Assembly (NCBI GenBank): GCA_964568855.1
Contig: CAZMSD010000015.1
Span: 15,458 to 79,457, forward strand
Direction of reading: 5' to 3'
DNA: 64,000 nucleotides
DNA from: an uncultured Bacteroidaceae bacterium
GTDB taxonomy: Bacteria; CAIWAD01
Shown here: piece by piece, positions 1-64,000 of the stretch
How the letters are laid out: each line of letters begins with the position of its first letter
Numbering within the stretch: position 1 is the first letter of the stretch
The notes under the pieces: model-generated
What the model was told of the DNA's origin: nothing
Databases searched by the model: none
The model's input: only the letters and a program-made list of their open reading frames with translations
Made by a program: the position numbers and the translations under genes

Positions 1-1
1 C

Positions 2-346
2 TTCCTCGACCAGCCGGGCCGCCTGCCCTGGGGACAGGAATTCCGGCCCTGGATGGAAGCTGAAATGCTGCGCGCACGCAGGCCCACTTTCACGATCCGC
101 CTGGGCGCGGCGGATTCGGGAGACGGCCCGCGCACGGTCATGCATGTGTCACGCAGCGACTGCCTTCCGCACGACCGGTTCTACATCCCGGTACTGTTGC
201 GGTCGTCGGAGGGGAAGCTGAGCCTGCTCACGCTGGTCAGCAGCTCGAATGCTCAGCAATTCGAACTTCCGGGGGATCCCGGGCGACTGGGCGGCATCCG
301 CTTCGGACCGGGATCTTCACTGGCGGCGCGGATCAGGCGGCTCTGA
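2..346 (+). CDS. C-terminal fragment of a gene that begins upstream of the window; hypothetical protein
   Basis: The frame is open from position 2 into ORF 53..346. The TGA stop overlaps the ATG at 347 (ctcTGAATGaaa). Confidence 0.4.
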   Translation, partial: FLDQPGRLPWGQEFRPWMEAEMLRARRPTFTIRLGAADSGDGPRTVMHVSRSDCLPHDRFYIPVLLRSSEGKLSLLTLVSSSNAQQFELPGDPGRLGGIRFGPGSSLAARIRRL

Positions 347-1123
347 ATGAAACCGAAGCGGATCACAGCCCTGCTCATCCTGGTTTTCGCCGCGGCCGGA
401 TACTCGGACGATCGGGCCGATGGAGCCTGCGGGGCCGATTCGGACAGCCTGGCGATAGAGGCCTTTTTCCGCGAGTACGCCGCGGCTGCGTGTTCCCTGC
501 GGGCCTCAGGCGGGTCGACACTCGCCTCCCTGGGCAGCCTGCTGCTCGGGCGGCCCTTCGCCGCGGGCACCATGGTCGGTTCGCCCACGCAAAGAGAAGC
601 GCTGGTTTGCCGGGCGGATTCCCTGGATTGCATGTGCGCCCTCGACCTGGTACTCGCCGGCCGTCGGCCGGAAAACCTGGCCGCCTCGCTCAGGCGGCAG
701 CGCTACCGCGATGGGGCGGTGTCCTACGAAGACCGGCACCACTTCTTCACGGACTGGATTGATTCCGGTCCCCGGCTGCGGGATGCGTCCGCGGAGTTTC
801 CCGGCGCGCTGAAAGTACGCAAGCGGATCAACTGCCGCGGCGACGGCGGCAGGTGGATCCCCGGCCTTCCCTGCGTCGAGCGGGTGCTGCACCGCGTGCC
901 GCCCGGCCCGTCCACGCTGAAAGAGTTGCGCTCCGGGGACCTGGTGGGCTTCTGGTCCGACGCCGATGGCCTGGACGTATCACACGTGGGACTGATCCGG
1001 ATCGACGGGGGCGAGGTCATGCTGCTGCACGCGTCCAGCGACTCGGGGCGGGTAGTCGATGAGGCCCTCGTGGAACACCCGCTGTGGCCGCGGGGGCTGA
1101 TCGTGCTGCGGGCGGATGAGTAG
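347..1123 (+). CDS. hypothetical secreted protein with an N-terminal signal peptide
   Basis: 258-aa ORF starting MKPKRITALLILVFAAAGYS (signal-like). Coupled to the upstream ORF. No recognisable catalytic motif. Confidence 0.5.
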   Translation: MKPKRITALLILVFAAAGYSDDRADGACGADSDSLAIEAFFREYAAAACSLRASGGSTLASLGSLLLGRPFAAGTMVGSPTQREALVCRADSLDCMCALDLVLAGRRPENLAASLRRQRYRDGAVSYEDRHHFFTDWIDSGPRLRDASAEFPGALKVRKRINCRGDGGRWIPGLPCVERVLHRVPPGPSTLKELRSGDLVGFWSDADGLDVSHVGLIRIDGGEVMLLHASSDSGRVVDEALVEHPLWPRGLIVLRADE

Positions 1124-1153
1124 ATAGAGCGGGGATTGGGCAAGGAGGTCGCG

Positions 1154-1621
1154 ATGCGGTACCTGGCGCTGTTGCGGCATGGTGACACCGAGGGCAGGGG
1201 ACTTTCGCACCACGGCCGCATGCAGGCCGAGACCCTGGGTCTGCAGCTGTTGCGGCTGGAGCTCTCCGCCGAACGGGTGAGCGTGGTTACTTCGCCGGCC
1301 TTGCGGGCGCGGCAGACCGCTGCGCTGGTGGGAAAACTGCTCGGGATTCATCGCTGCGCCCGGGATCCCCGCCTCTGGAGCGGCCCGGGAGGGCACGAGC
1401 GCAGCTACGATCTGGACAGCGGGGAGTTGCTCGAATCGCTGGACTCGCCGGACGGGAATCCGGAACTGCTCGTGCTTGTAACACACATGGAAATCTGCCA
1501 GGACCTACCGCCGCGGCTGGTGGAGCGCTATGGTTCCCAGGGTCCTGCGGTAACGTACATCGGCCGCGGTTGCGGAGTGCTCTACGACCTGAAGCGCGGG
1601 ACGCACGCGCTTATTGGATAG
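1154..1621 (+). CDS. sixA: histidine phosphatase family protein (SixA-like phosphohistidine phosphatase)
   Basis: RHG motif (LLRHGDTEG) near the N-terminus, about 155 aa. An AAGGAGG Shine-Dalgarno sits 6 nt before ATG 1154; the track ORF begins at 1136. Confidence 0.6.
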   Translation: MRYLALLRHGDTEGRGLSHHGRMQAETLGLQLLRLELSAERVSVVTSPALRARQTAALVGKLLGIHRCARDPRLWSGPGGHERSYDLDSGELLESLDSPDGNPELLVLVTHMEICQDLPPRLVERYGSQGPAVTYIGRGCGVLYDLKRGTHALIG

Positions 1622-3851
1622 TCTCCAGGGCCAGTCTGAAACCGACGTCGGCGGCGCGATACTCCAGTGGATAGGGCGCGGAACCGCCCGAACCGCGCAG
1701 CCAGGATGCGCCCGCGGCCAGCGGACCTGCGGGGCCGATCACCCATTCGCGGACTCCTCCCGTCGGGCGCTGCGCCCTGGGTCCGTTTCCCGATTTCTCG
1801 TCCATCACGACCAGGGCGGCTTGCGGCAGGATTCTCGAAGCTGTTACGGTCCCGGCGGGTGGGTTATCTCCGGCGCGGGCGCCGAGTGCTTTTTCCAGGT
1901 CCGCGAACTCTTCCTCCCGCAGCAGTCGATAGCAATCCCGGGCCTTCGTTTCCACGCCCAGATCGAGATCATATGCCGCGGATCTTCCCTCGCGCCGGTT
2001 CAGCCAGTCGCAGTAGGCCATCGCTTCCCGGGGACTCAGGTTGACCATCGGCAGTTCGGGACGCTCGAAATAATCCTCGAGCCCCTCGACGGGCAGCCGG
2101 GGGGGAAAGTCGCGCCCGCTGTCCCGGCAATACATCCGGTATTCCGCCACGCTGACTTCCCGTTGTGATACAGACAGGTTCTCCAGCGCGATCCAGGAGT
2201 CGTTGAGCCCGCTGACGGCGGCCCTGAGAGCGGGCGTCCAGCCGGAGCTGCGCCAGGTGCAGGCGCCGCGCGCGAAGTACTCCAGCAGAACCTGGGAAGG
2301 TGGACGGCGATCCACCAGTGCTCCCGCGCTCCAGTCCGCCCGAAGCAGCAGGCTGTCCCCGCCGGCCACGCGCAGCACCTCGACCCGGTCACGCAGCCAG
2401 GAATCCTCCGTGGCCCAGCTCAGGCGTACTCCCTTACCCGCCAGGTCGATCCTCAGATCGCCGGGCGGGCCCGGTTCGAGGCCCACGACCTTCCAGGGCG
2501 ACCATTCGCTCAGGCGATCCCCGTTCCGGGATCTCCAACGGCATTCGAATCTCCGGGTATCCGGCAGCGGCCGCAGCAGGTGGAACGCTGCAAAGACGCC
2601 GCGCGTCGCCCGTTCGGCCCGGCGGCAATCGATCTCCCAGGTCTCGGTCCATCCGCCGGGATCCGGCAACTCCGCCCGGATCAGCGTATCACCGGACGAA
2701 CTGAATACGAGCTCGAGGGGCGGCCGCCAGCGCAGGTCCACGCGGCCGGTCCAGACCGCCTTCCTCGCGCCTGCATCCCGGGCAAGCAGCTGGATCCACA
2801 AGGGTTTGAGCGGCAGGTCCCGCAACAGCACCGCGTTTCGGCTGAGAGAACCGCCTCCCGTGCTTCCTCGCCTGCCGAGCCACAGGATCTCGGTCTCCGC
2901 GGGAATCCGTCCTTCGGGGAAGACCAGCTCCAGTTCGCCGGGCGCCGGACGGTCCATCCGAGGCTCGAGAGATCGATCGCGGACTTCCCAGAGAATCGGC
3001 AAGGATCGGCTTCCCTGTTGGTCCCTGGAGGCCACGAGCAGCTCGCCGGGTGGTCCGAAAGCGACCATGTAGCGCGGTTGCTCGCCCCCCAGGGGCCGCA
3101 ACTCGGCCTCTCCGCGCAGCAGCAGCGGAACGCAGCCGGAGGGCAGTTCGAGCTCGATCCCTGAGGAATGGACGCTGAGCACTCGCGGCGGGGGTGGCAG
3201 GTCCGGAGCCTCGGGGAGCGCCAGTCCGGCGACACCCGCCGGCACTCCGGGCATCTCGCCGAGTTGATCCGCGGGAAGCGGATCCTCCCAGTCCCCCAGC
3301 CGAACCTCGCGGGCGCTTCCCGCCCACGAGACGGCAATCCGGTTCCAGTCCCCCGGCGGCAACTGGGCCCGGCCCTCCGCGGCGGGGAAGGTCAGCACCT
3401 CGCTCAGCCGGACGTCCCGATACAGGCTGACCCAAAGCCTGTCCAGCGGGCAGGCGGGCGGATCCCAATGCATCACATCGTCTTCCAGGCGCGGATTCAA
3501 TTCCGGCGGCCGGCGCGTCCAGATCCTCTCGGAACCGTAGACCGGCAGGCCGTTCTCAGGCTCGCGCCCGTGAAGCCGGAACCAGACCGTGCCCCCGGGC
3601 GGAGGTGCGGACCGGCGCAGCACGATTTCAGCGCCTGAATCTTCCAGGACCTGAACGGTGCGGAAACCCTCGCCCCGGTCCTCCTGCAGGGCGAAGAAGG
3701 AATCCGGGTCGATTCTGAGCAGCAGGCTGTCGCAGGAAACCGGTTCCACCCGGATCCGGCCGGTCCCGGGGGCTTCGTCGGCCGCGGCGGTCGTCGCGGC
3801 GAGCAGCAGGGCGCAGGCCAGGCCCGGGGCTCTCGGCGGGAGGGATTTCAT
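1611..3851 (-). CDS. secreted protein with a C-terminal FGE-sulfatase (SUMF1/GldJ-GldK-PorK family) domain
   Basis: 746 aa with signal peptide MKSLPPRAPGLACALLLAATTAAA. The C-terminus carries FGE-like motifs (PMVNLSPREAMAYCDWLN ... YRAADVGFRLA). The start overlaps the upstream gene stop by 4 nt. Confidence 0.6.
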   Translation of the reverse strand: MKSLPPRAPGLACALLLAATTAAADEAPGTGRIRVEPVSCDSLLLRIDPDSFFALQEDRGEGFRTVQVLEDSGAEIVLRRSAPPPGGTVWFRLHGREPENGLPVYGSERIWTRRPPELNPRLEDDVMHWDPPACPLDRLWVSLYRDVRLSEVLTFPAAEGRAQLPPGDWNRIAVSWAGSAREVRLGDWEDPLPADQLGEMPGVPAGVAGLALPEAPDLPPPPRVLSVHSSGIELELPSGCVPLLLRGEAELRPLGGEQPRYMVAFGPPGELLVASRDQQGSRSLPILWEVRDRSLEPRMDRPAPGELELVFPEGRIPAETEILWLGRRGSTGGGSLSRNAVLLRDLPLKPLWIQLLARDAGARKAVWTGRVDLRWRPPLELVFSSSGDTLIRAELPDPGGWTETWEIDCRRAERATRGVFAAFHLLRPLPDTRRFECRWRSRNGDRLSEWSPWKVVGLEPGPPGDLRIDLAGKGVRLSWATEDSWLRDRVEVLRVAGGDSLLLRADWSAGALVDRRPPSQVLLEYFARGACTWRSSGWTPALRAAVSGLNDSWIALENLSVSQREVSVAEYRMYCRDSGRDFPPRLPVEGLEDYFERPELPMVNLSPREAMAYCDWLNRREGRSAAYDLDLGVETKARDCYRLLREEEFADLEKALGARAGDNPPAGTVTASRILPQAALVVMDEKSGNGPRAQRPTGGVREWVIGPAGPLAAGASWLRGSGGSAPYPLEYRAADVGFRLALETIQ

Positions 3852-4570
3852 TTGCCCGGTGCGCCGACGTACACCGTGTCTACGACCTGGCTCTCGAGAA
3901 TCAGCAGGTCGTGCAGAACCTTATCGACGATGTAGGTGGTGTCCTGGCGCAACACTTCCACCACGTCCACCACGCGCCGTCTTTCCCTGACCGTTCCCAC
4001 GGGCAGGCCGCGGGCGTAGAGGCTGTCCGCCGTGTAATCCCAGACGCGGAAGAGCAGGCCCTCGCCGCCCATGTCGAGCGCCATCTCGAACTCGCCCTCG
4101 CCCAGGTTGTTGCGCGATGCTTCAAGCAGGTCGGCCAGCAGGGAAGCCACGGCGCGGTCGGCCTGCCGGAGCTCCCCCGCGGAGACGTCGCGCGGGGCGT
4201 GCAGTTCGCGGTTGGCCTCGAATTCCCAGTGGCGCATCCGCTCCTGCAGCTCCGCGCTCAGTGAGCGCAGCACGTGGATTCCGCCCTCCGGAAGAATGCG
4301 CAGGACGTCTCCCTCGCCGAATCCGTCGCCGCCCAGGTCGTGCAGCTCGAGTCTTTCGACGCCTGCCGGATCGACCGGAATCAATTGCTGGACCAGCAGT
4401 TCGCGTATTACACCCGGATCGGCGATGCCGGCCTCGAGATGCATCACGGGCCGGACAAGGGGCGCCTGCGCCTGCGCCGAACCGAAGCACAGCAGCGCCG
4501 CCAGGCAGGCGGCCCGGATCGCGCTTCGCCTGGCCGGGCCGAACCGCCCTGATCGGTTCGTTTCGCTCAT
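3848..4570 (-). CDS. hypothetical secreted protein
   Basis: An internal Met (MSETNRS..AACLAALLCFGSAQA) gives a signal peptide. ATGA overlap with the TPR gene stop at 4567. Confidence 0.5.
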   Translation of the reverse strand: MSETNRSGRFGPARRSAIRAACLAALLCFGSAQAQAPLVRPVMHLEAGIADPGVIRELLVQQLIPVDPAGVERLELHDLGGDGFGEGDVLRILPEGGIHVLRSLSAELQERMRHWEFEANRELHAPRDVSAGELRQADRAVASLLADLLEASRNNLGEGEFEMALDMGGEGLLFRVWDYTADSLYARGLPVGTVRERRRVVDVVEVLRQDTTYIVDKVLHDLLILESQVVDTVYVGAPGK

Positions 4571-6084
4571 CGCTTCAACTCCATGACCCGCTCCCATGAG
4601 CGCCGGGCTTCCGCGGCCCGATCCAGCCGCCGATAAACTTCGGTCAGCGCGGTGTGGATCTGGATCTGGTCGGCCCTGGTGCATTCGTGGTCCCTGTCAC
4701 AGCGATCCAGGGCGAGCTCCAGCCAGGTCAGTGCCTCCTTGGGACGGTTGATCAGCAGCGATCCGATTCGGGCCGCCAGCAGCGGGTAATAACGGTTGTC
4801 GCTGTCCACGGCCGCCAGGTACTGCTCGTAAGCCCGCAGAGGCTCCGCCGATTCGATCTCGGAGCCCAGGTTCAGCGTCATCAATCCTCGTGTGTCACGG
4901 ACCCGCCGGGCCAGGCTGTCGGGCAGCGACGCGGCGCGCGGATCCTCCAGCAGCTCGACCACACGGCCCAGGGCGAGTTCCTGCATCTCCAGCTTGTAGA
5001 ACTCCAGGTCCGCGAGGGCCAGCACGTTTCCGGCCAGCGCCTCGGACCGACGGCTGTTCTCGACGGCCTCCAGCAGGAGTTCGCGGGCCTCGATCTCGCG
5101 ACCCTGTTCGATCAGCTTCCAGGCCCGGTCGATGCGCAAGGCCTGGCTCAGGCTGCCGCCCGCGCGGTTGAGCCAGCGCCTGAGTTCGGCGATTTCCTTG
5201 AGTTCGCCCGCCGTCGCCAGGGGCTCCCACTCAGCCACGCTTTGCCTGAACACGTCCTCCCGGCCGGTGTCCATGGCCAGGCGCACGCGCTCCCTGAGGA
5301 TGAACACGAGGTGGCTGCGGCGACGCCCCACCGGACGTTCCGGACTGCCCCCCCGGTCCTCCCAGGCATAGGCGCGCAGGACGGACGCGGCCCTTCCGTA
5401 CTGCTCCAGCGCTTCGTCCTTTCTTCCCGTATCACGAAGCAGGTCCGCCAGATCCCAGTGCGCGAAATAGCTTGAAGGATCGAGCGCCAGCCGCTTGCGG
5501 ATCACCTCGATCGCCCGGTCGCGGTACTCGAGGCTGGCGTAGATCCGGCCCAGGTCCTCGAGCACGCCGCCCATGCTCTCGAGGACTCCGGCGTCCCATG
5601 GATTCGCCGCCAGGGCCTGCTCGAAGCGTCCCAGCGCCTCCACCAGCCGTCCGGCCACGCCGGTGCGGATTTCCTCGCGCAGGCCGGCGAGTTCGTCTAG
5701 ATCCATCTCGGAGGGATAGCGACCGCCCGTCAGGTCCAGCGCGTTCTGCATCTGCCTGAGCGCCTGCTCGTACAGGTCGAAGTAGGCCCGGGTGTCCGCG
5801 ACGGCCGAGCGGCGCAGCGAATCCAGCGCCAGCACGATCCAGGTCCGGTCCGCGATGGAGGCCCGGATCTCCTCGCCCTGGCGTTTCAATTCTTCGGCCA
5901 GCTCGCGCCGCTCGTCGTCCACCATGGCGCCCGACTCGCCGGCGGCGTCCCGCTCGGCCAGGATCCTGTCCGCGGTCCGCGTGATGCCCGGGGGGTCCCT
6001 GTCCTGGGCGTCCGCGGATGACGCGAGCAGGATCAGGACGGCCAGCAGCATCGCGGCCGGGCGAATCGTTCCGGTCCGGTTCAT
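4567..6084 (-). CDS. tetratricopeptide-repeat (TPR) protein, secreted
   Basis: Signal peptide MNRTGTIRPAAMLLAVLILLASSADA followed by repeated A/L/E/Y-rich TPR-like helices. Start codon overlaps the stop of the upstream gene (TAATG). Confidence 0.6.
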   Translation of the reverse strand: MNRTGTIRPAAMLLAVLILLASSADAQDRDPPGITRTADRILAERDAAGESGAMVDDERRELAEELKRQGEEIRASIADRTWIVLALDSLRRSAVADTRAYFDLYEQALRQMQNALDLTGGRYPSEMDLDELAGLREEIRTGVAGRLVEALGRFEQALAANPWDAGVLESMGGVLEDLGRIYASLEYRDRAIEVIRKRLALDPSSYFAHWDLADLLRDTGRKDEALEQYGRAASVLRAYAWEDRGGSPERPVGRRRSHLVFILRERVRLAMDTGREDVFRQSVAEWEPLATAGELKEIAELRRWLNRAGGSLSQALRIDRAWKLIEQGREIEARELLLEAVENSRRSEALAGNVLALADLEFYKLEMQELALGRVVELLEDPRAASLPDSLARRVRDTRGLMTLNLGSEIESAEPLRAYEQYLAAVDSDNRYYPLLAARIGSLLINRPKEALTWLELALDRCDRDHECTRADQIQIHTALTEVYRRLDRAAEARRSWERVMELKR

Positions 6085-6989
6085 TACAGACCCTCCAGGA
6101 ATTGCAGCAGCGTCGCGTGCAACGCTGCGGCGTCGTCCAGCCTGCTGTAACGCGCGATGATGGTCCGCGAGGCGCCTTCCCGGAACAGCTCGCCCCGCTT
6201 GAGCGACCTGAGCGCGCAGCCGTCGCCCGCCAGGACCATCACCAGCAGCTCGTCGCCCTTCTGCAGCAGCAGCGAAGCCTCTCCGGAGCCCTCCTCCAGG
6301 CAAAGGGTCGACTGCCAGCGATCGCGGCCCAGCATGATTTCCCCGCCCCTGGCCGGTTTCGCGCCGCAGCCCGCGAAGCGACGGAATTCGCCGCCGAGTT
6401 CCCGCACGGGCGATGCATGGTAATAGGCGACCAGCCGGTCCCAGTGGGTCGCCAGCTCGAGCCCCGGTTCTCCGCCCTCCCCAAGCGCCACGTCGCGCTC
6501 GGTGTCGAGCCGTCCGATCAGGGACCTGGAATCGCGCGTCCGGGTGTCCTCGGCCCGGGCCGGCAACTCGGGCAGGTCGGGCCGCTCGAACAGGCTCCGG
6601 TCGCCGAGTGTCACGCGGTTGTCGAAGCGCGAGCGATCTCTCCCGGGATCGCCTTCCAGGATGTCAAGCGCATCGCGGTCCCGGGCCAGACCCGGCAGGT
6701 AGCGCCGCTCCGGCGAATCGGCCGGCGACCTCTCCGTGACACGGGGCATGGCGCGCGGAATCCGCAGCTCCACGCGCTCGCGCATCCTTTCCCGCACGCG
6801 ATTCATGTGCGAAGGAGCCTGGTAGATCTGGCGGACCCAGGTCATCAATTCCGCGCCGGGGACTTCGACGCGCTGGGGGCGCTGGATCCTGAGCAGCGAG
6901 AGCGTCGAGTAGAACAGCAGCATCAGCAGCAGGCTGCCGCCCCATGCGATCTGCTGGATCCTGCCCCGGTTCAGTTCGAGACCGCTCAT
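6084..6989 (-). CDS. membrane-anchored protein, putative TonB-like energy transducer
   Basis: N-terminal transmembrane segment (IAWGGSLLLMLLFYSTLSLL), a charged Pro/Arg/Glu/Asp-rich linker and a C-terminal globular domain. Sits at the tonB position of the exbB-exbD-exbD-tonB-TPR arrangement. The start was verified as ATGA overlapping the exbD stop. Confidence 0.45.
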   Translation of the reverse strand: MSGLELNRGRIQQIAWGGSLLLMLLFYSTLSLLRIQRPQRVEVPGAELMTWVRQIYQAPSHMNRVRERMRERVELRIPRAMPRVTERSPADSPERRYLPGLARDRDALDILEGDPGRDRSRFDNRVTLGDRSLFERPDLPELPARAEDTRTRDSRSLIGRLDTERDVALGEGGEPGLELATHWDRLVAYYHASPVRELGGEFRRFAGCGAKPARGGEIMLGRDRWQSTLCLEEGSGEASLLLQKGDELLVMVLAGDGCALRSLKRGELFREGASRTIIARYSRLDDAAALHATLLQFLEGL

Positions 6990-7432
6990 GGCGACTCCGT
7001 CTCCCGCTCGGTATCCTTGATCCCGGCCTTGAATTCCAGGTTGCGATCGAGTTCGTAGAGCTCGCAGGCGTCCACCGCGTGAACAGCCGCCTGCACCGGC
7101 GCATCCGGCTCGACCTCTATATCCACGCCCGATAGTTCGTGCTGCTCCTTCAAGCGGCCCACCACAGCGGCCAGGGTGTCGGCTCCGGCGACTTCCCCGA
7201 GGCGCATCCGCAGTCCCAGCGAGCTCAACAGTTCCACCTGGAACTGCTCGCCGCCAGCCGCCGTGACCAGCAGTCGCCGCTCCTCCAGCCGCAGGGTGTC
7301 GAGAACGGCCTCCCACCCCGTGGGCAGCGGAATTCGCGTCCGCTCGTCGAGGTCGGCGATTCCCAGGAAGCCGATCAGGATGATCAGCACCACGTCGATC
7401 AGGCGTGTCACACTTCCCGCACGGACGTTCAT
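6986..7432 (-). CDS. exbD: biopolymer transport protein ExbD/TolR
   Basis: N-terminus RLIDVVLIILIGFLGIA is the typical ExbD/TolR transmembrane helix. 148 aa. Confidence 0.8.
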   Translation of the reverse strand: MNVRAGSVTRLIDVVLIILIGFLGIADLDERTRIPLPTGWEAVLDTLRLEERRLLVTAAGGEQFQVELLSSLGLRMRLGEVAGADTLAAVVGRLKEQHELSGVDIEVEPDAPVQAAVHAVDACELYELDRNLEFKAGIKDTERETESP

Positions 7433-7818
7433 GGGAACGCGATCTCCGTTTCCGGCCGCTCCAGCACTACTTCCAAGGCCACGGGCAGCTCCAGTCCGCG
7501 GCAGACGTTCAGCACCGCCGCAACTCCGGCGCCGGGCTGGTCCCGATCGACGCGCAGGCGCACGCGCTCGGAGCCCTGGGCCATGAATCCCGCCAGCACT
7601 TCCCGTAATCCCGCAGCATTGTCAGCCTCGACCCGGTCAGACCCGCAAATGAAGCCGCCCTCGGGCATGATTCCGACCACGATCCAGTCCTCGAAGTCGG
7701 GCGGCACGGCGGGCAGGTAAGCGGCCCGCGGCAGGTCGCGCTCGATGGAGCGGTCCACGTGGCTGATGGAAATGAAGCCGAAGAGCAGAATCAACACGAT
7801 GTCGATCAGCCTGATCAT
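7429..7818 (-). CDS. exbD: biopolymer transport protein ExbD/TolR (second copy)
   Basis: N-terminus MIRLIDIVLILLFGFISIS. 129 aa. 4-nt overlaps with both neighbouring genes. Confidence 0.8.
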   Translation of the reverse strand: MIRLIDIVLILLFGFISISHVDRSIERDLPRAAYLPAVPPDFEDWIVVGIMPEGGFICGSDRVEADNAAGLREVLAGFMAQGSERVRLRVDRDQPGAGVAAVLNVCRGLELPVALEVVLERPETEIAFP

Positions 7819-8624
7819 GCCTCGACCCTGTCACCGGCCCGCCGCTTGCGATCGATGTCCAGCGAGCCTTCCTGCAGCATGGCCTGCCTGATTTCAGTCA
7901 GCTTCTGGTATTGCCCGTCCAGCACGCCGTCGAAGTAATTGCGCACCAGGGTCAGTACGAGGTTCAGCAGCAGGCTGACGATGATGCCCACCAGGGTCGT
8001 GATCAGGGCCACTCCCATGCCGTGCAGGATCTTGTCCTTGTCCAGCGTGCCGCCGAAGAAGGTCTGAAACATGCCCAGGACGGTTCCCAGCAGGCCCAGC
8101 GCTCCGGCGCTGTCGGACAGGAAAGTCATCCAGTTCACGTAGGGCTTGAACCAGTCCTGGCGCACGGTCATGAAGCGCTCGATGTTCGCGCCCAGGCTGT
8201 CGTGGTTGCGCGAACTGATGAACTGGGCCAGCATGTCCCTGGCGCCCGCGGCCAGTTCGCTGGTGGGCTGCCCCTCCATGTCCGACAGCAGCTCGCGGGC
8301 GAGTTTGGCCCTGGCCGGCAGGCGGTGTATCACCTTGCTCCGACCGCGATCCACGTGCACCATCAGGACCCGCGCCACGCTGAGGGCGATTCCCACCAGT
8401 AGCAGTACGTAGATGGGATAGCAGATCCAGCCTCCCATCGCCAGAACATCCAGCACGGGGATGGACGCGGATTCCGCTCCCTGGGCCGCCGCCGCGGCCG
8501 GCAGGAGAGCGAGAACCAGCCCCGTTACAAGGCCCGGCGGAATTGGTGTGATTCCGGATCTCACGGCGGATCCTCCGTTCGTTTCGCAGGTCTCAGTCTT
8601 CATGTTAGCGCCCGTTGTTTGCAT
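7815..8624 (-). CDS. exbB: MotA/TolQ/ExbB proton-channel protein
   Basis: Transmembrane segments and the family motif LGLLGTVLGMFQTF. The N-terminal 40 aa resemble a signal peptide; an alternative start lies at 8603. Confidence 0.8.
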   Translation of the reverse strand: MQTTGANMKTETCETNGGSAVRSGITPIPPGLVTGLVLALLPAAAAAQGAESASIPVLDVLAMGGWICYPIYVLLLVGIALSVARVLMVHVDRGRSKVIHRLPARAKLARELLSDMEGQPTSELAAGARDMLAQFISSRNHDSLGANIERFMTVRQDWFKPYVNWMTFLSDSAGALGLLGTVLGMFQTFFGGTLDKDKILHGMGVALITTLVGIIVSLLLNLVLTLVRNYFDGVLDGQYQKLTEIRQAMLQEGSLDIDRKRRAGDRVEA

Positions 8625-8627
8625 CGC

Positions 8628-10346
8628 TTATTCCTGCATGATGATGTGGATCCCGTCCACTCCGGGAGGCAGCTCCTCCGCGGGATCCAGGGCCCGCAGG
8701 TGAACGTGTCTCACGCGGTGTACGACGTGGACCTCGGAATGCTCCTCCCCGACGGCGACGCCGGAGGAATCGAACAGCAGCAGGTCGACGCGGCCCGTCC
8801 CCGCATCCGGCAGCCCGCCGCGATCGTCGTACACGGGCAGCAGCAGCCGCTCCGGGGGAGCGCCCGCTCCCTCGACCCGGCTGGTGTGCCCGCCGGCGCC
8901 CCTGAACACCAGGCGCCAGGCGGAGACATGGCCCGCGAAGTCGTCGTCCAGCAGAACCCGCAATTCCAGGTTCTCCGGCACGGGAATCGTCGACCCGCTG
9001 GGGGGCAGCGCCCTCCGGGCGCCGACCCGCGCTTCGACCGGAGCGCCCGACAGCGCGGCCAGGTCCTCGATGCGCATGCTCCGCTCGCCGGCGTGGATCA
9101 CGGGAACCACGCCCCGCTCCCGCGCCATGGTTTCCAGTAGCGCAGTCAGCCGGTAGTACTCGCGAGAGTAGGTCTCGCGAACCACCTCGCCTCCCTGCGG
9201 TACCACGCGCTCTCCCTCGGGAAGCTGCGCGGCCAGCACGGACTCGAGCGGGATCTCGTCCGCCAGCTCCTGCGGCAGGTGCAGGTGCAGCTCCATCAGG
9301 TCCACCGTCGCCCGGGGCAGCGCCATCAGCACCGGGGCCCTGGCGGCGTCCCAGCGCCGTCCGAAGAGACCGCGCAGTCCCCCCCGGCCCAGGGAAGTCT
9401 CGCCGGGCGCGTACACGCCCGGACCGCCCGCCGGTCCGAACCTGCCGGGCGACAATCCACCGCCCAGGTCCAGCCTGTAGACCAGCCGGTGGCTGCTCCC
9501 GGCCCGGTCTGCGAAATCGCCGATGGGAAAAGTAAGCTCGTAAGAGCAGCTGTGGTGTTCCTCCCAGGCCGCGGACATGGACAGCGCGAATCCTTCCTCG
9601 CGCACCCTCCCGGCCAGCTCCACGCCGGGCAGCACCCGGTAACCGGCTTCCAGGCCCGGTCGCGGTTCCTCGATCAACTCATCGAGCAGACCGCCGTCGC
9701 TGCGATTGTAGGCCAGGTTGTCGAGCGTGAGACCCAGGCGCAAGGGGCCGCCGCTCCAGTGAAGCCCCAGGTACTCGCGCAGCGGGGCGCGCGGTTCGCT
9801 CCCTGAAAGCGCCAGGCTGGGCCGGTTGATGTGCTTCAGGCCCAGCCCCAGGCGCAGGCCGCCCAGGGGCGACCAGAACACTCCCGCGCCCAGCACGGGC
9901 TGGATCCGGTCGCTGCCGTTGCGGAACACGGGATCCTCCGTCACGCCCTCGCTGAAGCGCGAAGTGTTCCAGCCGAAATGCCGGAAGCCCAGCTCCAGGC
10001 CCAGCGACAGGTTGCCCAGCGGCCGGTAGGCCCAGTCTAGGGCGATTTCCGACTCGTTCATCAGGTCCGTGTCGCGGTGCAGCGCCAGCAGGGCCAAGTT
10101 CCAGCGAGGAATCGAGAAGCTGAATCCGCCCTGTCCGAAGGCGGCCGGGCTGTCGGCCAGTCCCGTGTGCAACAGCTTCCAGGTAACCTCGAAGGCCACC
10201 GGCTGCCAAACGGCGAGGGCCGGATTCACGCGCAGGCCGCTGTGGTCTTCCAGCACGGCGGGATTGCCATAGGCGGCCATTTCGGCGCGAGCGGTAATGG
10301 GAATCGCCAGCACCAGGGCGCAGGGGATCAGGCGGTCGAGTTTCAT
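8628..10346 (-). CDS. T9SS PorP/SprF-like outer-membrane protein fused to an additional C-terminal domain
   Basis: Signal peptide MKLDRLIPCALVLAIPITARA, then a region with beta-barrel-like alternating hydrophobic residues (LGLELGFRHF, YRLDLGGG). Lies immediately downstream of a type-B CTD protein, which is the established pairing. About 250 extra C-terminal residues of unknown function. Start verified as an ATGA overlap. Confidence 0.5.
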   Translation of the reverse strand: MKLDRLIPCALVLAIPITARAEMAAYGNPAVLEDHSGLRVNPALAVWQPVAFEVTWKLLHTGLADSPAAFGQGGFSFSIPRWNLALLALHRDTDLMNESEIALDWAYRPLGNLSLGLELGFRHFGWNTSRFSEGVTEDPVFRNGSDRIQPVLGAGVFWSPLGGLRLGLGLKHINRPSLALSGSEPRAPLREYLGLHWSGGPLRLGLTLDNLAYNRSDGGLLDELIEEPRPGLEAGYRVLPGVELAGRVREEGFALSMSAAWEEHHSCSYELTFPIGDFADRAGSSHRLVYRLDLGGGLSPGRFGPAGGPGVYAPGETSLGRGGLRGLFGRRWDAARAPVLMALPRATVDLMELHLHLPQELADEIPLESVLAAQLPEGERVVPQGGEVVRETYSREYYRLTALLETMARERGVVPVIHAGERSMRIEDLAALSGAPVEARVGARRALPPSGSTIPVPENLELRVLLDDDFAGHVSAWRLVFRGAGGHTSRVEGAGAPPERLLLPVYDDRGGLPDAGTGRVDLLLFDSSGVAVGEEHSEVHVVHRVRHVHLRALDPAEELPPGVDGIHIIMQE

Positions 10347-13300
10347 CTTGCCACCCCCACCTGGCCGCGTTGTATTACGCGGTTGCCGTCCAGCATCACG
10401 AAGGGATAGACTCCCGGCAGCAGCGGGTGCCCGCCTGGGGCGGCGTCCCACTCGTATCGCCTGTCGCCCGTGGGCAGGCTCCTCGCCAGAACGCGCCGCC
10501 CGTTGAGGTCGTAGATCTCCAGCCGGAAGCGCACGCTCGGCGGAAGATCGCCGAAATCGAATACGCAGCGGTCGTTGAAACCGTCGCCGTTGGGCGTGCA
10601 CACGTTGGGCGTCACGCCAACGGGCTGGACGAACAGGTCGACGCAGCCTTCGTGCTCGTTGTCGGCGGGGTCGTCCGCGGGATTGCCCGTGCTCAGCTCG
10701 ATCCGCCAGCAACTGCAGGCGCCCGCCAGGGGCAGTCCGACGGTCATGCTGGTGTCGAGTTCCACTCCCGCGGGCAGTTCCAGCCAGTCCCAGTCATGGC
10801 GCACTCGCTCCACTCCGTCCAGCTCGCCCGCCAGGGTCAGCGGTCCTGCATATCCCCAGCCGCCGGCGTCGATGCGCAGAACGAATTCCAGCGTATCTCC
10901 GTAATACATCCGCGTGGGCGGCGCATCCAGCAGCGACAGGCCGGGATCTCCCCCCGCCTGGCGCAACGTGAACACTCCCGTCACCTCGGTCGCCAGTTGC
11001 ATCGCGGTGGAAGTGTCGGCCGCGCTGAAGCGCCAGTGCAACTGCCCGCCGAAGCGCAGTGAGTCTCCCAACTGCGGCGCCAGCGAGATCGCGGCCGAGA
11101 GATGGCCCTCGTCGAAGGAGGCCTGCGCCAGCGGATCCTGGTGCTGGGCGTCGGGGCTGACGGTCAGGCTTCCCGAGAAGGCGTCGCCGTCCACTTCCTC
11201 CGCCACCCAGTTCAGGAGGTACTCCGCACCCTCGTGCAGCTCGGTCACGCCGGCGGGAGCCTCCACCAGCCGCGGCGGATCGTCCGCAGGCTCGATCTCG
11301 AGCGCCAGTGTGTCCAGGTGGCTGCCGCCCCCCGGATCGTCCAGGCGGAAACGCAACCCCAGGCCCGGGAAGAGGGCCGAGTTCACGTCCCCGGCCGGCT
11401 GCAGCAGCACCGCCAGGGGATCCGTCGCCGTAATCTGGATCACGCTGTCCGGGTCCTGGGCGCCGTGTCCGAGCAGCGCTTCGATCTCCGCCTGCCAGCC
11501 CTCGGTGTCCGCGCCCGGGTAGAAGGTCCAGTCCCGGAAGTCCAGCAGGTAGTCCTGGTCTTCGACCATCGGCACGGCGGGCGGCCTGGTGTAGAGCACC
11601 AGGCGACCCTCGGCCCGCGCCAGGTAACCCTCCGGCGTGCCCAGGTCCAGGATCGAGAAGCGCCACCACAGCTCACCGCTGTAGTCCGCCGAATCCCCCA
11701 CCTGGGGAGTCCAGCTCCAGGTCCAGCTGCCGCCTTCCGGCACGTCCACCGTCTGCACGGGCTGCGTGTGCTCCGCGTCCAGGCTGAGCAGGAACTCGCG
11801 CTCCGTGGAATCTCCGTCAACTTCGACCCAGTTGAATTCCAGCTCCAGCAGGGCCCCCTCGCGGGCACCGCCCTCCTCCGGCGGGAACAGCAGCACCACG
11901 GGCGGATCGTCCGCCGGCAGGATCGTCACGGTCAGTGTATCACGAGTCTCGTTGTGCGAAGAATCGGTGAGCAGCAGCGCCAGGCCCAGCTCGGGATACA
12001 GGTCGCTGTTGGCGTGGGACTGGGGCTCCAGATTCAGCTCGAAGCCCGCCTGCCAGCCGACCTGCAGCACGGAATCGGGCAGCTGTCCCTCCGTGCCGAC
12101 GACTCCTTCGACCGCCAGCAGGACCTGGTCCAGCGGGCCGTCCGGGTCCTCGATCAGCGGCCCCAGGTCCACCACCTGGGCCTGGTCCTCGTTCAGGGAA
12201 GGAAGCCCGCCCGTGAAGTAGGGCGGGTAGGGGCATTCCAGCAGCCCGGTCAGATCAACGTGAACAGTGTCGCCGAAATCCGCCGGCGCGTTGCCGGCGA
12301 GTCGCAGTATGGCCGATTGCAGCCAGGGCCAGGGCTCCTCCATCGGGGGGCAGAAGTACAGCGGCAGGGCCGCGCTGTCTCCCGGCTGGATGTTCAGCGT
12401 ATCGACGGTGACACAGAAGCTCTCGGGCGCGCTGGTGCTGTCGTCCCCGGATGGCAGGACCTCCGGCAGGCCCACCCGCAGCCAGGCATCGCCCTCGTTC
12501 GAAATCCACAGGGTATCCCCGGGACAGCCGTCCTCGCAGTCCTCGTGCCCGCCGCAACTCGTTCCCAGGAAGAGCGAGTCCCCGGAGGCGGTCATTTCGG
12601 AGAAGCCCGCCTGGGCGCACAGCGCCACCGCCTCGTTGTAGTGCTGTTGACAGCCCGGCACGTTCCAGGCCACGCTGAACTGGCCCGAACCGTAGCACGA
12701 ATCATCGACCGCCTCGGCGTGATACGTCACCTCCACCAGCAGGCTGTCGCCCGGAAACAGCGTCGTTACTCCGGGATTCGACCAGGAGAAGGGAAAACCT
12801 GGATCCACCGGCGGATCCGAGAGGGTCAGCTCGATTTCGGCGGCCACCGACCGATTGTGGAATTCGACCGTCCGGACAGGTTCCTCGCCCACCGGCACCT
12901 GCAGGTAATACAAGGTGTCGGGAACGGTCAACTGGTGCACTCCGACCACCTCGTCCAGATACAGGTTCAACCGGCCGTCCTGGTAAAGCACCGCCATGTC
13001 GTGATCACCGTCGGCGTTGGCGTCGAAAACGCGCAGGCGGCTGGGCGGAGCGGGAATCGCCCCGTCGGACAGGAGATCGACGCCCTCGGGGCTGCGCGGA
13101 TCCTCGTGCAGGCGGATGCCCGAATGCCCGGCGAAGAGCACGCCGCCGCCCGCGATGGATTCCACGTCGTGCAGCGGCTCGGGGTAGGTCCAGGTGGAAA
13201 CGTCGACCCGGTCCTCCACCGGATCGATGTTGCTGAAGACGACCACCCGGCCGTCCTCGCGCCAGGCGATAACGTCCGGCATGTACTGGGGATCGAAGTC

Positions 13301-14431
13301 GTTCCAGCGCTCCAGGTGTTGCAGTCCTTCGGCCACGGCGGTTTCCGCCGTCCATACGATATGCATCTGCTCGCCGTCCCAGCCGGCCATCTTCAACGGC
13401 TCGGGCGACGATTCGAGCAGCAGCAGGTAGTCCGTGTCGCCTTCCGCCGGGTACTGCTGGCCGTGCAGCATCAGCATGTCCAGCGGGTCGCCCAGGCCGC
13501 TGAGCAGTACCTCGGCCGAGTCGGGCAGCAATCCCGAGCAGTCGCCGGCGTTGGGATAGAGAATCAGCTCTCCTCCGCGGTTGGCCACCAGCAGGTCCTG
13601 GCACAGGTGATCCGGCCGGGCGCGATAGGCCAGCGCCAGCTTGGGCGATTCGGTGAAGATCTCCTCCTCGAGGACCATCTGCTCGAACTGGGGAACGTCG
13701 TCCGGGCCCGTGCGCAGGAACAGTGTGATCTGCTCCTCCTGGCCGCCCGTGTTGAGCACGAAACCTTGGCCCTGGTGCCCGCTGAGCGAGATTGTCGACA
13801 TGCGCCGGTCCACCGACCAGTTGGACAGCAGCTCCCCTCCCAGGCCCTGGGCCTGGGGCGTGCCGGCGCAGTCCACCAGGCCCAGCATCACGATCCGGTC
13901 GCGGGCCACCAGCGTCAGGTCCACCATCCCGTCGCGGTCGAGCTCCATCGGCAGCAGGTCCACCATCTCGCTGGCCTCGCCCTGCAGCTGGAGGGAGTAG
14001 GGCTGGCTTTCGCCGATCCACTCGCAGTCGGAACAGACGAAGGGCCACTCGGTGTGATACATCTCCAGGGTTACGGTGTCGGCGACGCTCGAGTCCGCCT
14101 TCAGCTCGATGCGCACGCGCGAGGCCGTGATCCAGGGATAATTGTCCACCAGCGGGATCAGGAAAACGGTTTCGTAGGGTGGCTGGCCCACGGGGGAGGG
14201 GTTCCAGTAGAGAAACCCGCGCTGCTCGTCGCGGATCTCGATCAACTGCCCGAGCTGCACGAACTCGTCGACGGACATGGGCGGCGAAAGCTGCAGCTGG
14301 ATGTTGTCCAGCGGGCCCAGCGGGTCGCCCGGCGCGGGGGTCACCTGCGAGATCCGCGCCTGCGCGACCTGCAGCACGCAGCAGAGCGAAAGCGCAGGCA
14401 CGAAGCGGAAAAACCTGGAACGATCAACCAT
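10343..14431 (-). CDS. giant cell-surface adhesin with T9SS type-B C-terminal domain (SprB-like)
   Basis: 1362 aa after the signal peptide MVDRSRFFRFVPALSLCCVLQVAQA. Repeated ...ADDPP... Ig-like modules. C-terminus CTPNGDGFNDRCVFDF...EIYDLNGRRV matches the gliding-motility-associated type-B CTD. Confidence 0.8.
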   Translation of the reverse strand: MVDRSRFFRFVPALSLCCVLQVAQARISQVTPAPGDPLGPLDNIQLQLSPPMSVDEFVQLGQLIEIRDEQRGFLYWNPSPVGQPPYETVFLIPLVDNYPWITASRVRIELKADSSVADTVTLEMYHTEWPFVCSDCEWIGESQPYSLQLQGEASEMVDLLPMELDRDGMVDLTLVARDRIVMLGLVDCAGTPQAQGLGGELLSNWSVDRRMSTISLSGHQGQGFVLNTGGQEEQITLFLRTGPDDVPQFEQMVLEEEIFTESPKLALAYRARPDHLCQDLLVANRGGELILYPNAGDCSGLLPDSAEVLLSGLGDPLDMLMLHGQQYPAEGDTDYLLLLESSPEPLKMAGWDGEQMHIVWTAETAVAEGLQHLERWNDFDPQYMPDVIAWREDGRVVVFSNIDPVEDRVDVSTWTYPEPLHDVESIAGGGVLFAGHSGIRLHEDPRSPEGVDLLSDGAIPAPPSRLRVFDANADGDHDMAVLYQDGRLNLYLDEVVGVHQLTVPDTLYYLQVPVGEEPVRTVEFHNRSVAAEIELTLSDPPVDPGFPFSWSNPGVTTLFPGDSLLVEVTYHAEAVDDSCYGSGQFSVAWNVPGCQQHYNEAVALCAQAGFSEMTASGDSLFLGTSCGGHEDCEDGCPGDTLWISNEGDAWLRVGLPEVLPSGDDSTSAPESFCVTVDTLNIQPGDSAALPLYFCPPMEEPWPWLQSAILRLAGNAPADFGDTVHVDLTGLLECPYPPYFTGGLPSLNEDQAQVVDLGPLIEDPDGPLDQVLLAVEGVVGTEGQLPDSVLQVGWQAGFELNLEPQSHANSDLYPELGLALLLTDSSHNETRDTLTVTILPADDPPVVLLFPPEEGGAREGALLELEFNWVEVDGDSTEREFLLSLDAEHTQPVQTVDVPEGGSWTWSWTPQVGDSADYSGELWWRFSILDLGTPEGYLARAEGRLVLYTRPPAVPMVEDQDYLLDFRDWTFYPGADTEGWQAEIEALLGHGAQDPDSVIQITATDPLAVLLQPAGDVNSALFPGLGLRFRLDDPGGGSHLDTLALEIEPADDPPRLVEAPAGVTELHEGAEYLLNWVAEEVDGDAFSGSLTVSPDAQHQDPLAQASFDEGHLSAAISLAPQLGDSLRFGGQLHWRFSAADTSTAMQLATEVTGVFTLRQAGGDPGLSLLDAPPTRMYYGDTLEFVLRIDAGGWGYAGPLTLAGELDGVERVRHDWDWLELPAGVELDTSMTVGLPLAGACSCWRIELSTGNPADDPADNEHEGCVDLFVQPVGVTPNVCTPNGDGFNDRCVFDFGDLPPSVRFRLEIYDLNGRRVLARSLPTGDRRYEWDAAPGGHPLLPGVYPFVMLDGNRVIQRGQVGVAR

Positions 14432-15305
14432 CGCTTCCACCTGTATCACCGGAATCTTTGAGCTTGTCGATGAAGCGCAGCCACAGGGCCGTATCGCGGT
14501 AACCGCGGGGTCGCAGGTCCTCGAAGGCGCCGCGGGCCTCGGCGTAACGGCCCGTGCGCGCCAGGGCGACGGCCCGCAGGTAGCGCTCGTCGCGCCCCCG
14601 GGGAGGCCGCCGGGTGAACTCGAGCAGCAGCCGGGACCAGGCACCGGCCGCACCCAGCGCTTCGAGGTCGCCGGTATCCAGATCGCCGACCGCCGTCCGG
14701 TATGCCTCGCAGATGTCGTTCGTCCGATCGGGATGCCTCAGCAGCAGGCGAACCAGGTCCCGATGATCCGGATCGGCTCCCGGGCGCCTGAGCAGCGCCA
14801 GGCAGGCCTCCGCGCCGCCGGCCCTCAGGGCCAGGTCCAGGCCTTCGCGGGGCAGCGAGGCGAAGCGCTCGAAGATGCTGTCGGGCGCCGTTTCCGGCGA
14901 CCTGCCCGTCTCCTCGGCTGCGGCCGCCAGGGCCCGCACCCAGCATTCGGCCATCGCGCGGCCGCCTCCCAGAGCGCGGTCCAGCAATCGGTAGATCGAA
15001 TCCCGTTCCGCCGGCGGGCGGGCGTCCGCCCAGCGGCAGAGATCCCGCCGCCAATCCGCCGGCAACCGGCCTTCCAGGGTTTCGGCCGCCGCCCGCAGGT
15101 CGCCGTCCTGCCAGCGCAGCCAGGCCAGCTGTCGCAATTCCTCGCTCGAGGGCCGGCCGCCGGCGGCGCGCAGCGATTCGAGCTGCTGCTCCAGCGCCTC
15201 TCTCGCGCGGGTCGTTTCCCCGGCGATCAGCAGGTCGCCCGGCGAGGGAGTCAGGTCGACGCAGGCGACGGTCCCTGCCAGGACAATCGGAACCAGCGCC
15301 CGCAT
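14424..15305 (-). CDS. alpha-helical (TPR-like) lipoprotein or secreted protein
   Basis: Signal/lipobox MRALVPIVLAGTVACVD. Ala/Arg/Leu-rich helices. 8-nt overlap with the adhesin gene start. Confidence 0.5.
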   Translation of the reverse strand: MRALVPIVLAGTVACVDLTPSPGDLLIAGETTRAREALEQQLESLRAAGGRPSSEELRQLAWLRWQDGDLRAAAETLEGRLPADWRRDLCRWADARPPAERDSIYRLLDRALGGGRAMAECWVRALAAAAEETGRSPETAPDSIFERFASLPREGLDLALRAGGAEACLALLRRPGADPDHRDLVRLLLRHPDRTNDICEAYRTAVGDLDTGDLEALGAAGAWSRLLLEFTRRPPRGRDERYLRAVALARTGRYAEARGAFEDLRPRGYRDTALWLRFIDKLKDSGDTGGSDG

Positions 15306-15345
15306 AATGTGGATCCGCCGGACTCTCATCCTTCCTACGAAATGC

Positions 15346-17262
15346 TCAATCCTTGAATACCCTGAAGTTACCGTTTCGCTCCGTGCTTCCCCGCCCGTCC
15401 AGGTATTCAAGAAAAGGTACGGAAAATCGACGCGCCGCCCCGTCCAGGGCCTTGCCCGCCTCGCTTACGGTGAAGCCATGTTCAGAATTATCGGACAGGC
15501 TCTTCAAGGTATTGAGCGCGCGTTTGAAGACGCCGCGGCTGAGGTGGATTTCGGGCGTGACCTGAACCACGCTGCCTTCGTTGCGGCACAAGGCCAGGAG
15601 GCGCTTGACCTCCGCCGTGCTCAGGTCGCGGCGGCTCGCGAGCTCGGCCGGGCGGGGAGCGCTGTAGGCGGCCTTCTCGAGCTCCGTCACCAGGCGGCGC
15701 ATCTGTTCGCGCAGTTCCTCGGGTACGCGCACTTCGTGCTCCCGAAGCGAGACGACTCCACCGTCGCGGGTCAGCGCGCCTGAGCCTTCCAGGGTTCCCA
15801 GCAGGTGCTCGAAGAAGGCCTGATCCCCGGAGGGCTGTCCCGTTCGCGGAAAGAGTTCGCTCCGCAACTGGGCGGAGGGCATCCCCGGCAGCTCGGGCCG
15901 CGATTCGTGATACTCCCTCAACTTATCGAGCAGCTTCGCCGAGATCCGCTCATGGATCTTCGTCGAGATGTAGACGGTGCGGCTGCCCAGCTCCAAGGCT
16001 GCCGCCGATCCCTCGTCCGCCAGCTTGCGGAGGGGTTGTCGCAGCTCCTCGAAGGTGGCGCCCGTCTTCTCCTGCAGCGCCTCCGCCGTCCACAGCGGGT
16101 CCTGCAGGCTGTGGAGGATTCCGTGCATTTGCCGGGCGAGGTCCTCGTCCGCGATGCGCTGCAGGCGCTCCACCACCTGCCCGGATCCCTGGCGGTGCTT
16201 GCGCGGCGTCGGATCGACCACTTCGCCGCCGCCGATGGTGACCTGGGGCGAATAGCGGCGTATCACGAACCGGTCGCCGGCCAGGGCGGTCACGAGGCTT
16301 TCCAGCCGCAGCTGCGCGTAGCAGGATTCGCCTCCCGCGAGTTCTTCACGGCCCAGCAGCACGGCCCTGGCCATCAGTTCGGAAGTTCCGACGTGTACCC
16401 GCAGGCGATCACGGTTGCGCAGGCGGAACGCCCCGGGCAGGATCTCCAGCCGGGCGTCGAGCATGTAACTCGGCTTCAGCACCCCGGGGCTCGCCAAGCA
16501 GTCGCCGCGCCGGACCTGGCCCAGCCCCACGCCCTGCAGGTTGACCGCCGCCCTGTCCCCCTGTTGCACCAGCTCTACCGCGTGCCCGTGGATCTGCAGG
16601 TTCCTGATCCGGGTGCGAGTGCCTCCGGGCAGGATTTCCACCTCGTCGCCGGCGGCGGCGGATCCGGAGATCACCGTGCCGGTCACCACGGTTCCATAGC
16701 CCTTGATGTTGAAAGCGCGGTCGACGAATTCGCGGAAGATACCGCGCCTGTCCGGCGGCGGCAGTTCCTCCAGCCGCGCGCGCAGGATTTCTCCAAGCTC
16801 GGGAATCCCCCTGCCGCTCAGCGAATCCACGCAGACAATCGGGCTGGATTCGAGAAAACTACCCGTGACGAAACTGCTCAACTCTTCGCGCACAAGCTCG
16901 AGCCATTCCTCCTCCACCGTGTCGACCTTGGTTATCACGGCCATGCCGTGTCGCACGCCCAGGAGGCGCAGGATGTCGAAGTGCTCGCGCGTCTGGGGCA
17001 TGATCCCGTCGTCGGCGGCCACCACCAGCAGGACGAAGTCCACGGTGGCCGCGCCGGTGACCATGTTCTTGATGAAGCGCTCGTGCCCGGGGACGTCGAT
17101 GACGGTGATGTTCTCGCCAAGGAAGGCGAATCCGAGGTCGATGGTAATCTGGCGCTGCTGTTCTTCCTTGAGCGTGTCGGTGTCCACGCCTGTGAGAGCC
17201 TTTACCAGGGCCGTCTTGCCGTGGTCGATGTGGCCGGCGGTTCCGATTACGATGTGAGACAT
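15346..17262 (-). CDS. selB: selenocysteine-specific translation elongation factor SelB
   Basis: N-terminus [25 protein letters not shown] with G1 to G4 GTPase motifs. 638 aa, with the C-terminal winged-helix extension typical of SelB. Confidence 0.9.
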
Positions 17263-17273
17263 TCCGTCCCCGT

Positions 17274-18053
17274 TCAGAGCTTGCGTTCCTTGCGGATCGC
17301 GGACCAGGCGTGCTGCAGGTTCTTGAACTTCTCTTCAGCGAAGGAGCGGTACTCGTCTCCAAGATGCGCGACGCGGTCGGGGTGGAATTTCTTGGCCAGT
17401 TCGCGGTAGGCCCTCTTCAGTTCCTCGTCGGCTGCCGAGGGATTCATGCCCAGAACCTCGTAGTGACTGCTCGCGGCGGCGGGCCCGCCGGCAGGCCGGC
17501 TGCTGCCGAAGACGGCCCGCAGGTCCTCTTCGCTGATCCCCAGCCTGCGGGCGATTTCCTGGACCGCGCGCGTCTCCTCCGGGTGCAGCTCGCCGTCGGC
17601 CATGGCGATGGTGAACAGGAAATGAAGGATTTCAAGCCGGTCGTGATACCCCATGTGGGCCGTGATCTGAGCGCAGATCTCGGAGACGTCGAACTCGCGC
17701 TCCAGGATCTGCCTGAGCATCTTGAGCATGTCCTGAGCGTTGTCCTGGCCAAATTGCGCCACCAGGAATTCTCGGACCTTGCGGACCTCGGAGGAAAGCA
17801 CGCGCCGGTCGGCGCGTATCACGTGCGCGCACAGCGCCAGCAGGGCCACCGCGAAGTTGCCGCCCAGATTCCGCTGGAAGCTTTCCTGGTGGCTGTTTAC
17901 GTATTCCGCGTTGCGGTAGTAGTTGTAGGGAATCTCCCGCGCTCGGCCGCGCTGGTCGAAGATGTTGCCGATCATTCCGCCGAAGAGCGCTCCCAGCGGG
18001 CCGAACATCGCCCACCCCAGACCGCCGCCGATCAGTTTGCCTGCCCAGGCCAT
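17274..18053 (-). CDS. djlA: co-chaperone DjlA (TerB domain plus C-terminal J domain)
   Basis: N-terminal Gly-rich transmembrane segment, a TerB-like central region, and a C-terminal J domain (YEVLGMNPSAADEELKRAYRELAKKFHPDR). Confidence 0.8.
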   Translation of the reverse strand: MAWAGKLIGGGLGWAMFGPLGALFGGMIGNIFDQRGRAREIPYNYYRNAEYVNSHQESFQRNLGGNFAVALLALCAHVIRADRRVLSSEVRKVREFLVAQFGQDNAQDMLKMLRQILEREFDVSEICAQITAHMGYHDRLEILHFLFTIAMADGELHPEETRAVQEIARRLGISEEDLRAVFGSSRPAGGPAAASSHYEVLGMNPSAADEELKRAYRELAKKFHPDRVAHLGDEYRSFAEEKFKNLQHAWSAIRKERKL

Positions 18054-18062
18054 TCCAGCTCC

Positions 18063-19577
18063 TTATCGTTTTGCAGCGTCGCCCAGGACCGCCGTCAGCG
18101 CGGCGGCCAGATCGGGCAGCTCGGATTCGTCCACCGTCTTCAGGTCCACCAGCAGAGCCTCGTCCCTGACCCTGCAAACCACCGCGGGTCGGCCCAGGCG
18201 CAACCGGCGGTGCAGCTGCTCGGCGGATCCGCCCGCGGCGCCGATGCGCAGCGCGGCGCTGGGCAGGTCCTGCTCCGGCAGCGCCCCTGATCCCGTCCGG
18301 GCTACGCTGTCGACCAGCCGGAGATTCTCCTCTTCCAGGCGATCCTCCAGCAACTCCGCCAGGCGGCGGGCGCGCTTTCTGACCGCCTCGCGCGGTTCCG
18401 TCAACATCCGGAACGCGGGCAGCTCGGCGGGCCGATCGCCCGCCTCGAGGTAGACCTGGAGCACCGCCTCGAGGGCGGCCAGGGACATCTTGTCGCAGCG
18501 CAACGCGCGCATCATGGGATTGCGGGCCAGTCGACGGACGAGTTCCCGCCGGCCGAGTACGATGCCGGCCTGCGGGCCGCCAAGCAGCTTGTCGCCGCTG
18601 AAACTGACCAGGTCGGCCCCCGCCTCGAGCGAGGCCGCGACCAGCGGCTCGGGTCGCTCGACGCCCGGGAAGTCAACCAGGGCGCCGCTGCCCAGGTCGT
18701 CCAGCAGCAGGACGCCGCGCTCGCGGGACAGCTCCGCCAACTCGGCCAACGGCACCTCGCTGGTGAAGCCGACGATCTTGAAGTTCGAGCTGTGCACCCT
18801 CAGCAGCGCCGCCGTCCCGGGCGTCAGGGCTTCCGCGTAGTCCCGCAGGTGGGTCCGGTTTGTAGTTCCCACCTCGACCAGTCGGCACCCGCTGCGGCGG
18901 ACCACGTCGGGGATCCTGAAGCCGCCGCCGATCTCCACCTGCTGCCCGCGTGATACAACGACACCGCGCCGGTTGCAGAGCGTGTTGAGCATCAGGTAGA
19001 CGGCCGCGGCGTTGTTGTTGCAGACCAGCGCGTCCTCCGCGCCGGTGAGGACCTTCAGCAGACCGCGGACCCGCTCTTCCCGTCGCCCGCGCCGTCCGGA
19101 ATCCAGCTCGTATTCCAGGTCGCAATAGCCGGCCAGGACCTCGTTCAACCTCGTGCGGACCCGCTCCGGCAGCGCGGCCCGACCGAGTCCCGTGTGCAGC
19201 ACGACGCCGGAGGCATTGATCACGCGCCTCATCCGCCCCGCCGACAGCGCCTCGACCCGCGAGCAGACCAGGGCCGCCAGCGCCTCGACGGCGGCCGGCC
19301 TGCGCACGCGCCCCGCCAGGATCCTCTCCCGCCGGCCCTCGATCACGTCGCGAACGATCCGTACGAGGTAGGACCGCGCGATGCGCTGCTCGAGCCCGCG
19401 CAGCCGCGGATGCCCCAGCAGTCGATCGACTCCGGGCAGGGAACGCAGCAGTTCCTCCCGGCCCGCGGACTCGTCCCGGTTGACGGACCCGACACTTGTA
19501 TCACTGTTGCACATGCTGCGATTGGTTCTGTCTGTTGAACGGCGGCGATGTAAGTTCTGGGCCCGTTTCCCGAGCAC
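18063..19577 (-). CDS. selA: L-seryl-tRNA(Sec) selenium transferase SelA
   Basis: PLP-enzyme motifs NNNAAAVYL and FSGDKLLGGPQAG. About 500 aa. Confidence 0.9.
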   Translation of the reverse strand: MLGKRAQNLHRRRSTDRTNRSMCNSDTSVGSVNRDESAGREELLRSLPGVDRLLGHPRLRGLEQRIARSYLVRIVRDVIEGRRERILAGRVRRPAAVEALAALVCSRVEALSAGRMRRVINASGVVLHTGLGRAALPERVRTRLNEVLAGYCDLEYELDSGRRGRREERVRGLLKVLTGAEDALVCNNNAAAVYLMLNTLCNRRGVVVSRGQQVEIGGGFRIPDVVRRSGCRLVEVGTTNRTHLRDYAEALTPGTAALLRVHSSNFKIVGFTSEVPLAELAELSRERGVLLLDDLGSGALVDFPGVERPEPLVAASLEAGADLVSFSGDKLLGGPQAGIVLGRRELVRRLARNPMMRALRCDKMSLAALEAVLQVYLEAGDRPAELPAFRMLTEPREAVRKRARRLAELLEDRLEEENLRLVDSVARTGSGALPEQDLPSAALRIGAAGGSAEQLHRRLRLGRPAVVCRVRDEALLVDLKTVDESELPDLAAALTAVLGDAAKR

Positions 19578-19601
19578 GCGCGCTCAGACGAGCGCGCGCA
19601 C

Positions 19602-21167
19602 TCAGAACTGCGTTCTGAGCGCGGCCTTTACGCCGTTGAAGGGCGGCACGTTGCGGCAGTTGCCGCTGCTGCACACCAGTCCGCCGCGCTGGCGTCCGGC
19701 GAACAGCGTGATGCTGTTCCTCAGATAATCTCCCAGGCGGAAATCCCAGCGCAGTTCCGTGGAGAACATCCAGTCGCGACCCGCGCCGCTGTGCTCTTCG
19801 TAATCGGCGGTCAGGTTGAGCGAGAAGTCCCGGACCGGAAACACGTCCGTCCAGACCAGGGCCGCCAGCCCCGTGCGGACCGGATTGCGGTCCCGCTTGA
19901 ACATCACTTCGCTGCTCCATTCCATGGAACGCAGCAGGGGAACCGGTGTCGACAGGGAGGCGCCCAGGCCGCCGCGCCGCGTCCACTCCCCCGGGTCGGG
20001 CTTGGCTTCCTCGGCGTAGGCCGCGGCGAGGACCAGGTGGCGGTCGTGCTCCCCCGCGTAGTCCCAGCCGGCCGTGTATTCCTGGTAGGCCGCGTAGCGC
20101 TGCTCCATCAGGGGCAGGTATGCGCCGTCGTCGATGTGCGAAGCCCAGGCGGCGCTGAAGCTCAACTCCGGGCCGTCCTCGAAATACCGTGATACATCCA
20201 GCTGCAGCCCAACCTCGTCCTCGAAGGTGTTCTGCCTGCGCTTGCGGGCGATCAGGCGCGTGGGAATCTCCCGCTGTACGATCGGCGGATTGTTGAAGCG
20301 CGGATCACCGCCGGCAAAGCGGTAATACTTGTGCTCGAGCTGCAGGAACCAGCCGAAGAGCGGTCCGCCGAGTGTGGAGTAGGTGGCCAGCCCGCCGGCG
20401 CCGGCGTTCCGGTCGAGTTGGTCGCGCTGGTGCTGGTCAAGGTGGTTGACCGAGAACTCCACCGGTCCGGCGGCTCCCGCTACGTAGATCTCGCGATTGT
20501 CGAGTTCCAGGCGGTCCGGGGTGTCCGACTGCACCACCGCGTCCGCGCTGACCCATGACGCGCCCATCGTGACGGGCGCGGTATATACTTCGGCGTTGGC
20601 CGCCTGCAGGTTCCCGTAGTAGTCCGAGCTGCCCGCCAGAGCTTTCAGGCCCCAGGACTCGCGCAGCACTTCGACGAAAAGGCCGTCGCAGGAATTGTCC
20701 CAGGTGGTGGGCGTCTCCACCCGCGCGGGATCCAGCAGCAGCGGATTGTCGAGGGTCTCGTCGCGGTAGAGCGAGAGCGCCAGGCCGTTGCCGAAGGTGG
20801 TCCAGGCGTTGCCCAGTCGAAGCGTCACGGGCCCCCGCCATTCCAGGTAGCGCCGGATCACGGCGTCACGGCTGACTCTCAGGGCCTCGTCCGTGCGGTC
20901 GGCTGGAAACTCGGCCGGGTGATACACGGCGGCGGCGACGTTCAGCACGATGTCGTTCCAGGCCGCGTCCACGTCGAGCACGTTCTCGCGGTACACCACG
21001 TGCGCGTCGTCCCCGAACTGGGTGCGCACGCTGCCCGTTCCCAGGTTGGCCGTGTTCACGCCCGACAGGCTGATGCCTGTCGCGTCTTCCTCGGCCGGCG
21101 CCAGGGCGGCGATCAGCAGGAGCGCCGTGAGACACACGAGCCAGGACCTTGATTCGGCCGGGCTCAC
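19602..21167 (-). CDS. outer-membrane beta-barrel protein
   Basis: Signal peptide MSPAESRSWLVCLTALLLIAALAPA. Alternating amphipathic strands. Ends in a C-terminal Phe (ALRTQF) with a CSSGNC motif. Confidence 0.6.
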   Translation of the reverse strand: MSPAESRSWLVCLTALLLIAALAPAEEDATGISLSGVNTANLGTGSVRTQFGDDAHVVYRENVLDVDAAWNDIVLNVAAAVYHPAEFPADRTDEALRVSRDAVIRRYLEWRGPVTLRLGNAWTTFGNGLALSLYRDETLDNPLLLDPARVETPTTWDNSCDGLFVEVLRESWGLKALAGSSDYYGNLQAANAEVYTAPVTMGASWVSADAVVQSDTPDRLELDNREIYVAGAAGPVEFSVNHLDQHQRDQLDRNAGAGGLATYSTLGGPLFGWFLQLEHKYYRFAGGDPRFNNPPIVQREIPTRLIARKRRQNTFEDEVGLQLDVSRYFEDGPELSFSAAWASHIDDGAYLPLMEQRYAAYQEYTAGWDYAGEHDRHLVLAAAYAEEAKPDPGEWTRRGGLGASLSTPVPLLRSMEWSSEVMFKRDRNPVRTGLAALVWTDVFPVRDFSLNLTADYEEHSGAGRDWMFSTELRWDFRLGDYLRNSITLFAGRQRGGLVCSSGNCRNVPPFNGVKAALRTQF

Positions 21168-21757
21168 CCTTCCTGCTCCGGCGATTCATGCTCGGGCCCG
21201 GGCGGCTCCTCCTCCACGGGCGGGTCCGCCGCTTCTTCCGGCGGCGCGTCCTGCGGGCCGGGCGCGGCGGCCAGCATGCCGGCGAGTTTCTGCTCGAGCT
21301 CCTTTTCGTCCCCGGGACGGTATCCGCTGTGCGCGTACAGCACTTCACCGTTCCGGCCAACCACCATGGTGTAGGGGGGATTGGAGCCCTTGAGCTGTTT
21401 CATGATCCTGCCGTTGGTATCCAGCAGCACCGGGCAGTCCCAGCCCTTGCCCCTCGCATAGGGTTTGACACGCTTCTGGCTGCGCGGGCTGTCCACGGAC
21501 ACCAGGACGAGCTGCAGGTCCCGTTCGCTGAGGCGTTCGACGATCTTGAACAGGTGCGGGATCTCCTTCTTGCAGGGTTCGCAGTAGGTGGCCCAGAAGC
21601 TGATCAGCACCGGGCCCTTGGCGCAGAGATCCGCCAGCTCCACCATTTTGCCGTCGAGCGCACGGAGCTTGAAGTCGGCCTTCTCGGCGACCGCGCCTCC
21701 GGCCAGGATCAGACTCAGCGTGATACAGAACAGGACTCGTGTCACTCGATCGGCCAT
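21164..21757 (-). CDS. thioredoxin-like thiol-disulfide oxidoreductase (TlpA/ResA family)
   Basis: The WATYCEPCKKEIP CxxC motif lies in a thioredoxin-fold context. N-terminal signal or membrane anchor. Confidence 0.8.
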   Translation of the reverse strand: MADRVTRVLFCITLSLILAGGAVAEKADFKLRALDGKMVELADLCAKGPVLISFWATYCEPCKKEIPHLFKIVERLSERDLQLVLVSVDSPRSQKRVKPYARGKGWDCPVLLDTNGRIMKQLKGSNPPYTMVVGRNGEVLYAHSGYRPGDEKELEQKLAGMLAAAPGPQDAPPEEAADPPVEEEPPGPEHESPEQEG

Positions 21758-21773
21758 AGATTACATTTCCGCC

Positions 21774-22889
21774 TTATCTCAGCAGCAGCATTTTTCCGGA
21801 ACGCTCGTACCAGGGGGTTTCCACTGTGTAGTAATAGGCGCCCGAGGGCAGGCCCGAAGCATCGAAGAGCTGCTCGTGCCGGCCGGCGGCGCGCGGCGCC
21901 GTTTCCGCCGGCAGGGCCACGGTCCTGCCGCCCAGGTCCAGGACCCTGATGGTCACGGGTCCGGGAGCGGGCATTAGGTAGGGTATGTGCGTCACGGGAT
22001 TGAAAGGATTGGGCCAGTTGTCCCGCAGCTCGAAATCCGCGGCAAGCGACGGTATGGCGCTCTCCGTGGTGGCGACGACGGCCAGTTCCTGGCTCAGCGT
22101 GTCCTCGGGACAGAACTCGCGGACGAAGGCCACTTCCAGCAGGGCGCTGCCGTGGCTGCGGGTGATGACTTCCACGTCGTAGTCGCACTCGGTCTCACTG
22201 ACCAGCAGGTCCTCGCCGGAGACCATGTCGCCGAAGAAAATCGGCAGGCAGAAGATGTCGCCGCGGCAGATCTGGTAGGTCCAGTCCTCGGGCCCCTCGA
22301 GCAGCCGCAGGATCAGGGTGATGGTCTCGTCCTGGAAGCCGGGGTTGGAGGCGTGATACCAGAAGTAGGCGCTGATTCCCTCGGGCGGGAACTCGTCGGC
22401 CTCGACGCTCACCTCGGTGCTGTCGCTGAGCGTGAATTCGCTGCACTGGGCCCGGGCGACGACGGCCAGTTCCTGGCTCAGCGTGTCCTCGGGACAGAAC
22501 TCGCGGACGAAGGCCACTTCCAGCAGGGCGCTGCCGTGGCTGCGGGTGATGACTTCCACGTCGTAGTCGCACTCGGTCTCACTGACCAGCAGGTCCTCGC
22601 CGGAGACCATGTCGCCGAAGAAAATCGGCAGGCAGAAGATGTCGCCGCGGCAGATCTGGTAGGTCCAGTCCTCGGGCCCCTCGAGCAGCCGCAGGATCAG
22701 GGTGATGGTCTCGTCCTGGAAGCCGGGGTTGGAGGCGTGATACCAGAAGTAGGCGCTGATTCCCTCGGGCGGGAACTCGTCGGCCTCGACGCTCACCTCG
22801 GTGCTGTCGCTGAGCGTGAATTCGCTGCACTGGGCCCGGGCGCCGGCGACCCAGGCCAGGGCGAGGATGAGCAGGATCCTGATCTTCAT
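21774..22889 (-). CDS. Cys-rich secreted protein with T9SS type-A C-terminal domain; contains a perfect tandem duplication of a 128-aa module
   Basis: Signal peptide MKIRILLILALAWVAGARA. Two identical 128-aa repeats (AQCSEFTLSDSTEVSVEADEF...ELAVVA). C-terminal PNPFNP...YYYTVE...KMLLLR Por sorting domain. Confidence 0.8.
   Translation of the reverse strand: MKIRILLILALAWVAGARAQCSEFTLSDSTEVSVEADEFPPEGISAYFWYHASNPGFQDETITLILRLLEGPEDWTYQICRGDIFCLPIFFGDMVSGEDLLVSETECDYDVEVITRSHGSALLEVAFVREFCPEDTLSQELAVVARAQCSEFTLSDSTEVSVEADEFPPEGISAYFWYHASNPGFQDETITLILRLLEGPEDWTYQICRGDIFCLPIFFGDMVSGEDLLVSETECDYDVEVITRSHGSALLEVAFVREFCPEDTLSQELAVVATTESAIPSLAADFELRDNWPNPFNPVTHIPYLMPAPGPVTIRVLDLGGRTVALPAETAPRAAGRHEQLFDASGLPSGAYYYTVETPWYERSGKMLLLR
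22073..22840. repeat. perfect 384-bp direct tandem duplication (2 copies) inside the T9SS cargo gene
   Basis: Nucleotides 22073-22456 are identical to 22457-22840 as read. The period is an in-frame multiple of 3. Confidence 0.85.
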
Positions 22890-22954
22890 CGTTCCTCCAG
22901 TACTGTTGGATGCCCCGCAGGTTCCGCTCCCGCCGGCACCGCGACGTCGCGAGC

Positions 22955-24217
22955 CTATTCGGCCAGCAGTTCCTCGACGATCGAAACCAGCGTCTCCTGC
23001 TCGAGCTGCCCGTGCACGGAGTGGATCACGCCGCGCCGGTCGAGGATGAAGTTCGTCGGGAAGACGCTCACGCCCGCAAGTTGCGCGACGGGGGGATCCA
23101 CCGAGTCCTCCAGGAAGCGGAAATCGTACCCGGGATTTTGCGCGATCCATTCATCCAGCACGCTCGGATCGCCGGTAATGTCCGCCTGCAGCGGGTCCAG
23201 GGCCAGGATACGGAAGCCTTCTCCGTGATACTCATCGAGCACCTCCTGCAGCATGGGAATCTCCTCCAGGCAGGGAGCGCAGGTGGTGAACCAGAAATTC
23301 ACCAGGACCACCCGGCCCCGGAACTGGCGCAGCGACAATTCCTGCGCGCCCGCCTCAGGCAGGGTGAAATCCTCGAAGAGACCGCCGGCCTGGTAACTCA
23401 GCTCCCCCGGTTCCCAGGCGAAGGACAGATCCGTGTCACAGATGCTGTCGAATAGAAACGCCGCCTCGCTCGAGACGACATGGGCCGGCAGGTAGGCGGA
23501 TACGAAGTGGGCGCCCATCAGGTTGATCAGGGCGGCGGCGTCGAGCAGGCCGGTGGCCTCCTCGTCGAGGATCAGCTCGGCCTCCGCGTCGCCGAGATCG
23601 ATGCTAAGCTGCGCGTCGTCGACCTCGATCAGCATGGCCGCCTGCTGAGGATCCTCGGCGAAGGAGAAAGTCGTGTCGCCGCGAACGCACTCCGCGTTGC
23701 CCACCGCGAGTTCATTTTCGACCAGGGGCGTAAACTGAACAAGGGCCGGAGTGAGGGTGGGCAGCGCCTCGCCGTTGAGCAGCAAGGGCAGGCCATCCAG
23801 CGTATCGCCGCCGGCCAGCATGGAAATCACGGTCATGGTGAACAGGGAATCCAGCCGCGGCAGGACCTCGATGGTCAGCGAGTCGACGTCCTGCTCATAG
23901 AAGAGGAAAGGCTGCTCGCCCGGTTCGAAATAGTTGTCAGTGTCGAAGGGCAGGAAACGCAGCACGTAGCTGCTGTCCAGGGGCAGCTCGTCGATCAGGT
24001 TCCACTGAGCGCCGTCCGGAGGGTAGAACCCTGCCGGCTCCCCGTTGAGATAGATCTGTCCATCCACGGGGCTCGAATCGTAGGCATCGATGGCGCGGAC
24101 ATAGAGCGCGCCGAGTTGTTCGACTTCGACCAGCTTGTCGATGCTGCAACCGGCGACCAGCATCAGGACCGAGAGGATCGACAGCGCGCTTTTGCATGTG
24201 AAACGAGGCATGGTCAA
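22955..24217 (-). CDS. lipoprotein with a C-terminal TlpA-like thioredoxin domain
   Basis: Lipobox LMLVAGCS. C-terminal FWFTTCAPCLEEIP CxxC thioredoxin fold. 420 aa. Confidence 0.75.
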   Translation of the reverse strand: MTMPRFTCKSALSILSVLMLVAGCSIDKLVEVEQLGALYVRAIDAYDSSPVDGQIYLNGEPAGFYPPDGAQWNLIDELPLDSSYVLRFLPFDTDNYFEPGEQPFLFYEQDVDSLTIEVLPRLDSLFTMTVISMLAGGDTLDGLPLLLNGEALPTLTPALVQFTPLVENELAVGNAECVRGDTTFSFAEDPQQAAMLIEVDDAQLSIDLGDAEAELILDEEATGLLDAAALINLMGAHFVSAYLPAHVVSSEAAFLFDSICDTDLSFAWEPGELSYQAGGLFEDFTLPEAGAQELSLRQFRGRVVLVNFWFTTCAPCLEEIPMLQEVLDEYHGEGFRILALDPLQADITGDPSVLDEWIAQNPGYDFRFLEDSVDPPVAQLAGVSVFPTNFILDRRGVIHSVHGQLEQETLVSIVEELLAE

Positions 24218-24327
24218 ATAAAGTAAGGAAGCCTCGGTGCGGCGGCAAGCACGCCCAGCTTGAAGGGATGTCCATCCAGCGGCGGCGGGCGGTTGGCGAC
24301 CTATTCAGAGTCGACCGTCTGTTGACG

Positions 24328-24360
24328 AGAGAAAAGCCCCGACCACACAAGGCCGGGGCC
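24328..24360 (-). terminator. Rho-independent terminator downstream of the lipoprotein gene
   Basis: On the minus strand, a GCCCCGGCC...GGTCGGGGC hairpin is followed by TTTTCTCTC. Confidence 0.6.
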
Positions 24361-24399
24361 CTCGATGCAAACGGCTTCAGCCGCCGTAGGAGAGGAGGA

Positions 24400-25236
24400 T
24401 TACTGGCTGATTTCGCCGGTCAGCGGATCCACGTTCCAGGTGTCTCCGTCGTCGAAGACCATCACGCCGCCGCCGTCGCCGAAGGTGATCGTCACTTCAC
24501 GCTCGATGGTGATGTTGCCGCGATGCGCCAGGTAGTAGATGTGGATCGTCCCCTCGATGGGAATCCGGCGCCCGTCGCGGCGGATCACGCGCAGGTCGGT
24601 TCCCGTGAGATCCAGGCTGAAGTCGTAGGGAATCGTCCGCTGGTTGCGGTAGACTTCACCTTCGCCGGCACGATGGTGCTCGCCGTTGACCATGGCGCCC
24701 GGCACCTCGTCGTGCAGCTCGCGGATCTCCCAGTCACCGGTGCCCGCCTTCTCGCCGCTGTGCCGGCGGTTCCAGCTGCTGCCGCTGAATTCGCGGGTGA
24801 AATCAACGGCCTTGACGCTGCCGTCGCCGGGAGGAACCACGATGCAGCCGCCTTCTTCATCCATGAAGTGCACGGTCCGCGTTTCCTCCCACTCGAAGCC
24901 CGACCAGGGGCCTTCGAAGGCATGATACCAATTCAGGGTCCAGGTGCAGGTGGTGCTGTCGAAGACCGCGTCGTCCGTTCTGTCGGACTTGTCCAGCCCG
25001 TCGGGCGTGTAGCTGTCGAAGCCTCCGCCGTCCACGTGCGTGTCGATGGTGTATTCGATGGCCTCCAGCGCTCCGCCCGACTCCAGCGCGATGCTCTCGC
25101 CGATGATGGATGCCGCTTCCTCGTTCTGTTCCGCCCGGGTCACAGTGTCCTGGTCGCCGAGTGAGTTGCTTTCCTGGCTGCAGCCGATCATCAGTCCCAC
25201 GCCGAGCAGGATAGCGGGAATCATTGCGCGTGTCAT
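24400..25236 (-). CDS. hypothetical lipoprotein
   Basis: Lipobox MIPAILLGVGLMIGCSQ. 278 aa. Carries its own AT-rich upstream region and its own terminator. Confidence 0.6.
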   Translation of the reverse strand: MTRAMIPAILLGVGLMIGCSQESNSLGDQDTVTRAEQNEEAASIIGESIALESGGALEAIEYTIDTHVDGGGFDSYTPDGLDKSDRTDDAVFDSTTCTWTLNWYHAFEGPWSGFEWEETRTVHFMDEEGGCIVVPPGDGSVKAVDFTREFSGSSWNRRHSGEKAGTGDWEIRELHDEVPGAMVNGEHHRAGEGEVYRNQRTIPYDFSLDLTGTDLRVIRRDGRRIPIEGTIHIYYLAHRGNITIEREVTITFGDGGGVMVFDDGDTWNVDPLTGEISQ

Positions 25237-25399
25237 CTTGAGCCTCCTTGGTTGTCCATCAATAGATACACGACTGGAACGGAGTCATCGGAAGATTATT
25301 GCTCGGGCTTGATCGAGATCGGAAGAAAGTCCCTCGGCCAGCAGGCTGGAAGCAGTATTTGAGAGTTGCGGGGGATGCGCAGGTTAAGGAATCGCTCGC

Positions 25400-25858
25400 T
25401 CAGGCTGATTCCCTGATGCTTGGCGGGATGCTGCTGGTGAAACCCAGTTCGTCGGCCACTTTCGTCAGCTGTTCCATCAACAGACCCTGTTCCGTCTCTG
25501 AACTGTCCTCCACCAGCCGGCGGATGCGATCGATTTCGTCGGCCATCATTTCCTGCAGGAAGCTATCGCCCTCGGAAGTGAGCTTGAGCAGGCTGTAACG
25601 CCGGTCTGATCCTTCATGGCGGCTGAGGAAGCCCCGCTGAACCAGGTGCTGCACCAGCGGGCTGATGCGACCCTTCTGCAGGCCGGTGCAATCTGTCAGG
25701 GTGCTCACACAAGTGAAAGGTGAATAGCTGGTCAGGATCAGGATTTTAAGCGCGGTGGCCGGCAGGTGTTCCTGCTTTGCCAGTCCGGTAATCCTGGAGG
25801 AAACCCCACAGGTCAGCTTGAGGACCTGTTCCAGTACTTTCCATTCACGGCTGCTCAT
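25400..25858 (-). CDS. MarR-family transcriptional regulator
   Basis: 152 aa with winged-helix core ...SPFTCVSTLTDCTGLQKGRISPLVQHLVQRGFLSRHEGSDRRYSLLKLTSEG. AT-rich promoter region upstream. Confidence 0.8.
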   Translation of the reverse strand: MSSREWKVLEQVLKLTCGVSSRITGLAKQEHLPATALKILILTSYSPFTCVSTLTDCTGLQKGRISPLVQHLVQRGFLSRHEGSDRRYSLLKLTSEGDSFLQEMMADEIDRIRRLVEDSSETEQGLLMEQLTKVADELGFTSSIPPSIRESA

Positions 25859-25977
25859 GGACGACCCCTCTCCCTTACCCTTATATGATGTAGATCAGTG
25901 ATGAAAATGGCAAGGAATACTGTTAAAAAATTGATTTTGTTTGCTATTTCAACTGGTTCCGTTATGAGGTAGAAAGC

Positions 25978-26050
25978 CCCCGCTCGCCGGATCGAGTATA
26001 AAGCCCCCACTCGCATGCACGAGCGGGCCCGCTCGCCGGATCGAGTATTA
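25978..26050. repeat. 23-nt direct repeat (x2) separated by 27 nt; a 16-nt perfect palindrome spans the junction
   Basis: cccgctcgccggatcgagtat(a/t)a occurs at 25978-26000 and 26028-26050. cgagcgggcccgctcg (26020-26035) is self-complementary and can pair with either repeat copy. Confidence 0.7.
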
Positions 26051-26182
26051 GGTGAAGTCCACGCCCGTGTCGTCGAGCTGCACATCTCCGGCGGTGAAAT
26101 CGTCGATCAGGATGTCGGCTGGTGCGGGACCAGCCAGGCCGGCCGCTAAGGCCATCAAGAGAAGGATTTTCAAACGAGCCAT
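26048..26182 (-). CDS. small secreted acidic peptide (44 aa), hypothetical
   Basis: Translates MARLKILLLMALAAGLAGPAPADILIDDFTAGDVQLDDTGVDFT*. AAAAGAGG Shine-Dalgarno lies 7 nt upstream. Below the ORF-track length cutoff. Confidence 0.4.
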   Translation of the reverse strand: MARLKILLLMALAAGLAGPAPADILIDDFTAGDVQLDDTGVDFT

Positions 26183-26242
26183 GGGGGTGCCTCTTTTCTA
26201 GGGGGTACGGTGGTTGTTTGATGTCGAGTCTATTCCTGAATT

Positions 26243-26280
26243 TGTCGGAATGAAAACCGCAAGGGTTGTGCCAGATTTGG
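26243..26280 (+). promoter_or_regulatory. degenerate copy of the TGTCGGAA...GCC(A/C)GAT(A/T)TTGG box
   Basis: tgtcggaatgaaaaccgcaagggttgtgccagatttgg. Related to the boxes at 30026 and 32195. Confidence 0.35.
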
Positions 26281-26463
26281 CCAGCTTTCCTCGTCTCCTC
26301 AGCCCTGAAAAACCAGGATGTTAGTGCAAATTATTGCACTACGCTACTCTGCCCATTGGCTGAATACGCCCGATTCTGGGCAATACTGCCAGTTCTTGCA
26401 CAGGTCTGGCTCGACAGCTCGATTCGACGCGTCAACCACCCCTTGCTCCCTCGGAAAGAGAAC

Positions 26464-26493
26464 GAGTCCCCCGATCGGTTGACCGGGGGACTC
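26464..26493 (-). terminator. Rho-independent terminator after T9SS cargo paralog C
   Basis: A gagtccccc...gggggactc hairpin; on the minus strand it is followed by a T-rich tract. Confidence 0.55.
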
Positions 26494-26524
26494 GGCGTGT
26501 TCGTCCGGATCCTGATCGTTGAAC

Positions 26525-28171
26525 CTACTTCACCAGCACCATTTTCCTCGTATCGGTCAAGCCGCCGGTCTCAAGCGTGTAGAAATAGACTCCGGCGGAC
26601 AACATGGATGCCTCGAATACTACGCTGTGAGCGCCGTGCTCCATCATGCCGTTCACCAGGACGGCCACTTCCGCACCGGTCACATTATAGACGCGCAGGC
26701 TGACCATGCCCGTCTCCGGCACGTGATACGCGATGGTGGTCGTCGGATTGAAGGGATTCGGATAATTCTGTACCAGCTCGAAGGCGGCGGTCTGCTCATC
26801 CGCGAAAACCGCGTCGCAGCAATCGCCCACCAGGCTGACCGCGTATGATCCGTAATCGCAGGCGTAACCGTTCACGCGCAGGTAGTAGCTGCCGGCGTCC
26901 AGCGCCACGTCGTCCAGGTAGGAGGTGAAACCCGTGCACCCCTGCGCCCATCCATCGTCGTTGTAGGCGATGTAAGTGCCCTCATCCCAGGCTGCGTCGC
27001 ATGGCGGCAGATCGTAGAGCCAGAGCTTGGTGTCGAAATCCGCCTGGTTGCAGGTGTAGATGTCCAGCACGCAGGGTTCGTCGACGCTGAAGCAGTACCA
27101 GTCCTCGGCGCACTCCTCGAGCAGCTCGCCGGAATAGTCGCCGCAGGCATCGTCCAGTTCCAGGTCGCAGACCCAGTCCTCGCAGGGATCGCCCTGTCCG
27201 CAGTCCCCCGACACGTCGACCCGCCAGGTGGTCTCGTCGGGTACGTGGTCGAAGCCGTCGGGCGCAATGATGAACATGTACTCGCCCGCATCCAACCCCA
27301 CCGTAAGGGAGAGTTCCTCGCTGCCGGCGAGGGTCTCGATCACATCAAGATCGTCGCAGTCGCCGGCGGCGATCCAGATGCGATAGTCGGCGATGCAGGA
27401 GAAGGCGTCGAAAGTAACCGTGCCGTCCGCGTCCAGCGTGAACAGGAACCAGTCCAGGTCCCGGGTGTTCAGGCCGGTGTCATCGTTGAGGAAGGTGAAC
27501 AGGGTGCCGCAGTAGGCCTCGCCGCACTCCATTTCGCCGTAGGTCTCCGGGTCGAAATTGCAGCCGCCGTTGGTCAGGTCCTCGTAGGGCGGGATGTTGC
27601 CGTAGTAGGGTTCATTCTCCGGGACGGCGTCCGTGCAGTCGGGGTCCTCGCAGGGCTCGTCGCCGCCACAGGATTCCGCGGTCACCCGGACGTGGCCGCC
27701 CACGTCGTTGTAGTCGGAGATCCAGATGTAGTACTCCTCGCCGCCGCTGAAGGTGAAATGTTCGCAGCCGAAGGAGGCATACCAGGCCGGCCACTGGCCC
27801 CCGCCGCCGTTACAGGGCTCGGTTCGGTCCCAGCCGGCCAGCCAGGAGAGGTTGGTGCAGGGGCCGAGGTAGATGTCCACGTTGGTATCGCCGTCCACCA
27901 CGCTTTCCTCGTGGCAGGTGGAGAACTCGAGCTGCGAATCCGTTGCGGGCGTGTAGCGCAGCCAGGCCCCCTCGGAGGTGATGTCGTATTCCGCTTCGAA
28001 GGGAAGCGTCAGGTCCACCGCCGACTCGCAGGTGGCGAAGCGCATGGCCGGGGCGCTGTGGGGCTGCCCGTCCTTGGTGACGGGCGGGCCTACCACGGCG
28101 AGGTCGGCGAAACCGGCGCCGGACAGCAGGCCCGTCAGCAGCGCCGCACTAAGAATCTTGATCCTGAACAT
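26525..28171 (-). CDS. Cys-rich secreted protein with T9SS type-A CTD (paralog C)
   Basis: Signal peptide MFRIKILSAALLTGLLSGAGFA. Many Cys and Asp residues. C-terminal QNYPNPFNPTTTIAYHVP...GVYFYTLE...KMVLVK. Confidence 0.8.
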   Translation of the reverse strand: MFRIKILSAALLTGLLSGAGFADLAVVGPPVTKDGQPHSAPAMRFATCESAVDLTLPFEAEYDITSEGAWLRYTPATDSQLEFSTCHEESVVDGDTNVDIYLGPCTNLSWLAGWDRTEPCNGGGGQWPAWYASFGCEHFTFSGGEEYYIWISDYNDVGGHVRVTAESCGGDEPCEDPDCTDAVPENEPYYGNIPPYEDLTNGGCNFDPETYGEMECGEAYCGTLFTFLNDDTGLNTRDLDWFLFTLDADGTVTFDAFSCIADYRIWIAAGDCDDLDVIETLAGSEELSLTVGLDAGEYMFIIAPDGFDHVPDETTWRVDVSGDCGQGDPCEDWVCDLELDDACGDYSGELLEECAEDWYCFSVDEPCVLDIYTCNQADFDTKLWLYDLPPCDAAWDEGTYIAYNDDGWAQGCTGFTSYLDDVALDAGSYYLRVNGYACDYGSYAVSLVGDCCDAVFADEQTAAFELVQNYPNPFNPTTTIAYHVPETGMVSLRVYNVTGAEVAVLVNGMMEHGAHSVVFEASMLSAGVYFYTLETGGLTDTRKMVLVK

Positions 28172-28500
28172 GGGGATCCTCCGTATTTCCATTCTGTGTC
28201 TGGTCGTTTCGTGATCCGATTCTGCCGGTTCCTCGTTGCGCAATTGTAATGCCAGTCACATCCGCGGGGGGCGGTTGTCTGCATGGTCAGCGTTTCCGAA
28301 GCTGAAATACTGGGATTACGAAGTGTGGAATTCAGAAAGGTATGGATTTCGGGCAGGACGCCGAATCAATCAAGCGGTAGTTCGGAAGGGCCAAAGTGGT
28401 TCATTTGGCTATTGACCGTGGAGATAACCCTCCAGCGGGCATGGTCGGCACCCCGATCGGTGAATAACACAACAAAAGGGCCCCGACCGCTTGGATGGGT

Positions 28501-28535
28501 AGAAAAAGCCCCCACCTGCAGGCGCAAGTGGGGGC
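28501..28535 (-). terminator. Rho-independent terminator after paralog B
   Basis: Minus strand reads GCCCCCACTTGCGCCTGCAGGTGGGGGC followed by TTTTTCT. Confidence 0.7.
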
Positions 28536-28590
28536 ATCGCAATCGCAACGTATGACGTTCTGCTTATTCAGCAGATGGGCAAGCCGTGGC

Positions 28591-29787
28591 TTACTTCAGA
28601 AGCACCATCTTCTTCGTGTTGCTGAAGTTCTCGGCTTCCAGCGTATAGAAATAGACGCCGGTGGCCAGGTCCGCAGCGTTGAAGGTGACCGTGTGCTCGC
28701 CCTGCTCGACCATTCCGCTCACCAGGGTGCTCACCAGGTCGCCGCTCAGGTTGTAGACCTGCAGGCTGACCTCGCCCGTCTGGGGCACGGAGAACTCGAT
28801 GGAGGTGGAGGGATTGAAGGGATTCGGGTAGTTCTGGCCCAGCGCGAAGTCCACGGGAACTTCCTCGGCCTCGCTGTAGGGGCAGTCCAGGACGCAGAGC
28901 AGGAAGTCTCCGCAGGCGGTATCGTAACCATCGACCGCGATGTAGGTGCGGCCGGCCGGCAGCCAGCAGCAGATCTCCGACTGCAGTCCGCAGCTGTCGT
29001 CGTTGCCGCCGATCTGCACGCCGTACTCATCGAAGAGCCCAACGCAGGTGTCGTAGGTGGATCCGCAGAGGTCGACCTGTACATGGGTAAGGTCCGCCAG
29101 GTCGACGTAATACCACATGTCCTTGCCCAGGCCGCTGCTGGCATAGAGCGTGTTCTTCCAGCAGAGACCGTACCCATACGGGCCCGTGGTGTCGGTGGCG
29201 TCGCAGGTGTTGCCCGCGATGCAGTCGCCGTTCAAGGTCACCGGCAGGGCTCCCGCCATGGTGTCGTTCTCGGGCGGCTCGGGCGGCGCGCCGCACTCGG
29301 TGAAGGACACTTCGAGAGTCATCGTGTCGGTCAGGTCGTCGCTGTAGTACTCATTGAACAGGATGTAGTGCATTACGCCGTCGGCGAAGATGAACTCATC
29401 GCAGTACAAGTAGGTCGCCCACGAAGCGTACTGGCAGTTGGAATCGCCGTCCCGGTAATAAACCTGGGTCAGGTTCTGGCAATCGCCCGTGTAGATCCAG
29501 AGCTGGGAGTCGAAGTTCGTGCCGGGCAGGCAGGTCTCGATTTCCAGTCCGTTGCCGTCTCCCATGTACGAGAACCACACCTGACCGGGACCAACCTCGT
29601 TGTAGGTGGTGCCCACGACCACCGGAATGGCCGTGTCGCAGTCGTTGGCCCGGGGCGTGTAGTCGCCCTGCGAAGCGGCGTAGATCTTGCGATCCAGTTC
29701 CGAGTCGGCGAAAGCCGTGGCGCAGGTTCCAGCCATCACGGCCATCGCAAGAATGTACCTCACATTCATCATCGTCTCTCCTTTCAC
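28591..29787 (-). CDS. Cys-rich secreted protein with T9SS type-A CTD (paralog B)
   Basis: Signal peptide MMNVRYILAMAVMAGTCATAFA. C-terminal GQNYPNPFNPSTSIEFSVP...GVYFYTLE...KMVLLK. Confidence 0.8.
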   Translation of the reverse strand: MKGETMMNVRYILAMAVMAGTCATAFADSELDRKIYAASQGDYTPRANDCDTAIPVVVGTTYNEVGPGQVWFSYMGDGNGLEIETCLPGTNFDSQLWIYTGDCQNLTQVYYRDGDSNCQYASWATYLYCDEFIFADGVMHYILFNEYYSDDLTDTMTLEVSFTECGAPPEPPENDTMAGALPVTLNGDCIAGNTCDATDTTGPYGYGLCWKNTLYASSGLGKDMWYYVDLADLTHVQVDLCGSTYDTCVGLFDEYGVQIGGNDDSCGLQSEICCWLPAGRTYIAVDGYDTACGDFLLCVLDCPYSEAEEVPVDFALGQNYPNPFNPSTSIEFSVPQTGEVSLQVYNLSGDLVSTLVSGMVEQGEHTVTFNAADLATGVYFYTLEAENFSNTKKMVLLK

Positions 29788-30025
29788 AGTCCTGAGTTAG
29801 GGGTATATCTGGATGTCTTTTCGTCAGACCATGGGAAACGCGCTGATGGTGCTGCGCATCAGCGAAGTTGACTGTTGTTCAAAGCTGTTTCCAGGCTTCA
29901 GGACAAGCTGCTAACCGCAAAATGCGCGCCATTCTCGGTTGAAAGCAGCATAACATTGAAATTGTTGTTTTTAATCGAATTCCAGCCTATCGCAGGAGTA
30001 CTGAATGTCCCTTCAGTTTGTAAGC

Positions 30026-30059
30026 TGTCGGAACTTGAACATGATTCGCCCGATATTGG
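30026..30059 (+). promoter_or_regulatory. conserved box TGTCGGAACTTGAACA-N6-GCCCGATATTGG, 239 nt upstream of paralog B
   Basis: A 16-nt core identical to the box at 32195, with the same downstream GCCCGATA element. Confidence 0.5.
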
Positions 30060-30230
30060 ACTCAATAACTCCACCGACGCGAAGCTGGGATCGATCGCGG
30101 CGCCGCATGCTGCAAGCAGCTGGAAGCTGATCGACCGGTCGATGCCACCTGCGCCCAAGTCGCCGGATGTCGTTACATGAAAATGCTCCTGGTTCACGTT
30201 CACACGACCGGCGCCCGACCGCTGGCATTT

Positions 30231-30271
30231 GGTTGAAAAAGAGGCCCCCGACCGCCACAGCGGCCGGGGGC
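30231..30271 (-). terminator. Rho-independent terminator after paralog A
   Basis: Minus strand reads GCCCCCGGCCGCTGTGGCGGTCGGGGGCC followed by TCTTTTTCAA. Confidence 0.7.
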
Positions 30272-30325
30272 AAGGGTGATGCTGTCGGTGCGCAGTACGC
30301 GGACAGCGGTCCTAAACGAAGCAGC

Positions 30326-31996
30326 TTACTTCGCCAGCACCATCTTCTTGGTGCTGCTCAGACCGGCCGTCTCGAGCGTGTAGAAGTACACACCGGAGCT
30401 CAAATTGCTGGCATCGAAGGTGACGCTCTGCTCGCCACGCTCCATCATCCCATTCACCAGGGTGGCCACCACTTCGCCGTTCAGGTTGTAGACCTTCAGG
30501 CTGGTCAGACCGGCCTCGGGCACCGTGAAGTCGATGGTGGTCGCCGGGTTGAAGGGATTCGGGTAGTTCTGGCCCAGCGTGAAGTCGGCCGCCAGCTCGT
30601 TCGCCTCGACGCAGTCGTCCTCGTACCACCAGCAGATGCTCACCTGGTCGCAAATGCTGATCGGCGAGTCTACCCAGAAGGTCTGGTAGTAGTCGGGCGC
30701 ACTGTCGTACTCGAAGAAGAACAGGCCGGTGCTGGAGTTGATGTCCGCGCAGGGTGGGTCACCGCCCGTCCACAGGTAGGTGCTGCCGTCGATGCAGGGG
30801 CCGCCCCAGGCCATGGGATCCACTGCGGGATCGCCGCCCGGCAGGAAGCAGTAGGCCAGGCCGATGCAGCCGTCGGAGGGCAGGAAGAACGAGAACCAGT
30901 ACTCGCCGGCGTCCATCGGGGTGGCGGGCACGCAGGGATAGGTTCCATGCCATCCGCTCACATCGGTGAAGTTGCACCAGTCGCAGAGGTTCAGGTTCAT
31001 CGAACCGGCATTGTCGTAACCCATGTAGTTCATGTAGTCCAGGTCGGTGGTCAGGACGTCCGGATTCGTGCAGTCGTTGTCCTCGTCACAGCAGATCTCG
31101 CAGTCCATGGCGATGATGTACGGACCGGGGGCCGACCAGTCGGTGCGAACCTCGACCATGTAGTAGCCTGGCTGCAGGCAGCACTCGAGGTGCGAGTCGT
31201 AGCCTTCGCCGCCGTCGTCGTCATAGCAACCCACGGGTACGCAGTTCATGTCGTAGATCTCGATCGCCGGATCCAGGCCGAAGCCGAAAGGCGGCATGCC
31301 AAAGGTGTCATCGCCGTAGACGTCGAAGATCACGTTGGTCTCTTCGTCAAGGGAGAACCAGAACCAGTCGCTGTCGCCGGAATCCAGGATCTCGCCGCAC
31401 TTGGCCTGATCGCAGTTGATGTCGTTCAGGTAGTCGCCGCAGTAGTCGCCCGGGGTCGGGTAGTCGTCCACGTGCCAGATCAAGCCATCGGGGCAGACGA
31501 ACTCTTCGGGAGCTTCGCAGCAGGTGAACTCGATCGTGAAATCGCCGGCGTTGCCGTAGTAGTCGGCGATCATGATGAAGTAGTCTTCACCCAGATCGAA
31601 GAGCATGTCGCTGCATTCCATGTAGGTCTGCCAGCCGTTGCCCCAGGCACAGTTGCCGTCGCCGTCGCGGTAGAACAAGAGGGTTCCGCCGCACTCGTCG
31701 TAGATGTAGAGATCCGTGTCAAGATCCGGAGTCGCCTCGAAACAGGTGGCGATCTCAAGACCAACACCTTCTCCCACGTACTCGAACCACTGCACGCCAC
31801 CCGCCGTCAGGGTGTAGACGGCCGGGCCGTAGTCGCAGTCGATAACGATAGCTTCTTCACAGGTGTTGTCACGATCGACGGGCACTTCAGGCCTGTCCCG
31901 CTTCTCGACGGTCACGCTCTGCATCTCCATCGTGGCAAAGCTTGTGCCGGCAAGCAGCCCAAGCAAGGCCATGCTACAGATGATTCGCTTCTTCAT
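30326..31996 (-). CDS. Cys-rich secreted protein with T9SS type-A CTD (paralog A)
   Basis: Signal peptide MKKRIICSMALLGLLAGTSFA. N-terminal region (CEEAIVIDCDYG...WFEYVGEG.GLEIATC) shared with paralogs B and C. C-terminal GQNYPNPFNPATTIDFTVP...GVYFYTLE...KMVLAK. Confidence 0.8.
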   Translation of the reverse strand: MKKRIICSMALLGLLAGTSFATMEMQSVTVEKRDRPEVPVDRDNTCEEAIVIDCDYGPAVYTLTAGGVQWFEYVGEGVGLEIATCFEATPDLDTDLYIYDECGGTLLFYRDGDGNCAWGNGWQTYMECSDMLFDLGEDYFIMIADYYGNAGDFTIEFTCCEAPEEFVCPDGLIWHVDDYPTPGDYCGDYLNDINCDQAKCGEILDSGDSDWFWFSLDEETNVIFDVYGDDTFGMPPFGFGLDPAIEIYDMNCVPVGCYDDDGGEGYDSHLECCLQPGYYMVEVRTDWSAPGPYIIAMDCEICCDEDNDCTNPDVLTTDLDYMNYMGYDNAGSMNLNLCDWCNFTDVSGWHGTYPCVPATPMDAGEYWFSFFLPSDGCIGLAYCFLPGGDPAVDPMAWGGPCIDGSTYLWTGGDPPCADINSSTGLFFFEYDSAPDYYQTFWVDSPISICDQVSICWWYEDDCVEANELAADFTLGQNYPNPFNPATTIDFTVPEAGLTSLKVYNLNGEVVATLVNGMMERGEQSVTFDASNLSSGVYFYTLETAGLSSTKKMVLAK

Positions 31997-32194
31997 AAGG
32001 GTCCTCCCACAAAGCTTTAGGGGTTGTGAAATGAGTTTATGTGGTTGTTTAGTGACGAATCGGCTTTAGGACGAGTCTTTTGGAGCAAGAGGCGTGCCAG
32101 AGTATTCAGACAATTATCCAAGATCAAAGAGCTTTGAAAATCAGGCACTTGAACTATCGCTGAATCCCACTCAGGTCTCAATCCCGGTACGAGA

Positions 32195-32227
32195 TGTCGG
32201 AACTTGAACAGCTCTTGCCCGATACTG
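32195..32227 (+). promoter_or_regulatory. conserved box TGTCGGAACTTGAACA-N6-GCCCGATACTG, 199 nt upstream of paralog A
   Basis: See the box at 30026. The flanking sequence is otherwise unrelated. Confidence 0.5.
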
Positions 32228-32594
32228 CACGAAGTCCCACACTATTATTTGGTCTGAAGTGGCCGTGAGAGTGTCTAAAGCTATTATATTTCTGAATGGT
32301 CAAGTTCGTCGACAATTATCTTCTGCTTGTGATTCCAAGGAAGGAAGTATACATAGAAACTGTATGCGAGTTGATCCGCATTCCCTCGTCGGAGAATTGA
32401 AGCTGCTCAGCCAAAGTCAGAATTCTCGGTAGCGAGAAAGCTTCGCAGCGTCCATCGGCGTACTCCTTTGTGCAGCGCAGTCGGTAAGGCCGGGAAAATG
32501 GGACTCTGAAGCCAGGCTGTTCTGTGCTCAACGGCGAACATGTGATAAATTCGAACACGTCGCATCAGCTGAATCCAGCGAGGAAAACCGCACG

Positions 32595-33788
32595 ATGAAA
32601 ATCATCCCCGCCCGCCGCACGGAGAACATCCGCTATGCCGTCCGGGACGTTATCCTGGTGGCGGATGAGGCGAAGCAACAGGGCCTGGAAATGCTGTACC
32701 TCAATATCGGGGACCCCAATCCCTACGGCTTCCGCACACCGCCCCACATTATAGAGGCGACCATCGAGGCCTTGCAGGCCAACCACAACGGCTACAGCCC
32801 TTCCTCGGGAATCGAAGAGGCGCTGGCGGCCATCCGGCGGGAGGCCGAACGCAAAGACATTCGCGAAGTCCGCGACGTCTTCATCGGCACTGGGGCATCG
32901 GAGGCCATCGAAATCGCGCTCAGCGCCCTTGTAAACCCGGGCGAGAATTTCCTCATTCCTTATCCGGGTTACCCTCTGTACAGCGCCCTGCTCTGCAAGC
33001 TGGACGCGGAAATCCGGCCCTATCACCTGGACGAGGACCATGGCTGGCAACCGGACCTCGCCGACATCGAAGCCAAGATCGACGACCGCAGCCGCGGAAT
33101 CGTGCTGATCAATCCCAACAATCCCACCGGTTCAAACTGCGGCGAAGACACACTGCGGCAGGTCGTGGAACTCTGCCGCCGCAACGGCATGGTCCTGTTC
33201 TCGGACGAGATCTACGACAAGCTGCTCTACGACGGCGGCCGGCACATCAGCACGGGCTCCCTCTGCGACGATGTCTGCGTGCTGACCTTCAACGGCCTCT
33301 CGAAAAACTACGTGGCGCCCGGCTTCAGGCTGGGCTGGTGCATCGTGTCGGGTCCCGAGGAAACCTGCACGGAATACCTGGACGCCATGCTCAAGCTGAC
33401 CCGGGCCAGGCTCTGCGCCAACCACCCGGAGCAGTACGCCATCCAGCCGGCCCTGGAAGGGGACCAGAGCCACCTTCGCGAAATGAACGAAACCCTGCGG
33501 CGCCGCGCCGAACTGACGGACCGGATGCTCAATTCCATCGAGGGCATTTCCTGCGTCCGGCCGGGGGGCGCCTTCTACGCCTACCCTCGACTGGAAATCG
33601 AAGAAGCGGACAGCGACTTCGTGCGCGCGCTGATCCTCGAAACGGGTGTGGTGGTGGTTCCCGGCGACGGTTTCGGCCAGCGTCCAGGTACGCGCCATTT
33701 CCGGGTGGTGACTCTTCCCGGAGACGAGATCCTGGAAAAGGCCTACGGACGTCTCGCGGAGTTCGCAGCGGCCCGGCTGCGCCGCTAA
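32595..33788 (+). CDS. pyridoxal-phosphate-dependent class I aminotransferase (AlaA/AspC-like)
   Basis: Motifs NPNNPTGS and SKNYVAPGFRLGW (PLP-binding lysine). 397 aa. GAGGAAAA Shine-Dalgarno. Confidence 0.85.
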   Translation: MKIIPARRTENIRYAVRDVILVADEAKQQGLEMLYLNIGDPNPYGFRTPPHIIEATIEALQANHNGYSPSSGIEEALAAIRREAERKDIREVRDVFIGTGASEAIEIALSALVNPGENFLIPYPGYPLYSALLCKLDAEIRPYHLDEDHGWQPDLADIEAKIDDRSRGIVLINPNNPTGSNCGEDTLRQVVELCRRNGMVLFSDEIYDKLLYDGGRHISTGSLCDDVCVLTFNGLSKNYVAPGFRLGWCIVSGPEETCTEYLDAMLKLTRARLCANHPEQYAIQPALEGDQSHLREMNETLRRRAELTDRMLNSIEGISCVRPGGAFYAYPRLEIEEADSDFVRALILETGVVVVPGDGFGQRPGTRHFRVVTLPGDEILEKAYGRLAEFAAARLRR

Positions 33789-34804
33789 CCCGTGTACAGA
33801 ATACGCTTGGAGCCGCTGCGTATCACAACGGAGCTATGTTTGAGTGCGACCATGAAGGCATGCCGCCATGTTGCGAGGATTGACTGTCCAATATCGAGCA
33901 CCTGCGGCGGGAATTGGACACTCTCAAGGCAGCCGGCCCGTCATGGGAAATTGCAAGCTGTTGAATAATTTGAACTAAGCGAACTCCCATCCGTTGGCAC
34001 ATCTCTTGCACAACGACCACCGGATCGGGTTCTTCAGAAAAGAATGATCCTGGGTGCTGAATGGACAAGATTTTTGAAGTTCACAACTTCACAATGGATG
34101 ACCTGCCCGCTGTTAGGCAGATGGCGCGCCGGGTTATCTTCCATTCAAACCTCCTAATCTCCTCACCCGTATTTCTGATTTTGCTATTGGTTCTGTGTCT
34201 TTTCGGCATGTAACCAGGATCAAAGCCGCTATCTTTTTCTGAAGAGCCCTTTCCATCTTTCAATCAGAAGCAATCTCAAAATAGAGTTGCATGTCCCGTC
34301 AAGGGACTGGTTCATCGAATGGAGGTTCGTCTCTCTCACAAGCATTTGTTGTCCGTCGACCCTGTTCAGCCTGTTCGATTATGGGCATGCGTAGCGGCTA
34401 CTGCCCATCTCCCACAAGCGTCTGAGTTATAAGGGGTTATAAACTGGATTCTGGAGTTAGATCGACGGCTGAGCCTTTTGAGGTGCTCGATTTAGGACAA
34501 CGCGGCAAAATCAGAATACAGTCCCTGTGAAGGAGCTGTAGACGCTAGTGCTTGTTTTCCTTATACCTGCAAGAAACCCGTTCGTGGAAGAAGCTATGGC
34601 ATAATGCTTGCTGTGCTTCTCGCCCGAATGGGTTTCTTGTTGAGAAGTGATTGGTAGGCAGGCACCCCCATTTCAGCGGGCTTTGTACCCCCCTTCACAA
34701 AGTCTGTTCTGAACCCCTTCTCGACACCACCGTTTGATTTTGCTAATTCACCGCCTGCCCGCCGATCGCGCCGCTATCAACCAGGAACCCATTTTTTCTC
34801 TCTC

Positions 34805-37800
34805 CTAGGGTCCCGCCTCAGCGCGCTCGAGCGCCTCGAAGTAATCCCGGATCAGTTCCTCGATGTCCGGCGAATAGCCCGCCTCCAGCGCCCGCAGCAG
34901 GTCCCGCTGCAGGTCCTCGGTACGCCTTTCCAGGTCCAGCGCCGGGGGTTCGGGCGCCTGGAGCACCCGGGCCGTGCGGCTTTCGCGCTTCCTGGACTGG
35001 TCCTGACGGCGGATTGAACGCTGCGCGTCCAGCAGGCGGGTCAGGATGCGCTCCTGCAGCCGCTGCGTACGCTCCGTATAGACCTGGTCCTCCAGGTCCT
35101 TTTCCACTTCGCGCATGTCGCCCGCGATCTTGCCCAGGTCGCCCGTCTGCGGTTGTCCCTCCTCGCCCAGCTTCTCGCCGATTGATTCCACTTCCTGCCG
35201 GATGCCGCTCTGCTGAGCCTGCGCTTCGCCGAATGAAATGGACATGGGCTTCTGGGCCTGGCCGGGTTTGTTGCAGAGCAACTTGTTGCACTGTCCGTTG
35301 AGGCATTCCTGCTTGCTCGAGGCCTGGGAGAGCTGTTCCATCAGCTCCTCGAATCCCGTTGACGAACACGAGTTCCGCATCTGCTGCTGCGCCTGTTTGA
35401 GCAGCAGGATGGTGCGGTTCACCTTGCCCATGACCTGCGGCCCGCGCCGGCCGAGTTCCCCCAGCCTGCGCTCGTGGTAGTGCTCCAGCATGCGGTCCAG
35501 GTTGGAGAGCGCGTCGCCCAGGCTGGTCATCGCCGATTTCGGAATATGGAAGCTTCGCCGTATCAGGTCCATCAGGGCGTCGGCGCTGGCACTGACGCCC
35601 AAGCGGTTCTCGACTGTGTGCTCCGCCAGTTCGGGAACGCGGGCGCTGCGCCGGGTCAGGGTTTTCACCTCGCCGTCCACCGCCTCCTGGCTGAGTGAGA
35701 TCACCAGCAGCTCCTGGCAGACCCGGTCGATATCGCGGCTAAGCTGTTCCATGGCCTGCTGCCGGGAGTTTCTCAAGGCCTGCTGCAGCATTTCCGCCAG
35801 CATGTTGAGGTCCTGGTCCAGCCGTTCGCCGCTCTCCTGCGAAGCACTGTCGCCCGCCTTGAGCTGCTGGGCCATGCGACCCATGTCGGGCGGAATCTCC
35901 TGTTCGTCCATGTGCCCGGCGGCGCGGTCCACCTGCTCCTGAGGGAAGCTCTCGCGGTCGCCGAATTCCTCCTCCAGCGAGTCCAGGTCCCGCCGCAGCT
36001 GCTCCGCGTCCTGCTCGAGCCGTCGCTCCTGGGCGGCCGCCCGGTTCCGCTCCCTTTCGGAAGGTCGGCCTTCACGCGCGGCTTCCTCGTCTTGCCGGTT
36101 GACCTCGCGCTGGCGTTCGAGCAGCTCCTCGGCCCGGTTCGCCAGTTCCTCCAGGCGCTGCTCCAGCCGCAACTGCTCCAGCACCGCCAGGAAGCGGTCG
36201 AGCTGCTCTTCCATCTGCCGCAGCAGCTCCTCCAGGTCGCGGGCCTGGGCGCGTCGATCCTGGTCGGCCGGCTTTTTCCGCGCCTCCTCCGCCGCCTTGC
36301 GCAGGCGCTCAAGCAGCTCGGGATCGATCACCTCGTTCAGCACTTCCTTGAGGTGCCGCAGCTTCTCCCGCAGCTCTTCGGAGAACAATTCGTTGCGCTC
36401 CATCTTGCGTTCGAGGCGCTCCAGCCGCTCCCCCACCTCGGCGGCCCGTTCGATCAGCTTCTCCTGCCGCTTGAGTACCTGCTTCATTTTCTGGCGGCGT
36501 TCCCAGTTCATCTCCGGGTCGCGCTTCAGTTCTTCCTGGAATTCTCGGATCCGTTCGCGGTTGCGGCGGGTTTCCTCGAGGATTTCCCCGGCTTCCTCCA
36601 TCAGCTCTGACTGGTCCTCCTCCACCTCGGCGAAGAGCTCCTCTACGCCGGGCACTTTCACCCGGTAAAGCGCCGTGCGGACCGCCTTGGGTCCGTGCCA
36701 GCCGTCGTTATCGAAGAGCTCGAGGTAGAAGTAGAGTTCGTCGTCGGGCAGCAGGCCTTCCTCGGCCAGGTTCCATTCCCACTCGAGGGCCGCGCGCCGG
36801 GGCGAGCCCAGCGACTGCAGCTCGAGGTCGCGCTGCGCCCAGTCCGCGGGGGGCTCGCTCAGTGCCGCGGGATCGGGTGCTTCGAAAAGCGAGCGCAGGA
36901 CGCTGGAGACGGTCTTGTGAACCATGCGCAGGCTGCTGAAACCGTAATCGTCCTCCGCCAGGGCCACGATCTGCAGGCGCAGGTCGCGCTCCAGCCGGCT
37001 CTCCAGGCTTTCGGGGCTGAGCATTCTCAGGTTCGGGGGCCGGTCGGGAATCACCTTGAGGCTGTGCTTCACGGGCGAGCGGTTGTCCAGGCCCTCCGGA
37101 TCGCTCAGCTCGATCCACCAGGCACCGTCGCGGCGTGCCCTGAATTCCGCAAGGAATTCAGGCCTGGATTCCGGCGGCGGTTCAGTGGCCAGAAGTCCGG
37201 GATTGTCTTCCAGGAGGTCCGTGCGCCGGATTCCGCGAGGACCCTGGATCAGCAGTTCGGCCCGGGCCAGGGTTTCCGAGACGCGCCCCCCCACCTGGAT
37301 CAGGCTGCCCACGGGACAGACGAGATCGCCCGTACCGGGTTCCAGTTCGCGCCGCGGCAGGTTCGTGTAGTAGGGCGGACGGACTCCCACGTGAAAGTCC
37401 TCGAGCCGGGGAGGATCCAGCACTTCGACGACCAGCGTATCCGAGTGAATGTCACGGGTCCTGCCCAGGGTGGTGACGCCGGCCTGGGCCCAGAAGCGGG
37501 TGGGACCCTGGATCTTCAGCCCGCTCAGCTCCGCCCGGCCCCGTCGCACCAGCAGGGGCCAGCTTCTCCGCGGCCCATCCGGCGCAGTGACCGCCGATGG
37601 CTCCGTCCGCTCCGGGAGCCTTTCGGAGAACAGCCTCAGCTCGCCGGGGATGCGGTTGCCCACCGGTCGCACGCAGAAGTTCAGCTCCTCGCCGCGCACA
37701 ACAACCGTGCTGTCGGCGCTGAGTTCCAGCGTGAAGGGCGGCGCAGGCCGGAAATCCCGCAGGGGATCCACCAGGCGCTGGGCGGCCAGGCGGCTGTCCG

Positions 37801-38341
37801 CACCGCCGGCCAGGAACAGCGCCAGACAGGCGGCGCACAGGCCGCCGCCCCAGGCCAGCCCTCGGCGCAGCATGCGGAAGGGCAGGACTTTGCGCGTTTC
37901 CACTCCCTCGAGCGAGGGCAGTATCTGGTCCAGGCTGGCGGCGATCAGCTCCGGGTCGTAGCCCTCGACGTTCGAGCGGCCGGCTTCGACCACCTGGACC
38001 CCGTTCAGCAGCCGGTCCCTGAGATCCTCGCCGCCCCAGCCGATGAGCCGCGCAACCTGGTAGACGCCGGGCCGGCGACGCAGGGGAAGCAGCTCTACGA
38101 AAGGAGGCAGCAGCATCAGCAGGCACCAGGCCGGGAATCCCAGCAGCAGCCACTGGCGCAGCGCCAGCCGGAATGCCGGCTCGTGGCTGCCCAGGTGCTC
38201 GATCGCCAGGACCAGCAGCAGCCCCAGCGGCAGCAGGCCCAGCAGCACGCTCCACCAGGACAGGATCCGGAGCCACTTGATTCTTCGCCGCGTGGCGAGG
38301 ATCAGGCGCAGGACCCGGCTGTGTGCGCTTAGATTCTTCAT
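34805..38341 (-). CDS. large membrane-anchored coiled-coil protein (DUF4175-like)
   Basis: N-terminal transmembrane segments (ILSWWSVLLGLLPLGLLLVLAI). About 500 C-terminal residues of Glu/Arg/Leu-rich heptads (ERLERLERKMERNELFSEELREKL...). 1178 aa. Confidence 0.6.
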   Translation of the reverse strand: MKNLSAHSRVLRLILATRRRIKWLRILSWWSVLLGLLPLGLLLVLAIEHLGSHEPAFRLALRQWLLLGFPAWCLLMLLPPFVELLPLRRRPGVYQVARLIGWGGEDLRDRLLNGVQVVEAGRSNVEGYDPELIAASLDQILPSLEGVETRKVLPFRMLRRGLAWGGGLCAACLALFLAGGADSRLAAQRLVDPLRDFRPAPPFTLELSADSTVVVRGEELNFCVRPVGNRIPGELRLFSERLPERTEPSAVTAPDGPRRSWPLLVRRGRAELSGLKIQGPTRFWAQAGVTTLGRTRDIHSDTLVVEVLDPPRLEDFHVGVRPPYYTNLPRRELEPGTGDLVCPVGSLIQVGGRVSETLARAELLIQGPRGIRRTDLLEDNPGLLATEPPPESRPEFLAEFRARRDGAWWIELSDPEGLDNRSPVKHSLKVIPDRPPNLRMLSPESLESRLERDLRLQIVALAEDDYGFSSLRMVHKTVSSVLRSLFEAPDPAALSEPPADWAQRDLELQSLGSPRRAALEWEWNLAEEGLLPDDELYFYLELFDNDGWHGPKAVRTALYRVKVPGVEELFAEVEEDQSELMEEAGEILEETRRNRERIREFQEELKRDPEMNWERRQKMKQVLKRQEKLIERAAEVGERLERLERKMERNELFSEELREKLRHLKEVLNEVIDPELLERLRKAAEEARKKPADQDRRAQARDLEELLRQMEEQLDRFLAVLEQLRLEQRLEELANRAEELLERQREVNRQDEEAAREGRPSERERNRAAAQERRLEQDAEQLRRDLDSLEEEFGDRESFPQEQVDRAAGHMDEQEIPPDMGRMAQQLKAGDSASQESGERLDQDLNMLAEMLQQALRNSRQQAMEQLSRDIDRVCQELLVISLSQEAVDGEVKTLTRRSARVPELAEHTVENRLGVSASADALMDLIRRSFHIPKSAMTSLGDALSNLDRMLEHYHERRLGELGRRGPQVMGKVNRTILLLKQAQQQMRNSCSSTGFEELMEQLSQASSKQECLNGQCNKLLCNKPGQAQKPMSISFGEAQAQQSGIRQEVESIGEKLGEEGQPQTGDLGKIAGDMREVEKDLEDQVYTERTQRLQERILTRLLDAQRSIRRQDQSRKRESRTARVLQAPEPPALDLERRTEDLQRDLLRALEAGYSPDIEELIRDYFEALERAEAGP

Positions 38342-38374
38342 AGCGTCGAAAGGCTAGCAGTGCCGGTCGCGGAT

Positions 38375-39028
38375 CTATCCGCCGAGGGCCCAGATCACGA
38401 TGTTGGCGCCCATTTCAAGGGCCATGCGACGGACTTCCGGCGGATCGCGGTGCACCTGGGGATCTTCCCAGCCGTCGCCCAGGTCGCATTCCCAGGTATA
38501 GAACAGAACCAGGCGACCCTCGTGAAAGATCCCGTAGCCGCGGGGGGGCTTGTCGTCGTGCTCGTGGATCTTGGGCAGGCCGCTCGAGTAATCGAACAGC
38601 GAGTTGTACACGGGATGCTCGAAGGGCACTTCCACCAGCTCGTTCCCGGGAAAGACCTTGCGGATCTCGCGGCGGAAGTGCTCGTCCAGTCCGTAGTTGT
38701 CGTCCACGTGCATGAATCCGCCGTGACTCAGGTAGAGCCGCAGCCGTTCCGCCTGCAGCTCGCTGAATTCCACCCGGCCGTGCCCGGTCATGTAGAGGTA
38801 GGGATAGTGGAACAGCCGCGGATCGTCCGCCTCCACCACTACTTCCTCCGCGGCGGTTTCCAGGCCCGCTTCGCGGGCGAGGAACTCGAGCAGGTTGGGC
38901 AGGCTGCTGGGATCGGAATACCAGTCCCCGCCGCCGTCGTACTTCAGCCGGGCGATGGTGAAGGGCTCACCCGGTGCCCGCGCGGGCGCCAGGAGCGTCA
39001 GCAGACCGGCGCAAACCAACAGGGCCAT
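38375..39028 (-). CDS. DUF4159-family protein
   Basis: Motifs YPYLYMTGHG and a conserved HVDDNYGLDE...GDGWED. Start moved to the internal Met before the signal-like MALLVCAGLLTLLAPARA. Confidence 0.55.
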   Translation of the reverse strand: MALLVCAGLLTLLAPARAPGEPFTIARLKYDGGGDWYSDPSSLPNLLEFLAREAGLETAAEEVVVEADDPRLFHYPYLYMTGHGRVEFSELQAERLRLYLSHGGFMHVDDNYGLDEHFRREIRKVFPGNELVEVPFEHPVYNSLFDYSSGLPKIHEHDDKPPRGYGIFHEGRLVLFYTWECDLGDGWEDPQVHRDPPEVRRMALEMGANIVIWALGG

Positions 39029-39191
39029 GCCCCGGTGCAACACGCCGTATCGGCGGCCGGCTCTCCCCTCCTCGCCGGCCACAACCGGATGCGTGTGACA
39101 CGCGATCCCGGTCCCTGGCCGGTGAGGTTTCCATTGACTGTTTATCGATGATCTCATAGCGGGATCCAGGGGACGGCGCGGAAAGCGAGAC

Positions 39192-40493
39192 TCAATCCAC
39201 CACCCGGATGTACACATCGGCGCGCAACTCGGCGACCCACTCCTGCATCACGAGCTGCTTCTTGTGATTCAGCGCCAGGGCGCGGATCTGCTCCCAGTCT
39301 TCCTCCAGGCTGGGCCGGCGCGCCGGGCGGTGATCCAGCAGCTTGAAGATCTGCACGCCCGACTTGCCTTCCAGTTCGCCGCGGATCGGCCGCGTGAATT
39401 CTCCGGACTCCAGATCGCGTACCCGCGAACGCACCAGGGGCCGGAGCTGCTCCAGCTCGATCCAACCCAGGTCTCCGCCCGCTTCGCGGCTCAACGCGTG
39501 ATCGGTGCGGCGGCGGGCCGCTTCCGCGAAATCCTCGCCAGCCTGCAGCAGGGCGTGCAGGGAATCCGCCTCGCGGTCGATCACCGCCATGTCCTCGGCG
39601 GTGGGCTCCAGCTTGAACAGGATGTGGCTGCTTTCGATGTACTCGCCCGTGCGCCCGTCCAGGCGGATCAGGTGCCAGCCGTAGTCGCTGCGCACGGGTT
39701 CCGAGATCTCTTCCGCGGCCATCCGGTAAGCCGCTTCTTCGTAAGGCCGCACCAGCATGCCTCGCTTGGTGCGGCCGATGCCTCCCCCGCCAGGCGCGCT
39801 GGCAGGGTCCTGGCTGAACAGACGGGCCAACTCGGCGAAATCAGTCGCTTCCGCGTTCTCGCCTGCAAAGAGCAGTGCGCGCACGCTGTCGGCCCGGACG
39901 CGAGCCCGCCGTTCGCTTTCCTCAGTCACCTTGTATTCGAGAAAGACCTGGGCGAGACGCACGGATTCACCCACGTCGGGGATCGAGTCCTGCCAGGCGG
40001 CGTAGAAGCTTTCCACTTCCTGGCGGGTGATGTCCACTCCGAAAATCTTGCGCCGCTGGAGCTCCTCCACGTAGAGCCGGTCGCGCATGTCGCGGCGCAG
40101 GTCGCGGCGGATCTCCTTCATGGTCTGGCTCATCATCTCCTCGAGCCGGCGCTGCGTGCCCACGCGGCGGATGATCTCGTCCAGGCGGTTCTCCACCTGG
40201 CGATCCACGTCCCGATCGTCCACCACGATCGTGGTGTCCCGTCGCGCCGCGGCCAGGAGCACCTTGTTGTCGATCATGGCTTCCACAAGCTGGAACTTCA
40301 GCTCGTCCAGGCGCCCTTCGAGTTCCGCGGGTTCGATCCCGCTCTCCATCGCGTAGCGCTGGAGTTCCTGTGATACCTCGCTCTCGAGAATGATCTCCTC
40401 GTCCACCACCACCAGCACCCGGTCGAGGGTCTCCTGGCCCCGGGCGTTCAGCCCCAGCAGCAACACGGACAGGAGGATGAGCGTGACTCGCAT
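39192..40493 (-). CDS. SurA-like periplasmic chaperone / parvulin-type peptidyl-prolyl isomerase
   Basis: Signal peptide MRVTLILLSVLLLGLNARG. SurA N-domain followed by PpiC parvulin segments (GGIGRTKRGMLVRPYEEAAY..., GGDLGWIELEQL). Start verified. Confidence 0.7.
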   Translation of the reverse strand: MRVTLILLSVLLLGLNARGQETLDRVLVVVDEEIILESEVSQELQRYAMESGIEPAELEGRLDELKFQLVEAMIDNKVLLAAARRDTTIVVDDRDVDRQVENRLDEIIRRVGTQRRLEEMMSQTMKEIRRDLRRDMRDRLYVEELQRRKIFGVDITRQEVESFYAAWQDSIPDVGESVRLAQVFLEYKVTEESERRARVRADSVRALLFAGENAEATDFAELARLFSQDPASAPGGGGIGRTKRGMLVRPYEEAAYRMAAEEISEPVRSDYGWHLIRLDGRTGEYIESSHILFKLEPTAEDMAVIDREADSLHALLQAGEDFAEAARRRTDHALSREAGGDLGWIELEQLRPLVRSRVRDLESGEFTRPIRGELEGKSGVQIFKLLDHRPARRPSLEEDWEQIRALALNHKKQLVMQEWVAELRADVYIRVVD

Positions 40494-40578
40494 CGTTGAT
40501 CCCGTGGTTTCTTGTTCGAAGCTTTTGAAGGTAGCAATCCCGCGGTTCGAGGGATCGCCGGGCCGCTTCGCGCGGTTC

Positions 40579-41433
40579 TCAGGGAGTGTCCGGGGCGGCG
40601 GGCTCCTCCGGCCGGGAGTACAGGGGCGCCAGGTCCAGTTCGTACTGCAGGTCTTCCAGCAGCAGCCGCTCGAAGTCGCGCTGCCGTTCCAGGCGGATCT
40701 GTTCCTCCATCTTCTGCCGGATCTCGCCCTCGGCGCTTTCCAGCGAGAGCACGAAACCGGCGGGCCGCTGTCCCACGACGTGGAAGAAGATCCAGCCACC
40801 GGGCTGCTCGTAGAGCGGACTCAGGTCCAGGTAGCCGAGGCTAAACACGTCCTCGGCCCAGCGGGGATCCATCTCGCGCCGGTGCTGGAAAGACGTCTTG
40901 CCGTGCCGCACGCCTTCCCTGGCCAGCTGGTCCGCGCGCAGGCGGTTGGCGGCCACCGCGCGATGCAGCTCGGCGGCCAGCGTGGAATCCTGCGCGCTGT
41001 ACCAGGCCAGCTTGAGCTGCCGCTCGCTGAGGGTCGCCCGGTCCTGGTGCCGCCTGTACCAGCGACGCAGGTCCGCCTCGTCGATCACCACTTCCTCGGC
41101 CAGCAATTGCTCCACCAGCACTCCCCGCAGGAGCCTCAGGCGCACTTCGGCCATGCGCTCGAGCACCAGCGGATCCGTCGCGATCCCGCGCCGCGCGGCC
41201 TCCTGGGCGTAGGCCTGGGCCTCCACCCAGTCCAGCAGGTGCCTCTCGATGGCGTCACGGGAGAGCGTTTCCGGGTGGGCTTCCAGGAATGCGCCCAGAC
41301 GCTTCAGAGTATACGCGCTGTCGCCCACCGACGCCACCGCGGGCGAGGGCGCTTGCTCCGGGGACTGCTCAGGCAGACCGCCGCAGCCGGCGAGCAGCAA
41401 GACCAGAAGCCAAGGCAGAAACCAATCCTTCAT
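40579..41433 (-). CDS. lipoprotein with SurA-N/PpiD-like chaperone domain
   Basis: Lipobox MKDWFLPWLLVLLLAGCGG. Helical SurA-N-like region. Confidence 0.5.
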   Translation of the reverse strand: MKDWFLPWLLVLLLAGCGGLPEQSPEQAPSPAVASVGDSAYTLKRLGAFLEAHPETLSRDAIERHLLDWVEAQAYAQEAARRGIATDPLVLERMAEVRLRLLRGVLVEQLLAEEVVIDEADLRRWYRRHQDRATLSERQLKLAWYSAQDSTLAAELHRAVAANRLRADQLAREGVRHGKTSFQHRREMDPRWAEDVFSLGYLDLSPLYEQPGGWIFFHVVGQRPAGFVLSLESAEGEIRQKMEEQIRLERQRDFERLLLEDLQYELDLAPLYSRPEEPAAPDTP

Positions 41434-41585
41434 CCGAGAATTCCCTGTAACACAACGCGCCGGGTCGCGGACATGGCTGCAATATACTTCCCCGCGGCAA
41501 GTCCCCTCGCGAAACAGCTTCGCATCCACGGCCCCCGGGACTCGCCCGGCTGAGCTTCGCTCGCCCGGTCTCTTCCGTCCGCGCC

Positions 41586-42914
41586 CTAAGCGGCCCGTTC
41601 CCGTGATACGGCCGTCTTGGTTTTTCTCCAGAGGATGTCGAGGCTCTCGACCAGTTCAGAACGCGTGAGTCGAAGGTCCCTCCACCAGCTGCCCTCGATC
41701 TCGCGCAGGAAGCGGCGATTGAGATACAACTTTGCCAGAACCGCCGAACCCGCCGTGGCCAGCGCCGCGCCCAGGATGCCCAGGCGGGGGATCAGCAGCA
41801 GGTTGAGGACGATGTTGGCCCCGAGACCCATCAGGTGCATGTATACCGGCACCTTTGGATCGCTGGAGGATGTAAAGTACAGCGAGATGGCCCCGGAATT
41901 GCTGCGCACGATGATCACGCCCACGGTCAGTACGGCCAGGGCCGGATAGGCCGCAGGGTACTCGGGTCCGAAGAGCAGCAGCACGGGATAACCCAGCGCG
42001 AGGATTCCCAGCCCCAGAAGGAAGTAGATCGGGAAGCTGAGGCGATAGACGCGGGCGGCCAGGGATCGGGCCTCGGCGATTTCCATCTCCGCCACCGCCG
42101 GGAAAAAGGCGGTCTGTACGGAGGCCTGCAGATCCATGACACGGGAGATGGTCAGCACGCAGATGGTGTATAGCCCCAGATCGGCGGGACTCACGCCCAT
42201 GCTCAGCCCGACGAACCAGGAGACCATGATGGCGTCCAGGCGCAGGTTGAGCAGGGAGAGCAGGTTGGCCAGCCAAGGGTTGTGGCAGTAGCCAATTACC
42301 TCGCGAAGACCGCTGAAGGTCCAGGAAAGCAGGGGCAGATGCAAGTACCTCAGGGCCACCAGCAGCGCGATGAATCGACTGAGGCAGTAAGCCCCCAGCA
42401 CCGGCGCCATCGACTTTCCGAACAGCAGAATCGCTGAAGCCATAAATAGCAGGGTGAGTGCAGACCTGAACAGATCGATGCGATTGTAACCACTCACCTG
42501 GTCACGAACCAGCAGGATCTGCCTGAATACACGAGTGAAGATCTCCAGGGGAAAGATCAGGCCCACCAGGATCCTGAGCAGGCGGGGGTACTGTTCGAAG
42601 TAGCTTATCAGCCAGAATTCCGCAACCACATGGAAGGCGAGGTTTAGGATGATGGAGTTGATCAGCAGCAGGGGCATGGCCCGGCGAAGGTATTCAACGT
42701 CTGGCATCGCCCGACGGCGGGGAAAGAAAATCGCGCCGGCTTCCAATCCGAATGCGGAGATCGTGAAGAACAGACCACAGAGCACGATCATGTAACTGAT
42801 CACACCCTGGAGCTCCGCGCCGAAGGCCCTGGCGATCAGGACGGCCAGGGCGAAATTGAACACCCGGACCAGCAGCCGGGTGCGGAAAATCAGGACAACA
42901 TTACGAAGCATCAA
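41586..42914 (-). CDS. wzx: polysaccharide biosynthesis protein / Wzx-type flippase (MOP superfamily)
   Basis: 12 or more predicted transmembrane helices. Family-typical N-terminus MMLRNVVLIFRTRLLVRVFNFALAVLIAR. Confidence 0.7.
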   Translation of the reverse strand: MMLRNVVLIFRTRLLVRVFNFALAVLIARAFGAELQGVISYMIVLCGLFFTISAFGLEAGAIFFPRRRAMPDVEYLRRAMPLLLINSIILNLAFHVVAEFWLISYFEQYPRLLRILVGLIFPLEIFTRVFRQILLVRDQVSGYNRIDLFRSALTLLFMASAILLFGKSMAPVLGAYCLSRFIALLVALRYLHLPLLSWTFSGLREVIGYCHNPWLANLLSLLNLRLDAIMVSWFVGLSMGVSPADLGLYTICVLTISRVMDLQASVQTAFFPAVAEMEIAEARSLAARVYRLSFPIYFLLGLGILALGYPVLLLFGPEYPAAYPALAVLTVGVIIVRSNSGAISLYFTSSSDPKVPVYMHLMGLGANIVLNLLLIPRLGILGAALATAGSAVLAKLYLNRRFLREIEGSWWRDLRLTRSELVESLDILWRKTKTAVSRERAA

Positions 42915-43124
42915 CTCTCGGCGCTTTCACAGCAACTATCTCGCAGAATATGCCATATGCGCCGCGAAACGAAGGCGGGTATCGAAGGCGCGGTCGCGGA
43001 CCGCCATTCGCCTCGCGATGCCCGGCCCTGACTGTCGGCGGATAGGCGGCTGTGGTTATATTGTCCGACCGGACCAGGGGCGCCTGGTCCGCTTCAGGAA
43101 CGCGGGATCAACTGGAATCCGATA

Positions 43125-43916
43125 ATGAACCAAGCATCGGAAATCGTCAAGACAATTCTGACTCGTTGCCGGGAGGTCGTCGGTTACCTGTCGTACTTCG
43201 TGCTCCCCAGGCCGTCCAACCAGCGGCGGGCTGTGATCTTCGCCCAAGGCCGGACGGGAAGCACCCTGCTGGAAAGCCTGCTCAGTTCCACCGGATCCCT
43301 GCGCAAGAACGGGGAACTGTTGAGCACCAAGAGATGCGAGATATGGTTCCCGAAGCAGTTCATCAGCGGCCTGTCCAAGCTGTTCCCGGGCAACTTCATC
43401 TTCCATGTCAAGATCTACCAGCTGACCAAGTACCGGAAACGGCCCGTCGATCCGACGGCATTCCTGACCATGTTGCAGGAGCGGGGCTGGAAGATCATCT
43501 ACCTGAGGCGTGAAAACCGGCTCAGGCAAAGCATATCGAACCTGGTCGCCGAGCATCGTGGCGCATATCATAAACTGAGTGGATCCTCAGAAAAGATCCG
43601 TATCAACGTTGACTGCGAGGTCTTTGTTGAAAAAGTGAAAGAGCTTCTCATGTTCGAAGAGCACGAACGAGAAGTTCTTGCCGATCTTGAGTATCACGAG
43701 GTCGTCTACGAGGATGACCTTGAGAAGCCGGAGATGCATCAGGAAGTAGCTGACAGGGTTTTCGAATACCTCGGCCTGGAACAAGGTACCATCCGCACGA
43801 ACTTGAGAAAAATCACCACGATGTCCTTGCGGGAGCTGATCATCAACTACGACGAATTCGAATCCACCGTGCTCCAGAACGGGTGGGGGCACCTGCTGGA
43901 CAACCGTTCTAAGTGA
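43125..43916 (+). CDS. PAPS-dependent sulfotransferase (Stf0-like family)
   Basis: 5'-PSB motif FAQGRTGSTLLESLL, with an RxxxS 3'-PB-like region downstream. 263 aa. Confidence 0.7.
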   Translation: MNQASEIVKTILTRCREVVGYLSYFVLPRPSNQRRAVIFAQGRTGSTLLESLLSSTGSLRKNGELLSTKRCEIWFPKQFISGLSKLFPGNFIFHVKIYQLTKYRKRPVDPTAFLTMLQERGWKIIYLRRENRLRQSISNLVAEHRGAYHKLSGSSEKIRINVDCEVFVEKVKELLMFEEHEREVLADLEYHEVVYEDDLEKPEMHQEVADRVFEYLGLEQGTIRTNLRKITTMSLRELIINYDEFESTVLQNGWGHLLDNRSK

Positions 43917-43920
43917 GCAG

Positions 43921-46242
43921 ATGCGGCGCTCGCAGGAAGGAAACAGTGGCGCGGCACACGATTCCCGTTCGTCCCGGTCAGGGACATCTCGAGAGAGCGA
44001 GGGCGCCTGTGGAGACCTGTCGGGAGCCGGGGTGAACGCGAACCGCACGCATACCCCGAGTGGGATGTCCGCTGCGCCTCCTTCGGTTCTCAGGCTCTAC
44101 ATTGATCTCGTATCACAGACTTCCCTTGCGCAACTCTCCCGGCGCGCCCGGCGGATCGTGAAGAACAAGGTCTTTCCCGGGCTGCGCGCCTTTCTTCGAT
44201 CCGCCGCCGATTCCGAACGCAGACTCTACCGCAGGCTGGCAGCATCGAGCCATCTTGAGCGGGCCGCCCGCTTGTACTTCGAGTCGGGAAGCCGGGCCGC
44301 AAGCGAGGAACTGGCGCGGGTTCTGGAAGCCTCCGAGACGGAAGCCTGGCCGGTGAACGCCACCTTCTGGTCCGCCGCGATCAAGGCGCTGCGAGAGACT
44401 CACGCCGAATTAGCGGAGAGTATCACGGTACGGGCGCGGGAATCGTTGAAGCGCGAATTCACCTCGGAGGGTTCGCCGAAGCTGGCGTTGGGCCAAGTGA
44501 TCGACTGGCAGCCCGGGGAATTCGATCATTGCGAGAAGACCTACGCGCTGAATCGCCTGTATCACCTGCCCCTCCTGGCGATCGCAGCGCGGCTCAACGA
44601 TGATGGCCGCTGCCTGGAAGAGTTCGAGGACCTGCTTCACCAATGGGTGAATTCGAATACGGACCGGCGGGGGAAACCCTGGAACGAACTGACGACCGCG
44701 CTGCGCCTGAATTCGATTCTGCTGGCCTACGGATGTCTGCGGGGCACGGGCCGACTCGGCGCCCGGGCGCATCTCGACGTCATGCTCGCACTGACCAGCC
44801 ATGCCGACTACCTGGCCGCCAACCTGGAGTACGACATCCTCAACAATCACCTGGTCTTCGAGGGGCGCAGCCTGATCGAAGCCGCCTGCGCCTTTCCCCG
44901 GCTGCCCGGCGCGAAGCGGTGGCTGAAACGGGGGATGGCAGCCCTGGACCGGGAGCTGGCGCACCAGGTCCGACACGACGGCTGCCACGCCGAGCAGTCA
45001 ACGGGCTACCACATGCAGGTGCTCCAGGAGTACCTGACGGCCGTCGCGATCCTGCGATCCGGCGGATCCGCGGTGCCCGCCCAGTGGGAGCCCGCGCTGC
45101 AGCGGATGACGGACTTCCTGGTCGAAATCACCAGGCCCGACGGAACTCCGCCGATGCAGGGCGACACGGCCCTGCACGACCCGCAGACGCCATACGTCGA
45201 GGAGGTCCTGTGCTGCGCGGCCTCGATCCTGGGGTGTTCCGGGCTGTACGCCGGAGAGCGACCGATGCTGAGGGCTTTCTGCCTGCTGGGCGATAAACTC
45301 CCGTCCCCGACGGCGGAAGTCTTCCGCACGAAGGCTTCGGGCAGCAGGCTTTTCCCGGACGGCGGCTGCTGCATCCTTCGCGGTGATACAGGCGACGCGC
45401 GTGCGATGGTCAGTTTCGACTGCGGGCCCTTCGCCCTGGAGGACAGCCCGGCCCACGGACACGCGGACGCCCTGAGTTTCGAGTTTTCGGCCTTCGGCCG
45501 GAATCTGGTGGTCGACCCCGGTGTGTTCACCTACCAGGCCGGCCGGTGGCGCGATTTCTTCCGGGGAACCAGGGCCCACAACACCATAGGCGTGGACGGG
45601 ACGGACCAGGTTCACTTGTGGGGCGCTTTCCGCGCCTACAGGCCCAACGGGGCGCGGCTGCTGTCGTGGGGGGACGAGGGCGGACTGGCCTGGGCGGACG
45701 CCGAGTACCTGCATCGCGCGAGCGGAGTGGTCCACAGGAGACGCCTGGTCCTGCTGGAGAGCCGGCTGCTGCTGATAGCCGACCGGCTGTGGCGGACTCG
45801 GGCGCACGATTTCTGCTGGCGCCTGCACTTCCCGCTTTACGCGGCGGAATTCAGGGCGAACCAGTGCGGACACCTGCTGATCGTGCGGGCGGCGCGGGGC
45901 GGGGACTCGGCCTGCGGACTCGCAGTGCTGTGTCACAGTGCGGAGGGCGACCTCCTTGAGATCGTCGAAGGATCCGAGGACCCCCCGCAGGGCTGGATCT
46001 CGTACGCCAAGGGCGTGAAGGAAGCCGCCCCCGTTCTCGAGTGGACGCGCCGCGCGGAGAGAGAAGCGACGTTTTTCAGCGCGCTTTTTCCGTTCCAAGG
46101 TGATACACTGCTGGATGAATTCAGCCTTCACGTCGCCGGCGACCCCGCCGGGGAACCGATCCTCGGCGTCAGGGTCGGACCGAAGGAATACGAACTGCGA
46201 CTGGAAGAGAACCGACCCGTATGGTTGAAGCCCTCGCGCTAA
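43921..46242 (+). CDS. heparinase II/III-family protein (alginate-lyase-like N-domain plus heparinase II/III C-domain)
   Basis: Conserved ...NHLVFEGRSLIEAACAFP...GYHMQVLQEYL...DCGPFAL..HGHADALSFE... region typical of the family. Could start at the internal Met at 44065. Confidence 0.65.
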   Translation: MRRSQEGNSGAAHDSRSSRSGTSRESEGACGDLSGAGVNANRTHTPSGMSAAPPSVLRLYIDLVSQTSLAQLSRRARRIVKNKVFPGLRAFLRSAADSERRLYRRLAASSHLERAARLYFESGSRAASEELARVLEASETEAWPVNATFWSAAIKALRETHAELAESITVRARESLKREFTSEGSPKLALGQVIDWQPGEFDHCEKTYALNRLYHLPLLAIAARLNDDGRCLEEFEDLLHQWVNSNTDRRGKPWNELTTALRLNSILLAYGCLRGTGRLGARAHLDVMLALTSHADYLAANLEYDILNNHLVFEGRSLIEAACAFPRLPGAKRWLKRGMAALDRELAHQVRHDGCHAEQSTGYHMQVLQEYLTAVAILRSGGSAVPAQWEPALQRMTDFLVEITRPDGTPPMQGDTALHDPQTPYVEEVLCCAASILGCSGLYAGERPMLRAFCLLGDKLPSPTAEVFRTKASGSRLFPDGGCCILRGDTGDARAMVSFDCGPFALEDSPAHGHADALSFEFSAFGRNLVVDPGVFTYQAGRWRDFFRGTRAHNTIGVDGTDQVHLWGAFRAYRPNGARLLSWGDEGGLAWADAEYLHRASGVVHRRRLVLLESRLLLIADRLWRTRAHDFCWRLHFPLYAAEFRANQCGHLLIVRAARGGDSACGLAVLCHSAEGDLLEIVEGSEDPPQGWISYAKGVKEAAPVLEWTRRAEREATFFSALFPFQGDTLLDEFSLHVAGDPAGEPILGVRVGPKEYELRLEENRPVWLKPSR

Positions 46243-47384
46243 GCGTTTTCTGGCTGAGCCTCGCGGCGATAGCCTACATCTACCTGGGATACCCCCTGGT
46301 CCTGATGCTTTGCGATCGGGGCGACACTGCCGAAAATCCGGAAACGCCAGGAGACTGGCCCTCCATCAGCCTGATCATCGCCGCGCACAACGAAGAGGGC
46401 GTGATCGCCGAGAAACTGCGGAACACCCTGCGGATCGACTATCCCGCGGACAGGCTCGAGGTCGTGGTCGCTTCGGATGCTTCCGACGATCGCACGGACC
46501 GGATCGTCCGGGGCTTCGCCGGAAGCGGCATGCGCCTGGTCCGTGTGGAGGGCCGCCGCGGCAAGACCAGCGCCCAGAACGCGGCCGTGAAGGAGACCAC
46601 CAACGAGATCATCGTTTTCTCCGACGCCAACGCCATGTACGACAAGGACGCGCTGAAGAAGCTGGCCAAGCATTTCTCCGACGAGGGCGTCGGCTGCGTC
46701 GAAGGCCGGCGGCTGGATTTCGACGCCGAGTGCGCGGCTACGGCGCGTCACGAACTGACCTACCGCGACTACGAATCATGGATCAAGCGGCTGGAGAGCC
46801 GCGTGGCGTCGTGCACCGGCGCTACGGGCCCGATCTACGGGGTGCGGAGATCCTGCTACATCGAGCTGCCCGCGGAAGCCATCAGCGACCTGATGGAACC
46901 GATCATGATCATGCACGTCCATGGGAAGAGGCAGGTCTTCGAGCCGGGAGCGATCTCGCGGGAAACGGTCCTGGCGGAGATGTCCAACGAATTCCAGCGC
47001 AAGGTCAGAATCATCACCCGCTGCCTGAACAGCATCACCAGCGTGCCCGGCCTGCTCAACCCTTTCAGCGGCGGCGTTTTCGCCCTGCAGATCTGGAGCC
47101 ACCGCCTGCTGCGCTGGATGCTGCCCCTGTTTGCACTGCTGGTCCTGGCCGGCACTTTGACGCTGTCGCACCGGCCGCTCTTCCTGCTGGCACTGCAGGC
47201 GCAGCTGGCCTTCCTGCTGGCGGTGCTCCTGGGATTCCTGCTCGACTGCCGGAACCTGGGACCGTCGATTCTGCGCCTGCCCTACTACGTGTTCACGGTG
47301 AACGCGGCGGCCCTGCTGGGCCTGCTCAACTGGGTCCGCGGGAAGAACATCCTGGTCTGGGACCCGGACCGGGGCAATTCGTGA
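46221..47384 (+). CDS. family 2 glycosyltransferase (membrane-bound, processive-type)
   Basis: ISLIIAAHNEE...DASDDRT...FSDANA (DxD) motifs with C-terminal transmembrane helices. Confidence 0.75.
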   Translation: MVEALALSVFWLSLAAIAYIYLGYPLVLMLCDRGDTAENPETPGDWPSISLIIAAHNEEGVIAEKLRNTLRIDYPADRLEVVVASDASDDRTDRIVRGFAGSGMRLVRVEGRRGKTSAQNAAVKETTNEIIVFSDANAMYDKDALKKLAKHFSDEGVGCVEGRRLDFDAECAATARHELTYRDYESWIKRLESRVASCTGATGPIYGVRRSCYIELPAEAISDLMEPIMIMHVHGKRQVFEPGAISRETVLAEMSNEFQRKVRIITRCLNSITSVPGLLNPFSGGVFALQIWSHRLLRWMLPLFALLVLAGTLTLSHRPLFLLALQAQLAFLLAVLLGFLLDCRNLGPSILRLPYYVFTVNAAALLGLLNWVRGKNILVWDPDRGNS

Positions 47385-47414
47385 TACAAGATCGGCGGCC
47401 GACGGGCCGGCGGA

Positions 47415-48539
47415 TCACCTTCCGCCCAGCACCTCCACAAGCCGCTTGACCAGCTCCGCGTGCTCGTCGGTGTAGGTATAGTGCTCCGCGGGCAGGGCAA
47501 TCATGTTCTCCCGCCACTCGCGAATCAAGGAATGCGGCAGGTCGAGCAGCCGTCGCACGCTGCTCGCGTCCCGGATATCGACGCTGGTTCCGATCCCAAG
47601 ACTCTCCACAACTTCCGCCTCGTCCGTGCCCACCTGCGAAACCAGGGGCACCTTGAAGCAACAGGCGTTGTAATACCGGCAATGCCTGGACCAGAGATAG
47701 CTGTCTTTACCGTCGAAACCGGCTGTCCAGACCAGGTCGACCTGCGAGTAGATCTCTCCAAGGTCCTCCGGATCCTTGTATGGACCGCCGTAGATGATTT
47801 CCGGGCACCGCTCAACGTCGGTATGAAAGGACTCGATATCCTTGGGCGCCCCCCGTACGTACAACTGTACTCTACCTTCCGCCTCCTCAACCAGGCTCAC
47901 GAGCGCCGCCCAGGCCACTGGACAGCGGATCGAACCGAAATACCCGATCCTGATCCTGCCGTCCGGCGGAGGCGATTGCTGGATCCGCGCGGGTACTTCT
48001 TCGGGATGAAGCTTGTTTTCGATCACCTGGAAAGGAGGATCGACCATTTTCAGCAGGCCCTCGAAGTAGTTCCTTACATAGGATGGGGAGGTGACCACAA
48101 GGTGATCTGAGCGGCCAGCCAGGCGCCTGTCGACGCCGCGCAGGATCGATGAGACCAGGCCGCGTCTCGTGAGAATCCCCCGGATGTCCTGCACCTCGTA
48201 GACGATGGCCGGCTTCCTCGACTTGAACAGCAGGGAGATGAAGCAGAGCAGGAGCGCATCCAGGCCGAAGCAATGTGCGACATCGGCCTTGTCCATCGCC
48301 GCCCTGACCTTTGGAATTCCTCGCAGCAGGTCCATCAGCCGCGAGAAATAACGGCCATGGCGGTTCGTGCCGAGCGAACAACAGGCAAAGGGATAGGCCA
48401 AGGATGGATAATTCAGCTCGCGGTCAAAGCCGATGGCCTCCACGGGAACCTCGAGCTCGTGTACGGCGAGCATGCGCTTTCCATGAAACGGATAGTTGAG
48501 CATTGAGCTGAGGAAGAGGTACTTCGGTTTCTCTTTCAT
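47415..48539 (-). CDS. glycosyltransferase (GT-B fold, GT1/GT4-like)
   Basis: Start placed at MKEKPKYLFLSS (ATG 48539), avoiding overlap with the divergent GT4 gene. Rossmann-like halves. Confidence 0.55.
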   Translation of the reverse strand: MKEKPKYLFLSSMLNYPFHGKRMLAVHELEVPVEAIGFDRELNYPSLAYPFACCSLGTNRHGRYFSRLMDLLRGIPKVRAAMDKADVAHCFGLDALLLCFISLLFKSRKPAIVYEVQDIRGILTRRGLVSSILRGVDRRLAGRSDHLVVTSPSYVRNYFEGLLKMVDPPFQVIENKLHPEEVPARIQQSPPPDGRIRIGYFGSIRCPVAWAALVSLVEEAEGRVQLYVRGAPKDIESFHTDVERCPEIIYGGPYKDPEDLGEIYSQVDLVWTAGFDGKDSYLWSRHCRYYNACCFKVPLVSQVGTDEAEVVESLGIGTSVDIRDASSVRRLLDLPHSLIREWRENMIALPAEHYTYTDEHAELVKRLVEVLGGR

Positions 48540-48709
48540 GCGCAAAGCGGCGGATTCGAAATTCAGCAGATCTGAACCATGTGTCACAGGACATGAACCG
48601 GACGGCCCGGTTCCTGAATCTACGGATCCCAGGTCGTTTTCCTTGGACCGGGAGGGCACAATACACTTATTTCCGAGGTTTTTCGTAGCCTGTACGGGTT
48701 CCAAATCCA

Positions 48710-49906
48710 TTGGAACATGCAAGTTGGGAGTGGCTCTTGCGCATTGCTCATCTCATGCTGGGGGTCGAGGCGGGCGGCGCCACGGTGATGATGCTGAGAT
48801 TCGCGCTCGAGAGCCGGCGACGGGGGCATGAGGTACACGTCTGCGCATTCCGCGACGGAAGCGTGGCCCGCGATGTGGCTCCGCATGGACTGCCCTACCA
48901 TCTTGCTCGGCGCCTGCCCGGCGGAAATATGTGGAACCGGATCAACGCGATCCGGCGGATGACAGAACTCCTGCGCGACTTGAAGCCGGACGTGGTCCAC
49001 TCGCACACCTACTTTCCCGATATCATGGCCCGGCCGGCGGCTAAGCGCGCGGGAGTGCCCGTGATCGTGACCTCGGCTCACACGGACATGACCGGGGGTG
49101 CGGGTCTGGCCGGCGGGGGTTGGCCGGGAAGGAACTGGGTGATACCGAAACTGGTGGAAGCCACGGATCACATCGCCCATAGAATCTACGCGACTTCCAG
49201 TGAAATTAAACAGTCCCTGATCCGCCAGGGCGTCGAAGCCCGGAAGATCATCTGCGTGTTCAACGAGATCGACTATTCGCGGTACGCCGACTCTTCGAAC
49301 CGGGAACCCATAAGACAAGCCGCTCGCGAGGAACTGGATCTAGGGAGCTCCGATTTCGTCATCGGCACCACCGGCCGGCTGGTCCAAGTGAAACAGATCG
49401 ACCTGATCATCCAGGCCGTGGCGCGCCTGAAGAAGGACCTGTCCGACATCAAGCTGGTCATCATGGGTGACGGCAGCGAGCGATCCGCCCTGGAAGCGCT
49501 CTGCGAACGCCTGCAGCTTCGGAACGAGGTGCGCTTCACCGGCTGGCGGGACGACGTTCCCAGGCTGTTGAAGGCGCTGGACGTCTTCGTCATCGCTTCC
49601 CGGATGGAATCCACCTGCCTGTCCCTGCTCGAAGCTATGGCCAGCGGCTGCGCCTGCGTCGCCTCGCGCGTGGGAGGCATCCCGGACATTCTCCAGCACG
49701 AGGGCCTGGGTCTGATGTTCAGGAAGGGCAGCGTGGACGAACTAGCGTTACAGCTCCAACGCCTGCACCAGGACGTGGACCTGCGCGCCCGGATTATCAC
49801 CCAGGGGGGGGAGCATGTGAAGAAACACCACAACCTGGCCCGGGGTAGGGCGGTTGACCTGATTCTGAACGACTACCGCCTGCTGCTGGAAAACGCACAG
49901 AAGTAG
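48710..49906 (+). CDS. family 4 glycosyltransferase
   Basis: GT4 signature ...RMESTCLSLLEAMASGCACVASRVGGIPDIL.... N-terminus RIAHLMLGVEAGGA. Confidence 0.8.
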   Translation: MEHASWEWLLRIAHLMLGVEAGGATVMMLRFALESRRRGHEVHVCAFRDGSVARDVAPHGLPYHLARRLPGGNMWNRINAIRRMTELLRDLKPDVVHSHTYFPDIMARPAAKRAGVPVIVTSAHTDMTGGAGLAGGGWPGRNWVIPKLVEATDHIAHRIYATSSEIKQSLIRQGVEARKIICVFNEIDYSRYADSSNREPIRQAAREELDLGSSDFVIGTTGRLVQVKQIDLIIQAVARLKKDLSDIKLVIMGDGSERSALEALCERLQLRNEVRFTGWRDDVPRLLKALDVFVIASRMESTCLSLLEAMASGCACVASRVGGIPDILQHEGLGLMFRKGSVDELALQLQRLHQDVDLRARIITQGGEHVKKHHNLARGRAVDLILNDYRLLLENAQK

Positions 49907-49952
49907 CAGGAGTGAACCGTTAGCAGGAAGATCCCGTAAATCCGAAACATCT

Positions 49953-51368
49953 TTGCGACGCCTCGCCATGTGGAGTGATCGTTTCGTCGACAGCCTCCAG
50001 AGTCTGCCGGGCAGAAACCCCCGGCTCGAAGCGATTTTCGTCGCCGCCTGTGCCTTTCCAGCCGTTCTATCGACGTGGATAATCTTCGAGGGACTGGGTC
50101 AAAGCAAGCCGATGATCGCCCTTACGGGCGTCTGCGCCCTGGTCGTGCTGATGATCCTGATGCTCGGTATCCGCGAGCCCCTGAGTCTCGCCCTGGTTGT
50201 ATTCCCCCTCAGCCTGATCAAGGCTTCCGAGAACTTCGACCTTTTGTACGGAATCGTGATCTGGTTGCTGTTTCTGCTCTACCTGGGCCTGGACAGGTTC
50301 AGCGAGGGGCGACTCAACAGCCGCGAGTTCTGGATTCTGCTGCTGGTGATGATCGCCCCCGCCTCCGGCATCATCAATGCCATGGACACGATGAAGGGAG
50401 CGCTGCAGTACGCCGGCACCATCCTGCTCCCTTTCGGGCTGTACCTGGCCATCCTCAGGCATTCGAAAGGCCCGGAGCTGATCGACCGCATCATCCGGGT
50501 TACCATCTGGGTCTTCGCCGCGATCGGCTGCTCCAGCATGCTGATGAAGATCCTGGATCCTTCGATTCCCCGGCTGGGCGGCCCCTTCACGTTGTATTAC
50601 ACGTCCCTGGGCTACGCCGCCGCGGCGATTCTGCCGCTGTGTTACTACCGGGTGGAGCATTCCAGGCACAGAACCCTCGAACTGGTTCTGCTGGCCCTGG
50701 TCTTCACCGGAATGCTGCTGACCAACACGCGGATGGCCCTGATAACCACTTTCATCGGCGCAATGTTCTTCTTTCGGCGGATGAAGTTCCTGTTCCTGCT
50801 CGGCGGAATCACCATTGCGATGCTACTGCTCGGCGAGCAGCTCGACGTGTTCGGAAGGATCCAGGAGATGTCCCAATCGGACGTCGACATCAGCATTCTA
50901 TCGCGAATCATGGGCTGGATCGCGGGCATCAAGATGCTGGGATTGGAACCCCTGCTGGGCATCGGTTACCACACCTACGAGTTCGAATACGTTCAATTCA
51001 TCAAGGTCCCGATAATCCGTCTGTTTCATGCGCACAACCTGTTTCTCAACAAGTTCCTGGAAATTGGCTTCCCGGCGGCGATCCTCTTCCTCGGATATAT
51101 CCACTACACGGTAATTTCCAACCTGTTTCGCACCGCCCGCCGATCCAGCCCTTTCGGCGACTTGAGATATTCCCTCGCCGTCGCCTGTCTCTGCTACCTC
51201 CTTGCCGGCATGACGGACGAGGTCCTGCGCCAGACGGGCTGGTGCATGTGGTTCTTCATGATGCTGGGTTGTTTGCGAAGGGCGGAACTGGAAGATCGCC
51301 GTGCTTCAATCCAAGTACACACGTCTCACGGCGCGGATCGACTTGAAACAGGCGATCGCCGCCAGTAG
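49953..51368 (+). CDS. wzy: O-antigen ligase / Wzy-like polysaccharide polymerase
   Basis: About 12 transmembrane helices with a periplasmic-loop motif (TNTRMALITTF) typical of O-antigen ligase/polymerase families. Confidence 0.6.
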   Translation: MRRLAMWSDRFVDSLQSLPGRNPRLEAIFVAACAFPAVLSTWIIFEGLGQSKPMIALTGVCALVVLMILMLGIREPLSLALVVFPLSLIKASENFDLLYGIVIWLLFLLYLGLDRFSEGRLNSREFWILLLVMIAPASGIINAMDTMKGALQYAGTILLPFGLYLAILRHSKGPELIDRIIRVTIWVFAAIGCSSMLMKILDPSIPRLGGPFTLYYTSLGYAAAAILPLCYYRVEHSRHRTLELVLLALVFTGMLLTNTRMALITTFIGAMFFFRRMKFLFLLGGITIAMLLLGEQLDVFGRIQEMSQSDVDISILSRIMGWIAGIKMLGLEPLLGIGYHTYEFEYVQFIKVPIIRLFHAHNLFLNKFLEIGFPAAILFLGYIHYTVISNLFRTARRSSPFGDLRYSLAVACLCYLLAGMTDEVLRQTGWCMWFFMMLGCLRRAELEDRRASIQVHTSHGADRLETGDRRQ

Positions 51369-52154
51369 TAAGCCCCCCGCCAGAGGATAGAGGCCGGGCG
51401 GACCCCAGGAGGCAAGGTTCAGATCCATCCTGAAGGCCAGCCAACGTTCCAGGCCGGTCACCGCGTCCACCAGCAGCAGAGGCATCGCTCCCTCCAGAAA
51501 GGCCGCCAGGCAGATCGGCAGGCGCAGCTTCCAGGGTTCCGCGCCCAGGAGGGCCAGCAGGCGCAGCTCCGGTTTGTAGCACAGGACCTGCGAGCGGAGG
51601 ACGCGCAGGGCGATCAGGACCACCCCGGCCAGGGCCAGGACGGCCGCCCCCAGCAGGGACCAGCCCAGCCGGCGCAGCGAGCGCCCGATGCCGCCGAAGA
51701 GCTGCGGATCGTAGGCCGCATCGGCCACCTCGGGCTGCTGCAGCAGGAAATCCAGCTCGCGCTCCATGACTTCCCGCCGTCCGCCCAGGCGCATGGCCAG
51801 TTCGATGGTGTGCGGGAATGGATTCTCGCCCAGCAGTTCGGTCACGTCGTGGCCGAAGGCCCGCTCGAACTCCTCGGCCGCCTCCCCCGGGCTGAGCACC
51901 TCGAGCGTCTCAAGCTCCTCCAGGCTGTCCACCAGCTGCAGCAGGCGTGGCGGGACCTCCTGCCCGGCCGGAACCGATAGGTAGACGTCCACCGGGATGC
52001 GGCTGAACCAGGTGCTGAGAATGATCTCGCTGTTGGCCGCGATGAGCAGCAGGTGAGACAGGATCAGTCCGGCCACGGCCAGGCCGCAGGCCAGCAGCAG
52101 CGCGCGGTAACGCGATCGCCGCAGGATCCTCCAGGCTTCCCCCGCGGCCCTCAT
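51306..52154 (-). CDS. ftsX: cell-division permease FtsX-like
   Basis: N-terminal transmembrane segment, periplasmic domain, three C-terminal transmembrane segments. 4-nt overlap with ftsE. Confidence 0.65.
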   Translation of the reverse strand: MRAAGEAWRILRRSRYRALLLACGLAVAGLILSHLLLIAANSEIILSTWFSRIPVDVYLSVPAGQEVPPRLLQLVDSLEELETLEVLSPGEAAEEFERAFGHDVTELLGENPFPHTIELAMRLGGRREVMERELDFLLQQPEVADAAYDPQLFGGIGRSLRRLGWSLLGAAVLALAGVVLIALRVLRSQVLCYKPELRLLALLGAEPWKLRLPICLAAFLEGAMPLLLVDAVTGLERWLAFRMDLNLASWGPPGLYPLAGGLLLAAIACFKSIRAVRRVYLD

Positions 52155-52930
52155 CGCCCAATCCCCTGCGCGGCGCCCCCCGCGCCGCCGGCGCTCGAAA
52201 GAGCATTCCCGGAGGCGTCCTGCAATCGGCCCTCGTCGATCCGCAGCGCGCGTCCCGCCCCCCGGGTCGTGCAGGATTCGTCGTGCGTGGCCATGATCAT
52301 CGCCGCCCCGCCGCGGACGGCCTCCAGCAGCGCATCGTAGATGCGGCCGCGCATCTCGGCGGGCAGGTGGTTCAGCGGCTCGTCGAGCAGCACCAGCCCC
52401 GGCTTCCCGCTCAGGGCCAAAGAGAGCTGGACCAGCCGTCTCTGCCCCGTGGAAAGCGTATCACAGCGCGTCTCCGCCAAAGGGAGCAGCTCGAAGGCCA
52501 GCATGAGCTCCATGGCCTCCCAGCGCAGCCGGTTTCCGCGGACGCCTCGGGCGCCGAGCGCGGCGTAGATGTTCCCCCGCACGCTGCGGTCGCCCAGGAC
52601 CTCGACCTCCTGGTCCGTGACGCCGATCCGTCGCCGGTAGGCGGCGATCTCGGCCGGTTTCCAGCCCTGCAGTTCGCCCTGCCGGAAGACCAGAGTCCCG
52701 CCCGAGGGCGCCAGGCGGCGGGCCAGCAGCTTCAACAGGGTGGTCTTGCCCGAACCGGGCGGGCCGAAGAGCAGCAGGTGCTCGCCGGGGTGGATGCGCA
52801 GGTCGAAGGGCGGGATGGTAAATCCCCCGGGGTAGCGGAAGGCGATTCCCCGCGCTTCGAGGACGGGCAGGGCGGGGCCGCACCGTTCGCCCGCTGTTCC
52901 CTCGACTCGATCGTGCTGCGTTTCGCTCAC
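52151..52930 (-). CDS. ftsE: cell-division ATP-binding protein FtsE (ABC ATPase)
   Basis: Walker A GPPGSGKTTLL, ABC signature LSTGQRRLVQLSLAL, Walker B LVLLDEP. Confidence 0.8.
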   Translation of the reverse strand: MSETQHDRVEGTAGERCGPALPVLEARGIAFRYPGGFTIPPFDLRIHPGEHLLLFGPPGSGKTTLLKLLARRLAPSGGTLVFRQGELQGWKPAEIAAYRRRIGVTDQEVEVLGDRSVRGNIYAALGARGVRGNRLRWEAMELMLAFELLPLAETRCDTLSTGQRRLVQLSLALSGKPGLVLLDEPLNHLPAEMRGRIYDALLEAVRGGAAMIMATHDESCTTRGAGRALRIDEGRLQDASGNALSSAGGAGGAAQGIGR

Positions 52931-52953
52931 CGGAATCGCCCGTTCATTGTGAT

Positions 52954-53787
52954 TCAGCGGTTCGAGCCGCCGGGGAGCCGTGCAACGTAATGCACGCGGT
53001 CGGCGGATTCGCCGCCCCGCCGGAAAGTGAACTCGGCGTAGCGGTTGACCAGCGCCAGGCCGGCCTCGCGCACGGCGCGGTCCATCTCCCGGACGCGGTA
53101 GATCCGCTGCCGGTGGAACTCCCGCCGCCGTCCGCCGCCCGACAGTTTCCGGACCTCGAAATCGTTGTGGTGGATCCGCGTATTCCGGTCGTACCAGCTG
53201 TGACGCTTGTACTCCCAGCCTTCCAGCTTCCGCTCCTCGCGGTAGTCCAGGAAATGCTCCAGGCTGTTGCGCTCGGTGCAGATGTCGAAGACCAGCAGTC
53301 CGTTCCGCTCCAGGCAGCCGGCCAGGTTGCGCAGGGCGGCCACCAACTCGCCCATGCTCAGCAGGTAGTTGACGCTGTCGTACAGGCAGGTCACCAGCTC
53401 GAAACGCCGCGGCGGCCGGAAGTCCCGCAGGTCGGCCCGGAAGAGCACGGGCTCGCCCGGGGCAGGGGATTCGCCGCTTCCCAGCCTGCTGCGCGCCAGT
53501 TCCAGCATTTTCTCCGATACGTCCATTCCCCAGAGTTCCACTCCCTGCTCGCGGAGGATCTCCAGGAACCTCCCCGTGCCGCAGGCGGCGTCGAGGCAGC
53601 TCCTGAACCTTCCCGCGGCGTGGCGCTCCCAGATGTTGCGCACGTGCTCGGCCCAGTCACCATAAGCCACGTGGGACATCATCCGATCGTAGATCTCTGC
53701 GATCACGGTGTAGTCCGGGGAGACGCGCTCGACGCTCTCAGGCGACCCGGGCGGCGCGTTTCCCTTTCTTTCGACGCTACGTGACAA
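52954..53787 (-). CDS. class I SAM-dependent methyltransferase
   Basis: Motif I LDAACGTGRFLEIL and motif II LVFDI. Putative TTG start at 53787 with AGGGGA 4 nt upstream; alternatively ATG M83. Confidence 0.6.
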   Translation of the reverse strand: MSRSVERKGNAPPGSPESVERVSPDYTVIAEIYDRMMSHVAYGDWAEHVRNIWERHAAGRFRSCLDAACGTGRFLEILREQGVELWGMDVSEKMLELARSRLGSGESPAPGEPVLFRADLRDFRPPRRFELVTCLYDSVNYLLSMGELVAALRNLAGCLERNGLLVFDICTERNSLEHFLDYREERKLEGWEYKRHSWYDRNTRIHHNDFEVRKLSGGGRRREFHRQRIYRVREMDRAVREAGLALVNRYAEFTFRRGGESADRVHYVARLPGGSNR

Positions 53788-55099
53788 AGTTCCCCTGGAG
53801 GTGCTGCCGCAGAGCGGCGGCGATGGCGGAGAGCATGCTGCCGGGATCCGCCGTTCCGCCGCCGGCGATATCGAAGGCTGTGCCGTGGTCCGGCGACACG
53901 CGGACCAGGCCCAGGCCCAAGGTAACATTCACTCCCGCGCGCCCGGCGGCGAGCTTGAAGGCGCCAAGCCCCTGGTCGTGATACATGGCCAGGAAGCGCC
54001 CCCGGCCCCGGCGCAGCGCCCCGTCGGCGGAGGCGGGTCCGCGGATCGGTTCGCCGGCCCCGCGCAGCCGCCGCACCAGGGGCGCCAGGATCTCGGTCTC
54101 CTCCGTCCCCTGCAGCCCGTCGTCCCCGGCATGGGGATTGAGCCCCAGCAGCACCAGCTCTTCCCCGGGAGCCTGGCGCTCGATAAAGCGCAGCATCAGC
54201 AGTGCCTTGTGCTTCACGCGCTCAGCCGTGATCCAGCGCGGGACGTCCCTCAAGGGCACGTGGTTGCAGACCAGCCCCACCGAAAGAGGACCGGCGTGCA
54301 TCAGCATCAGCGCTTCCGCGCGTCCGGCACGCCAGGCCAGGTACTCGGTGTGACCGGGCCAGCGGAATCCCGCCTCCCGCATGGCGGACTTCGAGATCGG
54401 GGGCGTGATCAGCGCCCTCGTCCCGGGGTCCGCCAGCACCAGGTCGACGGCCGACTTCAGGCTGCGCCAGGCCAGGCCGCTGTGCCCCCGGCAGGCTCGG
54501 TGTACTCCGGGGAGCAACAGCTCCGCGGGCGCCTGTTCGCGGAGTTCGATGAAGGCGGGTTCCCGATCCTCGCTTCGAGGTTCCGCCTCTCCTTCCTCCT
54601 CCGCGGTCCCGGAGATTGCATCCCGGTCCCCCGCAGGCTGAGTTCCGCCGCCGGAGCCTCCGCCGGGCCGTGCGTCCCAGCCCGCCGCGTAGAGTCGATC
54701 CGCGGGGAGTTCGCCCGGCTCTTCCAGGCCCCCCGCCGGCAGCTCCTCGATCGCCAGACCGACCGACAGCGCGCCGGCCGTTTCCCTTAGAAACCCTGCA
54801 TCCGCGCAGACGACCATCGGCGGTTTCACGCCGGCCAGGGTCTCCTCGCCGACCGCGCCCCGTTCCAGCACGCGGCGGCAGGCTTTCAGCAGGACCTCGG
54901 GTCCCACGCCGCCGGGATCGCCGGTGGAAAAGACGAGCACCGGCGGCCCCTGCGCGCCTGCTGATCCCGCGCTCCCGGGCCCCGTCGCCGGACCCGGCGA
55001 CCACCCCCTCTCCGGGTACCGGCCGCCCTCCGGGGCGCCGCTCCCGCCAGCCTCGCCGGGACCCATATCGCCGGGCAGCGTTTCCCGGTATCCGCTCAT
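53777..55099 (-). CDS. pdxA: 4-hydroxythreonine-4-phosphate dehydrogenase PdxA, with a low-complexity insertion
   Basis: Motifs GDPGGVGPEV, NPHAGD, YHDQGL and SPDHGTAFDIAG. A roughly 70-aa Gly/Glu/Pro-rich insert. ATGA overlap with dus. Confidence 0.8.
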   Translation of the reverse strand: MSGYRETLPGDMGPGEAGGSGAPEGGRYPERGWSPGPATGPGSAGSAGAQGPPVLVFSTGDPGGVGPEVLLKACRRVLERGAVGEETLAGVKPPMVVCADAGFLRETAGALSVGLAIEELPAGGLEEPGELPADRLYAAGWDARPGGGSGGGTQPAGDRDAISGTAEEEGEAEPRSEDREPAFIELREQAPAELLLPGVHRACRGHSGLAWRSLKSAVDLVLADPGTRALITPPISKSAMREAGFRWPGHTEYLAWRAGRAEALMLMHAGPLSVGLVCNHVPLRDVPRWITAERVKHKALLMLRFIERQAPGEELVLLGLNPHAGDDGLQGTEETEILAPLVRRLRGAGEPIRGPASADGALRRGRGRFLAMYHDQGLGAFKLAAGRAGVNVTLGLGLVRVSPDHGTAFDIAGGGTADPGSMLSAIAAALRQHLQGNFVT

Positions 55100-56082
55100 T
55101 GCAGCTCCTCGCGCAAGGCAAGCAGGCGATCACGGATGTCCTGCGCCTCTTCCACCCGCACCAGCACGGCGCGCAGGCTCTTGATCCCGTGATACTCGCG
55201 CAGGTAGGCGCCGTACATCTTGCGCATCTCGAGCACCGCCTTGAACTCGCCCTTGTGTATCACGGCCAGGTCGAGGTGCTCCAACAGCAGGTCGACCCGT
55301 TCGACCAGGGCGGGCGGATCGGTCAGGACGCCGCGATCGAGCCAGGAGCGGGCCTCCCGGAACAGCCAGGGGTTCCGCATGGCTCCGCGACCGATCATCA
55401 CCCCGTCCGCGCCGGTGGCCTCGAACATCTGCTGTGCGCCCCGGGCGTCCCGCACGTCGCCGTTGCCGATCACCGGCACGTCAAGGGCCTGCTTGACCCT
55501 GGCGATCCAGTCGAGGTCGGCCCGGCCCTCGAACTTCTGGCAGCGCGTGCGCCCGTGGACTGTCACCGCTCGGACGCCCAGGTCCTGCAGGCGCAGGCAG
55601 ACCTCCACCACGTTGATGCTCTCCTGGTTCCAGCCCAGGCGCAGCTTGGCGGTCACGGGCAGGTCCACGGCGTCAACAACCCGGCGGGCGATTTCGTAGA
55701 GCAGCTCGGGTTCGCGCATCAGCTGGCTGCCGGCGCCGCCGCCCACCACCTTGCGGGCGGGACAGCCGAAATTGATGTCCACCAGGTCCGGCCGGTTCCG
55801 CGCCACCTTCCGGGCCGCATCCGCCATGCGTCCCGGATCGCGGCCGTAGATCTGGATGCCCACCGGGCGCTCTTCGTCGGCAATGGCGATCTTGCGGGCC
55901 GTCTTCCCCGCCATGCGCACCAGGCCCTCGCTGCTGGTGAACTCGGTGTAGACGAGGTCCGCCCCCAGCCGGCGGCAGATCAGGCGGAAGGGCTGGTCGC
56001 TGTAGCCCTCCATCGGGGCCAGCAGCAGGGCGTTCTCGATCCGCAGGGGACCTATCTTCAGTACGCGTTTCTTCGCCAGCAT
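55096..56082 (-). CDS. dus: tRNA-dihydrouridine synthase (DusB-like)
   Basis: Motifs LAPMEGYSD, DINFGCP, VTVHGRT and the catalytic Cys region. Confidence 0.85.
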   Translation of the reverse strand: MLAKKRVLKIGPLRIENALLLAPMEGYSDQPFRLICRRLGADLVYTEFTSSEGLVRMAGKTARKIAIADEERPVGIQIYGRDPGRMADAARKVARNRPDLVDINFGCPARKVVGGGAGSQLMREPELLYEIARRVVDAVDLPVTAKLRLGWNQESINVVEVCLRLQDLGVRAVTVHGRTRCQKFEGRADLDWIARVKQALDVPVIGNGDVRDARGAQQMFEATGADGVMIGRGAMRNPWLFREARSWLDRGVLTDPPALVERVDLLLEHLDLAVIHKGEFKAVLEMRKMYGAYLREYHGIKSLRAVLVRVEEAQDIRDRLLALREELQ

Positions 56083-56124
56083 GGTCGTGTTACAAATTCC
56101 GACCCTGTCGATTTCGTCGCATGC

Positions 56125-59013
56125 TCAGAAATCGAAGCCCAGTTCCGCCCAGAGCCGCCAATGGCCCGCATCGCGCCAGCCGTGGCTCTCGGTCAGCAGG
56201 GCCGCGCCGGCACTCAACCCGCCCAGCACGCTGTCCAGGCTCAGGCGGGCGCCGACCTCCTGCAGCACGGATTTCCGGCTGAGCGTCCGGCTGCCGGGAA
56301 AGCTGATTCCCAGGGCGCTCCAGCGCAGACCGAGGTGCAGCGCTCCGCGCGGCGTTTCCAGCAGCCGGGGACGGTACTCGAGGCGCAGCCCCATGGCGTG
56401 CCGCCCGGCCGCCTCCCTCGGACCCAGCGACCGCAGCCAGCGGTCACCGCCGAATTCGAAGAGTTCGCGGCGGTGGGGCGCGTCGCTCAGGGCCCAGAGC
56501 ACGGTGCTGTGGCCGGTGTGCCTGCCGGACAGAGTCCGCCAGGAATCGAAGGCGGCCATGGTGCGGAAGAAACCGCGTCCGGGATCCTCCGCGGCAACGA
56601 CGTTTTCGTAATACACCACGTGGTACTCGCCGTTCTCGGTGAAGACCGTCCGGTCCCGCGAATCCACCAGACTCAGGGCCCGCAGCCTGATATGCCGCTC
56701 CCAGTCCGGCGTGTCGCCTCCGCGCTCCCTGGCCGACTCCAGGGCCCCGGTGAGGTAGACGCCGCCCAGCCTCTGGATCTGCTGGCCGGCACGGAATTCC
56801 AGCGCCAGCCGCTCCCGCTCCAGGCGTTCGCCGGTACCCGCGGCGGCGGCGACTTCCGGTTCCAGGTGAATGATCTCGCGGTCGCGCTCCAGGCTCAGGC
56901 GGCTGGTGAGCAGGGTCTTCCAGATCCGGTCGCTTTCCAGCACGATTCCGCCGTGTTCCTGGTGCGCTCCGTAGACCATGATCAATTCCGCGCGCAGGGC
57001 GCCGCCGGCCAGGTTCTCCCAGAGGACCTCGAGGAAGCCCTTGCCCTCCCAGACGCTTGAATAGCGCAGGCCCGCGCGCAGTACCGGGAATTCCTTCTCC
57101 ACGAGGCGCAGTTCGGCGATGTTGAGACCGCCCTCGCGGAGCAGCCGCAGATAGACCTGGCTGTAGAGGCCCGTGGCGTAGATCCGCTTCACCGAGCGCT
57201 CGGCGAGATCTAGCTGAAAGACTTCGCCGCGGCGCGGTCTGAACTCGCGCAGCACGAGCTTCGGGTTCAGGCTCCGCAGACCCGCGACCCGCACCTCGTC
57301 CAGGCGACCGGGCCGCAGGCGAAGCTCCAGTGTATCACCGAAAACAACCAGGCTGTCCAGCTCGCAGAGGGAATACCCCTGGCGGCGCAGGGTTTTCAAC
57401 AGCTCGTCGATCTCCCGGGACAGAGCATGGCGATCAATCCTGCCGTCTTTTACGGGGGCTGCGAGTTCCTCGAGGGGCTGGTGCTTCATGTCTTCCAGGC
57501 CGCTCAGCCTGAGTCCGCGAATCCCGGGAGTCGGCCGCAGCGTCAGAGCCAGCAGGTTGCCGTTTTCGCCCTCCAGCAGCTCGACCCGGATCGATTCGCA
57601 GGTTCCACACCGGTCGAGCTCTGCGAATAGCCCATGCAAACATGCCTCGGAGATCTCCCCGGGAGCGCCGCCCAGCGGGCTCGCGTGAATCTGAGTCATG
57701 ATTCCCCGGTGCAGCGGCAGGTCGCCACTCCGGGTGCTCAGCACCACCGGATCGCCTTCCCGTGCCCCTTCGCCCGCTGAAAGTCCGCCTTCCGGTGGAA
57801 GCAGCTCCACGCGCAGGGAATCCCAGCGGATTACACCGGCCGCCCGGGCCCGACTGACACTCAGGCGGGCCTGCAGCTCGGGCAGCAGGGCCCTGATGCT
57901 GGCCGCGCCGGCCTCGATCATTTCGTCGCGCCGGGAGAAGTCCGCCAGCAGCATGTGACCCAGGCGCGGCCGGGCCACGAAATCGGCGTCCTCCAGGCTG
58001 CGACTGTTCTTCTCGGCCTGCATCAGGGTGATCACCTGGTCGGCCACTTCCCAGGCTTCCTGTATCTCCTCCCGGTTCCGGAAGGGACTGGTGGTGTCCA
58101 CGACCAGGACCTGGTCCGCGCCCAGGCACCGGGCGCTGGCCACCGGAATGTTGCTGACGATTCCGCCGTCGATCAGAATCAGTCCGTCCTGTTCCACCGG
58201 CTGAAAGAGAATCGGCACGGACATGGAGGCCCGCATGGCCTCCGCGAGGTCGCCGACGCCCAGCTCGACCAGCGATCCGTCTTCCAGGTCGGTGGCCACC
58301 GCACGAAAACAGGGCCGCAGCTTGTCGAAGTCGCCGAAGGCCTGGAGCGGAGCCCTGCGGACCATGTGCGAAAAGTACTCGCTGACCCGCTGCCCGGAGG
58401 AAATGCTGCGCGCGTAGACGGGAGTGAGGCCCCGAAGGCGCACCTGCAGCAGGTGCCGGCCCGTGATCTCCTTGCGGCCGGTGTACATGGACTGCCGGTC
58501 CGGACGGTCACCGAAGAGGTCGTTCCAGTCGTACTGCCTGAGCAGGCTGTCGATCTCGCCGGGGGAATAGCCCGAGGCGTAGAGGCCGCCCACCACGGCC
58601 CCCATCGAAGTGCCCACGATGCAGTGCAGGGGGATGCCCGCGCGCTCCAGTTCGGCCAGGGCGCCGATCTGGGCGATTCCGCGGCCCCCGCCGCCGCTGA
58701 GGACCAGGCCGAGGCGCGGCGCTTCCCAGTGCTTTTCCGGCCGGGGGAGGTTCCGCGTCGCTTCCAGCAGCGAACCGGAATCCCAGCTCCAGCTCCTGCG
58801 TAAAGGATCCCGGGAGGCAGCGGAGTCGGGTTCCGCCGATTGCGCCACGTCCAAAGCCCCCGCAGCGCCAGCCTGCGGATCCACTCCGCCGAGGCAGACG
58901 GGGAGGTCTTCCCGGCAAAGCATGAACAGCATGGCCAGGGCGCAGGCCGCCGCGCGCCGGTCGACGGACCATCGATGGAACGTGATACACTTCACTATCC
59001 GAAAGCATATCAC
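56125..59013 (-). CDS. patatin-like phospholipase fused to POTRA/Omp85 beta-barrel (PlpD-type, type Vd autotransporter)
   Basis: Patatin GGGGRG ... GTSMGA (GxSxG) ... DGG. C-terminal Omp85-like barrel ending in a terminal Phe (ELGFDF). The real start is probably an internal Met (for example MLFML, 58932). Confidence 0.75.
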   Translation of the reverse strand: MICFRIVKCITFHRWSVDRRAAACALAMLFMLCREDLPVCLGGVDPQAGAAGALDVAQSAEPDSAASRDPLRRSWSWDSGSLLEATRNLPRPEKHWEAPRLGLVLSGGGGRGIAQIGALAELERAGIPLHCIVGTSMGAVVGGLYASGYSPGEIDSLLRQYDWNDLFGDRPDRQSMYTGRKEITGRHLLQVRLRGLTPVYARSISSGQRVSEYFSHMVRRAPLQAFGDFDKLRPCFRAVATDLEDGSLVELGVGDLAEAMRASMSVPILFQPVEQDGLILIDGGIVSNIPVASARCLGADQVLVVDTTSPFRNREEIQEAWEVADQVITLMQAEKNSRSLEDADFVARPRLGHMLLADFSRRDEMIEAGAASIRALLPELQARLSVSRARAAGVIRWDSLRVELLPPEGGLSAGEGAREGDPVVLSTRSGDLPLHRGIMTQIHASPLGGAPGEISEACLHGLFAELDRCGTCESIRVELLEGENGNLLALTLRPTPGIRGLRLSGLEDMKHQPLEELAAPVKDGRIDRHALSREIDELLKTLRRQGYSLCELDSLVVFGDTLELRLRPGRLDEVRVAGLRSLNPKLVLREFRPRRGEVFQLDLAERSVKRIYATGLYSQVYLRLLREGGLNIAELRLVEKEFPVLRAGLRYSSVWEGKGFLEVLWENLAGGALRAELIMVYGAHQEHGGIVLESDRIWKTLLTSRLSLERDREIIHLEPEVAAAAGTGERLERERLALEFRAGQQIQRLGGVYLTGALESARERGGDTPDWERHIRLRALSLVDSRDRTVFTENGEYHVVYYENVVAAEDPGRGFFRTMAAFDSWRTLSGRHTGHSTVLWALSDAPHRRELFEFGGDRWLRSLGPREAAGRHAMGLRLEYRPRLLETPRGALHLGLRWSALGISFPGSRTLSRKSVLQEVGARLSLDSVLGGLSAGAALLTESHGWRDAGHWRLWAELGFDF

Positions 59014-59234
59014 ATTCGCTCAGCAGTGGCAAGCGGGCCTTTTCGAGCGAAGCGAATGCACCCGGGAGGCTCTCGCACCGCGGTACAGGCTTCGAACGGA
59101 GGAACCAATCGAGGATCATAGCGCCGCGATTCCCGGTGTTCCCCCGAAACGAAGGAACGCTGCAGGAATCGCGGCGGTCAGGCGCTGGAAGACCGATCCG
59201 ACTCAATCGGTCCACCGGCGGTGTTCCGACGGCT

Positions 59235-60353
59235 TTACTTCAACAACAGGAGCTTCATCACGCTCCGGCTGCTTCCCGTTTCCAGCGCCAGGAAGTATGG
59301 ACCGCCGGGCGCCTCGGCCAGCTCGAGCCTCCGGTCATGGATCCCGGCACTCAGCTCTCCCTCGTGAACCACCTTGACCTCCCGGCCGGTCAGATCGTAC
59401 AGCACCAGCCGGGCGCTTCCCGGGCCGGGCATCTCGAAACGCAGGTTGCAGTCCGGATTGAAGGGGTTGGGCCAGGCTTCCAGCAGCCGCGGGCTCTCCG
59501 GGAGGCGGCCCTCGTCGATTCCGGCGGCCGGCTGCAGGGGTCCGGCGAGCAATTCCTCGCCGCCGCCCGGCCGGTGCAGGTAAAGGAAGTACACGGATCC
59601 CGGCAGCGGCCGGGAGTCCACGTATTCGTAGACCGTCGATTCCGGGTGGACCAGGACCTCGCCCAGCAGCAACTCGGGTCCCTCTCCGACCCGGCGGCGC
59701 ACGCTGAAGCGTTCGACCCGCCCGGTGAATTCCCATTCCAGCCGGACGACGCTGTCCTGCACCAGCAGGCGGATAGAGGTCAGTTCGAGCACCGCGGTTG
59801 TTTCGTCGCCCGGAACGGGATTCTCCTCCACGTCCCAGAATTCGGGCCCGAATCCCTCGCCTGTCAATACGAGCGACATGCCGGTCTCCACGTCGCCGAC
59901 GAAGCCGCCCTCGACCCAGACCCCGGCTTCAACGGCCTGCGACTCCCAACTATGGCCGGGCTGGCCGTATTCCATGTAGTCCCGCATGAATTCGACGCTC
60001 TGTTGCTCGGCTTCCCACAAGCCGACGAAACCGTGGGTATTGCCCAGATTCTGTCCCGCCACGAACCAGAGTTCAAGGCCCGAGGGCGGCTGCGGAGCAT
60101 CGGCGTTGCTGTGGATCAGCACCGTCGCCCCCGAGGGAACCTCCAGCGGAGGCAGCACGAAGTTCGGTCCGGAGAGATCCAGCAGCCACCCGCCGATGTT
60201 GACCGCCGCGGCCCCCTGGTTCACCAGTTCCACCCATTCCTGGCCCCCGTCCGATCCCACCGGATCGTAGAAGACCTCGGATATCCTGATCTGCGCCAGC
60301 AGGACGCCCGGCAGCAGCACCGCCGCCAGCGCCATGCGCTTCCAACTCGTCAT
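59235..60353 (-). CDS. lamin-tail-domain (LTD) protein with T9SS type-A CTD
   Basis: Signal peptide, then LTD signature IRISEVFYDPVGSDGGQEWVELVNQG...GWLLDL. C-terminal AWPNPFNPDC...YFLALE...KLLLLK. Confidence 0.75.
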   Translation of the reverse strand: MTSWKRMALAAVLLPGVLLAQIRISEVFYDPVGSDGGQEWVELVNQGAAAVNIGGWLLDLSGPNFVLPPLEVPSGATVLIHSNADAPQPPSGLELWFVAGQNLGNTHGFVGLWEAEQQSVEFMRDYMEYGQPGHSWESQAVEAGVWVEGGFVGDVETGMSLVLTGEGFGPEFWDVEENPVPGDETTAVLELTSIRLLVQDSVVRLEWEFTGRVERFSVRRRVGEGPELLLGEVLVHPESTVYEYVDSRPLPGSVYFLYLHRPGGGEELLAGPLQPAAGIDEGRLPESPRLLEAWPNPFNPDCNLRFEMPGPGSARLVLYDLTGREVKVVHEGELSAGIHDRRLELAEAPGGPYFLALETGSSRSVMKLLLLK

Positions 60354-60855
60354 GATTGATCTCCTCTGATTGATTCGAGCGGCGCCGCAGCGCCGCCCTG
60401 TTCCATTCCTGATCCCGCCTTCCGGCTCGCTAGGGCGGGTGCTGATACGGATTCGCCATTGCGCGGGTTTCCAACGGTTGTGTTACAGAAACATATGGCG
60501 GGGGTTCGCCGCCGAAGCGGGAACCCCCTGGGCCGTTCTCCCGAACAGCTCCAACCTCGGCCCCCACAGGGCAAGCGGGATGCCAGGAAATCCCCTCCGG
60601 AAAACAGGCACTTGGCGCCGGCGGGCGCGGGAATCTTTCTGAATTCGGCGAATCAAGAACGCCGTAAGCGGGAAGTCGGCGGGAGCGGAAATTCCGTGAG
60701 GCGACTTGGAATATTTCCGGAAAAACGATAGAGTCTTTGTTCGCGTCTATCGGTAGCTCCCCGGCAGCCGTGGAAGCGGTTTGGGCGAGGCGGATCGGAA
60801 GGGCCGATCGCCGCCGTGGGCCGGGGCTCCAGTGCCATCACATCGGAGGAGCGAG

Positions 60856-61476
60856 ATGTCTCGTTACCGCGGTCCCAAGGACCGGCTTTCCCGCAGATTC
60901 GGCGTCAACCTCTACGGCGCCAAGCGCAACCCGCTGGACCGCAAGGGCTATCCGCCGGGCCAGCACGGACAGAACCGGAGATTCAAGGAGAAGGAATTCG
61001 GACTGCATCTGAAGGAGAAGCAGAAGTTCCGCGCCTTCTACGGCATGATCTCCGAAAAGCAGTTCAGAAGGACCTTCGAAAAGGCCCGCGGCATGCGCGC
61101 CGGCGTGACCGGCGAGGTCTTCGTGGGCCTGCTGGAAACCCGCCTGGACATGATGTGCGTGCGGATGAACTTCGCGCCCACAATCTGGGCCTCCCGGCAG
61201 GTGGTGAACCATGGCCACATCCTGGTGAACGGCAAGCGCTGTAACATTCCCAGCGCGCGCGTGAAGCCAGGCGACGTGGTCAGCGTGCGCGAGAAGAGCC
61301 GCAAGATCCCCATGATCCTGCATCAGTTCTTCGGCAGCAAGATCACCCCGCCACCCTACGTGGAACTGGACGCCGACAATTTCACCGGCAAGCTCGAGCA
61401 CTTCCCCGAGCGCCACGAGGTCCCCTTCCCCGGGGAATTCCAGGAACAGCTCGTGGTGGAGTACTACTCGAGGTAG
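60856..61476 (+). CDS. rpsD: 30S ribosomal protein S4
   Basis: N-terminus MSRYRGPKDRLSRRFGVNLYG with an S4 domain. GGAGGA Shine-Dalgarno 5 nt upstream of ATG 60856. Confidence 0.9.
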   Translation: MSRYRGPKDRLSRRFGVNLYGAKRNPLDRKGYPPGQHGQNRRFKEKEFGLHLKEKQKFRAFYGMISEKQFRRTFEKARGMRAGVTGEVFVGLLETRLDMMCVRMNFAPTIWASRQVVNHGHILVNGKRCNIPSARVKPGDVVSVREKSRKIPMILHQFFGSKITPPPYVELDADNFTGKLEHFPERHEVPFPGEFQEQLVVEYYSR

Positions 61477-61485
61477 TGTGAAGCG

Positions 61486-61515
61486 CGGGCGAAGGCGCGC
61501 GCGCATTTCTTCCCA
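61486..61515 (+). terminator. Rho-independent terminator after rpsD
   Basis: A GCGCGGGCGAAGGCGCGCGC hairpin followed by ATTTCTTCC. Confidence 0.55.
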
Positions 61516-61733
61516 ACAATCCCAAGAGCTCGTCTCCGGACGGGCTCTTTCGTGTTAACTGCGTCACACCCCGCGGATTGCCCGCATCACTCACTCAGCG
61601 GTATTGCGATTGCATCTTAGCCGTGGATCAAGGACCGGCCCGCTACACCGCGATTCCACCTTGTCGGTGCCCCCGGTCCCAGCGCACAAGCGAACACTAC
61701 GTCACACACTGCCAAGAACCGTGAGGAGGAATC

Positions 61734-63545
61734 ATGAAGCAGCGAATCTGGATTGTACAATTGATTGTACTGTCCACCGTATTATGCATGACGGCACTGT
61801 CGTTGGAACGTGAACCACGTTCCGCTACCCCGCGCACTCCGCTGAACAAGTCCTGGCTTCTGGGTTCTCGCGCCCCTGACTCCATGAACGCGGAACAGAC
61901 GCAGAATGTCCAGAACGCCATCAACGCCATCAAGGACGGCCCGCCCACTTCCATCACCTACGTGGATTCCGCGGGTAACGTGGACACGGTACAGGCGGCC
62001 GATATCGCCGCGGTCCTGCAGCAGCAGCTCGACGACGGGCGCATCCGCGTGGACAGCTCGCTTGCCGCCAATGACTACGCCGTCACCACACAGGACGGCA
62101 GCACCTCCACGAACGGAGACCAGGTGGATTTCAAACCCTCGGTTCTGTCCGGCGACTCGGCCTTTCTGCAGGAAGTGCTGGTTCATGAAGAACGGCACAA
62201 GCACCAGGCCAATTCGTCCGAGGCGGCCGATGAAACCGAAGCATACAGCCTGGAAAAGGCCTACAAGGATTCAATCGGCGTGGATTCCACGAACAGGCAC
62301 TACGATGAATGCGAGAACAACCTCGCTTACTATCAGGCTCTCGTGGACAGCGCGGCCCAGGACACCACCGAGGAACGGCGCCGCGTCTCGGACGTGCTGC
62401 AACGGGGAAATCAGCTCTACCAGGTGGTCTGCGGCGATATGGAAACCGGCGATGTCGGGTACCTGCGCGTCGGGGAGCTGAATCAGCCGGACTGGCATAC
62501 CCAGCACTGGTTCTATGAAGGGCTATTCTATCCCAACGACCTGCTGAGCAGCCGGGACAGCGACGACTTTCCTCTTCTGCCGCCCGACGTGCTGCTGGTC
62601 AGCGGGCAGACCTGGTTCGGCGAGGGCATGATCATGGCCGCCCACATCGACATCATGACCGGCGACGTACTCTGGGAGGAAGTGCTCTACGCCCAGCCCT
62701 TTGCGAACTATCACTGCATGAGTCCATGGCCTTTCGCGCCTGGAATCATCCAGGTCCTGGACACTCAGAACTGGATGGTGATCAACCTGGAGGACACCGA
62801 CGGCGACGGCCTGCCCGACAGCTTCTTCGATATCTTCTACATGTATGAACCGTTCATCGCCAAATACCAGCGCATGGACTGGGCCGAGCATCCCACCAAT
62901 GGTTACGGGATCCTGCTCAGCGAGCGCGACAAGCTCTTCAGCGGTGTTCCGCGTTTAATGGAGGAGATGACGCTTGTACAGGACCTGGACTGGAACCTGG
63001 TGGGCGATGTAACACTGCCCGTGCACTGGTTCGAATTCCTCGACCTGGTGCCCGTGATCCAGGCTCCGATTCCCGAGCCGGGCGACGACTGGGCGACCAT
63101 CTTCGGCACCTGGAACCACGAGATACAGATCTGGGGCACCAACATGGACGGCGATCCCATCGAACTGCTCAGCGTCGGGCTGATGAGTTGGGTGGAAATG
63201 GACATGGCCCTGAGCCGTCCACTTGAGAACGGCGAGTACATCCGTCCCTACGACGCCACCAGCGATACCTGGCAGGGGGTGCCCACGCTGATCGGCGAGG
63301 ATCTGGGTCAGCTTGATCCGCCGCAGAACCTCGAGATCGGGTACTCCTACGACAACCTGAACAGGCTGGTTACGCTGACCTGGGAGCTCGTGGCGGGCGC
63401 CGAGTATTACAACGTCTACCAGGGGCAGGGTTACGAGGGCTGGGAACTCATTCTGACGACCACGGACACCATGGCTGTATTCGTCATTCCTGAGATCCTG
63501 CCGCCGGGAACGGCCATTACATATCGAGTGACAGCCGGCAATTGA
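61734..63545 (+). CDS. secreted protein with an HExxH zinc-binding motif and a C-terminal FN3-like domain
   Basis: Signal or transmembrane N-terminus MKQRIWIVQLIVLSTVLCMTALS. Motif VLVHEERHKH. C-terminus ...LTWELVAGAEYYNVYQG.... GC is clearly lower than in neighbouring genes. GAGGAGGA Shine-Dalgarno. Confidence 0.6.
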   Translation: MKQRIWIVQLIVLSTVLCMTALSLEREPRSATPRTPLNKSWLLGSRAPDSMNAEQTQNVQNAINAIKDGPPTSITYVDSAGNVDTVQAADIAAVLQQQLDDGRIRVDSSLAANDYAVTTQDGSTSTNGDQVDFKPSVLSGDSAFLQEVLVHEERHKHQANSSEAADETEAYSLEKAYKDSIGVDSTNRHYDECENNLAYYQALVDSAAQDTTEERRRVSDVLQRGNQLYQVVCGDMETGDVGYLRVGELNQPDWHTQHWFYEGLFYPNDLLSSRDSDDFPLLPPDVLLVSGQTWFGEGMIMAAHIDIMTGDVLWEEVLYAQPFANYHCMSPWPFAPGIIQVLDTQNWMVINLEDTDGDGLPDSFFDIFYMYEPFIAKYQRMDWAEHPTNGYGILLSERDKLFSGVPRLMEEMTLVQDLDWNLVGDVTLPVHWFEFLDLVPVIQAPIPEPGDDWATIFGTWNHEIQIWGTNMDGDPIELLSVGLMSWVEMDMALSRPLENGEYIRPYDATSDTWQGVPTLIGEDLGQLDPPQNLEIGYSYDNLNRLVTLTWELVAGAEYYNVYQGQGYEGWELILTTTDTMAVFVIPEILPPGTAITYRVTAGN

Positions 63546-63617
63546 TCGCGATCTTCCGCACACCCCGGAATGCGGCTGCAGCCGGCGAGGAAGCCCACCA
63601 GCAGGTGGGCTTCCTTT

Positions 63618-64000
63618 TTATTCATCACTCAGCACACGTCTCACGCTGTCGATCAGCGTACCGTCGCGGTACTCGATCACGGCCACCACTTCCTCACCGT
63701 TCTTCGCGCGGGTCATGTGACCTTCGGTGAGTTCCAGCGCCTTGCGATGCAGGGCCTCGATGCTGTAAATGGGCAGGTCGCTGTCCTTCAGACGGTCCAG
63801 CAGGTCCTGCCGGCGGGGATTGATCGCCATGCCGTGATCCGTCACCAGCACGTCGATGGTCTCTCCCGGGGCGGTCACCGTGTGCACTCGCGGCACCACC
63901 ACGGGGTGGATCTTGCGAGCCAGGGGCGCAGTGATAATGGTCATCCAGGCGTCGGCCGCGTCCGTGAATCCGCCGATGCCGTGCAGCAGCCAGCCGTCGC
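63618..64000 (-). CDS. C-terminal fragment of a CoA-transferase family protein (citrate lyase alpha / acetyl-CoA hydrolase-like); runs off the window
   Basis: The frame stays open upstream of the annotated Met to the window end (...DGWLLHGIGGFTDAADAWMTIITAP...). The family assignment is tentative. Confidence 0.35.
   Translation of the reverse strand, partial: DGWLLHGIGGFTDAADAWMTIITAPLARKIHPVVVPRVHTVTAPGETIDVLVTDHGMAINPRRQDLLDRLKDSDLPIYSIEALHRKALELTEGHMTRAKNGEEVVAVIEYRDGTLIDSVRRVLSDE

Follow-up and report, generated by a model that had tools for sequence, protein, structure and literature searches.

The duplicated gene and its product

The window, by which we mean the whole 64-kb stretch of DNA that was analysed, carries on its minus strand a gene for a putative secreted protein of 371 aa (21774..22889). 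The translation is intact from an ATG at 22889-22887 to a stop codon at 21774-21776, and a Shine-Dalgarno-like GGAGGA motif (22893..22898, minus strand) can be read in the sequence 3 nt upstream of the ATG. From the N-terminus, the product comprises a signal peptide, two identical modules of 128 aa, a disordered linker and, at the C-terminus, a sorting domain of T9SS type; the single-copy ancestral allele encodes 243 aa. The predicted signal peptide (M1-A19, MKIRILLILALAWVAGARA; 22833..22889, minus strand) forms a helix over residues 2-19 in the model and ends in an A-x-A site, after which the mature protein would begin with QC. A19-Q20-C21 is invariant in the alignment of the family. Judged by model and sequence together, the protein probably bears the N-terminal Sec signal peptide that is expected of a T9SS cargo protein.

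Positions 22073-22456 and 22457-22840 of the window are identical at every base, and a perfect 384-bp tandem duplication, as named in the original prediction, was found to hold when the two copies were compared. TRF reported a single array at 22071-22842 (period 384, 2.0 copies, 100% matches, 0 indels, score 1544), the only tandem repeat in the 64-kb window with a score of at least 100. Identity at a period of 384 extends over 388 positions (22071-22458 against 22455-22842), that is, one unit plus 4 bp, and a perfect repeat of 384 bp cannot have arisen by chance. Set in codon phase, TRF and base comparison place copy 1 at R18-A145 (22455..22838, minus strand) and copy 2, with identical nucleotides, at R146-A273 (22071..22454, minus strand), each 128 aa long. 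The junction between them reads ...GGCCGTCGTCGCC|CGGGCCCAGTGC..., or ...GAACTGGCCGTCGTCGCC|CGGGCCCAGTGCAGC... on the coding strand. The duplication is in frame, as had been claimed, with a minus-strand ORF of 371 aa that contains no stop and no frameshift. The count of six cysteines per module had to be corrected: each module contains five (C21, C80, C86, C107 and C132 in copy 1), four of which are invariant across the family alignment.

We modelled the 243-aa one-copy protein from an alignment of seven sequences. In this model, a beta-sandwich domain spans residues 21-146 (block-mean pLDDT 86-95 over residues 21-130 and approximately 80 up to residue 146), residues 149-167 of the linker have a pLDDT below 50, and a C-terminal beta-sandwich occupies residues 171-241. 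The low-confidence linker corresponds approximately to T274-D295 of the two-copy protein (22005..22070, minus strand) and to residues 146-167 of the single-copy protein. Modelled alone, the module gave a pLDDT of 90.7 and a pTM of 0.84, with 10 strands. Because the modelled domain covers residues 21-146, the duplicated segment R18-A145 amounts to the entire N-terminal domain together with the last two residues of the signal peptide. Both breakpoints sit just outside the modelled fold, and both copies should therefore be able to fold.

The C-terminal beta-sandwich (21777..22004, minus strand) resembles a T9SS type A sorting domain (Por_Secre_tail / FlgD_ig-like) in profiles and model, the resemblance covering the last ~80 aa of the protein. 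Many T9SS-CTD proteins align to this domain with E-values from 1e-15 to 1e-9, and five of the seven family members match both PF18962 and TIGR04183 (best E 2.4e-7 and 1.3e-7, respectively). The window protein itself scores 21.2 bits against PF18962 (cut-off 27) and 17.4 against TIGR04183 (cut-off 23), below the cut-off in both cases. The earlier description of the gene as encoding T9SS cargo thus stands at the level of the domain, through the relatives that match Por_Secre_tail, while the protein's own C-terminal domain falls short of the Pfam and TIGRFAM cut-offs. Two further proteins of the window gave matches of their own: one encoded at 26528-28243 passes PF18962 (33.1 bits), and another of 1436 aa has a weak CHU_C match.

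Searched alone against Pfam and NCBIfam, the module matched no family. Its profile, run against 1.84 billion representative proteins, recovered only seven full-length relatives (E ≤ 1e-10), all of them 243-253 aa in length with a single module at approximately residues 20-150; the six nearest homologues have 243-251 aa. A search of genome contigs with the family alignment was dominated by the generic NPFNP pattern of C-terminal domains and yielded no relative over the full length. A closed chromosome of 3,721,866 bp encodes a 248-aa single-module orthologue, which is 38% identical over its full length and lies in the same gene cluster, and the SelB of this chromosome is 58% identical to that of the window. 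When repeat number was compared, every orthologue proved to have one module. Since the family representatives and the orthologues are all single-module, we take one module to be the ancestral state.

The gene upstream (22955..24211, minus strand) encodes a protein of 418 aa whose leader (LVAGC) resembles that of a lipoprotein and whose C-terminal part has an AhpC/TSA-Redoxin fold with a CAPC motif, and the gene downstream (21164..21757, minus strand) a TlpA/ResA-like thioredoxin-fold protein of 197 aa with a CEPC motif. The positions of both genes are conserved in orthologous clusters, in which the shared order is a 152-aa gene, a 278-aa gene, AhpC/TSA-Redoxin (~420 aa), the module protein, AhpC/TSA-thioredoxin (~170-197 aa), DUF6029, SelA, a DjlA-like DnaJ/TerB protein and SelB. 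The CAPC and CEPC redoxin neighbours, together with the four invariant cysteines, suggest that the module may be disulfide-bonded in the periplasm or at the surface. A search of Rfam over positions 14000-30000 returned no matches.

One-copy and two-copy contigs

In the protein collection, the 243-aa product (P0001) is recorded on at least six contigs (JGI 3300009431, 3300009008, 3300013119 and 3300007510; ENA ERZ23498658 and ERZ23498660) and the 371-aa product (P0100) on one contig of 107,292 bp. At the nucleotide level, the entries L001-L006, L090-L092 and L096-L097 represent nine distinct contigs that pass from flank to flank through one copy. These come from seven samples (3300009431, 3300009008, 3300013119, 3300009320, 3300007510, SAMN10231893 and SAMN10231913). 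Labels such as SUTE22-1 and SAMN1023xxxx might point to the Cariaco Basin project (PMC9902471), a link on which none of the conclusions rests. There are no SNPs within the gene across the 20 locus entries compared. Over 20.7 kb, the 107-kb JGI contig L001 agrees with the window at 100% identity apart from two repeat-linked length differences, one being the 384-bp unit and the other an indel of 49 bp near 26000.

A 371-aa product found on one contig only, against at least six for the 243-aa product, and a long contig that departs from the window only at repeat-linked length differences would both fit an assembly artefact, in which a single copy in the true genome was expanded by the assembler or scaffolder, for example through a spurious loop or by placing overlapping contigs end to end. 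Misassemblies do exist in these data; L005, for example, has a 231-nt AT-rich chimeric head. The contigs that break within the gene, which were found by looking up both flanking genes, argue against this explanation. L093 (JGI 3300013118, 11,600 bp) matches window positions 22567..18164 at 100% identity and without gaps; it carries the last 113 nt of copy 1, crosses the junction and continues through the whole of copy 2 into 3.9 kb of unique right flank, with the junction 30-mer at L093 position 94. L098 (JGI 3300009314, 7,998 bp) matches positions 27211..22365, likewise at 100% and gapless, and this match takes in 4.4 kb of unique left flank and copy 1, crosses the junction and extends 94 nt into copy 2. 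The novel junction is therefore present in two more contigs that derive from other samples and extend into unique flank, one to the right and the other to the left. Because it shares only 4 bp with the parental sequence, graph assemblers are unable to make it from reads that do not contain it, and its presence in at least two further assemblies of differently numbered samples leads us to conclude that real DNA carries the two-copy allele. The L093 and L098 assemblies differ from the MAG of the window, although the JGI samples may not be fully independent of the MAG data. Scans of a further collection of genome and metagenome contigs returned neither the junction 30-mer nor a control 26-mer present in the JGI contigs L001, L003 and L004, so they carry no weight for or against the junction.

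The positions at which other contigs break point in the same direction. L095 (Logan, SRR8062346) starts at 22100, exactly 30 nt before 22070, which is the first base where the junction path and the right-flank path diverge. We take the Logan assembly to have been built with k=31; because the paths diverge at 22070, a k=31 unitig of the right flank must start k-1 = 30 nt upstream, at 22100, and the contig boundary thus corresponds exactly to the branch base of the loop. L094 (JGI 3300009128) starts within the repeat, 119 nt before the 22070 divergence point. The window contains no Ns, and a duplication that is both in frame and bounded by a whole domain would be a surprising coincidence for an artefact, given our rough estimate that, of a thousand random breakpoint pairs in the gene, about one would preserve both the frame and the domain. 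The artefact had been offered as the alternative in the original prediction; with the junction in L093 and L098 and the break of L095 at the required de Bruijn branch point, we now regard it as highly unlikely.

The converse possibility is that the duplication is fixed in the population and that the one-copy contigs are collapsed repeats, the apparent polymorphism being a product of inconsistent assembly. Collapse of perfect repeats longer than k or than the read length is a common failure of assemblers, and L093, L094, L095, L098 and L103 all break inside or near the repeat. Some of the one-copy contigs could be collapsed in this way. However, the nine contigs that pass through one copy between unique flanks were obtained from seven samples and with at least two pipelines, and a junction edge at full coverage would be expected to make graph assemblers break or loop rather than skip the unit. 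Sister samples also show opposite states (one-copy in 3300009320 and the junction in 3300009314; one-copy in 3300013119 and the junction in 3300013118), and one copy is the ancestral architecture. We therefore consider fixation with collapse to be very unlikely.

That the two-copy allele and its one-copy ancestor occur side by side in related samples is shown by contigs rather than by read counts. The copy-number variability that had been proposed is borne out by single-copy contigs with identical gene sequence in seven other samples and by orthologues that are all single-module, and the very recent date assigned to the duplication agrees with the zero divergence between the copies and the continued presence of the parent allele. 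The further suggestion of a recurrent hotspot found no such backing, only one-copy and two-copy states having been seen.

Origin of the duplication

Base comparison of the breakpoints identified the junction microhomology GGCG (plus strand; CGCC in the coding direction) at 22455-22458, and also at 22071-22074 and 22839-22842. The match extends to 8 of 10 bases over GGCGNCGNCG, and the matching bases encode Ala/Val/Gly codons at the end of the signal peptide (AGAR) and at the end of the domain (AVVA). A random 384-bp duplication in the window would show 4 bp or more of microhomology with a probability of 0.034, which is only weakly significant, and the breakpoints are compatible with microhomology-mediated slippage. 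Hairpin-driven breakpoints were considered and rejected, as folding of 61 nt of DNA around each breakpoint was unremarkable (z -0.35 and +0.87).

We consider it very probable that the locus carries a genuine and very young intragenic tandem duplication that is segregating with its parent allele. Within a population that is otherwise clonal, one lineage would have acquired a head-to-tail copy of a 384-bp segment, either by replication slippage or template switching or by illegitimate recombination between short GC-rich direct repeats 384 bp apart. The copied segment would have included the last two residues of the signal peptide and the complete N-terminal beta-sandwich domain, and the outcome would be an intact ORF encoding signal peptide, domain, domain, linker and T9SS-type C-terminal sorting domain. 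As is generally known of tandem duplications, 384 bp of perfect homology would permit RecA-dependent unequal exchange with frequent loss or gain of copies, and for this reason the locus should be intrinsically length-variable. On a surface-attached or secreted protein, two lectin-like or PorA-N-like modules might double the valency or lengthen the reach.

Microhomology-mediated tandem duplication, followed by RecA-dependent expansion or loss, is part of the general duplication-amplification dynamics of bacteria, a subject on which Roth and Andersson have reportedly worked. The locus resembles these dynamics in the few-bp microhomology at the join, the head-to-tail arrangement, the perfect copies and the coexisting parental allele, but it differs in that the event is intragenic and domain-exact instead of a multi-gene amplification. 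A cluster of overlapping 6-bp palindromes was also observed at the left breakpoint.

Known systems, and contig ends upstream of the repeat

The closest concept for the locus is the class of Periscope Proteins, which are variable-length bacterial surface proteins with near-identical tandem domain repeats, the number of which varies by intragenic recombination; examples include SasG/Aap G5-E, Rib, Sgo_0707 SHIRT and CdrA (PMC8201768). Like these, the protein is predicted to be surface-targeted and has tandem repeats, here of 128 aa, each modelled as a globular beta-rich domain and sharing 100% DNA identity. Repeat number likewise differs between near-identical genomes, judging from contigs only (the window, L093 and L098 against the one-copy contigs), and the presumed mechanism of change is intragenic homologous recombination. 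Unlike Periscope Proteins, it has two copies only, and no other family member has repeats. Its repeat is not a stalk but the only non-sorting domain, with no extra distal functional domain, and its predicted attachment signal is a T9SS-type C-terminal domain, whereas theirs are LPXTG or T1SS/T5SS signals.

These similarities raise the question of whether the locus is a selected contingency locus, at which diversifying or fluctuating selection on repeat number maintains the one-copy/two-copy polymorphism, as in Periscope adhesins. Recovery of both alleles in several samples with no SNPs in the gene would be consistent with such selection, as would a duplication that is in frame and domain-exact in a protein with a putative surface-targeting C-terminal domain, and high DNA identity of repeats is known to favour changes in their number (PMC8201768). 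However, just two states were seen, and with every orthologue limited to a single module, the family shows no past variation in repeat number. What is repeated is moreover the sole functional domain and not a stalk, and a neutral or transient duplication accounts for the same data. Maintenance by selection on repeat number is, in our assessment, unlikely.

A second point of comparison is the Porphyromonas gingivalis protein PorA (PGN_0123), which is small, carries a T9SS CTD and acts as a ligand of the PorXY-SigP pathway (PMC7712824; PDB 6KJK). PorA has 246 aa and consists of a signal peptide, a 10-strand Ig-like N-domain that resembles FimH and a CTD, with Gln28 as its mature N-terminus (PMC7712824). 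The one-copy protein has 243 aa, the same layout, a modelled 10-strand N-domain and a predicted mature N-terminus at Gln20. In a Foldseek search of the PDB with the module model, the best match was 6KJK (PorA N-domain; E 8.9e-6, TM 0.57/0.55, 13% identity), followed by FmlH/FimH-type lectin domains, complement C3 MG domains and PapD-like domains. A TM of 0.57/0.55 to PorA-N is at the level of a generic beta-sandwich, and the scores of the C3 MG and PapD-like domains are similar. Searched as a profile against all PDB sequences, the module gave no match at E ≤ 10. Unlike PorA, the module has four invariant cysteines, and its gene lies in the conserved redoxin/DUF6029/selA/selB cluster. Homology of the module to a PorA/FimH-type surface binding module is accordingly doubtful; it is plausible that the module works like one, by analogy and not by membership.

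The locus is best classed as a recent tandem duplication polymorphism with domain-exact boundaries, a known kind of event seen here in an uncharacterised family of an uncultured organism. A more far-reaching interpretation is that it represents a nascent surface protein of variable length or valency at its first step, from one module to two, with both alleles kept by selection on the display of a PorA/FimH-like module by T9SS. We give this interpretation only a small chance; if true, it would provide a natural example of a Periscope-type repeat protein born from a single-domain ancestor.

Current understanding is not overturned by these findings, and their value is chiefly methodological and illustrative. 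Perfect tandem duplications in MAGs are usually dismissed as possible misassemblies, and the present case indicates that they can be validated without reads, from the novel junction in independent assemblies and from the positions where de Bruijn contigs break. A zero-divergence, domain-exact duplication still segregating in a wild population alongside the allele it arose from would correspond to the earliest stage on the way to multi-repeat surface proteins. The analysis also flags a tiny uncharacterised family with a PorA-like architecture, four invariant cysteines and a mature N-terminal Gln, the genes for which lie in a conserved cluster that also contains two TlpA-like redoxins, DUF6029, selA and selB.

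A separate observation concerns the region upstream of the repeat. Four short contigs from four samples (L099-L102) stop at 22900 or 22902, within the spacer that immediately precedes the RBS, and a fifth contig ends at 22832. The ends at 22900-22902 are not accounted for by the duplication. An invertible promoter at this position was considered and rejected, there being no inverted repeats, and neither a SNP nor a microhomology partner for a deletion was found for the contig ends at 22900-22902. The identical end in k=31 and JGI assemblies suggests that the sequence has another genuine continuation, which would be a third allele.

Mature N-terminus of the module protein

In the family alignment (A1), the Gln-Cys pair that comes directly after the signal-peptidase site of the module protein (A19-Q20-C21; window positions 22830-22834) is invariant in all family members. 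Since the signal-peptidase site is followed by this invariant pair, the mature module protein would begin with Gln, and an N-terminal Gln suggests pyroglutamate formation, as is known from cargo proteins of P. gingivalis. The allele with the 384-bp duplication has two copies of the module, and its second Gln-Cys is internal. The mature start of PorA, a P. gingivalis protein with a T9SS C-terminal sorting domain (CTD), is likewise Gln (Q28; PMC7712824).

Conserved gene cluster and other T9SS-type signals

The gene cluster at 15346-25236 (minus strand) is kept in the orthologous loci of relatives (L087, L088, L089 and L104), with 38-46% identity to these orthologues; one such locus lies on a closed 3.72-Mb chromosome. 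It comprises, in order, genes for a 278-aa unknown protein, a lipoprotein-like AhpC/TSA redoxin (CAPC), the module protein, a TlpA-like redoxin (CEPC), DUF6029, SelA, a DjlA-like DnaJ/TerB protein and SelB. Here the selenocysteine machinery is tied to a pair of redoxins and to a CTD protein that is secreted and rich in Cys. In related loci, SelB is adjoined by orthologues of a 1436-aa protein encoded in the window at 10346-14653 (minus strand), whose C-terminus has a weak match of 21.3 bits, under the cut-off, to CHU_C, a type B T9SS signal.

Three direct-repeat copies of 278 nt each (26526-26803, 28592-28869 and 30327-30604), at 69-72% identity, coincide with the segments that encode the C-terminal sorting domain in three paralogous Por_Secre_tail genes lying near one another. 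In the metagenome contig L001 these genes encode proteins of 548, 384 and 548 aa.

Further variation among contigs of the locus

A second length polymorphism in the population is a 49-bp segment at 25978-26027, in the intergenic spacer that separates a MarR-like gene (152 aa) from the Por_Secre_tail gene whose end lies at 26525. The segment is flanked by 21-bp direct repeats (ATACTCGATCCGGCGAGCGGG), and TRF called a two-copy repeat here with a 27-bp unit and 78% identity. It is present in the window and in contig L003 and absent from L001, and the start of contig L002 falls within it. This difference looks like another direct-repeat-mediated indel in the same population.

The few SNPs among the locus contigs are tightly clustered at 20420-20444, 20772-20821 and 23042-23048 (four in 25 nt in L003 and L092, five in 50 nt in L005 and three in 7 nt in L006). 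Such clustering, together with the identity of the remainder of ~20 kb among contigs, points to short tracts of recombination or to errors at contig ends, and not to clock-like divergence.

L005 (ENA ERZ23498660 scaffold_84197) opens with 231 nt that are AT-rich, bear no relation to the window and are joined to the locus sequence at 23540, at a GCCGCCGCCGCC run within the 418-aa redoxin gene, the fusion yielding a spurious 187-aa product (P0122). This head looks like a chimeric join between genomes, and these data sets therefore do contain misassemblies.

Four contigs from different samples and assemblers end just upstream of the ribosome-binding site of the module-protein gene, at 22902 (L099, Logan; L100, JGI) or 22900 (L101, ENA; L102, JGI), and L103 ends at 22832, inside the GGGCCCGGGCGCCGGCG palindrome cluster. 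These ends are unaccounted for by the 384-bp duplication; they could represent a third structural allele or mark a systematic drop in coverage.

Follow-up and report, generated by a model that had tools for sequence, protein, structure and literature searches.

Predicted sigma-54-type promoters and intrinsic terminators in an array of three paralogous Cys-rich T9SS cargo genes

An array of three cargo genes and their start codons

Three related genes for T9SS cargo proteins lie one after another on the minus strand of a 64-kb stretch of DNA (64,000 nucleotides, hereafter the window), which raises the question of whether each gene is a transcription unit of its own and, if so, what controls it. 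The initial annotation had given each gene a signal peptide, a shared N-terminal module (N-module) and a type-A C-terminal domain (CTD); all of these elements were found, with small corrections. The open reading frames (ORFs) as called in the window span 26525-28243, 28591-29787 and 30326-31996, all on the minus strand. However, the true starts of genes 1 and 2 are likely the internal ATG 28171 and ATG 29772, because the resulting 548-aa form of the gene 1 product is identical to the database protein P0002, and a ribosome-binding site (GGAGGA or AAGGAG) is present at both ATGs. Of the earlier lengths of 572, 398 and 556 aa, that of gene 3 is thus retained, whereas the other two are shortened.

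26525-28171, minus strand: gene 1, T9SS cargo protein, 548 aa from the preferred ATG 28171
28591-29772, minus strand: gene 2, T9SS cargo protein, 393 aa from the preferred ATG 29772
30326-31996, minus strand: gene 3, T9SS cargo protein, 556 aa

Overall architecture of the cargo proteins

Each protein begins with an N-terminus of 21-22 aa in which a basic start, a hydrophobic core and a cleavage motif (AFA, SFA or GFA) could be read by eye, in agreement with a Sec signal peptide and with the common signal peptide described before. The type-A CTD is equally well supported, as all three proteins score above the curated cut-offs of Por_Secre_tail PF18962 (33.1, 43.4 and 48.9 bits; cut-off 27) and TIGR04183 (41, 43.9 and 50.2 bits; cut-off 23). 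The modules are arranged as follows.

Gene 1 product: signal peptide; divergent N-module, aa 46-179; weak PPC-like region; canonical repeat module, aa ~353-454; CTD
Gene 2 product: signal peptide; N-module, aa 43-172; one canonical repeat module, aa ~181-307; CTD
Gene 3 product: signal peptide; N-module, aa 45-163; second PPC-like sandwich, ~190-301; third beta region, ~310-460, of low confidence; CTD, aa 478-553

The mature parts contain 5.8-6.6% Cys and 16-21% Asp plus Glu, with Cys absent from the C-terminal domains of all three proteins, and no catalytic family was found among their Pfam and NCBIfam matches. Altogether, the three appear to be secreted, very acidic, Cys-rich and non-catalytic proteins, each with two or three modules resembling PPC or collagen-binding domains (CBDs). 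Fold and composition suggest that they most likely serve as binding or adhesion modules at the cell surface or in the medium. For export, the Sec signal would direct them to the periplasm for disulfide-stabilised folding, followed by type IX passage to the cell surface or medium. In the window, which also encodes other weak CTD proteins, no core T9SS gene could be recognised.

The N-module is predicted to adopt a PPC-like beta-sandwich

The N-module is a Cys/Asp-rich module of ~125 aa at the N-terminus of all three proteins, with a pairwise identity of 31-39%. An HMM built from the three N-modules matches, among all six-frame ORFs of the window, those three ORFs only (E 1e-59 to 1e-62), which upholds the shared module, whereas the motif quoted for it earlier does not hold in gene 1 (WLRY and LEFSTC). 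Its structure was predicted confidently (pLDDT 91), and structural similarity search using Foldseek revealed the collagen-binding domains of ColG and ColH, the collagenase PPC domain and C-CPE as the best PDB matches, with a probability of 1.0 and TM of 0.5-0.58. Over the models, the entries 1nqd, 3jqw, 5sv5 and 5iku were matched with a probability of 1.0, E of 3e-4 to 3e-3 and TM of 0.5-0.63. Between the PPC- and PKD-like folds considered in the initial annotation, the model thus points to the former. The full-length model of gene 3, which is of low confidence (pLDDT 63), is all-beta and matches the tandem collagen-binding domain of ColG. We propose from the models that the N-module folds into a jelly-roll beta-sandwich resembling PPC and collagen-binding domains.

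At the sequence level, PF04151 (PPC) gives no match on the N-module in a Pfam profile search; its best match, in the middle region of gene 3, scores 16.6 bits, below the gathering score of 25.9. Searching the N-module profile against PDB sequences returned only 5sv5, at an E of 0.17. The module is part of a large family of PPC-like repeats with cysteines (about 1,800 sequence clusters), which carries no name in the Pfam and NCBIfam copies searched and could be defined as a domain.

The array occupies a variable slot

The genes lie in a slot that is flanked by an aminotransferase gene and a MarR-like gene and holds one to three cargo genes in relatives. Orthologs of gene 3 are found at loci L001, L086, L087, L090, L092 and L093, and those of gene 2 are P0116 and P0145. 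Gene 3 shares 44-45% identity with its orthologs over the full length, compared to 33% with gene 2, over the N-module only. As gene 3 is closer to its orthologs than to gene 2, the family expansion proposed earlier stands with regard to paralogy, but not as a recent local event. Judged by these identities, the paralogs diverged before the lineage separated from its relatives, and the slot gains and loses members.

Each gene is preceded by a predicted sigma-54-type promoter

A search for the -24/-12 promoter motif TGGCAC-N5-TTGC gave three perfect matches in the 64 kb, against 0.14 expected, all of them intergenic and located between 26 and 34 kb. With at most one mismatch allowed, all three genes possess a correctly oriented site, two of the three cargo-gene promoters carrying one mismatch; one-mismatch sites alone are enriched about 2-fold (9 against 4.06 expected). 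A fourth promoter, downstream of gene 1, precedes a small ORF found in this species only.

32085-32099, minus strand: predicted gene 3 promoter, TGGCACGCCTCTTGC, perfect match, 88 nt before the ATG
29917-29931, minus strand: predicted gene 2 promoter, TGGCGCGCATTTTGC, one mismatch, 144 nt before the ATG
28240-28254, minus strand: predicted gene 1 promoter, TGGCATTACAATTGC, one mismatch, 68 nt before the ATG
26259-26273, minus strand: predicted fourth sigma-54-type promoter, TGGCACAACCCTTGC, perfect match, downstream of gene 1
26048-26182, minus strand: 44-aa ORF with a signal peptide (MARLKILLLMALAAGLAGPAPA...), downstream of the fourth promoter

Promoter prediction in relatives found the -24/-12 element at 59-163 nt before the ATG of all nine cargo genes in the equivalent slot of seven divergent loci (L001, L086, L087, L090 and L092 with one gene each, L093 and L088 with two each; L091 duplicates L090). 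The DNA around these promoters is unalignable among the relatives, and the cargo proteins are 37-49% identical. The element of the gene 3 promoter recurs in six orthologous loci, the L088 ortholog of gene 2 has the promoter TGGCAAGCCATTTGC, and L001 contains five motif matches against 0.69 expected. We infer from this pattern that the sites are used by sigma-54.

Genes 2 and 3 each have, 110-111 nt ahead of the -24 element, a conserved putative upstream activator site, TGTYCAANNTCCGNCA.

32186-32210, minus strand: putative activator site of gene 3, TGTTCAAGTTCCGACATCTCGTACC, starting 111 nt upstream of -24
30017-30041, minus strand: putative activator site of gene 2, TGTTCAAGTTCCGACAGCTTACAAA, starting 110 nt upstream of -24

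When both strands of the whole window were scanned with a weight matrix built from four sites in other loci only, the two best matches lay exactly upstream of gene 2 and gene 3, in the orientation of the genes. Compared to the spacing of 99-101 nt between activator site and -24 element in most orthologs, that of 110-111 nt in the array is one helical turn longer. No activator-site match was found upstream of gene 1; this gene and two L088 and L093 genes off the consensus spacing fit the activator-site model loosely. A relaxed 16-nt activator core has only three occurrences in the window, one each at gene 2, gene 3 and a neighbouring small-ORF unit, and these three units are, by their sequences, probably co-induced by one activator. 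At genes 2 and 3, a presumed enhancer-binding activator would occupy the site about 110 nt upstream of -24.

Both rpoN and genes for enhancer-binding proteins are absent from the window and the compared related loci, and no GAFTGA or RpoN-box motif was found in the window or 13 related loci; we therefore assume that sigma-54 and the activator are provided by the host genome. Altogether, each gene is probably a self-contained sigma-54-dependent unit that encodes a secreted binding-module protein, a model that builds directly on the sequence elements, on how these are conserved and on the predicted fold. Transcription of each gene would start from the -24/-12 promoter 59-144 nt before the start codon.

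The spacers and the MarR-like neighbour

The initial annotation described low-GC upstream regions of 340-600 nt that might encode long 5' UTRs or regulatory RNAs. With the corrected starts, the spacers measure 419, 553 and 598 nt, and their GC content is indeed lower (0.549, 0.546 and 0.478, compared to 0.606-0.637 in the three coding sequences and 0.648 in the window). Most of their length precedes the predicted start sites, and the predicted 5' UTRs are about 50-135 nt long. Moreover, no Rfam family matches the spacers, and an ortholog of gene 2 does not retain the UTR predicted for this gene, the longest of the three, which speaks against long 5' UTRs or regulatory RNAs. From the positions of promoters and activator sites, the spacers are therefore best explained as the terminator of the previous gene plus a region for enhancer-to-promoter looping, and not as long 5' UTRs or riboregulators.

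The adjacent MarR gene had been put forward as a possible controller.

25400-25858, minus strand: MarR-like winged-helix gene, downstream border of the slot, with its own sigma-70-type promoter

Its matches remain below the Pfam gathering scores (MarR_2, 21.7 bits against 27; MarR, 15.2 against 24.6) and far below the NCBIfam cut-offs, so that this winged-helix-like gene should not be called more than "MarR-like". An alternative in which far-upstream sigma-70-type promoters produce long 5' UTRs or regulatory RNAs, with a MarR-like repressor acting on the spacers, would agree with the retention of this gene at the slot border in seven relatives at 68-88% identity, far above that of the cargo proteins, and with three sigma-70-like hexamer pairs upstream of gene 3 (32312-32283, 32181-32153 and 32140-32113). 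However, these hexamers lie in AT-rich DNA and number only 7 against 3.0 expected over the whole region, and what all relatives retain is the -24/-12 motif. A conserved sigma-70-type promoter of its own precedes the MarR-like gene, which shares no operator-like motif with the spacers; the only good palindrome near this gene (26324-26339) is species-specific and absent from them. In addition, the gene pair of L088 has no MarR-like neighbour. We consider repression by this neighbour unlikely, although its adjacency is real, and control of the array is best explained, as far as the DNA tells, by sigma-54 promoters and, at genes 2 and 3, the activator site.

Still less likely, TGGCAC-N5-TTGC and TGTYCAA might be conserved because, for instance, an unrelated regulator binds them, without involvement of sigma-54. 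The lack of an rpoN or activator gene in the window and the compared related loci would fit this. By contrast, conservation is limited to the GG and GC dinucleotides at an exact spacing, with free variation of the 5-nt spacer; the start codon follows at a fixed distance, and, at genes 2 and 3 and most orthologs, an inverted repeat lies about 100 nt upstream. Taken together, these features are what textbooks describe for a sigma-54 promoter.

Each gene is followed by a predicted intrinsic terminator

The strong terminators noted earlier were found just after all three stop codons, as GC-rich hairpins with T-rich tails.

30244-30271, minus strand: predicted intrinsic terminator of gene 3, 12-bp stem, -28.3 kcal/mol
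28508-28535, minus strand: predicted intrinsic terminator of gene 2, 12-bp stem, -26.2 kcal/mol
26463-26494, minus strand: predicted intrinsic terminator of gene 1, 14-bp stem, -29.3 kcal/mol

The hairpins are the three top-listed terminator-like matches in an 11-kb scan, with free-energy z-scores of -4.3 to -5.5 against shuffles and the tails UUCUCUUU (gene 1), UUUUUCU and CUCUUUUUC. It is highly improbable that the genes form one operon read from the gene 3 promoter, with the hairpins as partial attenuators or RNA-stabilising elements: the common strand and the poorer T tract at the gene 1 hairpin would allow it, whereas the 12-14 bp stems with T-rich tails that top the scan, the conserved promoter of each gene, and the single or otherwise combined occurrence of the genes in relatives argue against it. 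The separate, regulated transcription units first suggested for the array are thus supported in silico by a promoter and a terminator for each gene, and each transcript would end at its strong intrinsic terminator.

A possible sigma-54 regulon

Other elements lie close to the array: a 50-aa ORF behind a predicted sigma-54 promoter, a candidate structured sRNA, and an adjoining conserved block of periplasmic thiol-disulfide oxidoreductases.

We tentatively suggest that the cargo genes might form part of a small sigma-54 regulon, not described so far, in an FCB-type lineage without cultivated members, with one activator that acts on TGTYCAANNTC(C/G)(G/A)NC and controls surface-protein cassettes, the 50-aa membrane peptide and possibly the sRNA. 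Such a regulon would comprise a variable cassette-like array, each gene with its own enhancer, promoter and terminator, beside a highly conserved 50-aa membrane peptide and possibly a new structured sRNA of ~175 nt with C-rich loops. If true, the neighbourhood could work as an inducible unit that remodels the cell surface and has disulfide handling of its own. Already if the predicted promoters of the cargo genes hold, the sigma-54 promoter with its defined activator motif would provide a regulatory handle on T9SS cargo in an uncultivated lineage outside the well-studied Bacteroidota. The array would then also illustrate how such cargo families can evolve, through enhancer-promoter-gene-terminator cassettes gained and lost in a fixed genomic slot. 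This extends known principles to new sequences and does not overturn current views, the regulatory layout being fairly ordinary.

Comparison with known systems

A precedent comes from Flavobacterium psychrophilum, where remFG-sprCDBF and genes for exported proteins of unknown function are transcribed from sigma-54 promoters (PMC9723704). The motif SM4 of that species and the sites of the array both provide -24/-12 elements for FCB-group genes that encode T9SS-related surface or exported proteins, and both depend on enhancer-binding activators, as predicted for the array (PMC9723704). They differ in that each member of the paralog array has its own promoter, with an activator motif kept, at genes 2 and 3 and most orthologs, at a fixed ~100-110 nt, and in that the promoters and activator sites of the array are all predicted, not measured.

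With the classical sigma-54 promoters glnAp2, nifH and pspA, the array shares the GG/GC -24/-12 core, at genes 2 and 3 a putative inverted-repeat activator site about 100 nt upstream, and an AT-richer stretch between site and core that is suited to DNA looping. However, its targets encode secreted binding-module proteins instead of metabolic or stress functions.

Similar to other T9SS cargo with a type-A CTD (Por_Secre_tail), the three proteins have a Sec signal peptide, a modular beta-sandwich build and a C-terminal sorting domain of ~75 aa that scores above the cut-offs and contains the QNYPNPFNP motif. Compared to such cargo, they lack an enzyme or known adhesin domain, are extremely acidic with about 6% Cys, and come from an uncultivated lineage, for which the closest labelled SelA, at 56% identity, belongs to a Calditrichaeota MAG and not to a studied Bacteroidota species.

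The predicted jelly-roll beta-sandwich of the N-module is shared with PPC (PF04151) and the clostridial collagenase CBDs (ColG s3b and ColH s3; 1nqd, 3jqw and 5sv5). Modules stand in tandem both in the collagenases (ColG s3a-s3b) and in the cargo proteins, and the sequence logic, W[FY]xF ... DTxLxhY ... YYhxV, is alike. Nevertheless, the identity is only 10-19%, and the Pfam PPC model misses the N-module, which has conserved cysteines and no attached peptidase.

Three paralogous T9SS cargo genes

ORF calling in the window placed the three cargo ORFs as follows:
26525-28243, minus strand: ORF of gene 1
28591-29787, minus strand: ORF of gene 2
30326-31996, minus strand: ORF of gene 3

Each ORF carries a type-A T9SS C-terminal sorting domain (CTD, Por_Secre_tail) scoring above the curated Pfam and NCBIfam cut-offs, and the three genes are mutually alignable across the signal peptide, a Cys/Asp-rich N-terminal module of ~125 residues (N-module) and the CTD. 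An HMM built from the three N-modules, run against every ORF in the six reading frames of the 64-kb window, matched these three only (E 1e-59 to 1e-62), bearing out the initial description of three minus-strand paralogs with a signal peptide, an N-module and a type-A CTD; on the testable criteria, the products are T9SS type-A cargo. The mature portions without the CTD contain 5.8-6.6% Cys and 16-21% Asp plus Glu, with Lys/Arg nearly absent, and the CTDs contain no Cys.

Of the protein lengths initially given, that of gene 3 (556 aa) stands, whereas the 572 and 398 aa of genes 1 and 2 are corrected to 548 and 393 aa. Judged from the sequence, ATG 28171 is the most likely start of gene 1; it gives a 548-aa form that is identical to the database protein P0002 and has GGAGGA preceding its start. 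For gene 2 the most likely start is ATG 29772, giving 393 aa. With the corrected starts, the spacers measure 419, 553 and 598 nt, and their GC contents of 0.549, 0.546 and 0.478, compared to 0.61-0.64 in coding regions and 0.648 in the whole window, agree with the low-GC upstream regions first noticed. The strong intrinsic terminator proposed after each gene was likewise recovered: the three hairpins head the list of terminator-like sites from a scan of 11 kb, with folding energies of -26 to -29 kcal/mol and z-scores of -4.3 to -5.5.

PPC-like fold of the N-module

The N-module has no Pfam or NCBIfam family name. A word-indexed search with its alignment returned zero homologs, and an exhaustive HMMER profile search returned 1,839 cluster representatives (E<=1e-3), the names of which are uninformative. 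Most representatives are long proteins with 3-19 tandem copies of the module, often also bearing T9SS CTD, PPC, GBD_T9SS_assoc, GEVED or dockerin domains, and no recognised enzyme domain was found in the 18 family proteins examined.

Structural similarity search using Foldseek with an AlphaFold model of the N-module (36-sequence alignment, pLDDT 91) revealed that it most resembles the collagen-binding domains of ColG/ColH, the PPC domain of Bacillus anthracis collagenase and C-CPE, with a probability of 1.0, an E-value of 3e-4 and TM-scores of 0.5-0.58. A sequence-only PDB search also ranked the same B. anthracis PPC domain best, at a non-significant E-value of 0.17. The cargo proteins thus fall short of the Pfam PPC score but belong to PPC by fold, in agreement with the first of the two folds initially raised as a question (PPC- or PKD-like).

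Beyond the N-module, gene 2 encodes one extra copy of the canonical repeat of the family, gene 1 one extra canonical repeat in addition to a weak PPC-like region, and gene 3 a second PPC-like sandwich in addition to a third beta region without a match. The full-length model of gene 3 is all-beta, at low confidence (pLDDT 63, shallow alignment), and among its specific matches the ColG tandem collagen-binding domain ranks first. We conclude that the cargo proteins consist of PPC/CBD-like binding modules in series followed by a T9SS tail, and infer that they serve as binding proteins, either secreted or attached to the surface, with disulfides stabilising them.

Sigma-54-type promoters of the cargo genes

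Reading of the spacers revealed a -24/-12 element of the sigma-54 type before each cargo gene, matching TGGCAC-N5-TTGC perfectly for gene 3 and with one mismatch for genes 1 and 2:
28240-28254, minus strand: gene 1 sigma-54-type promoter, TGGCATTACAATTGC
29917-29931, minus strand: gene 2 sigma-54-type promoter, TGGCGCGCATTTTGC
32085-32099, minus strand: gene 3 sigma-54-type promoter, TGGCACGCCTCTTGC

Perfect TGGCAC-N5-TTGC occurs three times in the window compared to 0.14 expected, a count never reached by shuffles, and all three matches are intergenic and lie within 26-34 kb. With one mismatch permitted, there are nine sites compared to 4.06 expected, which taken alone is weak evidence. One such one-mismatch site, TGGCATCCCGCTTGC (60571-60585, minus strand), is intergenic, and ~200 nt separate it from the downstream ORF at 59235-60353, which encodes 372 aa including a signal peptide.

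The comparison set comprised seven divergent loci from metagenomes and MAGs (L001, L086, L087, L088, L090, L092 and L093; L091, a duplicate of L090, was not counted separately), the cargo proteins of which share 37-49% identity with gene 3, and the DNA upstream of their cargo genes does not align with that of the window. A correctly oriented -24/-12 element is present at 59-163 nt before the ATG in all nine cargo genes at equivalent positions. Conservation within the element is confined to the GG and GC dinucleotides, the bases next to them and the spacing, and the 5-nt spacer is free to vary. This cross-locus conservation is the decisive evidence for the predicted sigma-54-type promoters. The window and the related loci examined contain no rpoN and no gene for an enhancer-binding protein; we assume that both exist in this genome.

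Predicted activator site

The predicted site for an enhancer-binding protein was recognised only via cross-locus comparison; within the window alone, comparing the sequences upstream of its promoters for identical or nearly identical 10-mers yielded no convincing motif. Five orthologs of gene 3 carry TGTYCAANNTCCGNCAG(C/G)TTGAACG, an inverted repeat GTTCAA-N11-TTGAAC that begins 99-101 nt upstream of the -24 element. A weight matrix built from four foreign sites only, with the motif written as TGTYCAANNTCCGNCA, was scanned over both strands of the whole window, and its two best matches are on the gene strand at 30017-30041 (gene 2) and 32186-32210 (gene 3), at 110 and 111 nt upstream of the -24 element, respectively, one helical turn beyond the relatives. 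The whole window has only three matches to a relaxed 16-nt core: the gene 2 site, the gene 3 site and one at 33885 that fronts another sigma-54-type promoter. In addition, the two cargo genes of L093 have variant cores at -145 and -110, and the gene 3-like gene of L088 has a half-site at -99. Sequence and conservation accord with sigma-54 promoters for the three genes, but gene 1 has no recognisable activator site upstream.

By sequence, this upstream layout shares the anatomy of a classical enhancer-dependent sigma-54 promoter. Each spacer would run from the terminator of the preceding gene through an activator site and ~85 nt of looping DNA to the promoter and a predicted 5' UTR of roughly 50-135 nt, an anatomy that would explain why the spacers are long and AT-richer. 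A 101-aa ORF within the gene 2 upstream spacer (29875-30180, plus strand), annotated as a gene in L002-L004, is probably spurious, because its coordinates in this low-GC spacer overlap those of the predicted activator site and promoter.

Long 5' UTRs or regulatory RNAs, the possibility raised in the initial annotation for the spacers, are unsupported, because Rfam scans of the region gave only noise without a family match, and the longest 5' UTR, that of gene 2, does not align with its L088 ortholog past the promoter, so that it was rejected as a conserved riboregulator.

MarR-like gene

The MarR-like gene at the slot border (25400-25858, minus strand) scores under the Pfam and NCBIfam cut-offs and is strongly conserved (68-88%). 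The gene has a conserved promoter of its own, of the sigma-70 type (TTGCNA-N17-(G/C)ATCAT), and the conserved box in front of that promoter, AACAAAATCAATTNTTTAACAGTA, is absent from the cargo spacers. A palindrome, TAGTGCAA-N4-TTGCACTA (26322-26341), was rejected as a MarR operator, being species-specific and missing from the spacers. The adjacency behind the proposed MarR-linked regulation holds but the spacers share no such operator-like element, and nothing beyond synteny supports a possible role of the MarR-like gene in cargo control.

Cargo slot and its evolution

The cargo genes occupy a slot within a neighbourhood that is conserved in L092 and L093, and partly in L088, L001, L086 and L087. 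The gene order is DUF4159, DUF4175, a ~1-kb gap, aminotransferase, cargo slot and MarR-like gene, followed by a 275-aa lipoprotein, redoxin, a ~245-aa weak-CTD protein, thioredoxin, DUF6029, SelA, DjlA and SelB. The block downstream of the slot (15346-24217, minus strand) is also found in L088, L092 and L093; its redoxin is a lipoprotein with a C-terminal AhpC/TSA-redoxin domain, and its DjlA-like protein is TerB-DnaJ. Among labelled SelA proteins, the closest comes from a Calditrichaeota MAG (56% identity). The Cys-rich cargo is adjoined in this block by thiol-disulfide enzymes and selenocysteine machinery, and the conserved presence of two thioredoxin-fold neighbours hints at a possible link.

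A single gene, of the gene 3 type, fills the slot in L001, L086, L087, L090 and L092; L093 has two genes there and the window has three. In L088 a gene 2 ortholog and a gene 3-like gene occur together, and the MarR-like neighbour is missing. None of the related loci yielded an ortholog of gene 1. Gene 3 shares 44-45% identity with its orthologs over the full length, compared to 33% with gene 2 in the N-module only, and gene 1 is also more distant. As gene 3 is closer to its orthologs than to genes 1 and 2, the paralogs are older than the separation of these lineages. The family expansion initially proposed thus holds as paralogy but not as a recent local burst; the array occupies a slot in which genes are gained and lost. 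GTDB genome scans revealed no gene 3 orthologs, and a scan anchored on the aminotransferase gave 80 loci from many phyla (<=62% identity), none of which has an N-module nearby.

Neighbouring small units

Further sigma-54-type promoters front small units on both sides of the array:
26259-26273, minus strand: fourth, perfect sigma-54-type promoter, downstream of gene 1, fronting a 44-aa ORF
33995-34009, plus strand: perfect sigma-54-type promoter before a 50-aa ORF
34061-34213, plus strand: 50-aa ORF (MDKIFEVHNF...) with a hydrophobic helix at its C-terminus
34597-34611, plus strand: conserved sigma-54-type promoter, followed by a ~175-nt structured RNA candidate

The 44-aa ORF (unit 26048-26273, minus strand) consists of a signal peptide and 22 residues; it is gene-called in L002-L005 and has no homolog in other relatives. 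A decayed paralog copy was rejected, given this lack and the absence of significant DNA similarity to the array, and the ORF may encode a small secreted peptide specific to this lineage or be what remains of a gene. Right after it, a ~49-nt unit (TACTCGATCCGGCGAGCGGG...GGGGGCTTTA) is directly repeated (25985-26055, minus strand). In L003 the MarR-like gene starts 49 nt further along than in L002 (around 12130-12310), which suggests that strains differ in the copy number of the repeat.

A conserved unit (33885-34213, plus strand) lies downstream of the aminotransferase gene and begins with an inverted repeat, TGTCCAA-N22-TTGGACA, the left half of which matches the core of the activator site found at the cargo genes. 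Its 50-aa ORF shares 78-84% identity with four relatives, with substitutions mostly at third codon positions, and despite these its 3' half has long invariant DNA stretches. The RNA candidate (predicted at 34620-34800 within the unit 34597-34800, plus strand, which includes the promoter) has a 14-bp closing helix (GGGUUUCUUGUUGA / UCAACAAGGAACCC), inner helices with 14 compensatory pairs among six sequences, and the C-rich loops CACCCCC and ACCCCC. It is kept in L001, L086, L090, L092 and L093, with a terminator hairpin in four relatives, and has no consistent reading frame or Rfam match.

Comparison with known systems

Altogether, genes 1-3 are likely independent sigma-54-dependent cassettes encoding PPC-module T9SS cargo. 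Of the initial interpretation, independent control is retained and the riboregulatory spacers are not. The cargo genes, the conserved 50-aa ORF and the structured sRNA candidate may form a small sigma-54 regulon. Experimental precedent for sigma-54 control of T9SS-linked surface/exported proteins comes from Flavobacterium psychrophilum (PMC9723704), and a cross-phylum survey found Bacteroidota sigma-54 regulons enriched for chaperones and protein turnover (PMC12316311). Given the T9SS cargo, the sigma-54 anatomy, the PPC fold and the F. psychrophilum precedent, the finding fits known kinds, to which it adds a well-defined predicted regulatory layout for T9SS cargo genes.

Follow-up and report, generated by a model that had tools for sequence, protein, structure and literature searches.

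[quoted passage not shown] We consider this for an island within a 64 kb stretch of DNA (hereafter the window), for which the initial annotation had proposed a sulfated polymer reminiscent of glycosaminoglycans (GAGs). In our reading, which we hold to be fairly probable, the genes form a hypervariable island for a surface glycan resembling O-antigen or EPS; the island occupies a conserved chromosomal site between SurA-like genes and ftsEX and works by the pathway set out below. Its product is most likely a sulfated acidic polysaccharide. Of the earlier proposal, the term sulfated heteropolysaccharide is well supported, while GAG-like applies only loosely.

Architecture and history of the island

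Seven open reading frames occupy positions 41586-51368 (Table 1), placed and oriented as first annotated, and gene calls made independently on identical metagenome contigs concur. SurA-like/rotamase genes border the island on its left side and FtsX/FtsE on its right, and its GC content is 0.54-0.66 against 0.65-0.73 in the flanks. The host, an uncultured bacterium of marine type, is high in GC, and its T9SS sorting domains hint at a place in the FCB group, perhaps near Rhodothermota. The divergent intergenic region presumably holds the promoters for both units; a scan of it found promoter sites no more numerous than in shuffled sequence. Absent from the 64 kb window are a priming transferase, Wzz/Wzc, Wza, a sugar 6-dehydrogenase, a hexosamine gene and the PAPS genes (cysDN/cysC).

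Table 1. Features of the glycan island, in window coordinates
Feature	Position	Strand	Basis
Wzx-type (MOP family) repeat-unit flippase, 441 aa	41586..42911	-	weak MurJ match, multi-pass membrane
Divergent intergenic region, 210 bp, between wzx and the sulfotransferase-hep-GT2 unit	42915..43124	.	gene layout only
Stf0/NodH-like PAPS-type sulfotransferase, 263 aa, cytoplasmic	43125..43916	+	PF13469/PF09037, alignment, AF2, Foldseek
Cytoplasmic heparinase III (PL12)-like protein (hep), 725 aa	44065..46242	+	PF16889 + PF07940, fold, catalytic residues
Membrane-anchored GT2 glycosyltransferase, 387 aa	46221..47384	+	PF00535, PF13641
GT-B-fold (GT4-like, 'ExoL'-like) glycosyltransferase, 374 aa	47415..48539	-	annotated homologues
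GT4 retaining glycosyltransferase, 383 aa	48755..49906	+	PF00534, PF13439
Wzy-like polymerase (O-antigen polymerase/ligase family), 466 aa, multi-pass membrane	49968..51368	+	PF04932

Direct HMM searches support the assignments of hep, GT2, GT4 and the Wzy-like protein, and give weaker support for the sulfotransferase, Wzx and GT-B. The two glycosyltransferase families named at the outset are borne out by Pfam: GT2, with hydrophobic segments at its N- and C-terminal ends, matches Glycos_transf_2 (2.5e-22), and GT4 matches Glycos_transf_1 (9e-39) and Glyco_transf_4 (6e-25), its top NCBIfam match, TIGR03088 (a glycosyltransferase of the PEP-CTERM/XrtA system), falling under that model's cut-off. 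For GT-B (GC 0.594) no significant Pfam match was found (best PF13439, E 0.0067); several of its 20 homologues carry PF13579 or PF13439, and their names include 'glycosyltransferase family protein' and, in one instance, 'succinoglycan biosynthesis protein ExoL'. Wzx (GC 0.60; about 10-12 hydrophobic segments) matches only MurJ directly (E 2.8e-4), and its 34% identical counterpart in a distant syntenic relative of the locus, L085, is annotated as Polysacc_synt (PF01943). The polymerase candidate has about 10 hydrophobic segments, a Wzy_C match (1e-12) and 33% identity with its L085 counterpart. Taken together, these matches uphold the view of a Wzx/Wzy-type glycan locus. The presence of at least three glycosyltransferases plus Wzy implies a repeat unit of several sugars, unlike the disaccharide polymers that synthases make.

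The comparison with L085 also throws light on the history of the locus. There, the housekeeping flanks are 40-71% identical to those of the window, hep is 50% identical and the GT2 directly 3' of it 60% (55% in a further locus, L086), and both the sulfotransferase and GT-B are missing. Hep and GT2 are an old, vertically inherited core, and the sulfotransferase looks like a later, horizontally gained decoration. Its pairing with hep is rare among the sampled loci: hep occurs in none of 80 sulfotransferase-family loci, and just two of 83 hep loci encode any sulfotransferase, in both cases a different one of the PF13469 family. As the pairing is not conserved, a dedicated functional coupling of the two would be conjectural.

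The sulfotransferase and its probable acceptor

The GRTGST 5'-PSB motif from which the sulfotransferase was first recognized lies at residues 42-47. Across an alignment with 31 homologues R43 and G45 are invariant, with S46 and T47 nearly so; R129, N131 and S138 of the 3'-PB element and K96 are likewise invariant and H94 nearly invariant. Hence, the PAPS-binding residues, on whose retention the initial annotation had made the call depend, are kept across the family. The proposed HMM check falls just short, with PF13469 scoring 26.0 bits over the 5'-PSB region alone against a Pfam gathering cut-off of 27 bits (PF09037, Stf0, scores 18 bits); the assignment is upheld by the PAPS-binding motifs, the fold match and the siting of relatives in polysaccharide loci. 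The AF2 model (pLDDT 94) finds Stf0 (1TEX; E 1e-5, TM 0.57/0.60) as its best Foldseek match, followed by SULT7A1 and 3-OST; the predicted fold match is modest, with a TM of about 0.6, but the best eight matches are all sulfotransferases, including PAP-bound ones. We regard it as highly improbable that the protein is some other P-loop-like enzyme, be it a kinase or a protein that binds nucleotides, and the polymer consequently unsulfated. Such a reading could draw on the sub-threshold score, on the lack of any detectable sequence match to solved sulfotransferases in the PDB and on the guanylate and adenylate kinases among the lower-ranked fold matches; yet the protein has no Walker-A GK[ST] lysine, its GRTGST loop is of the sulfotransferase type, its 3'-PB motif, R-x8-S, does not vary, precomputed annotation assigns PF13469 to many family members, and in one locus (L057) an APS kinase gene lies directly 3' of the family member.

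The family has 517 representatives at E<=1e-30, and cyanobacteria (Calothrix and Phormidesmis) are among the sources of the nearest homologues, which are 51-55% identical to the window sulfotransferase. Sulfated bacterial CPS/EPS loci have, moreover, been published, making this a known locus type; the earlier remark that O-sulfated polysaccharides are rare in bacteria was thus overstated. Among 80 genomes the genes neighboring family members encode GT2 (27 loci), Wzt-like ABC ATPases (20), GT4 (18) and further sulfotransferases (6+3 loci). These neighborhoods, mostly of GT2, GT4, Wzt and Wzx polysaccharide genes, bear on a second, distinctly unlikely alternative, namely that the enzyme sulfates another acceptor (a lipid, the LPS core, a Nod-factor-like lipo-oligosaccharide or a small molecule) and merely landed in a recombination hot spot. 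Its GC content of 0.543, the lowest in the region and far under that of its neighbors, its absence from L085, the role of Stf0 in sulfating trehalose for sulfolipid and the name 'NodH' borne by some family members in their source records would all fit such an origin. Against it speak, besides the company kept by its kin, its position inside the island, co-oriented with and 148 bp 5' of hep-GT2, and the gain of a different sulfotransferase by two hep-like loci. We retain the island's glycan as the probable acceptor.

The heparinase III-like protein: epimerase or lyase

The start at 43921 is only that of the longest open reading frame; gene callers choose 44065 or 44032. The heparinase II/III assignment was right, as both Hepar_II_III_N (PF16889, 5e-30) and Hepar_II_III_C (PF07940, 2e-37) are matched, and alignment with HepIII (4MMH, E 7e-17) pairs NNH261-262 with N240/H241, YH315-316 with Y294/H295 and H464 with H424. 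H262, Y315, H464, H466 and D468 are invariant over 32 homologues. With the AF2 model (pLDDT 90), Foldseek recovers the PL12 lyase 4FNV (TM 0.71/0.77), PL17 and PL15 lyases and human dermatan sulfate epimerase 1 (DS-epi1; 6HZN, TM 0.59).

Several features point to the cytoplasmic, synthetic side for this protein. No signal peptide is predicted in it or in 106 homologues, about 10 homologues of around 1200 aa are N-terminal GT4 fusions, a GT4 gene lies directly 5' of hep in L085, L086 and L087, and in the window GT2 begins before hep ends, with a 22-bp overlap at the hep stop codon. The missing signal peptide, the GT4 fusions and a gene set among glycosyltransferases make it plausible that the protein serves biosynthesis and not catabolism. 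Further, the neighborhoods of 83 hep loci hold genes for AsnB-like amidotransferases (35), UDP-Glc/GDP-Man dehydrogenases (23) and SDR epimerases (12), thereby indicating uronic-acid glycans.

For the statement that C5-epimerase activity is frequent in this family within biosynthetic clusters, the literature searched offers no experimental basis, nor does it hold a biochemically characterized member of the biosynthetic group. The idea goes back to the fold shared with DS-epi1, whose architecture and catalytic residues are common to these lyases (PMC8006597). The sequence does not distinguish an epimerase from a lyase. We infer that hep acts on a uronic acid within the lipid-linked repeat unit, probably through C5-epimerization. 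A true lyase engaged in trimming or quality control during biosynthesis, as with AlgL in alginate synthesis, appears unlikely to us; it would cut beside the uronic acid, clearing mis-made polymer or leaving an unsaturated terminal residue. Polysaccharide operons commonly encode lyases and hydrolases, every one of its nearest relatives of solved structure is a lyase, with PL12 ranking ahead of PL17 and PL15, its catalytic Tyr and His residues are conserved, and the authors who studied VV0358 of Vibrio vulnificus preferred such a reading (PMC6037467). However, operon lyases of the AlgL type are periplasmic and have signal peptides, the GT4 domains fused to hep homologues are cytoplasmic, and in the Wzx/Wzy pathway the cytoplasm has only short lipid-linked units, so that cleavage there would undo synthesis.

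Proposed pathway and comparison with known systems

Briefly, we envisage the epimerase reading as follows. A priming phosphoglycosyltransferase encoded elsewhere would begin an undecaprenyl-PP-linked repeat unit, to be lengthened on the cytoplasmic face by GT2, GT-B and GT4. The two cytoplasmic tailoring enzymes might then work on this lipid-linked oligosaccharide: the Stf0/NodH-like sulfotransferase would move sulfate from PAPS, presumably supplied by the cell, to a sugar hydroxyl, and the PL12-like enzyme would use its conserved His, Tyr and His to take the proton from C5 of a uronic acid, which would most likely end as its C5 epimer, of the L-iduronic or L-guluronic type. The completed unit would be flipped by Wzx and polymerized by the Wzy-like protein. 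Tailoring at the lipid-linked stage has precedents in the Agl32 epimerase and Agl30 and Agl31 sulfotransferases of Halobacterium salinarum (PMC12624080) and in Vibrio cholerae VpsJ (PMC13463779).

Among loci of like composition, the plasmid pSR84 of Salinibacter ruber M8 (NC_014157; Rhodothermota) shares Wzx, an O-antigen polymerase/ligase-family protein and several glycosyltransferases with the window, its 'NodH' sulfotransferase and GT2 being 31% and 32% identical to the window proteins; it differs in encoding one more sulfotransferase, rfbABCD, a sugar transferase for priming and a beta-helix protein, and in lacking a hep-like gene. The synechan (xss) cluster of Synechocystis PCC 6803 and comparable cyanobacterial clusters for sulfated EPS likewise make a Wzx/Wzy heteropolysaccharide with sulfotransferases among the glycosyltransferases, and in xss the OPX gene is also unlinked; in contrast, xss has eight glycosyltransferases, two sulfotransferases, a PCP and regulators of its own but lacks a heparinase-like protein, and synechan is a neutral-sugar polymer (PMC8205485). 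A tblastn search with the window sulfotransferase gave no Synechocystis plasmid match in a plasmid collection whose inclusion of pSYSM is unconfirmed. VV0358 of V. vulnificus YJ016 is a PF07940 protein in a capsule locus, with no accompanying sulfotransferase reported (PMC6037467).

The PL12 lyases (Pedobacter HepC, 4MMH; Bacteroides BT4657, 4FNV/5JMD) have both Pfam domains in common with hep, agree with it in overall fold at a TM of up to 0.77, and align with it at the catalytic Asn/His, Tyr and His. In contrast, hep is only 17% identical, has no secretion signal, scores 96 bits against the NCBIfam HepC equivalog cut-off of 700 and lies in a biosynthetic operon, overlapping a glycosyltransferase gene, rather than in a polysaccharide-utilization locus. 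DS-epi1 shares the (alpha/alpha)-toroid and beta-sandwich (E 3e-18) without detectable sequence similarity, and no DUF4962 match is reported for hep. It acts in the Golgi lumen, whereas hep is cytoplasmic with a putative epimerase activity; the His/Tyr/His chemistry of DS-epi1 at the uronate C5 of glycan-bound GlcA is followed by sulfation (PMC8006597). The H. salinarum pathway belongs to an archaeon; it builds on dolichol as the carrier and ends in an N-glycan on protein, not in a polymer, and its Agl32 (372 aa) is modeled nearest to cellobiose 2-epimerase (AglQ family), without a PL12-type beta-sandwich. The likeness is one of pathway logic: the glycosyltransferases Agl25-28 are followed by the GlcA C5-epimerase Agl32, sulfation by Agl30/Agl31, which requires the prior glycan-level epimerization, and the flippase Agl29 (PMC12624080).

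Architecture of the island and its proposed route of assembly

The initial annotation had described a polysaccharide locus of seven contiguous genes at window positions 41586-51368, and the reading frames are indeed present in the claimed order and orientation, with independent gene calls on metagenome contigs identical to the window (L001-L004, from JGI and ENA assemblies) in agreement. To the left of the island lie SurA-like/rotamase genes, and to its right FtsX/FtsE. For the heparinase-like gene, termed hep here, the start at 43921 merely gives the longest ORF, and 44065 is used in the refined coordinates. Direct HMM comparisons divided the genes into two groups: the Hepar_II_III_N/_C, GT2, GT4 and Wzy_C domains are strongly recovered, whereas the sulfotransferase, Wzx and GT-B are weak by this measure, though each is backed by evidence of another kind; with NCBIfam there was no match for the sulfotransferase, Wzx, GT-B or Wzy. 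The GT-B protein has only 20 detectable relatives, several of which carry Glyco_trans_4_4 or Glyco_transf_4 domains, with one named ExoL.

Features of the island, of the remainder of the window and of related loci (the latter prefixed by the locus)
Feature	Position	Strand	Evidence or remark
wzx	41586-42911	-	weak MurJ match; PF01943 counterpart in L085; membrane topology
sulfotransferase	43125-43916	+	PF13469 just below cut-off; motifs and fold
heparinase-like (hep)	44065-46242	+	PF16889 and PF07940
GT2	46221-47384	+	Pfam GT2, strong score
GT-B	47415-48539	-	without significant Pfam match; several homologues carry GT domains
GT4	48755-49906	+	Pfam GT4, strong score
Wzy-like	49968-51368	+	Wzy_C 1e-12
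FGE-sulfatase (formylglycine-generating-enzyme-like) domain protein	1611-3851	-	746 aa; borderline, E 6e-5, right at cut-off
overlapping ORF	10343-14653	-	1436 aa; without Pfam match
overlapping ORF	11102-14461	+	1119 aa; without Pfam match
selenocysteine machinery	15346-19577	-	
SelB elongation factor	15346-17262	-	
TerB-DnaJ domain protein	17274-18053		between SelB and SelA
SelA selenocysteine synthase	18063-19577	-	
second lower-GC stretch	24000-36000		GC 0.58-0.61 vs ~0.67 elsewhere
long ORF	24268-25164		without Pfam match
T9SS C-terminal-sorting-domain protein	26525-28243	-	
long ORF	28495-29871		without Pfam match
long ORF	30167-32020		without Pfam match
APS kinase	L057:10696-11163	+	PF01583, 2e-47
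Chondroitinase_B/NosD/beta-helix protein	L085:7482-8828	+	448 aa; between two GT4 genes
'Sulfatase'-family protein	L086:7251-8696	+	PF00884; between two GT4 genes
'right-handed parallel beta-helix' gene	L089:10424-11737		directly 5' of NodH-like sulfotransferase
canonical sulfotransferase	L112:4662-5372	+	PF13469, E ~1e-26; adjoins hep-like gene
canonical sulfotransferase	L169:5773-6816	-	PF13469, E ~1e-26; adjoins hep-like gene

The proposed Wzx/Wzy-dependent assembly is upheld by the Wzy_C domain of the polymerase and, for the flippase, by the weak MurJ match, the PF01943 counterpart in L085, which comes from a distant relative with a syntenic island, and the membrane topology. None of the ORFs scanned over the 64 kb encodes a priming phosphoglycosyltransferase, Wzz/Wzc, Wza, a sugar 6-dehydrogenase or a hexosamine-modifying enzyme. 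In L086, a non-syntenic hep locus, Bac_transf and Wzz genes come after the hep-GT2 pair; hence, the priming and chain-length functions are probably unlinked from the locus here. With three glycosyltransferases and a primer of this unlinked kind, the repeat unit would comprise about four sugars.

The GT2 reading frame begins within the end of hep, the two genes overlapping by 22 bp, and its product has membrane segments at both the N- and C-termini. We considered it as a processive, HAS/NodC-like synthase of a GAG backbone and rejected this as unsupported: the canonical QxxRW motif is absent (the corresponding sequence, read by eye, is QRKVR), both Wzx and Wzy are present, and the NCBIfam matches of this kind are N-terminal and partial, far below the equivalog cut-offs. 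More generally, the locus departs from a GAG-type system in combining three separate glycosyltransferases and Wzx/Wzy with neither dehydrogenase nor hexosamine genes. Thus, the earlier description of the polymer as GAG-like can be kept loosely, for a heteropolysaccharide that is acidic, sulfated and possibly epimerised; it has to be dropped in the sense of a synthase-made disaccharide backbone. Taken as a whole, the product of the locus is likely to be a sulfated Wzx/Wzy glycan, with the C5-epimerase and the GAG-likeness of the original interpretation unproven.

A remote sulfotransferase and its genomic contexts

The 263-aa sulfotransferase falls under the Pfam gathering thresholds (26.0 vs 27 bits for PF13469; 18.2 vs 22 for PF09037), both matches spanning only the N-terminal 30-40 residues with the first motif, and PF13469 also appears, marked as 'faint', in precomputed annotation for an identical protein. 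Against PDB chains, neither a single-sequence nor a profile search with this query gave more than chance matches, and the link to solved sulfotransferases came from the fold comparison alone; hence, it is a remote member of the superfamily. The AlphaFold model (pLDDT 94) has both PAPS-binding motifs at their canonical positions, strand-loop-helix and strand-helix, respectively: the 5'-phosphosulfate-binding loop G42-R43-T44-G45-S46-T47 comes after strand 35-40, and the 3'-phosphate motif Y126-L-R-R129-E-N131...S138 is placed along strand 122-128 and the succeeding helix 132-145. An alignment of 31 homologues shows no variation at R43, G45, R129, N131 or S138 and at least 90% conservation of S46 and T47; H94 and K96, where the third strand ends, are essentially fixed. 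The overall fold likewise agrees with solved sulfotransferases: in a Foldseek comparison of the model against the PDB, Mycobacterium Stf0 came out on top (E 1e-5, TM 0.57/0.60), followed by SULT7A1, with 3-OST, TPST and SULT1E1 farther down and P-loop kinases scoring lower. With both motifs conserved across the 31 homologues, the loss of PAPS-binding residues that the initial annotation had envisaged as fatal to the assignment is not seen, and the sulfotransferase call holds.

The family is large. We found 344 relatives among 5.8 billion proteins, mostly of ~262 aa and either unnamed or called 'LPS sulfotransferase NodH', while an exhaustive profile search yielded 517 cluster representatives at E<=1e-30, rising to 2061 at E<=1e-10; the nearest match among species-representative genomes is 55% identical. 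To place it in context, we sampled 80 genomes with relatives from many phyla, including cyanobacteria, Bacteroidota, Planctomycetota, Gemmatimonadota, Actinomycetota and Pseudomonadota, with many from marine or saline settings. Around the sulfotransferase lie genes for polysaccharides: GT2 (27 loci), a Wzt-like ABC ATPase (20) and GT4 (18), along with further sulfotransferases in 6+3 loci and sulfatases in 6. As for the sulfate donor, the ORFs scanned over the 64 kb include no sulfate-activation (PAPS) gene; an APS kinase lies directly 3' of a sulfotransferase relative in L057, a Vicinamibacterales MAG whose contig ends after this gene.

A cytoplasmic heparinase-like protein of biosynthetic loci

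The assignment of hep to the heparinase II/III family is borne out by both sequence and model. Hepar_II_III_N (PF16889, 5e-30) and Hepar_II_III_C (PF07940, 2e-37) are both strongly recovered, the PL12 structure 4MMH is matched by sequence with E 7e-17, and the AF2 model (pLDDT 90) consists of helices to about residue 411 and then a beta sandwich. Its closest fold match in Foldseek is PL12 4FNV (TM 0.71/0.77), followed by PL17 and PL15 alginate lyases; human dermatan sulfate epimerase 1 (6HZN) also matches (E 2.7e-18, TM 0.59/0.57), as do other toroid-plus-sandwich lyases. The residues N261/H262, Y315/H316 and H464 of hep align with N240/H241, Y294/H295 and H424 of Pedobacter HepC (numbered as chain positions plus 24), of which we take N240/H241, Y294 and H424 to be the catalytic Asn/His, Tyr and His. 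Across 32 homologues, H262, Y315, H464, H466 and D468 never vary. Against the NCBIfam HepC equivalogs, hep scores far below the cut-offs.

By a hydropathy scan, hep has no signal peptide with any of its three possible starts: its maximum 12-residue hydropathy is 0.98, as against 2.0-2.8 in three secreted proteins of the window. Likewise, a signal peptide is absent in all 106 homologues scanned, the few hydrophobic N-termini belonging to GT4 fusion proteins. About 10 of the 120 best hep homologues are such fusions, of ~1200 aa, in which GT4 forms the N-terminal and the hep-like part the C-terminal portion (P0139, P0146, P0177, P0181, P0191, P0199, P0210, P0211, P0217 and P0231; about 1100-1240 aa). 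In three hep loci (L085, L086 and L087), a GT4 gene terminates no more than a few bases from the hep start, an order of GT4 and then hep that the fusions mirror. These fusions link the lyase-fold family to cytoplasmic glycan assembly.

Neighbourhoods reconstructed for 83 hep-like metagenome loci point in the same direction: an AsnB-like amidotransferase is present in 35, a member of the UDP-glucose/GDP-mannose dehydrogenase family in 23, an SDR epimerase in 12, and an exosortase and Wzz in 6 each. This is the signature of the biosynthesis of uronic-acid-containing, possibly amidated, EPS or O-antigen rather than of catabolism. Members of the family as a whole occur commonly in EPS and O-antigen loci, frequently as GT4 fusions and in association with uronic-acid genes. 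Hep itself, with no signal peptide and a biosynthetic operon context, does not have the profile of a secreted or periplasmic catabolic enzyme. Separately, the hep-GT2 biosynthetic cluster of L086 includes a PF00884 protein, which, given this context, would more probably transfer a phospho-substituent than act as a sulfatase.

From the absence of a signal peptide, the GT4 fusions and the uronic-acid neighbourhoods, we predict for hep a cytoplasmic action on a uronic acid that is part of the lipid-linked repeat unit. What it would do there is a choice between elimination and epimerisation. Hep has the toroid plus beta sandwich and the His/Tyr/His of the DS-epimerase type, features that are common to lyases and hence non-discriminating: proton abstraction and the residues involved in it are shared by the lyases and C5-epimerases of this fold (PMC8006597), so that sequence cannot tell one from the other. 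As a lyase, hep would keep the activity of its closest structural matches; however, its action on a short lipid-linked unit would then be self-defeating for synthesis, and there are precedents for glycan-level C5-epimerisation before flipping in VpsJ of Vibrio cholerae (PMC13463779) and Agl32 of Halobacterium (PMC12624080). On these grounds, we favour a C5-epimerase as the probable activity of hep. The initial annotation had gone further in stating that the family often acts in this manner. Since our literature searches retrieved no biochemically characterised biosynthetic Hepar_II_III protein, that statement is a hypothesis and not an established property; the evidence for VV0358, which is required for the Vibrio vulnificus capsule, is genetic (PMC6037467).

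A still broader proposition, which we advance tentatively and regard as rather unlikely, would be that PL12-like proteins without a signal peptide, fused to GT4 or encoded directly after it, are widespread bacterial glycan-level uronate C5-epimerases, the counterparts and perhaps the evolutionary source of dermatan-sulfate epimerase. Here, one of them, together with a horizontally acquired sulfotransferase, would yield a sulfated L-iduronate/L-guluronate polymer via Wzx/Wzy, with an epimerise-then-sulfate logic that evolved independently of animal GAGs. Should the cytoplasmic heparinase-like family turn out to be a C5-epimerase, this would account for the presence of some L-configured uronic acids in bacterial glycans and connect the bacterial enzymes with the animal dermatan-sulfate epimerases.

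Evolution of the island and comparison with known loci

The comparison with L085 separates a stable from a variable part. The housekeeping proteins of L085 are 40-71% identical to those of the window, and its island sits between the same flanking genes. Hep (50% identity) and GT2 (60%) are about as conserved as these flanks, and the GT2 is also 55% identical to that directly 3' of hep in L086, whereas Wzx, Wzy and GT4 are more diverged from their L085 counterparts (33-41%), and a Chondroitinase_B/beta-helix protein and a second GT4 replace the sulfotransferase and GT-B. This beta-helix protein, which occupies the position of the sulfotransferase, has a fold shared with the AlgG C5-epimerase and with lyases. 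The GC content of the island is below that of its flanks, with the sulfotransferase lowest at 0.543, GT2 at 0.644 and hep at 0.66, as against 0.65-0.73 in the housekeeping genes. The island is not marked by a tRNA gene, by direct repeats at its flanks or by a mobile-element signature, and promoter and terminator scans gave no excess over shuffled controls. Such a pattern is usual for O-antigen or EPS loci that are hypervariable and reshuffled by recombination, with hep-GT2 here as the inherited core and sulfation as a lineage-specific decoration.

The pairing of sulfotransferase and hep is not a conserved module: a hep-like gene is found in none of the 80 sulfotransferase-family loci, and the window's sulfotransferase family in none of the 83 hep-like loci. 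Canonical PF13469 sulfotransferases of a different family adjoin hep-like genes in L112 and L169, two soil or sediment metagenome loci. Hence, the combination arose more than once, and these pairings appear to reflect separate acquisition.

Elsewhere in the window, the second lower-GC stretch, with its T9SS-sorted protein and long ORFs, may be another acquired or fast-evolving surface-protein region. The window also holds the selenocysteine machinery, a pair of overlapping opposite-strand ORFs, DUF4159/DUF4175 domains and a borderline FGE-sulfatase domain protein that is unlinked to the island. The T9SS sorting domain and DUF4159/DUF4175, together with a Salinibacter match, tentatively suggest an FCB, Rhodothermota-like affiliation.

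Sulfated bacterial polysaccharides are sought as non-animal stand-ins for heparin-like and carrageenan-like materials, and in saline habitats they influence metal binding, phage recognition and carbon cycling. The present locus is a further candidate producer from an uncultured lineage, and its compactness, at seven genes, makes it a tractable target for heterologous reconstruction. In kind, it belongs with systems that are already known: sulfotransferases inside Wzx/Wzy or ABC-type polysaccharide loci have been described or proposed for cyanobacterial synechan (PMC8205485), Vibrio sp. KMM 8419 (PMC11641403), Cobetia (PMC11766843) and Pontiella (PMC7356697). Sulfotransferases are also annotated in a polysaccharide cluster of Salinibacter ruber, on plasmid pSR84 (L089), where a 'NodH' that is 31% identical to the window sulfotransferase is accompanied by Wzx, glycosyltransferases and a second sulfotransferase; a beta-helix gene similar to that of L085 directly precedes the 'NodH' there. 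What distinguishes the present island among these is a cytoplasmic PL12-like enzyme of a common biosynthetic family, here adjoining a sulfotransferase.
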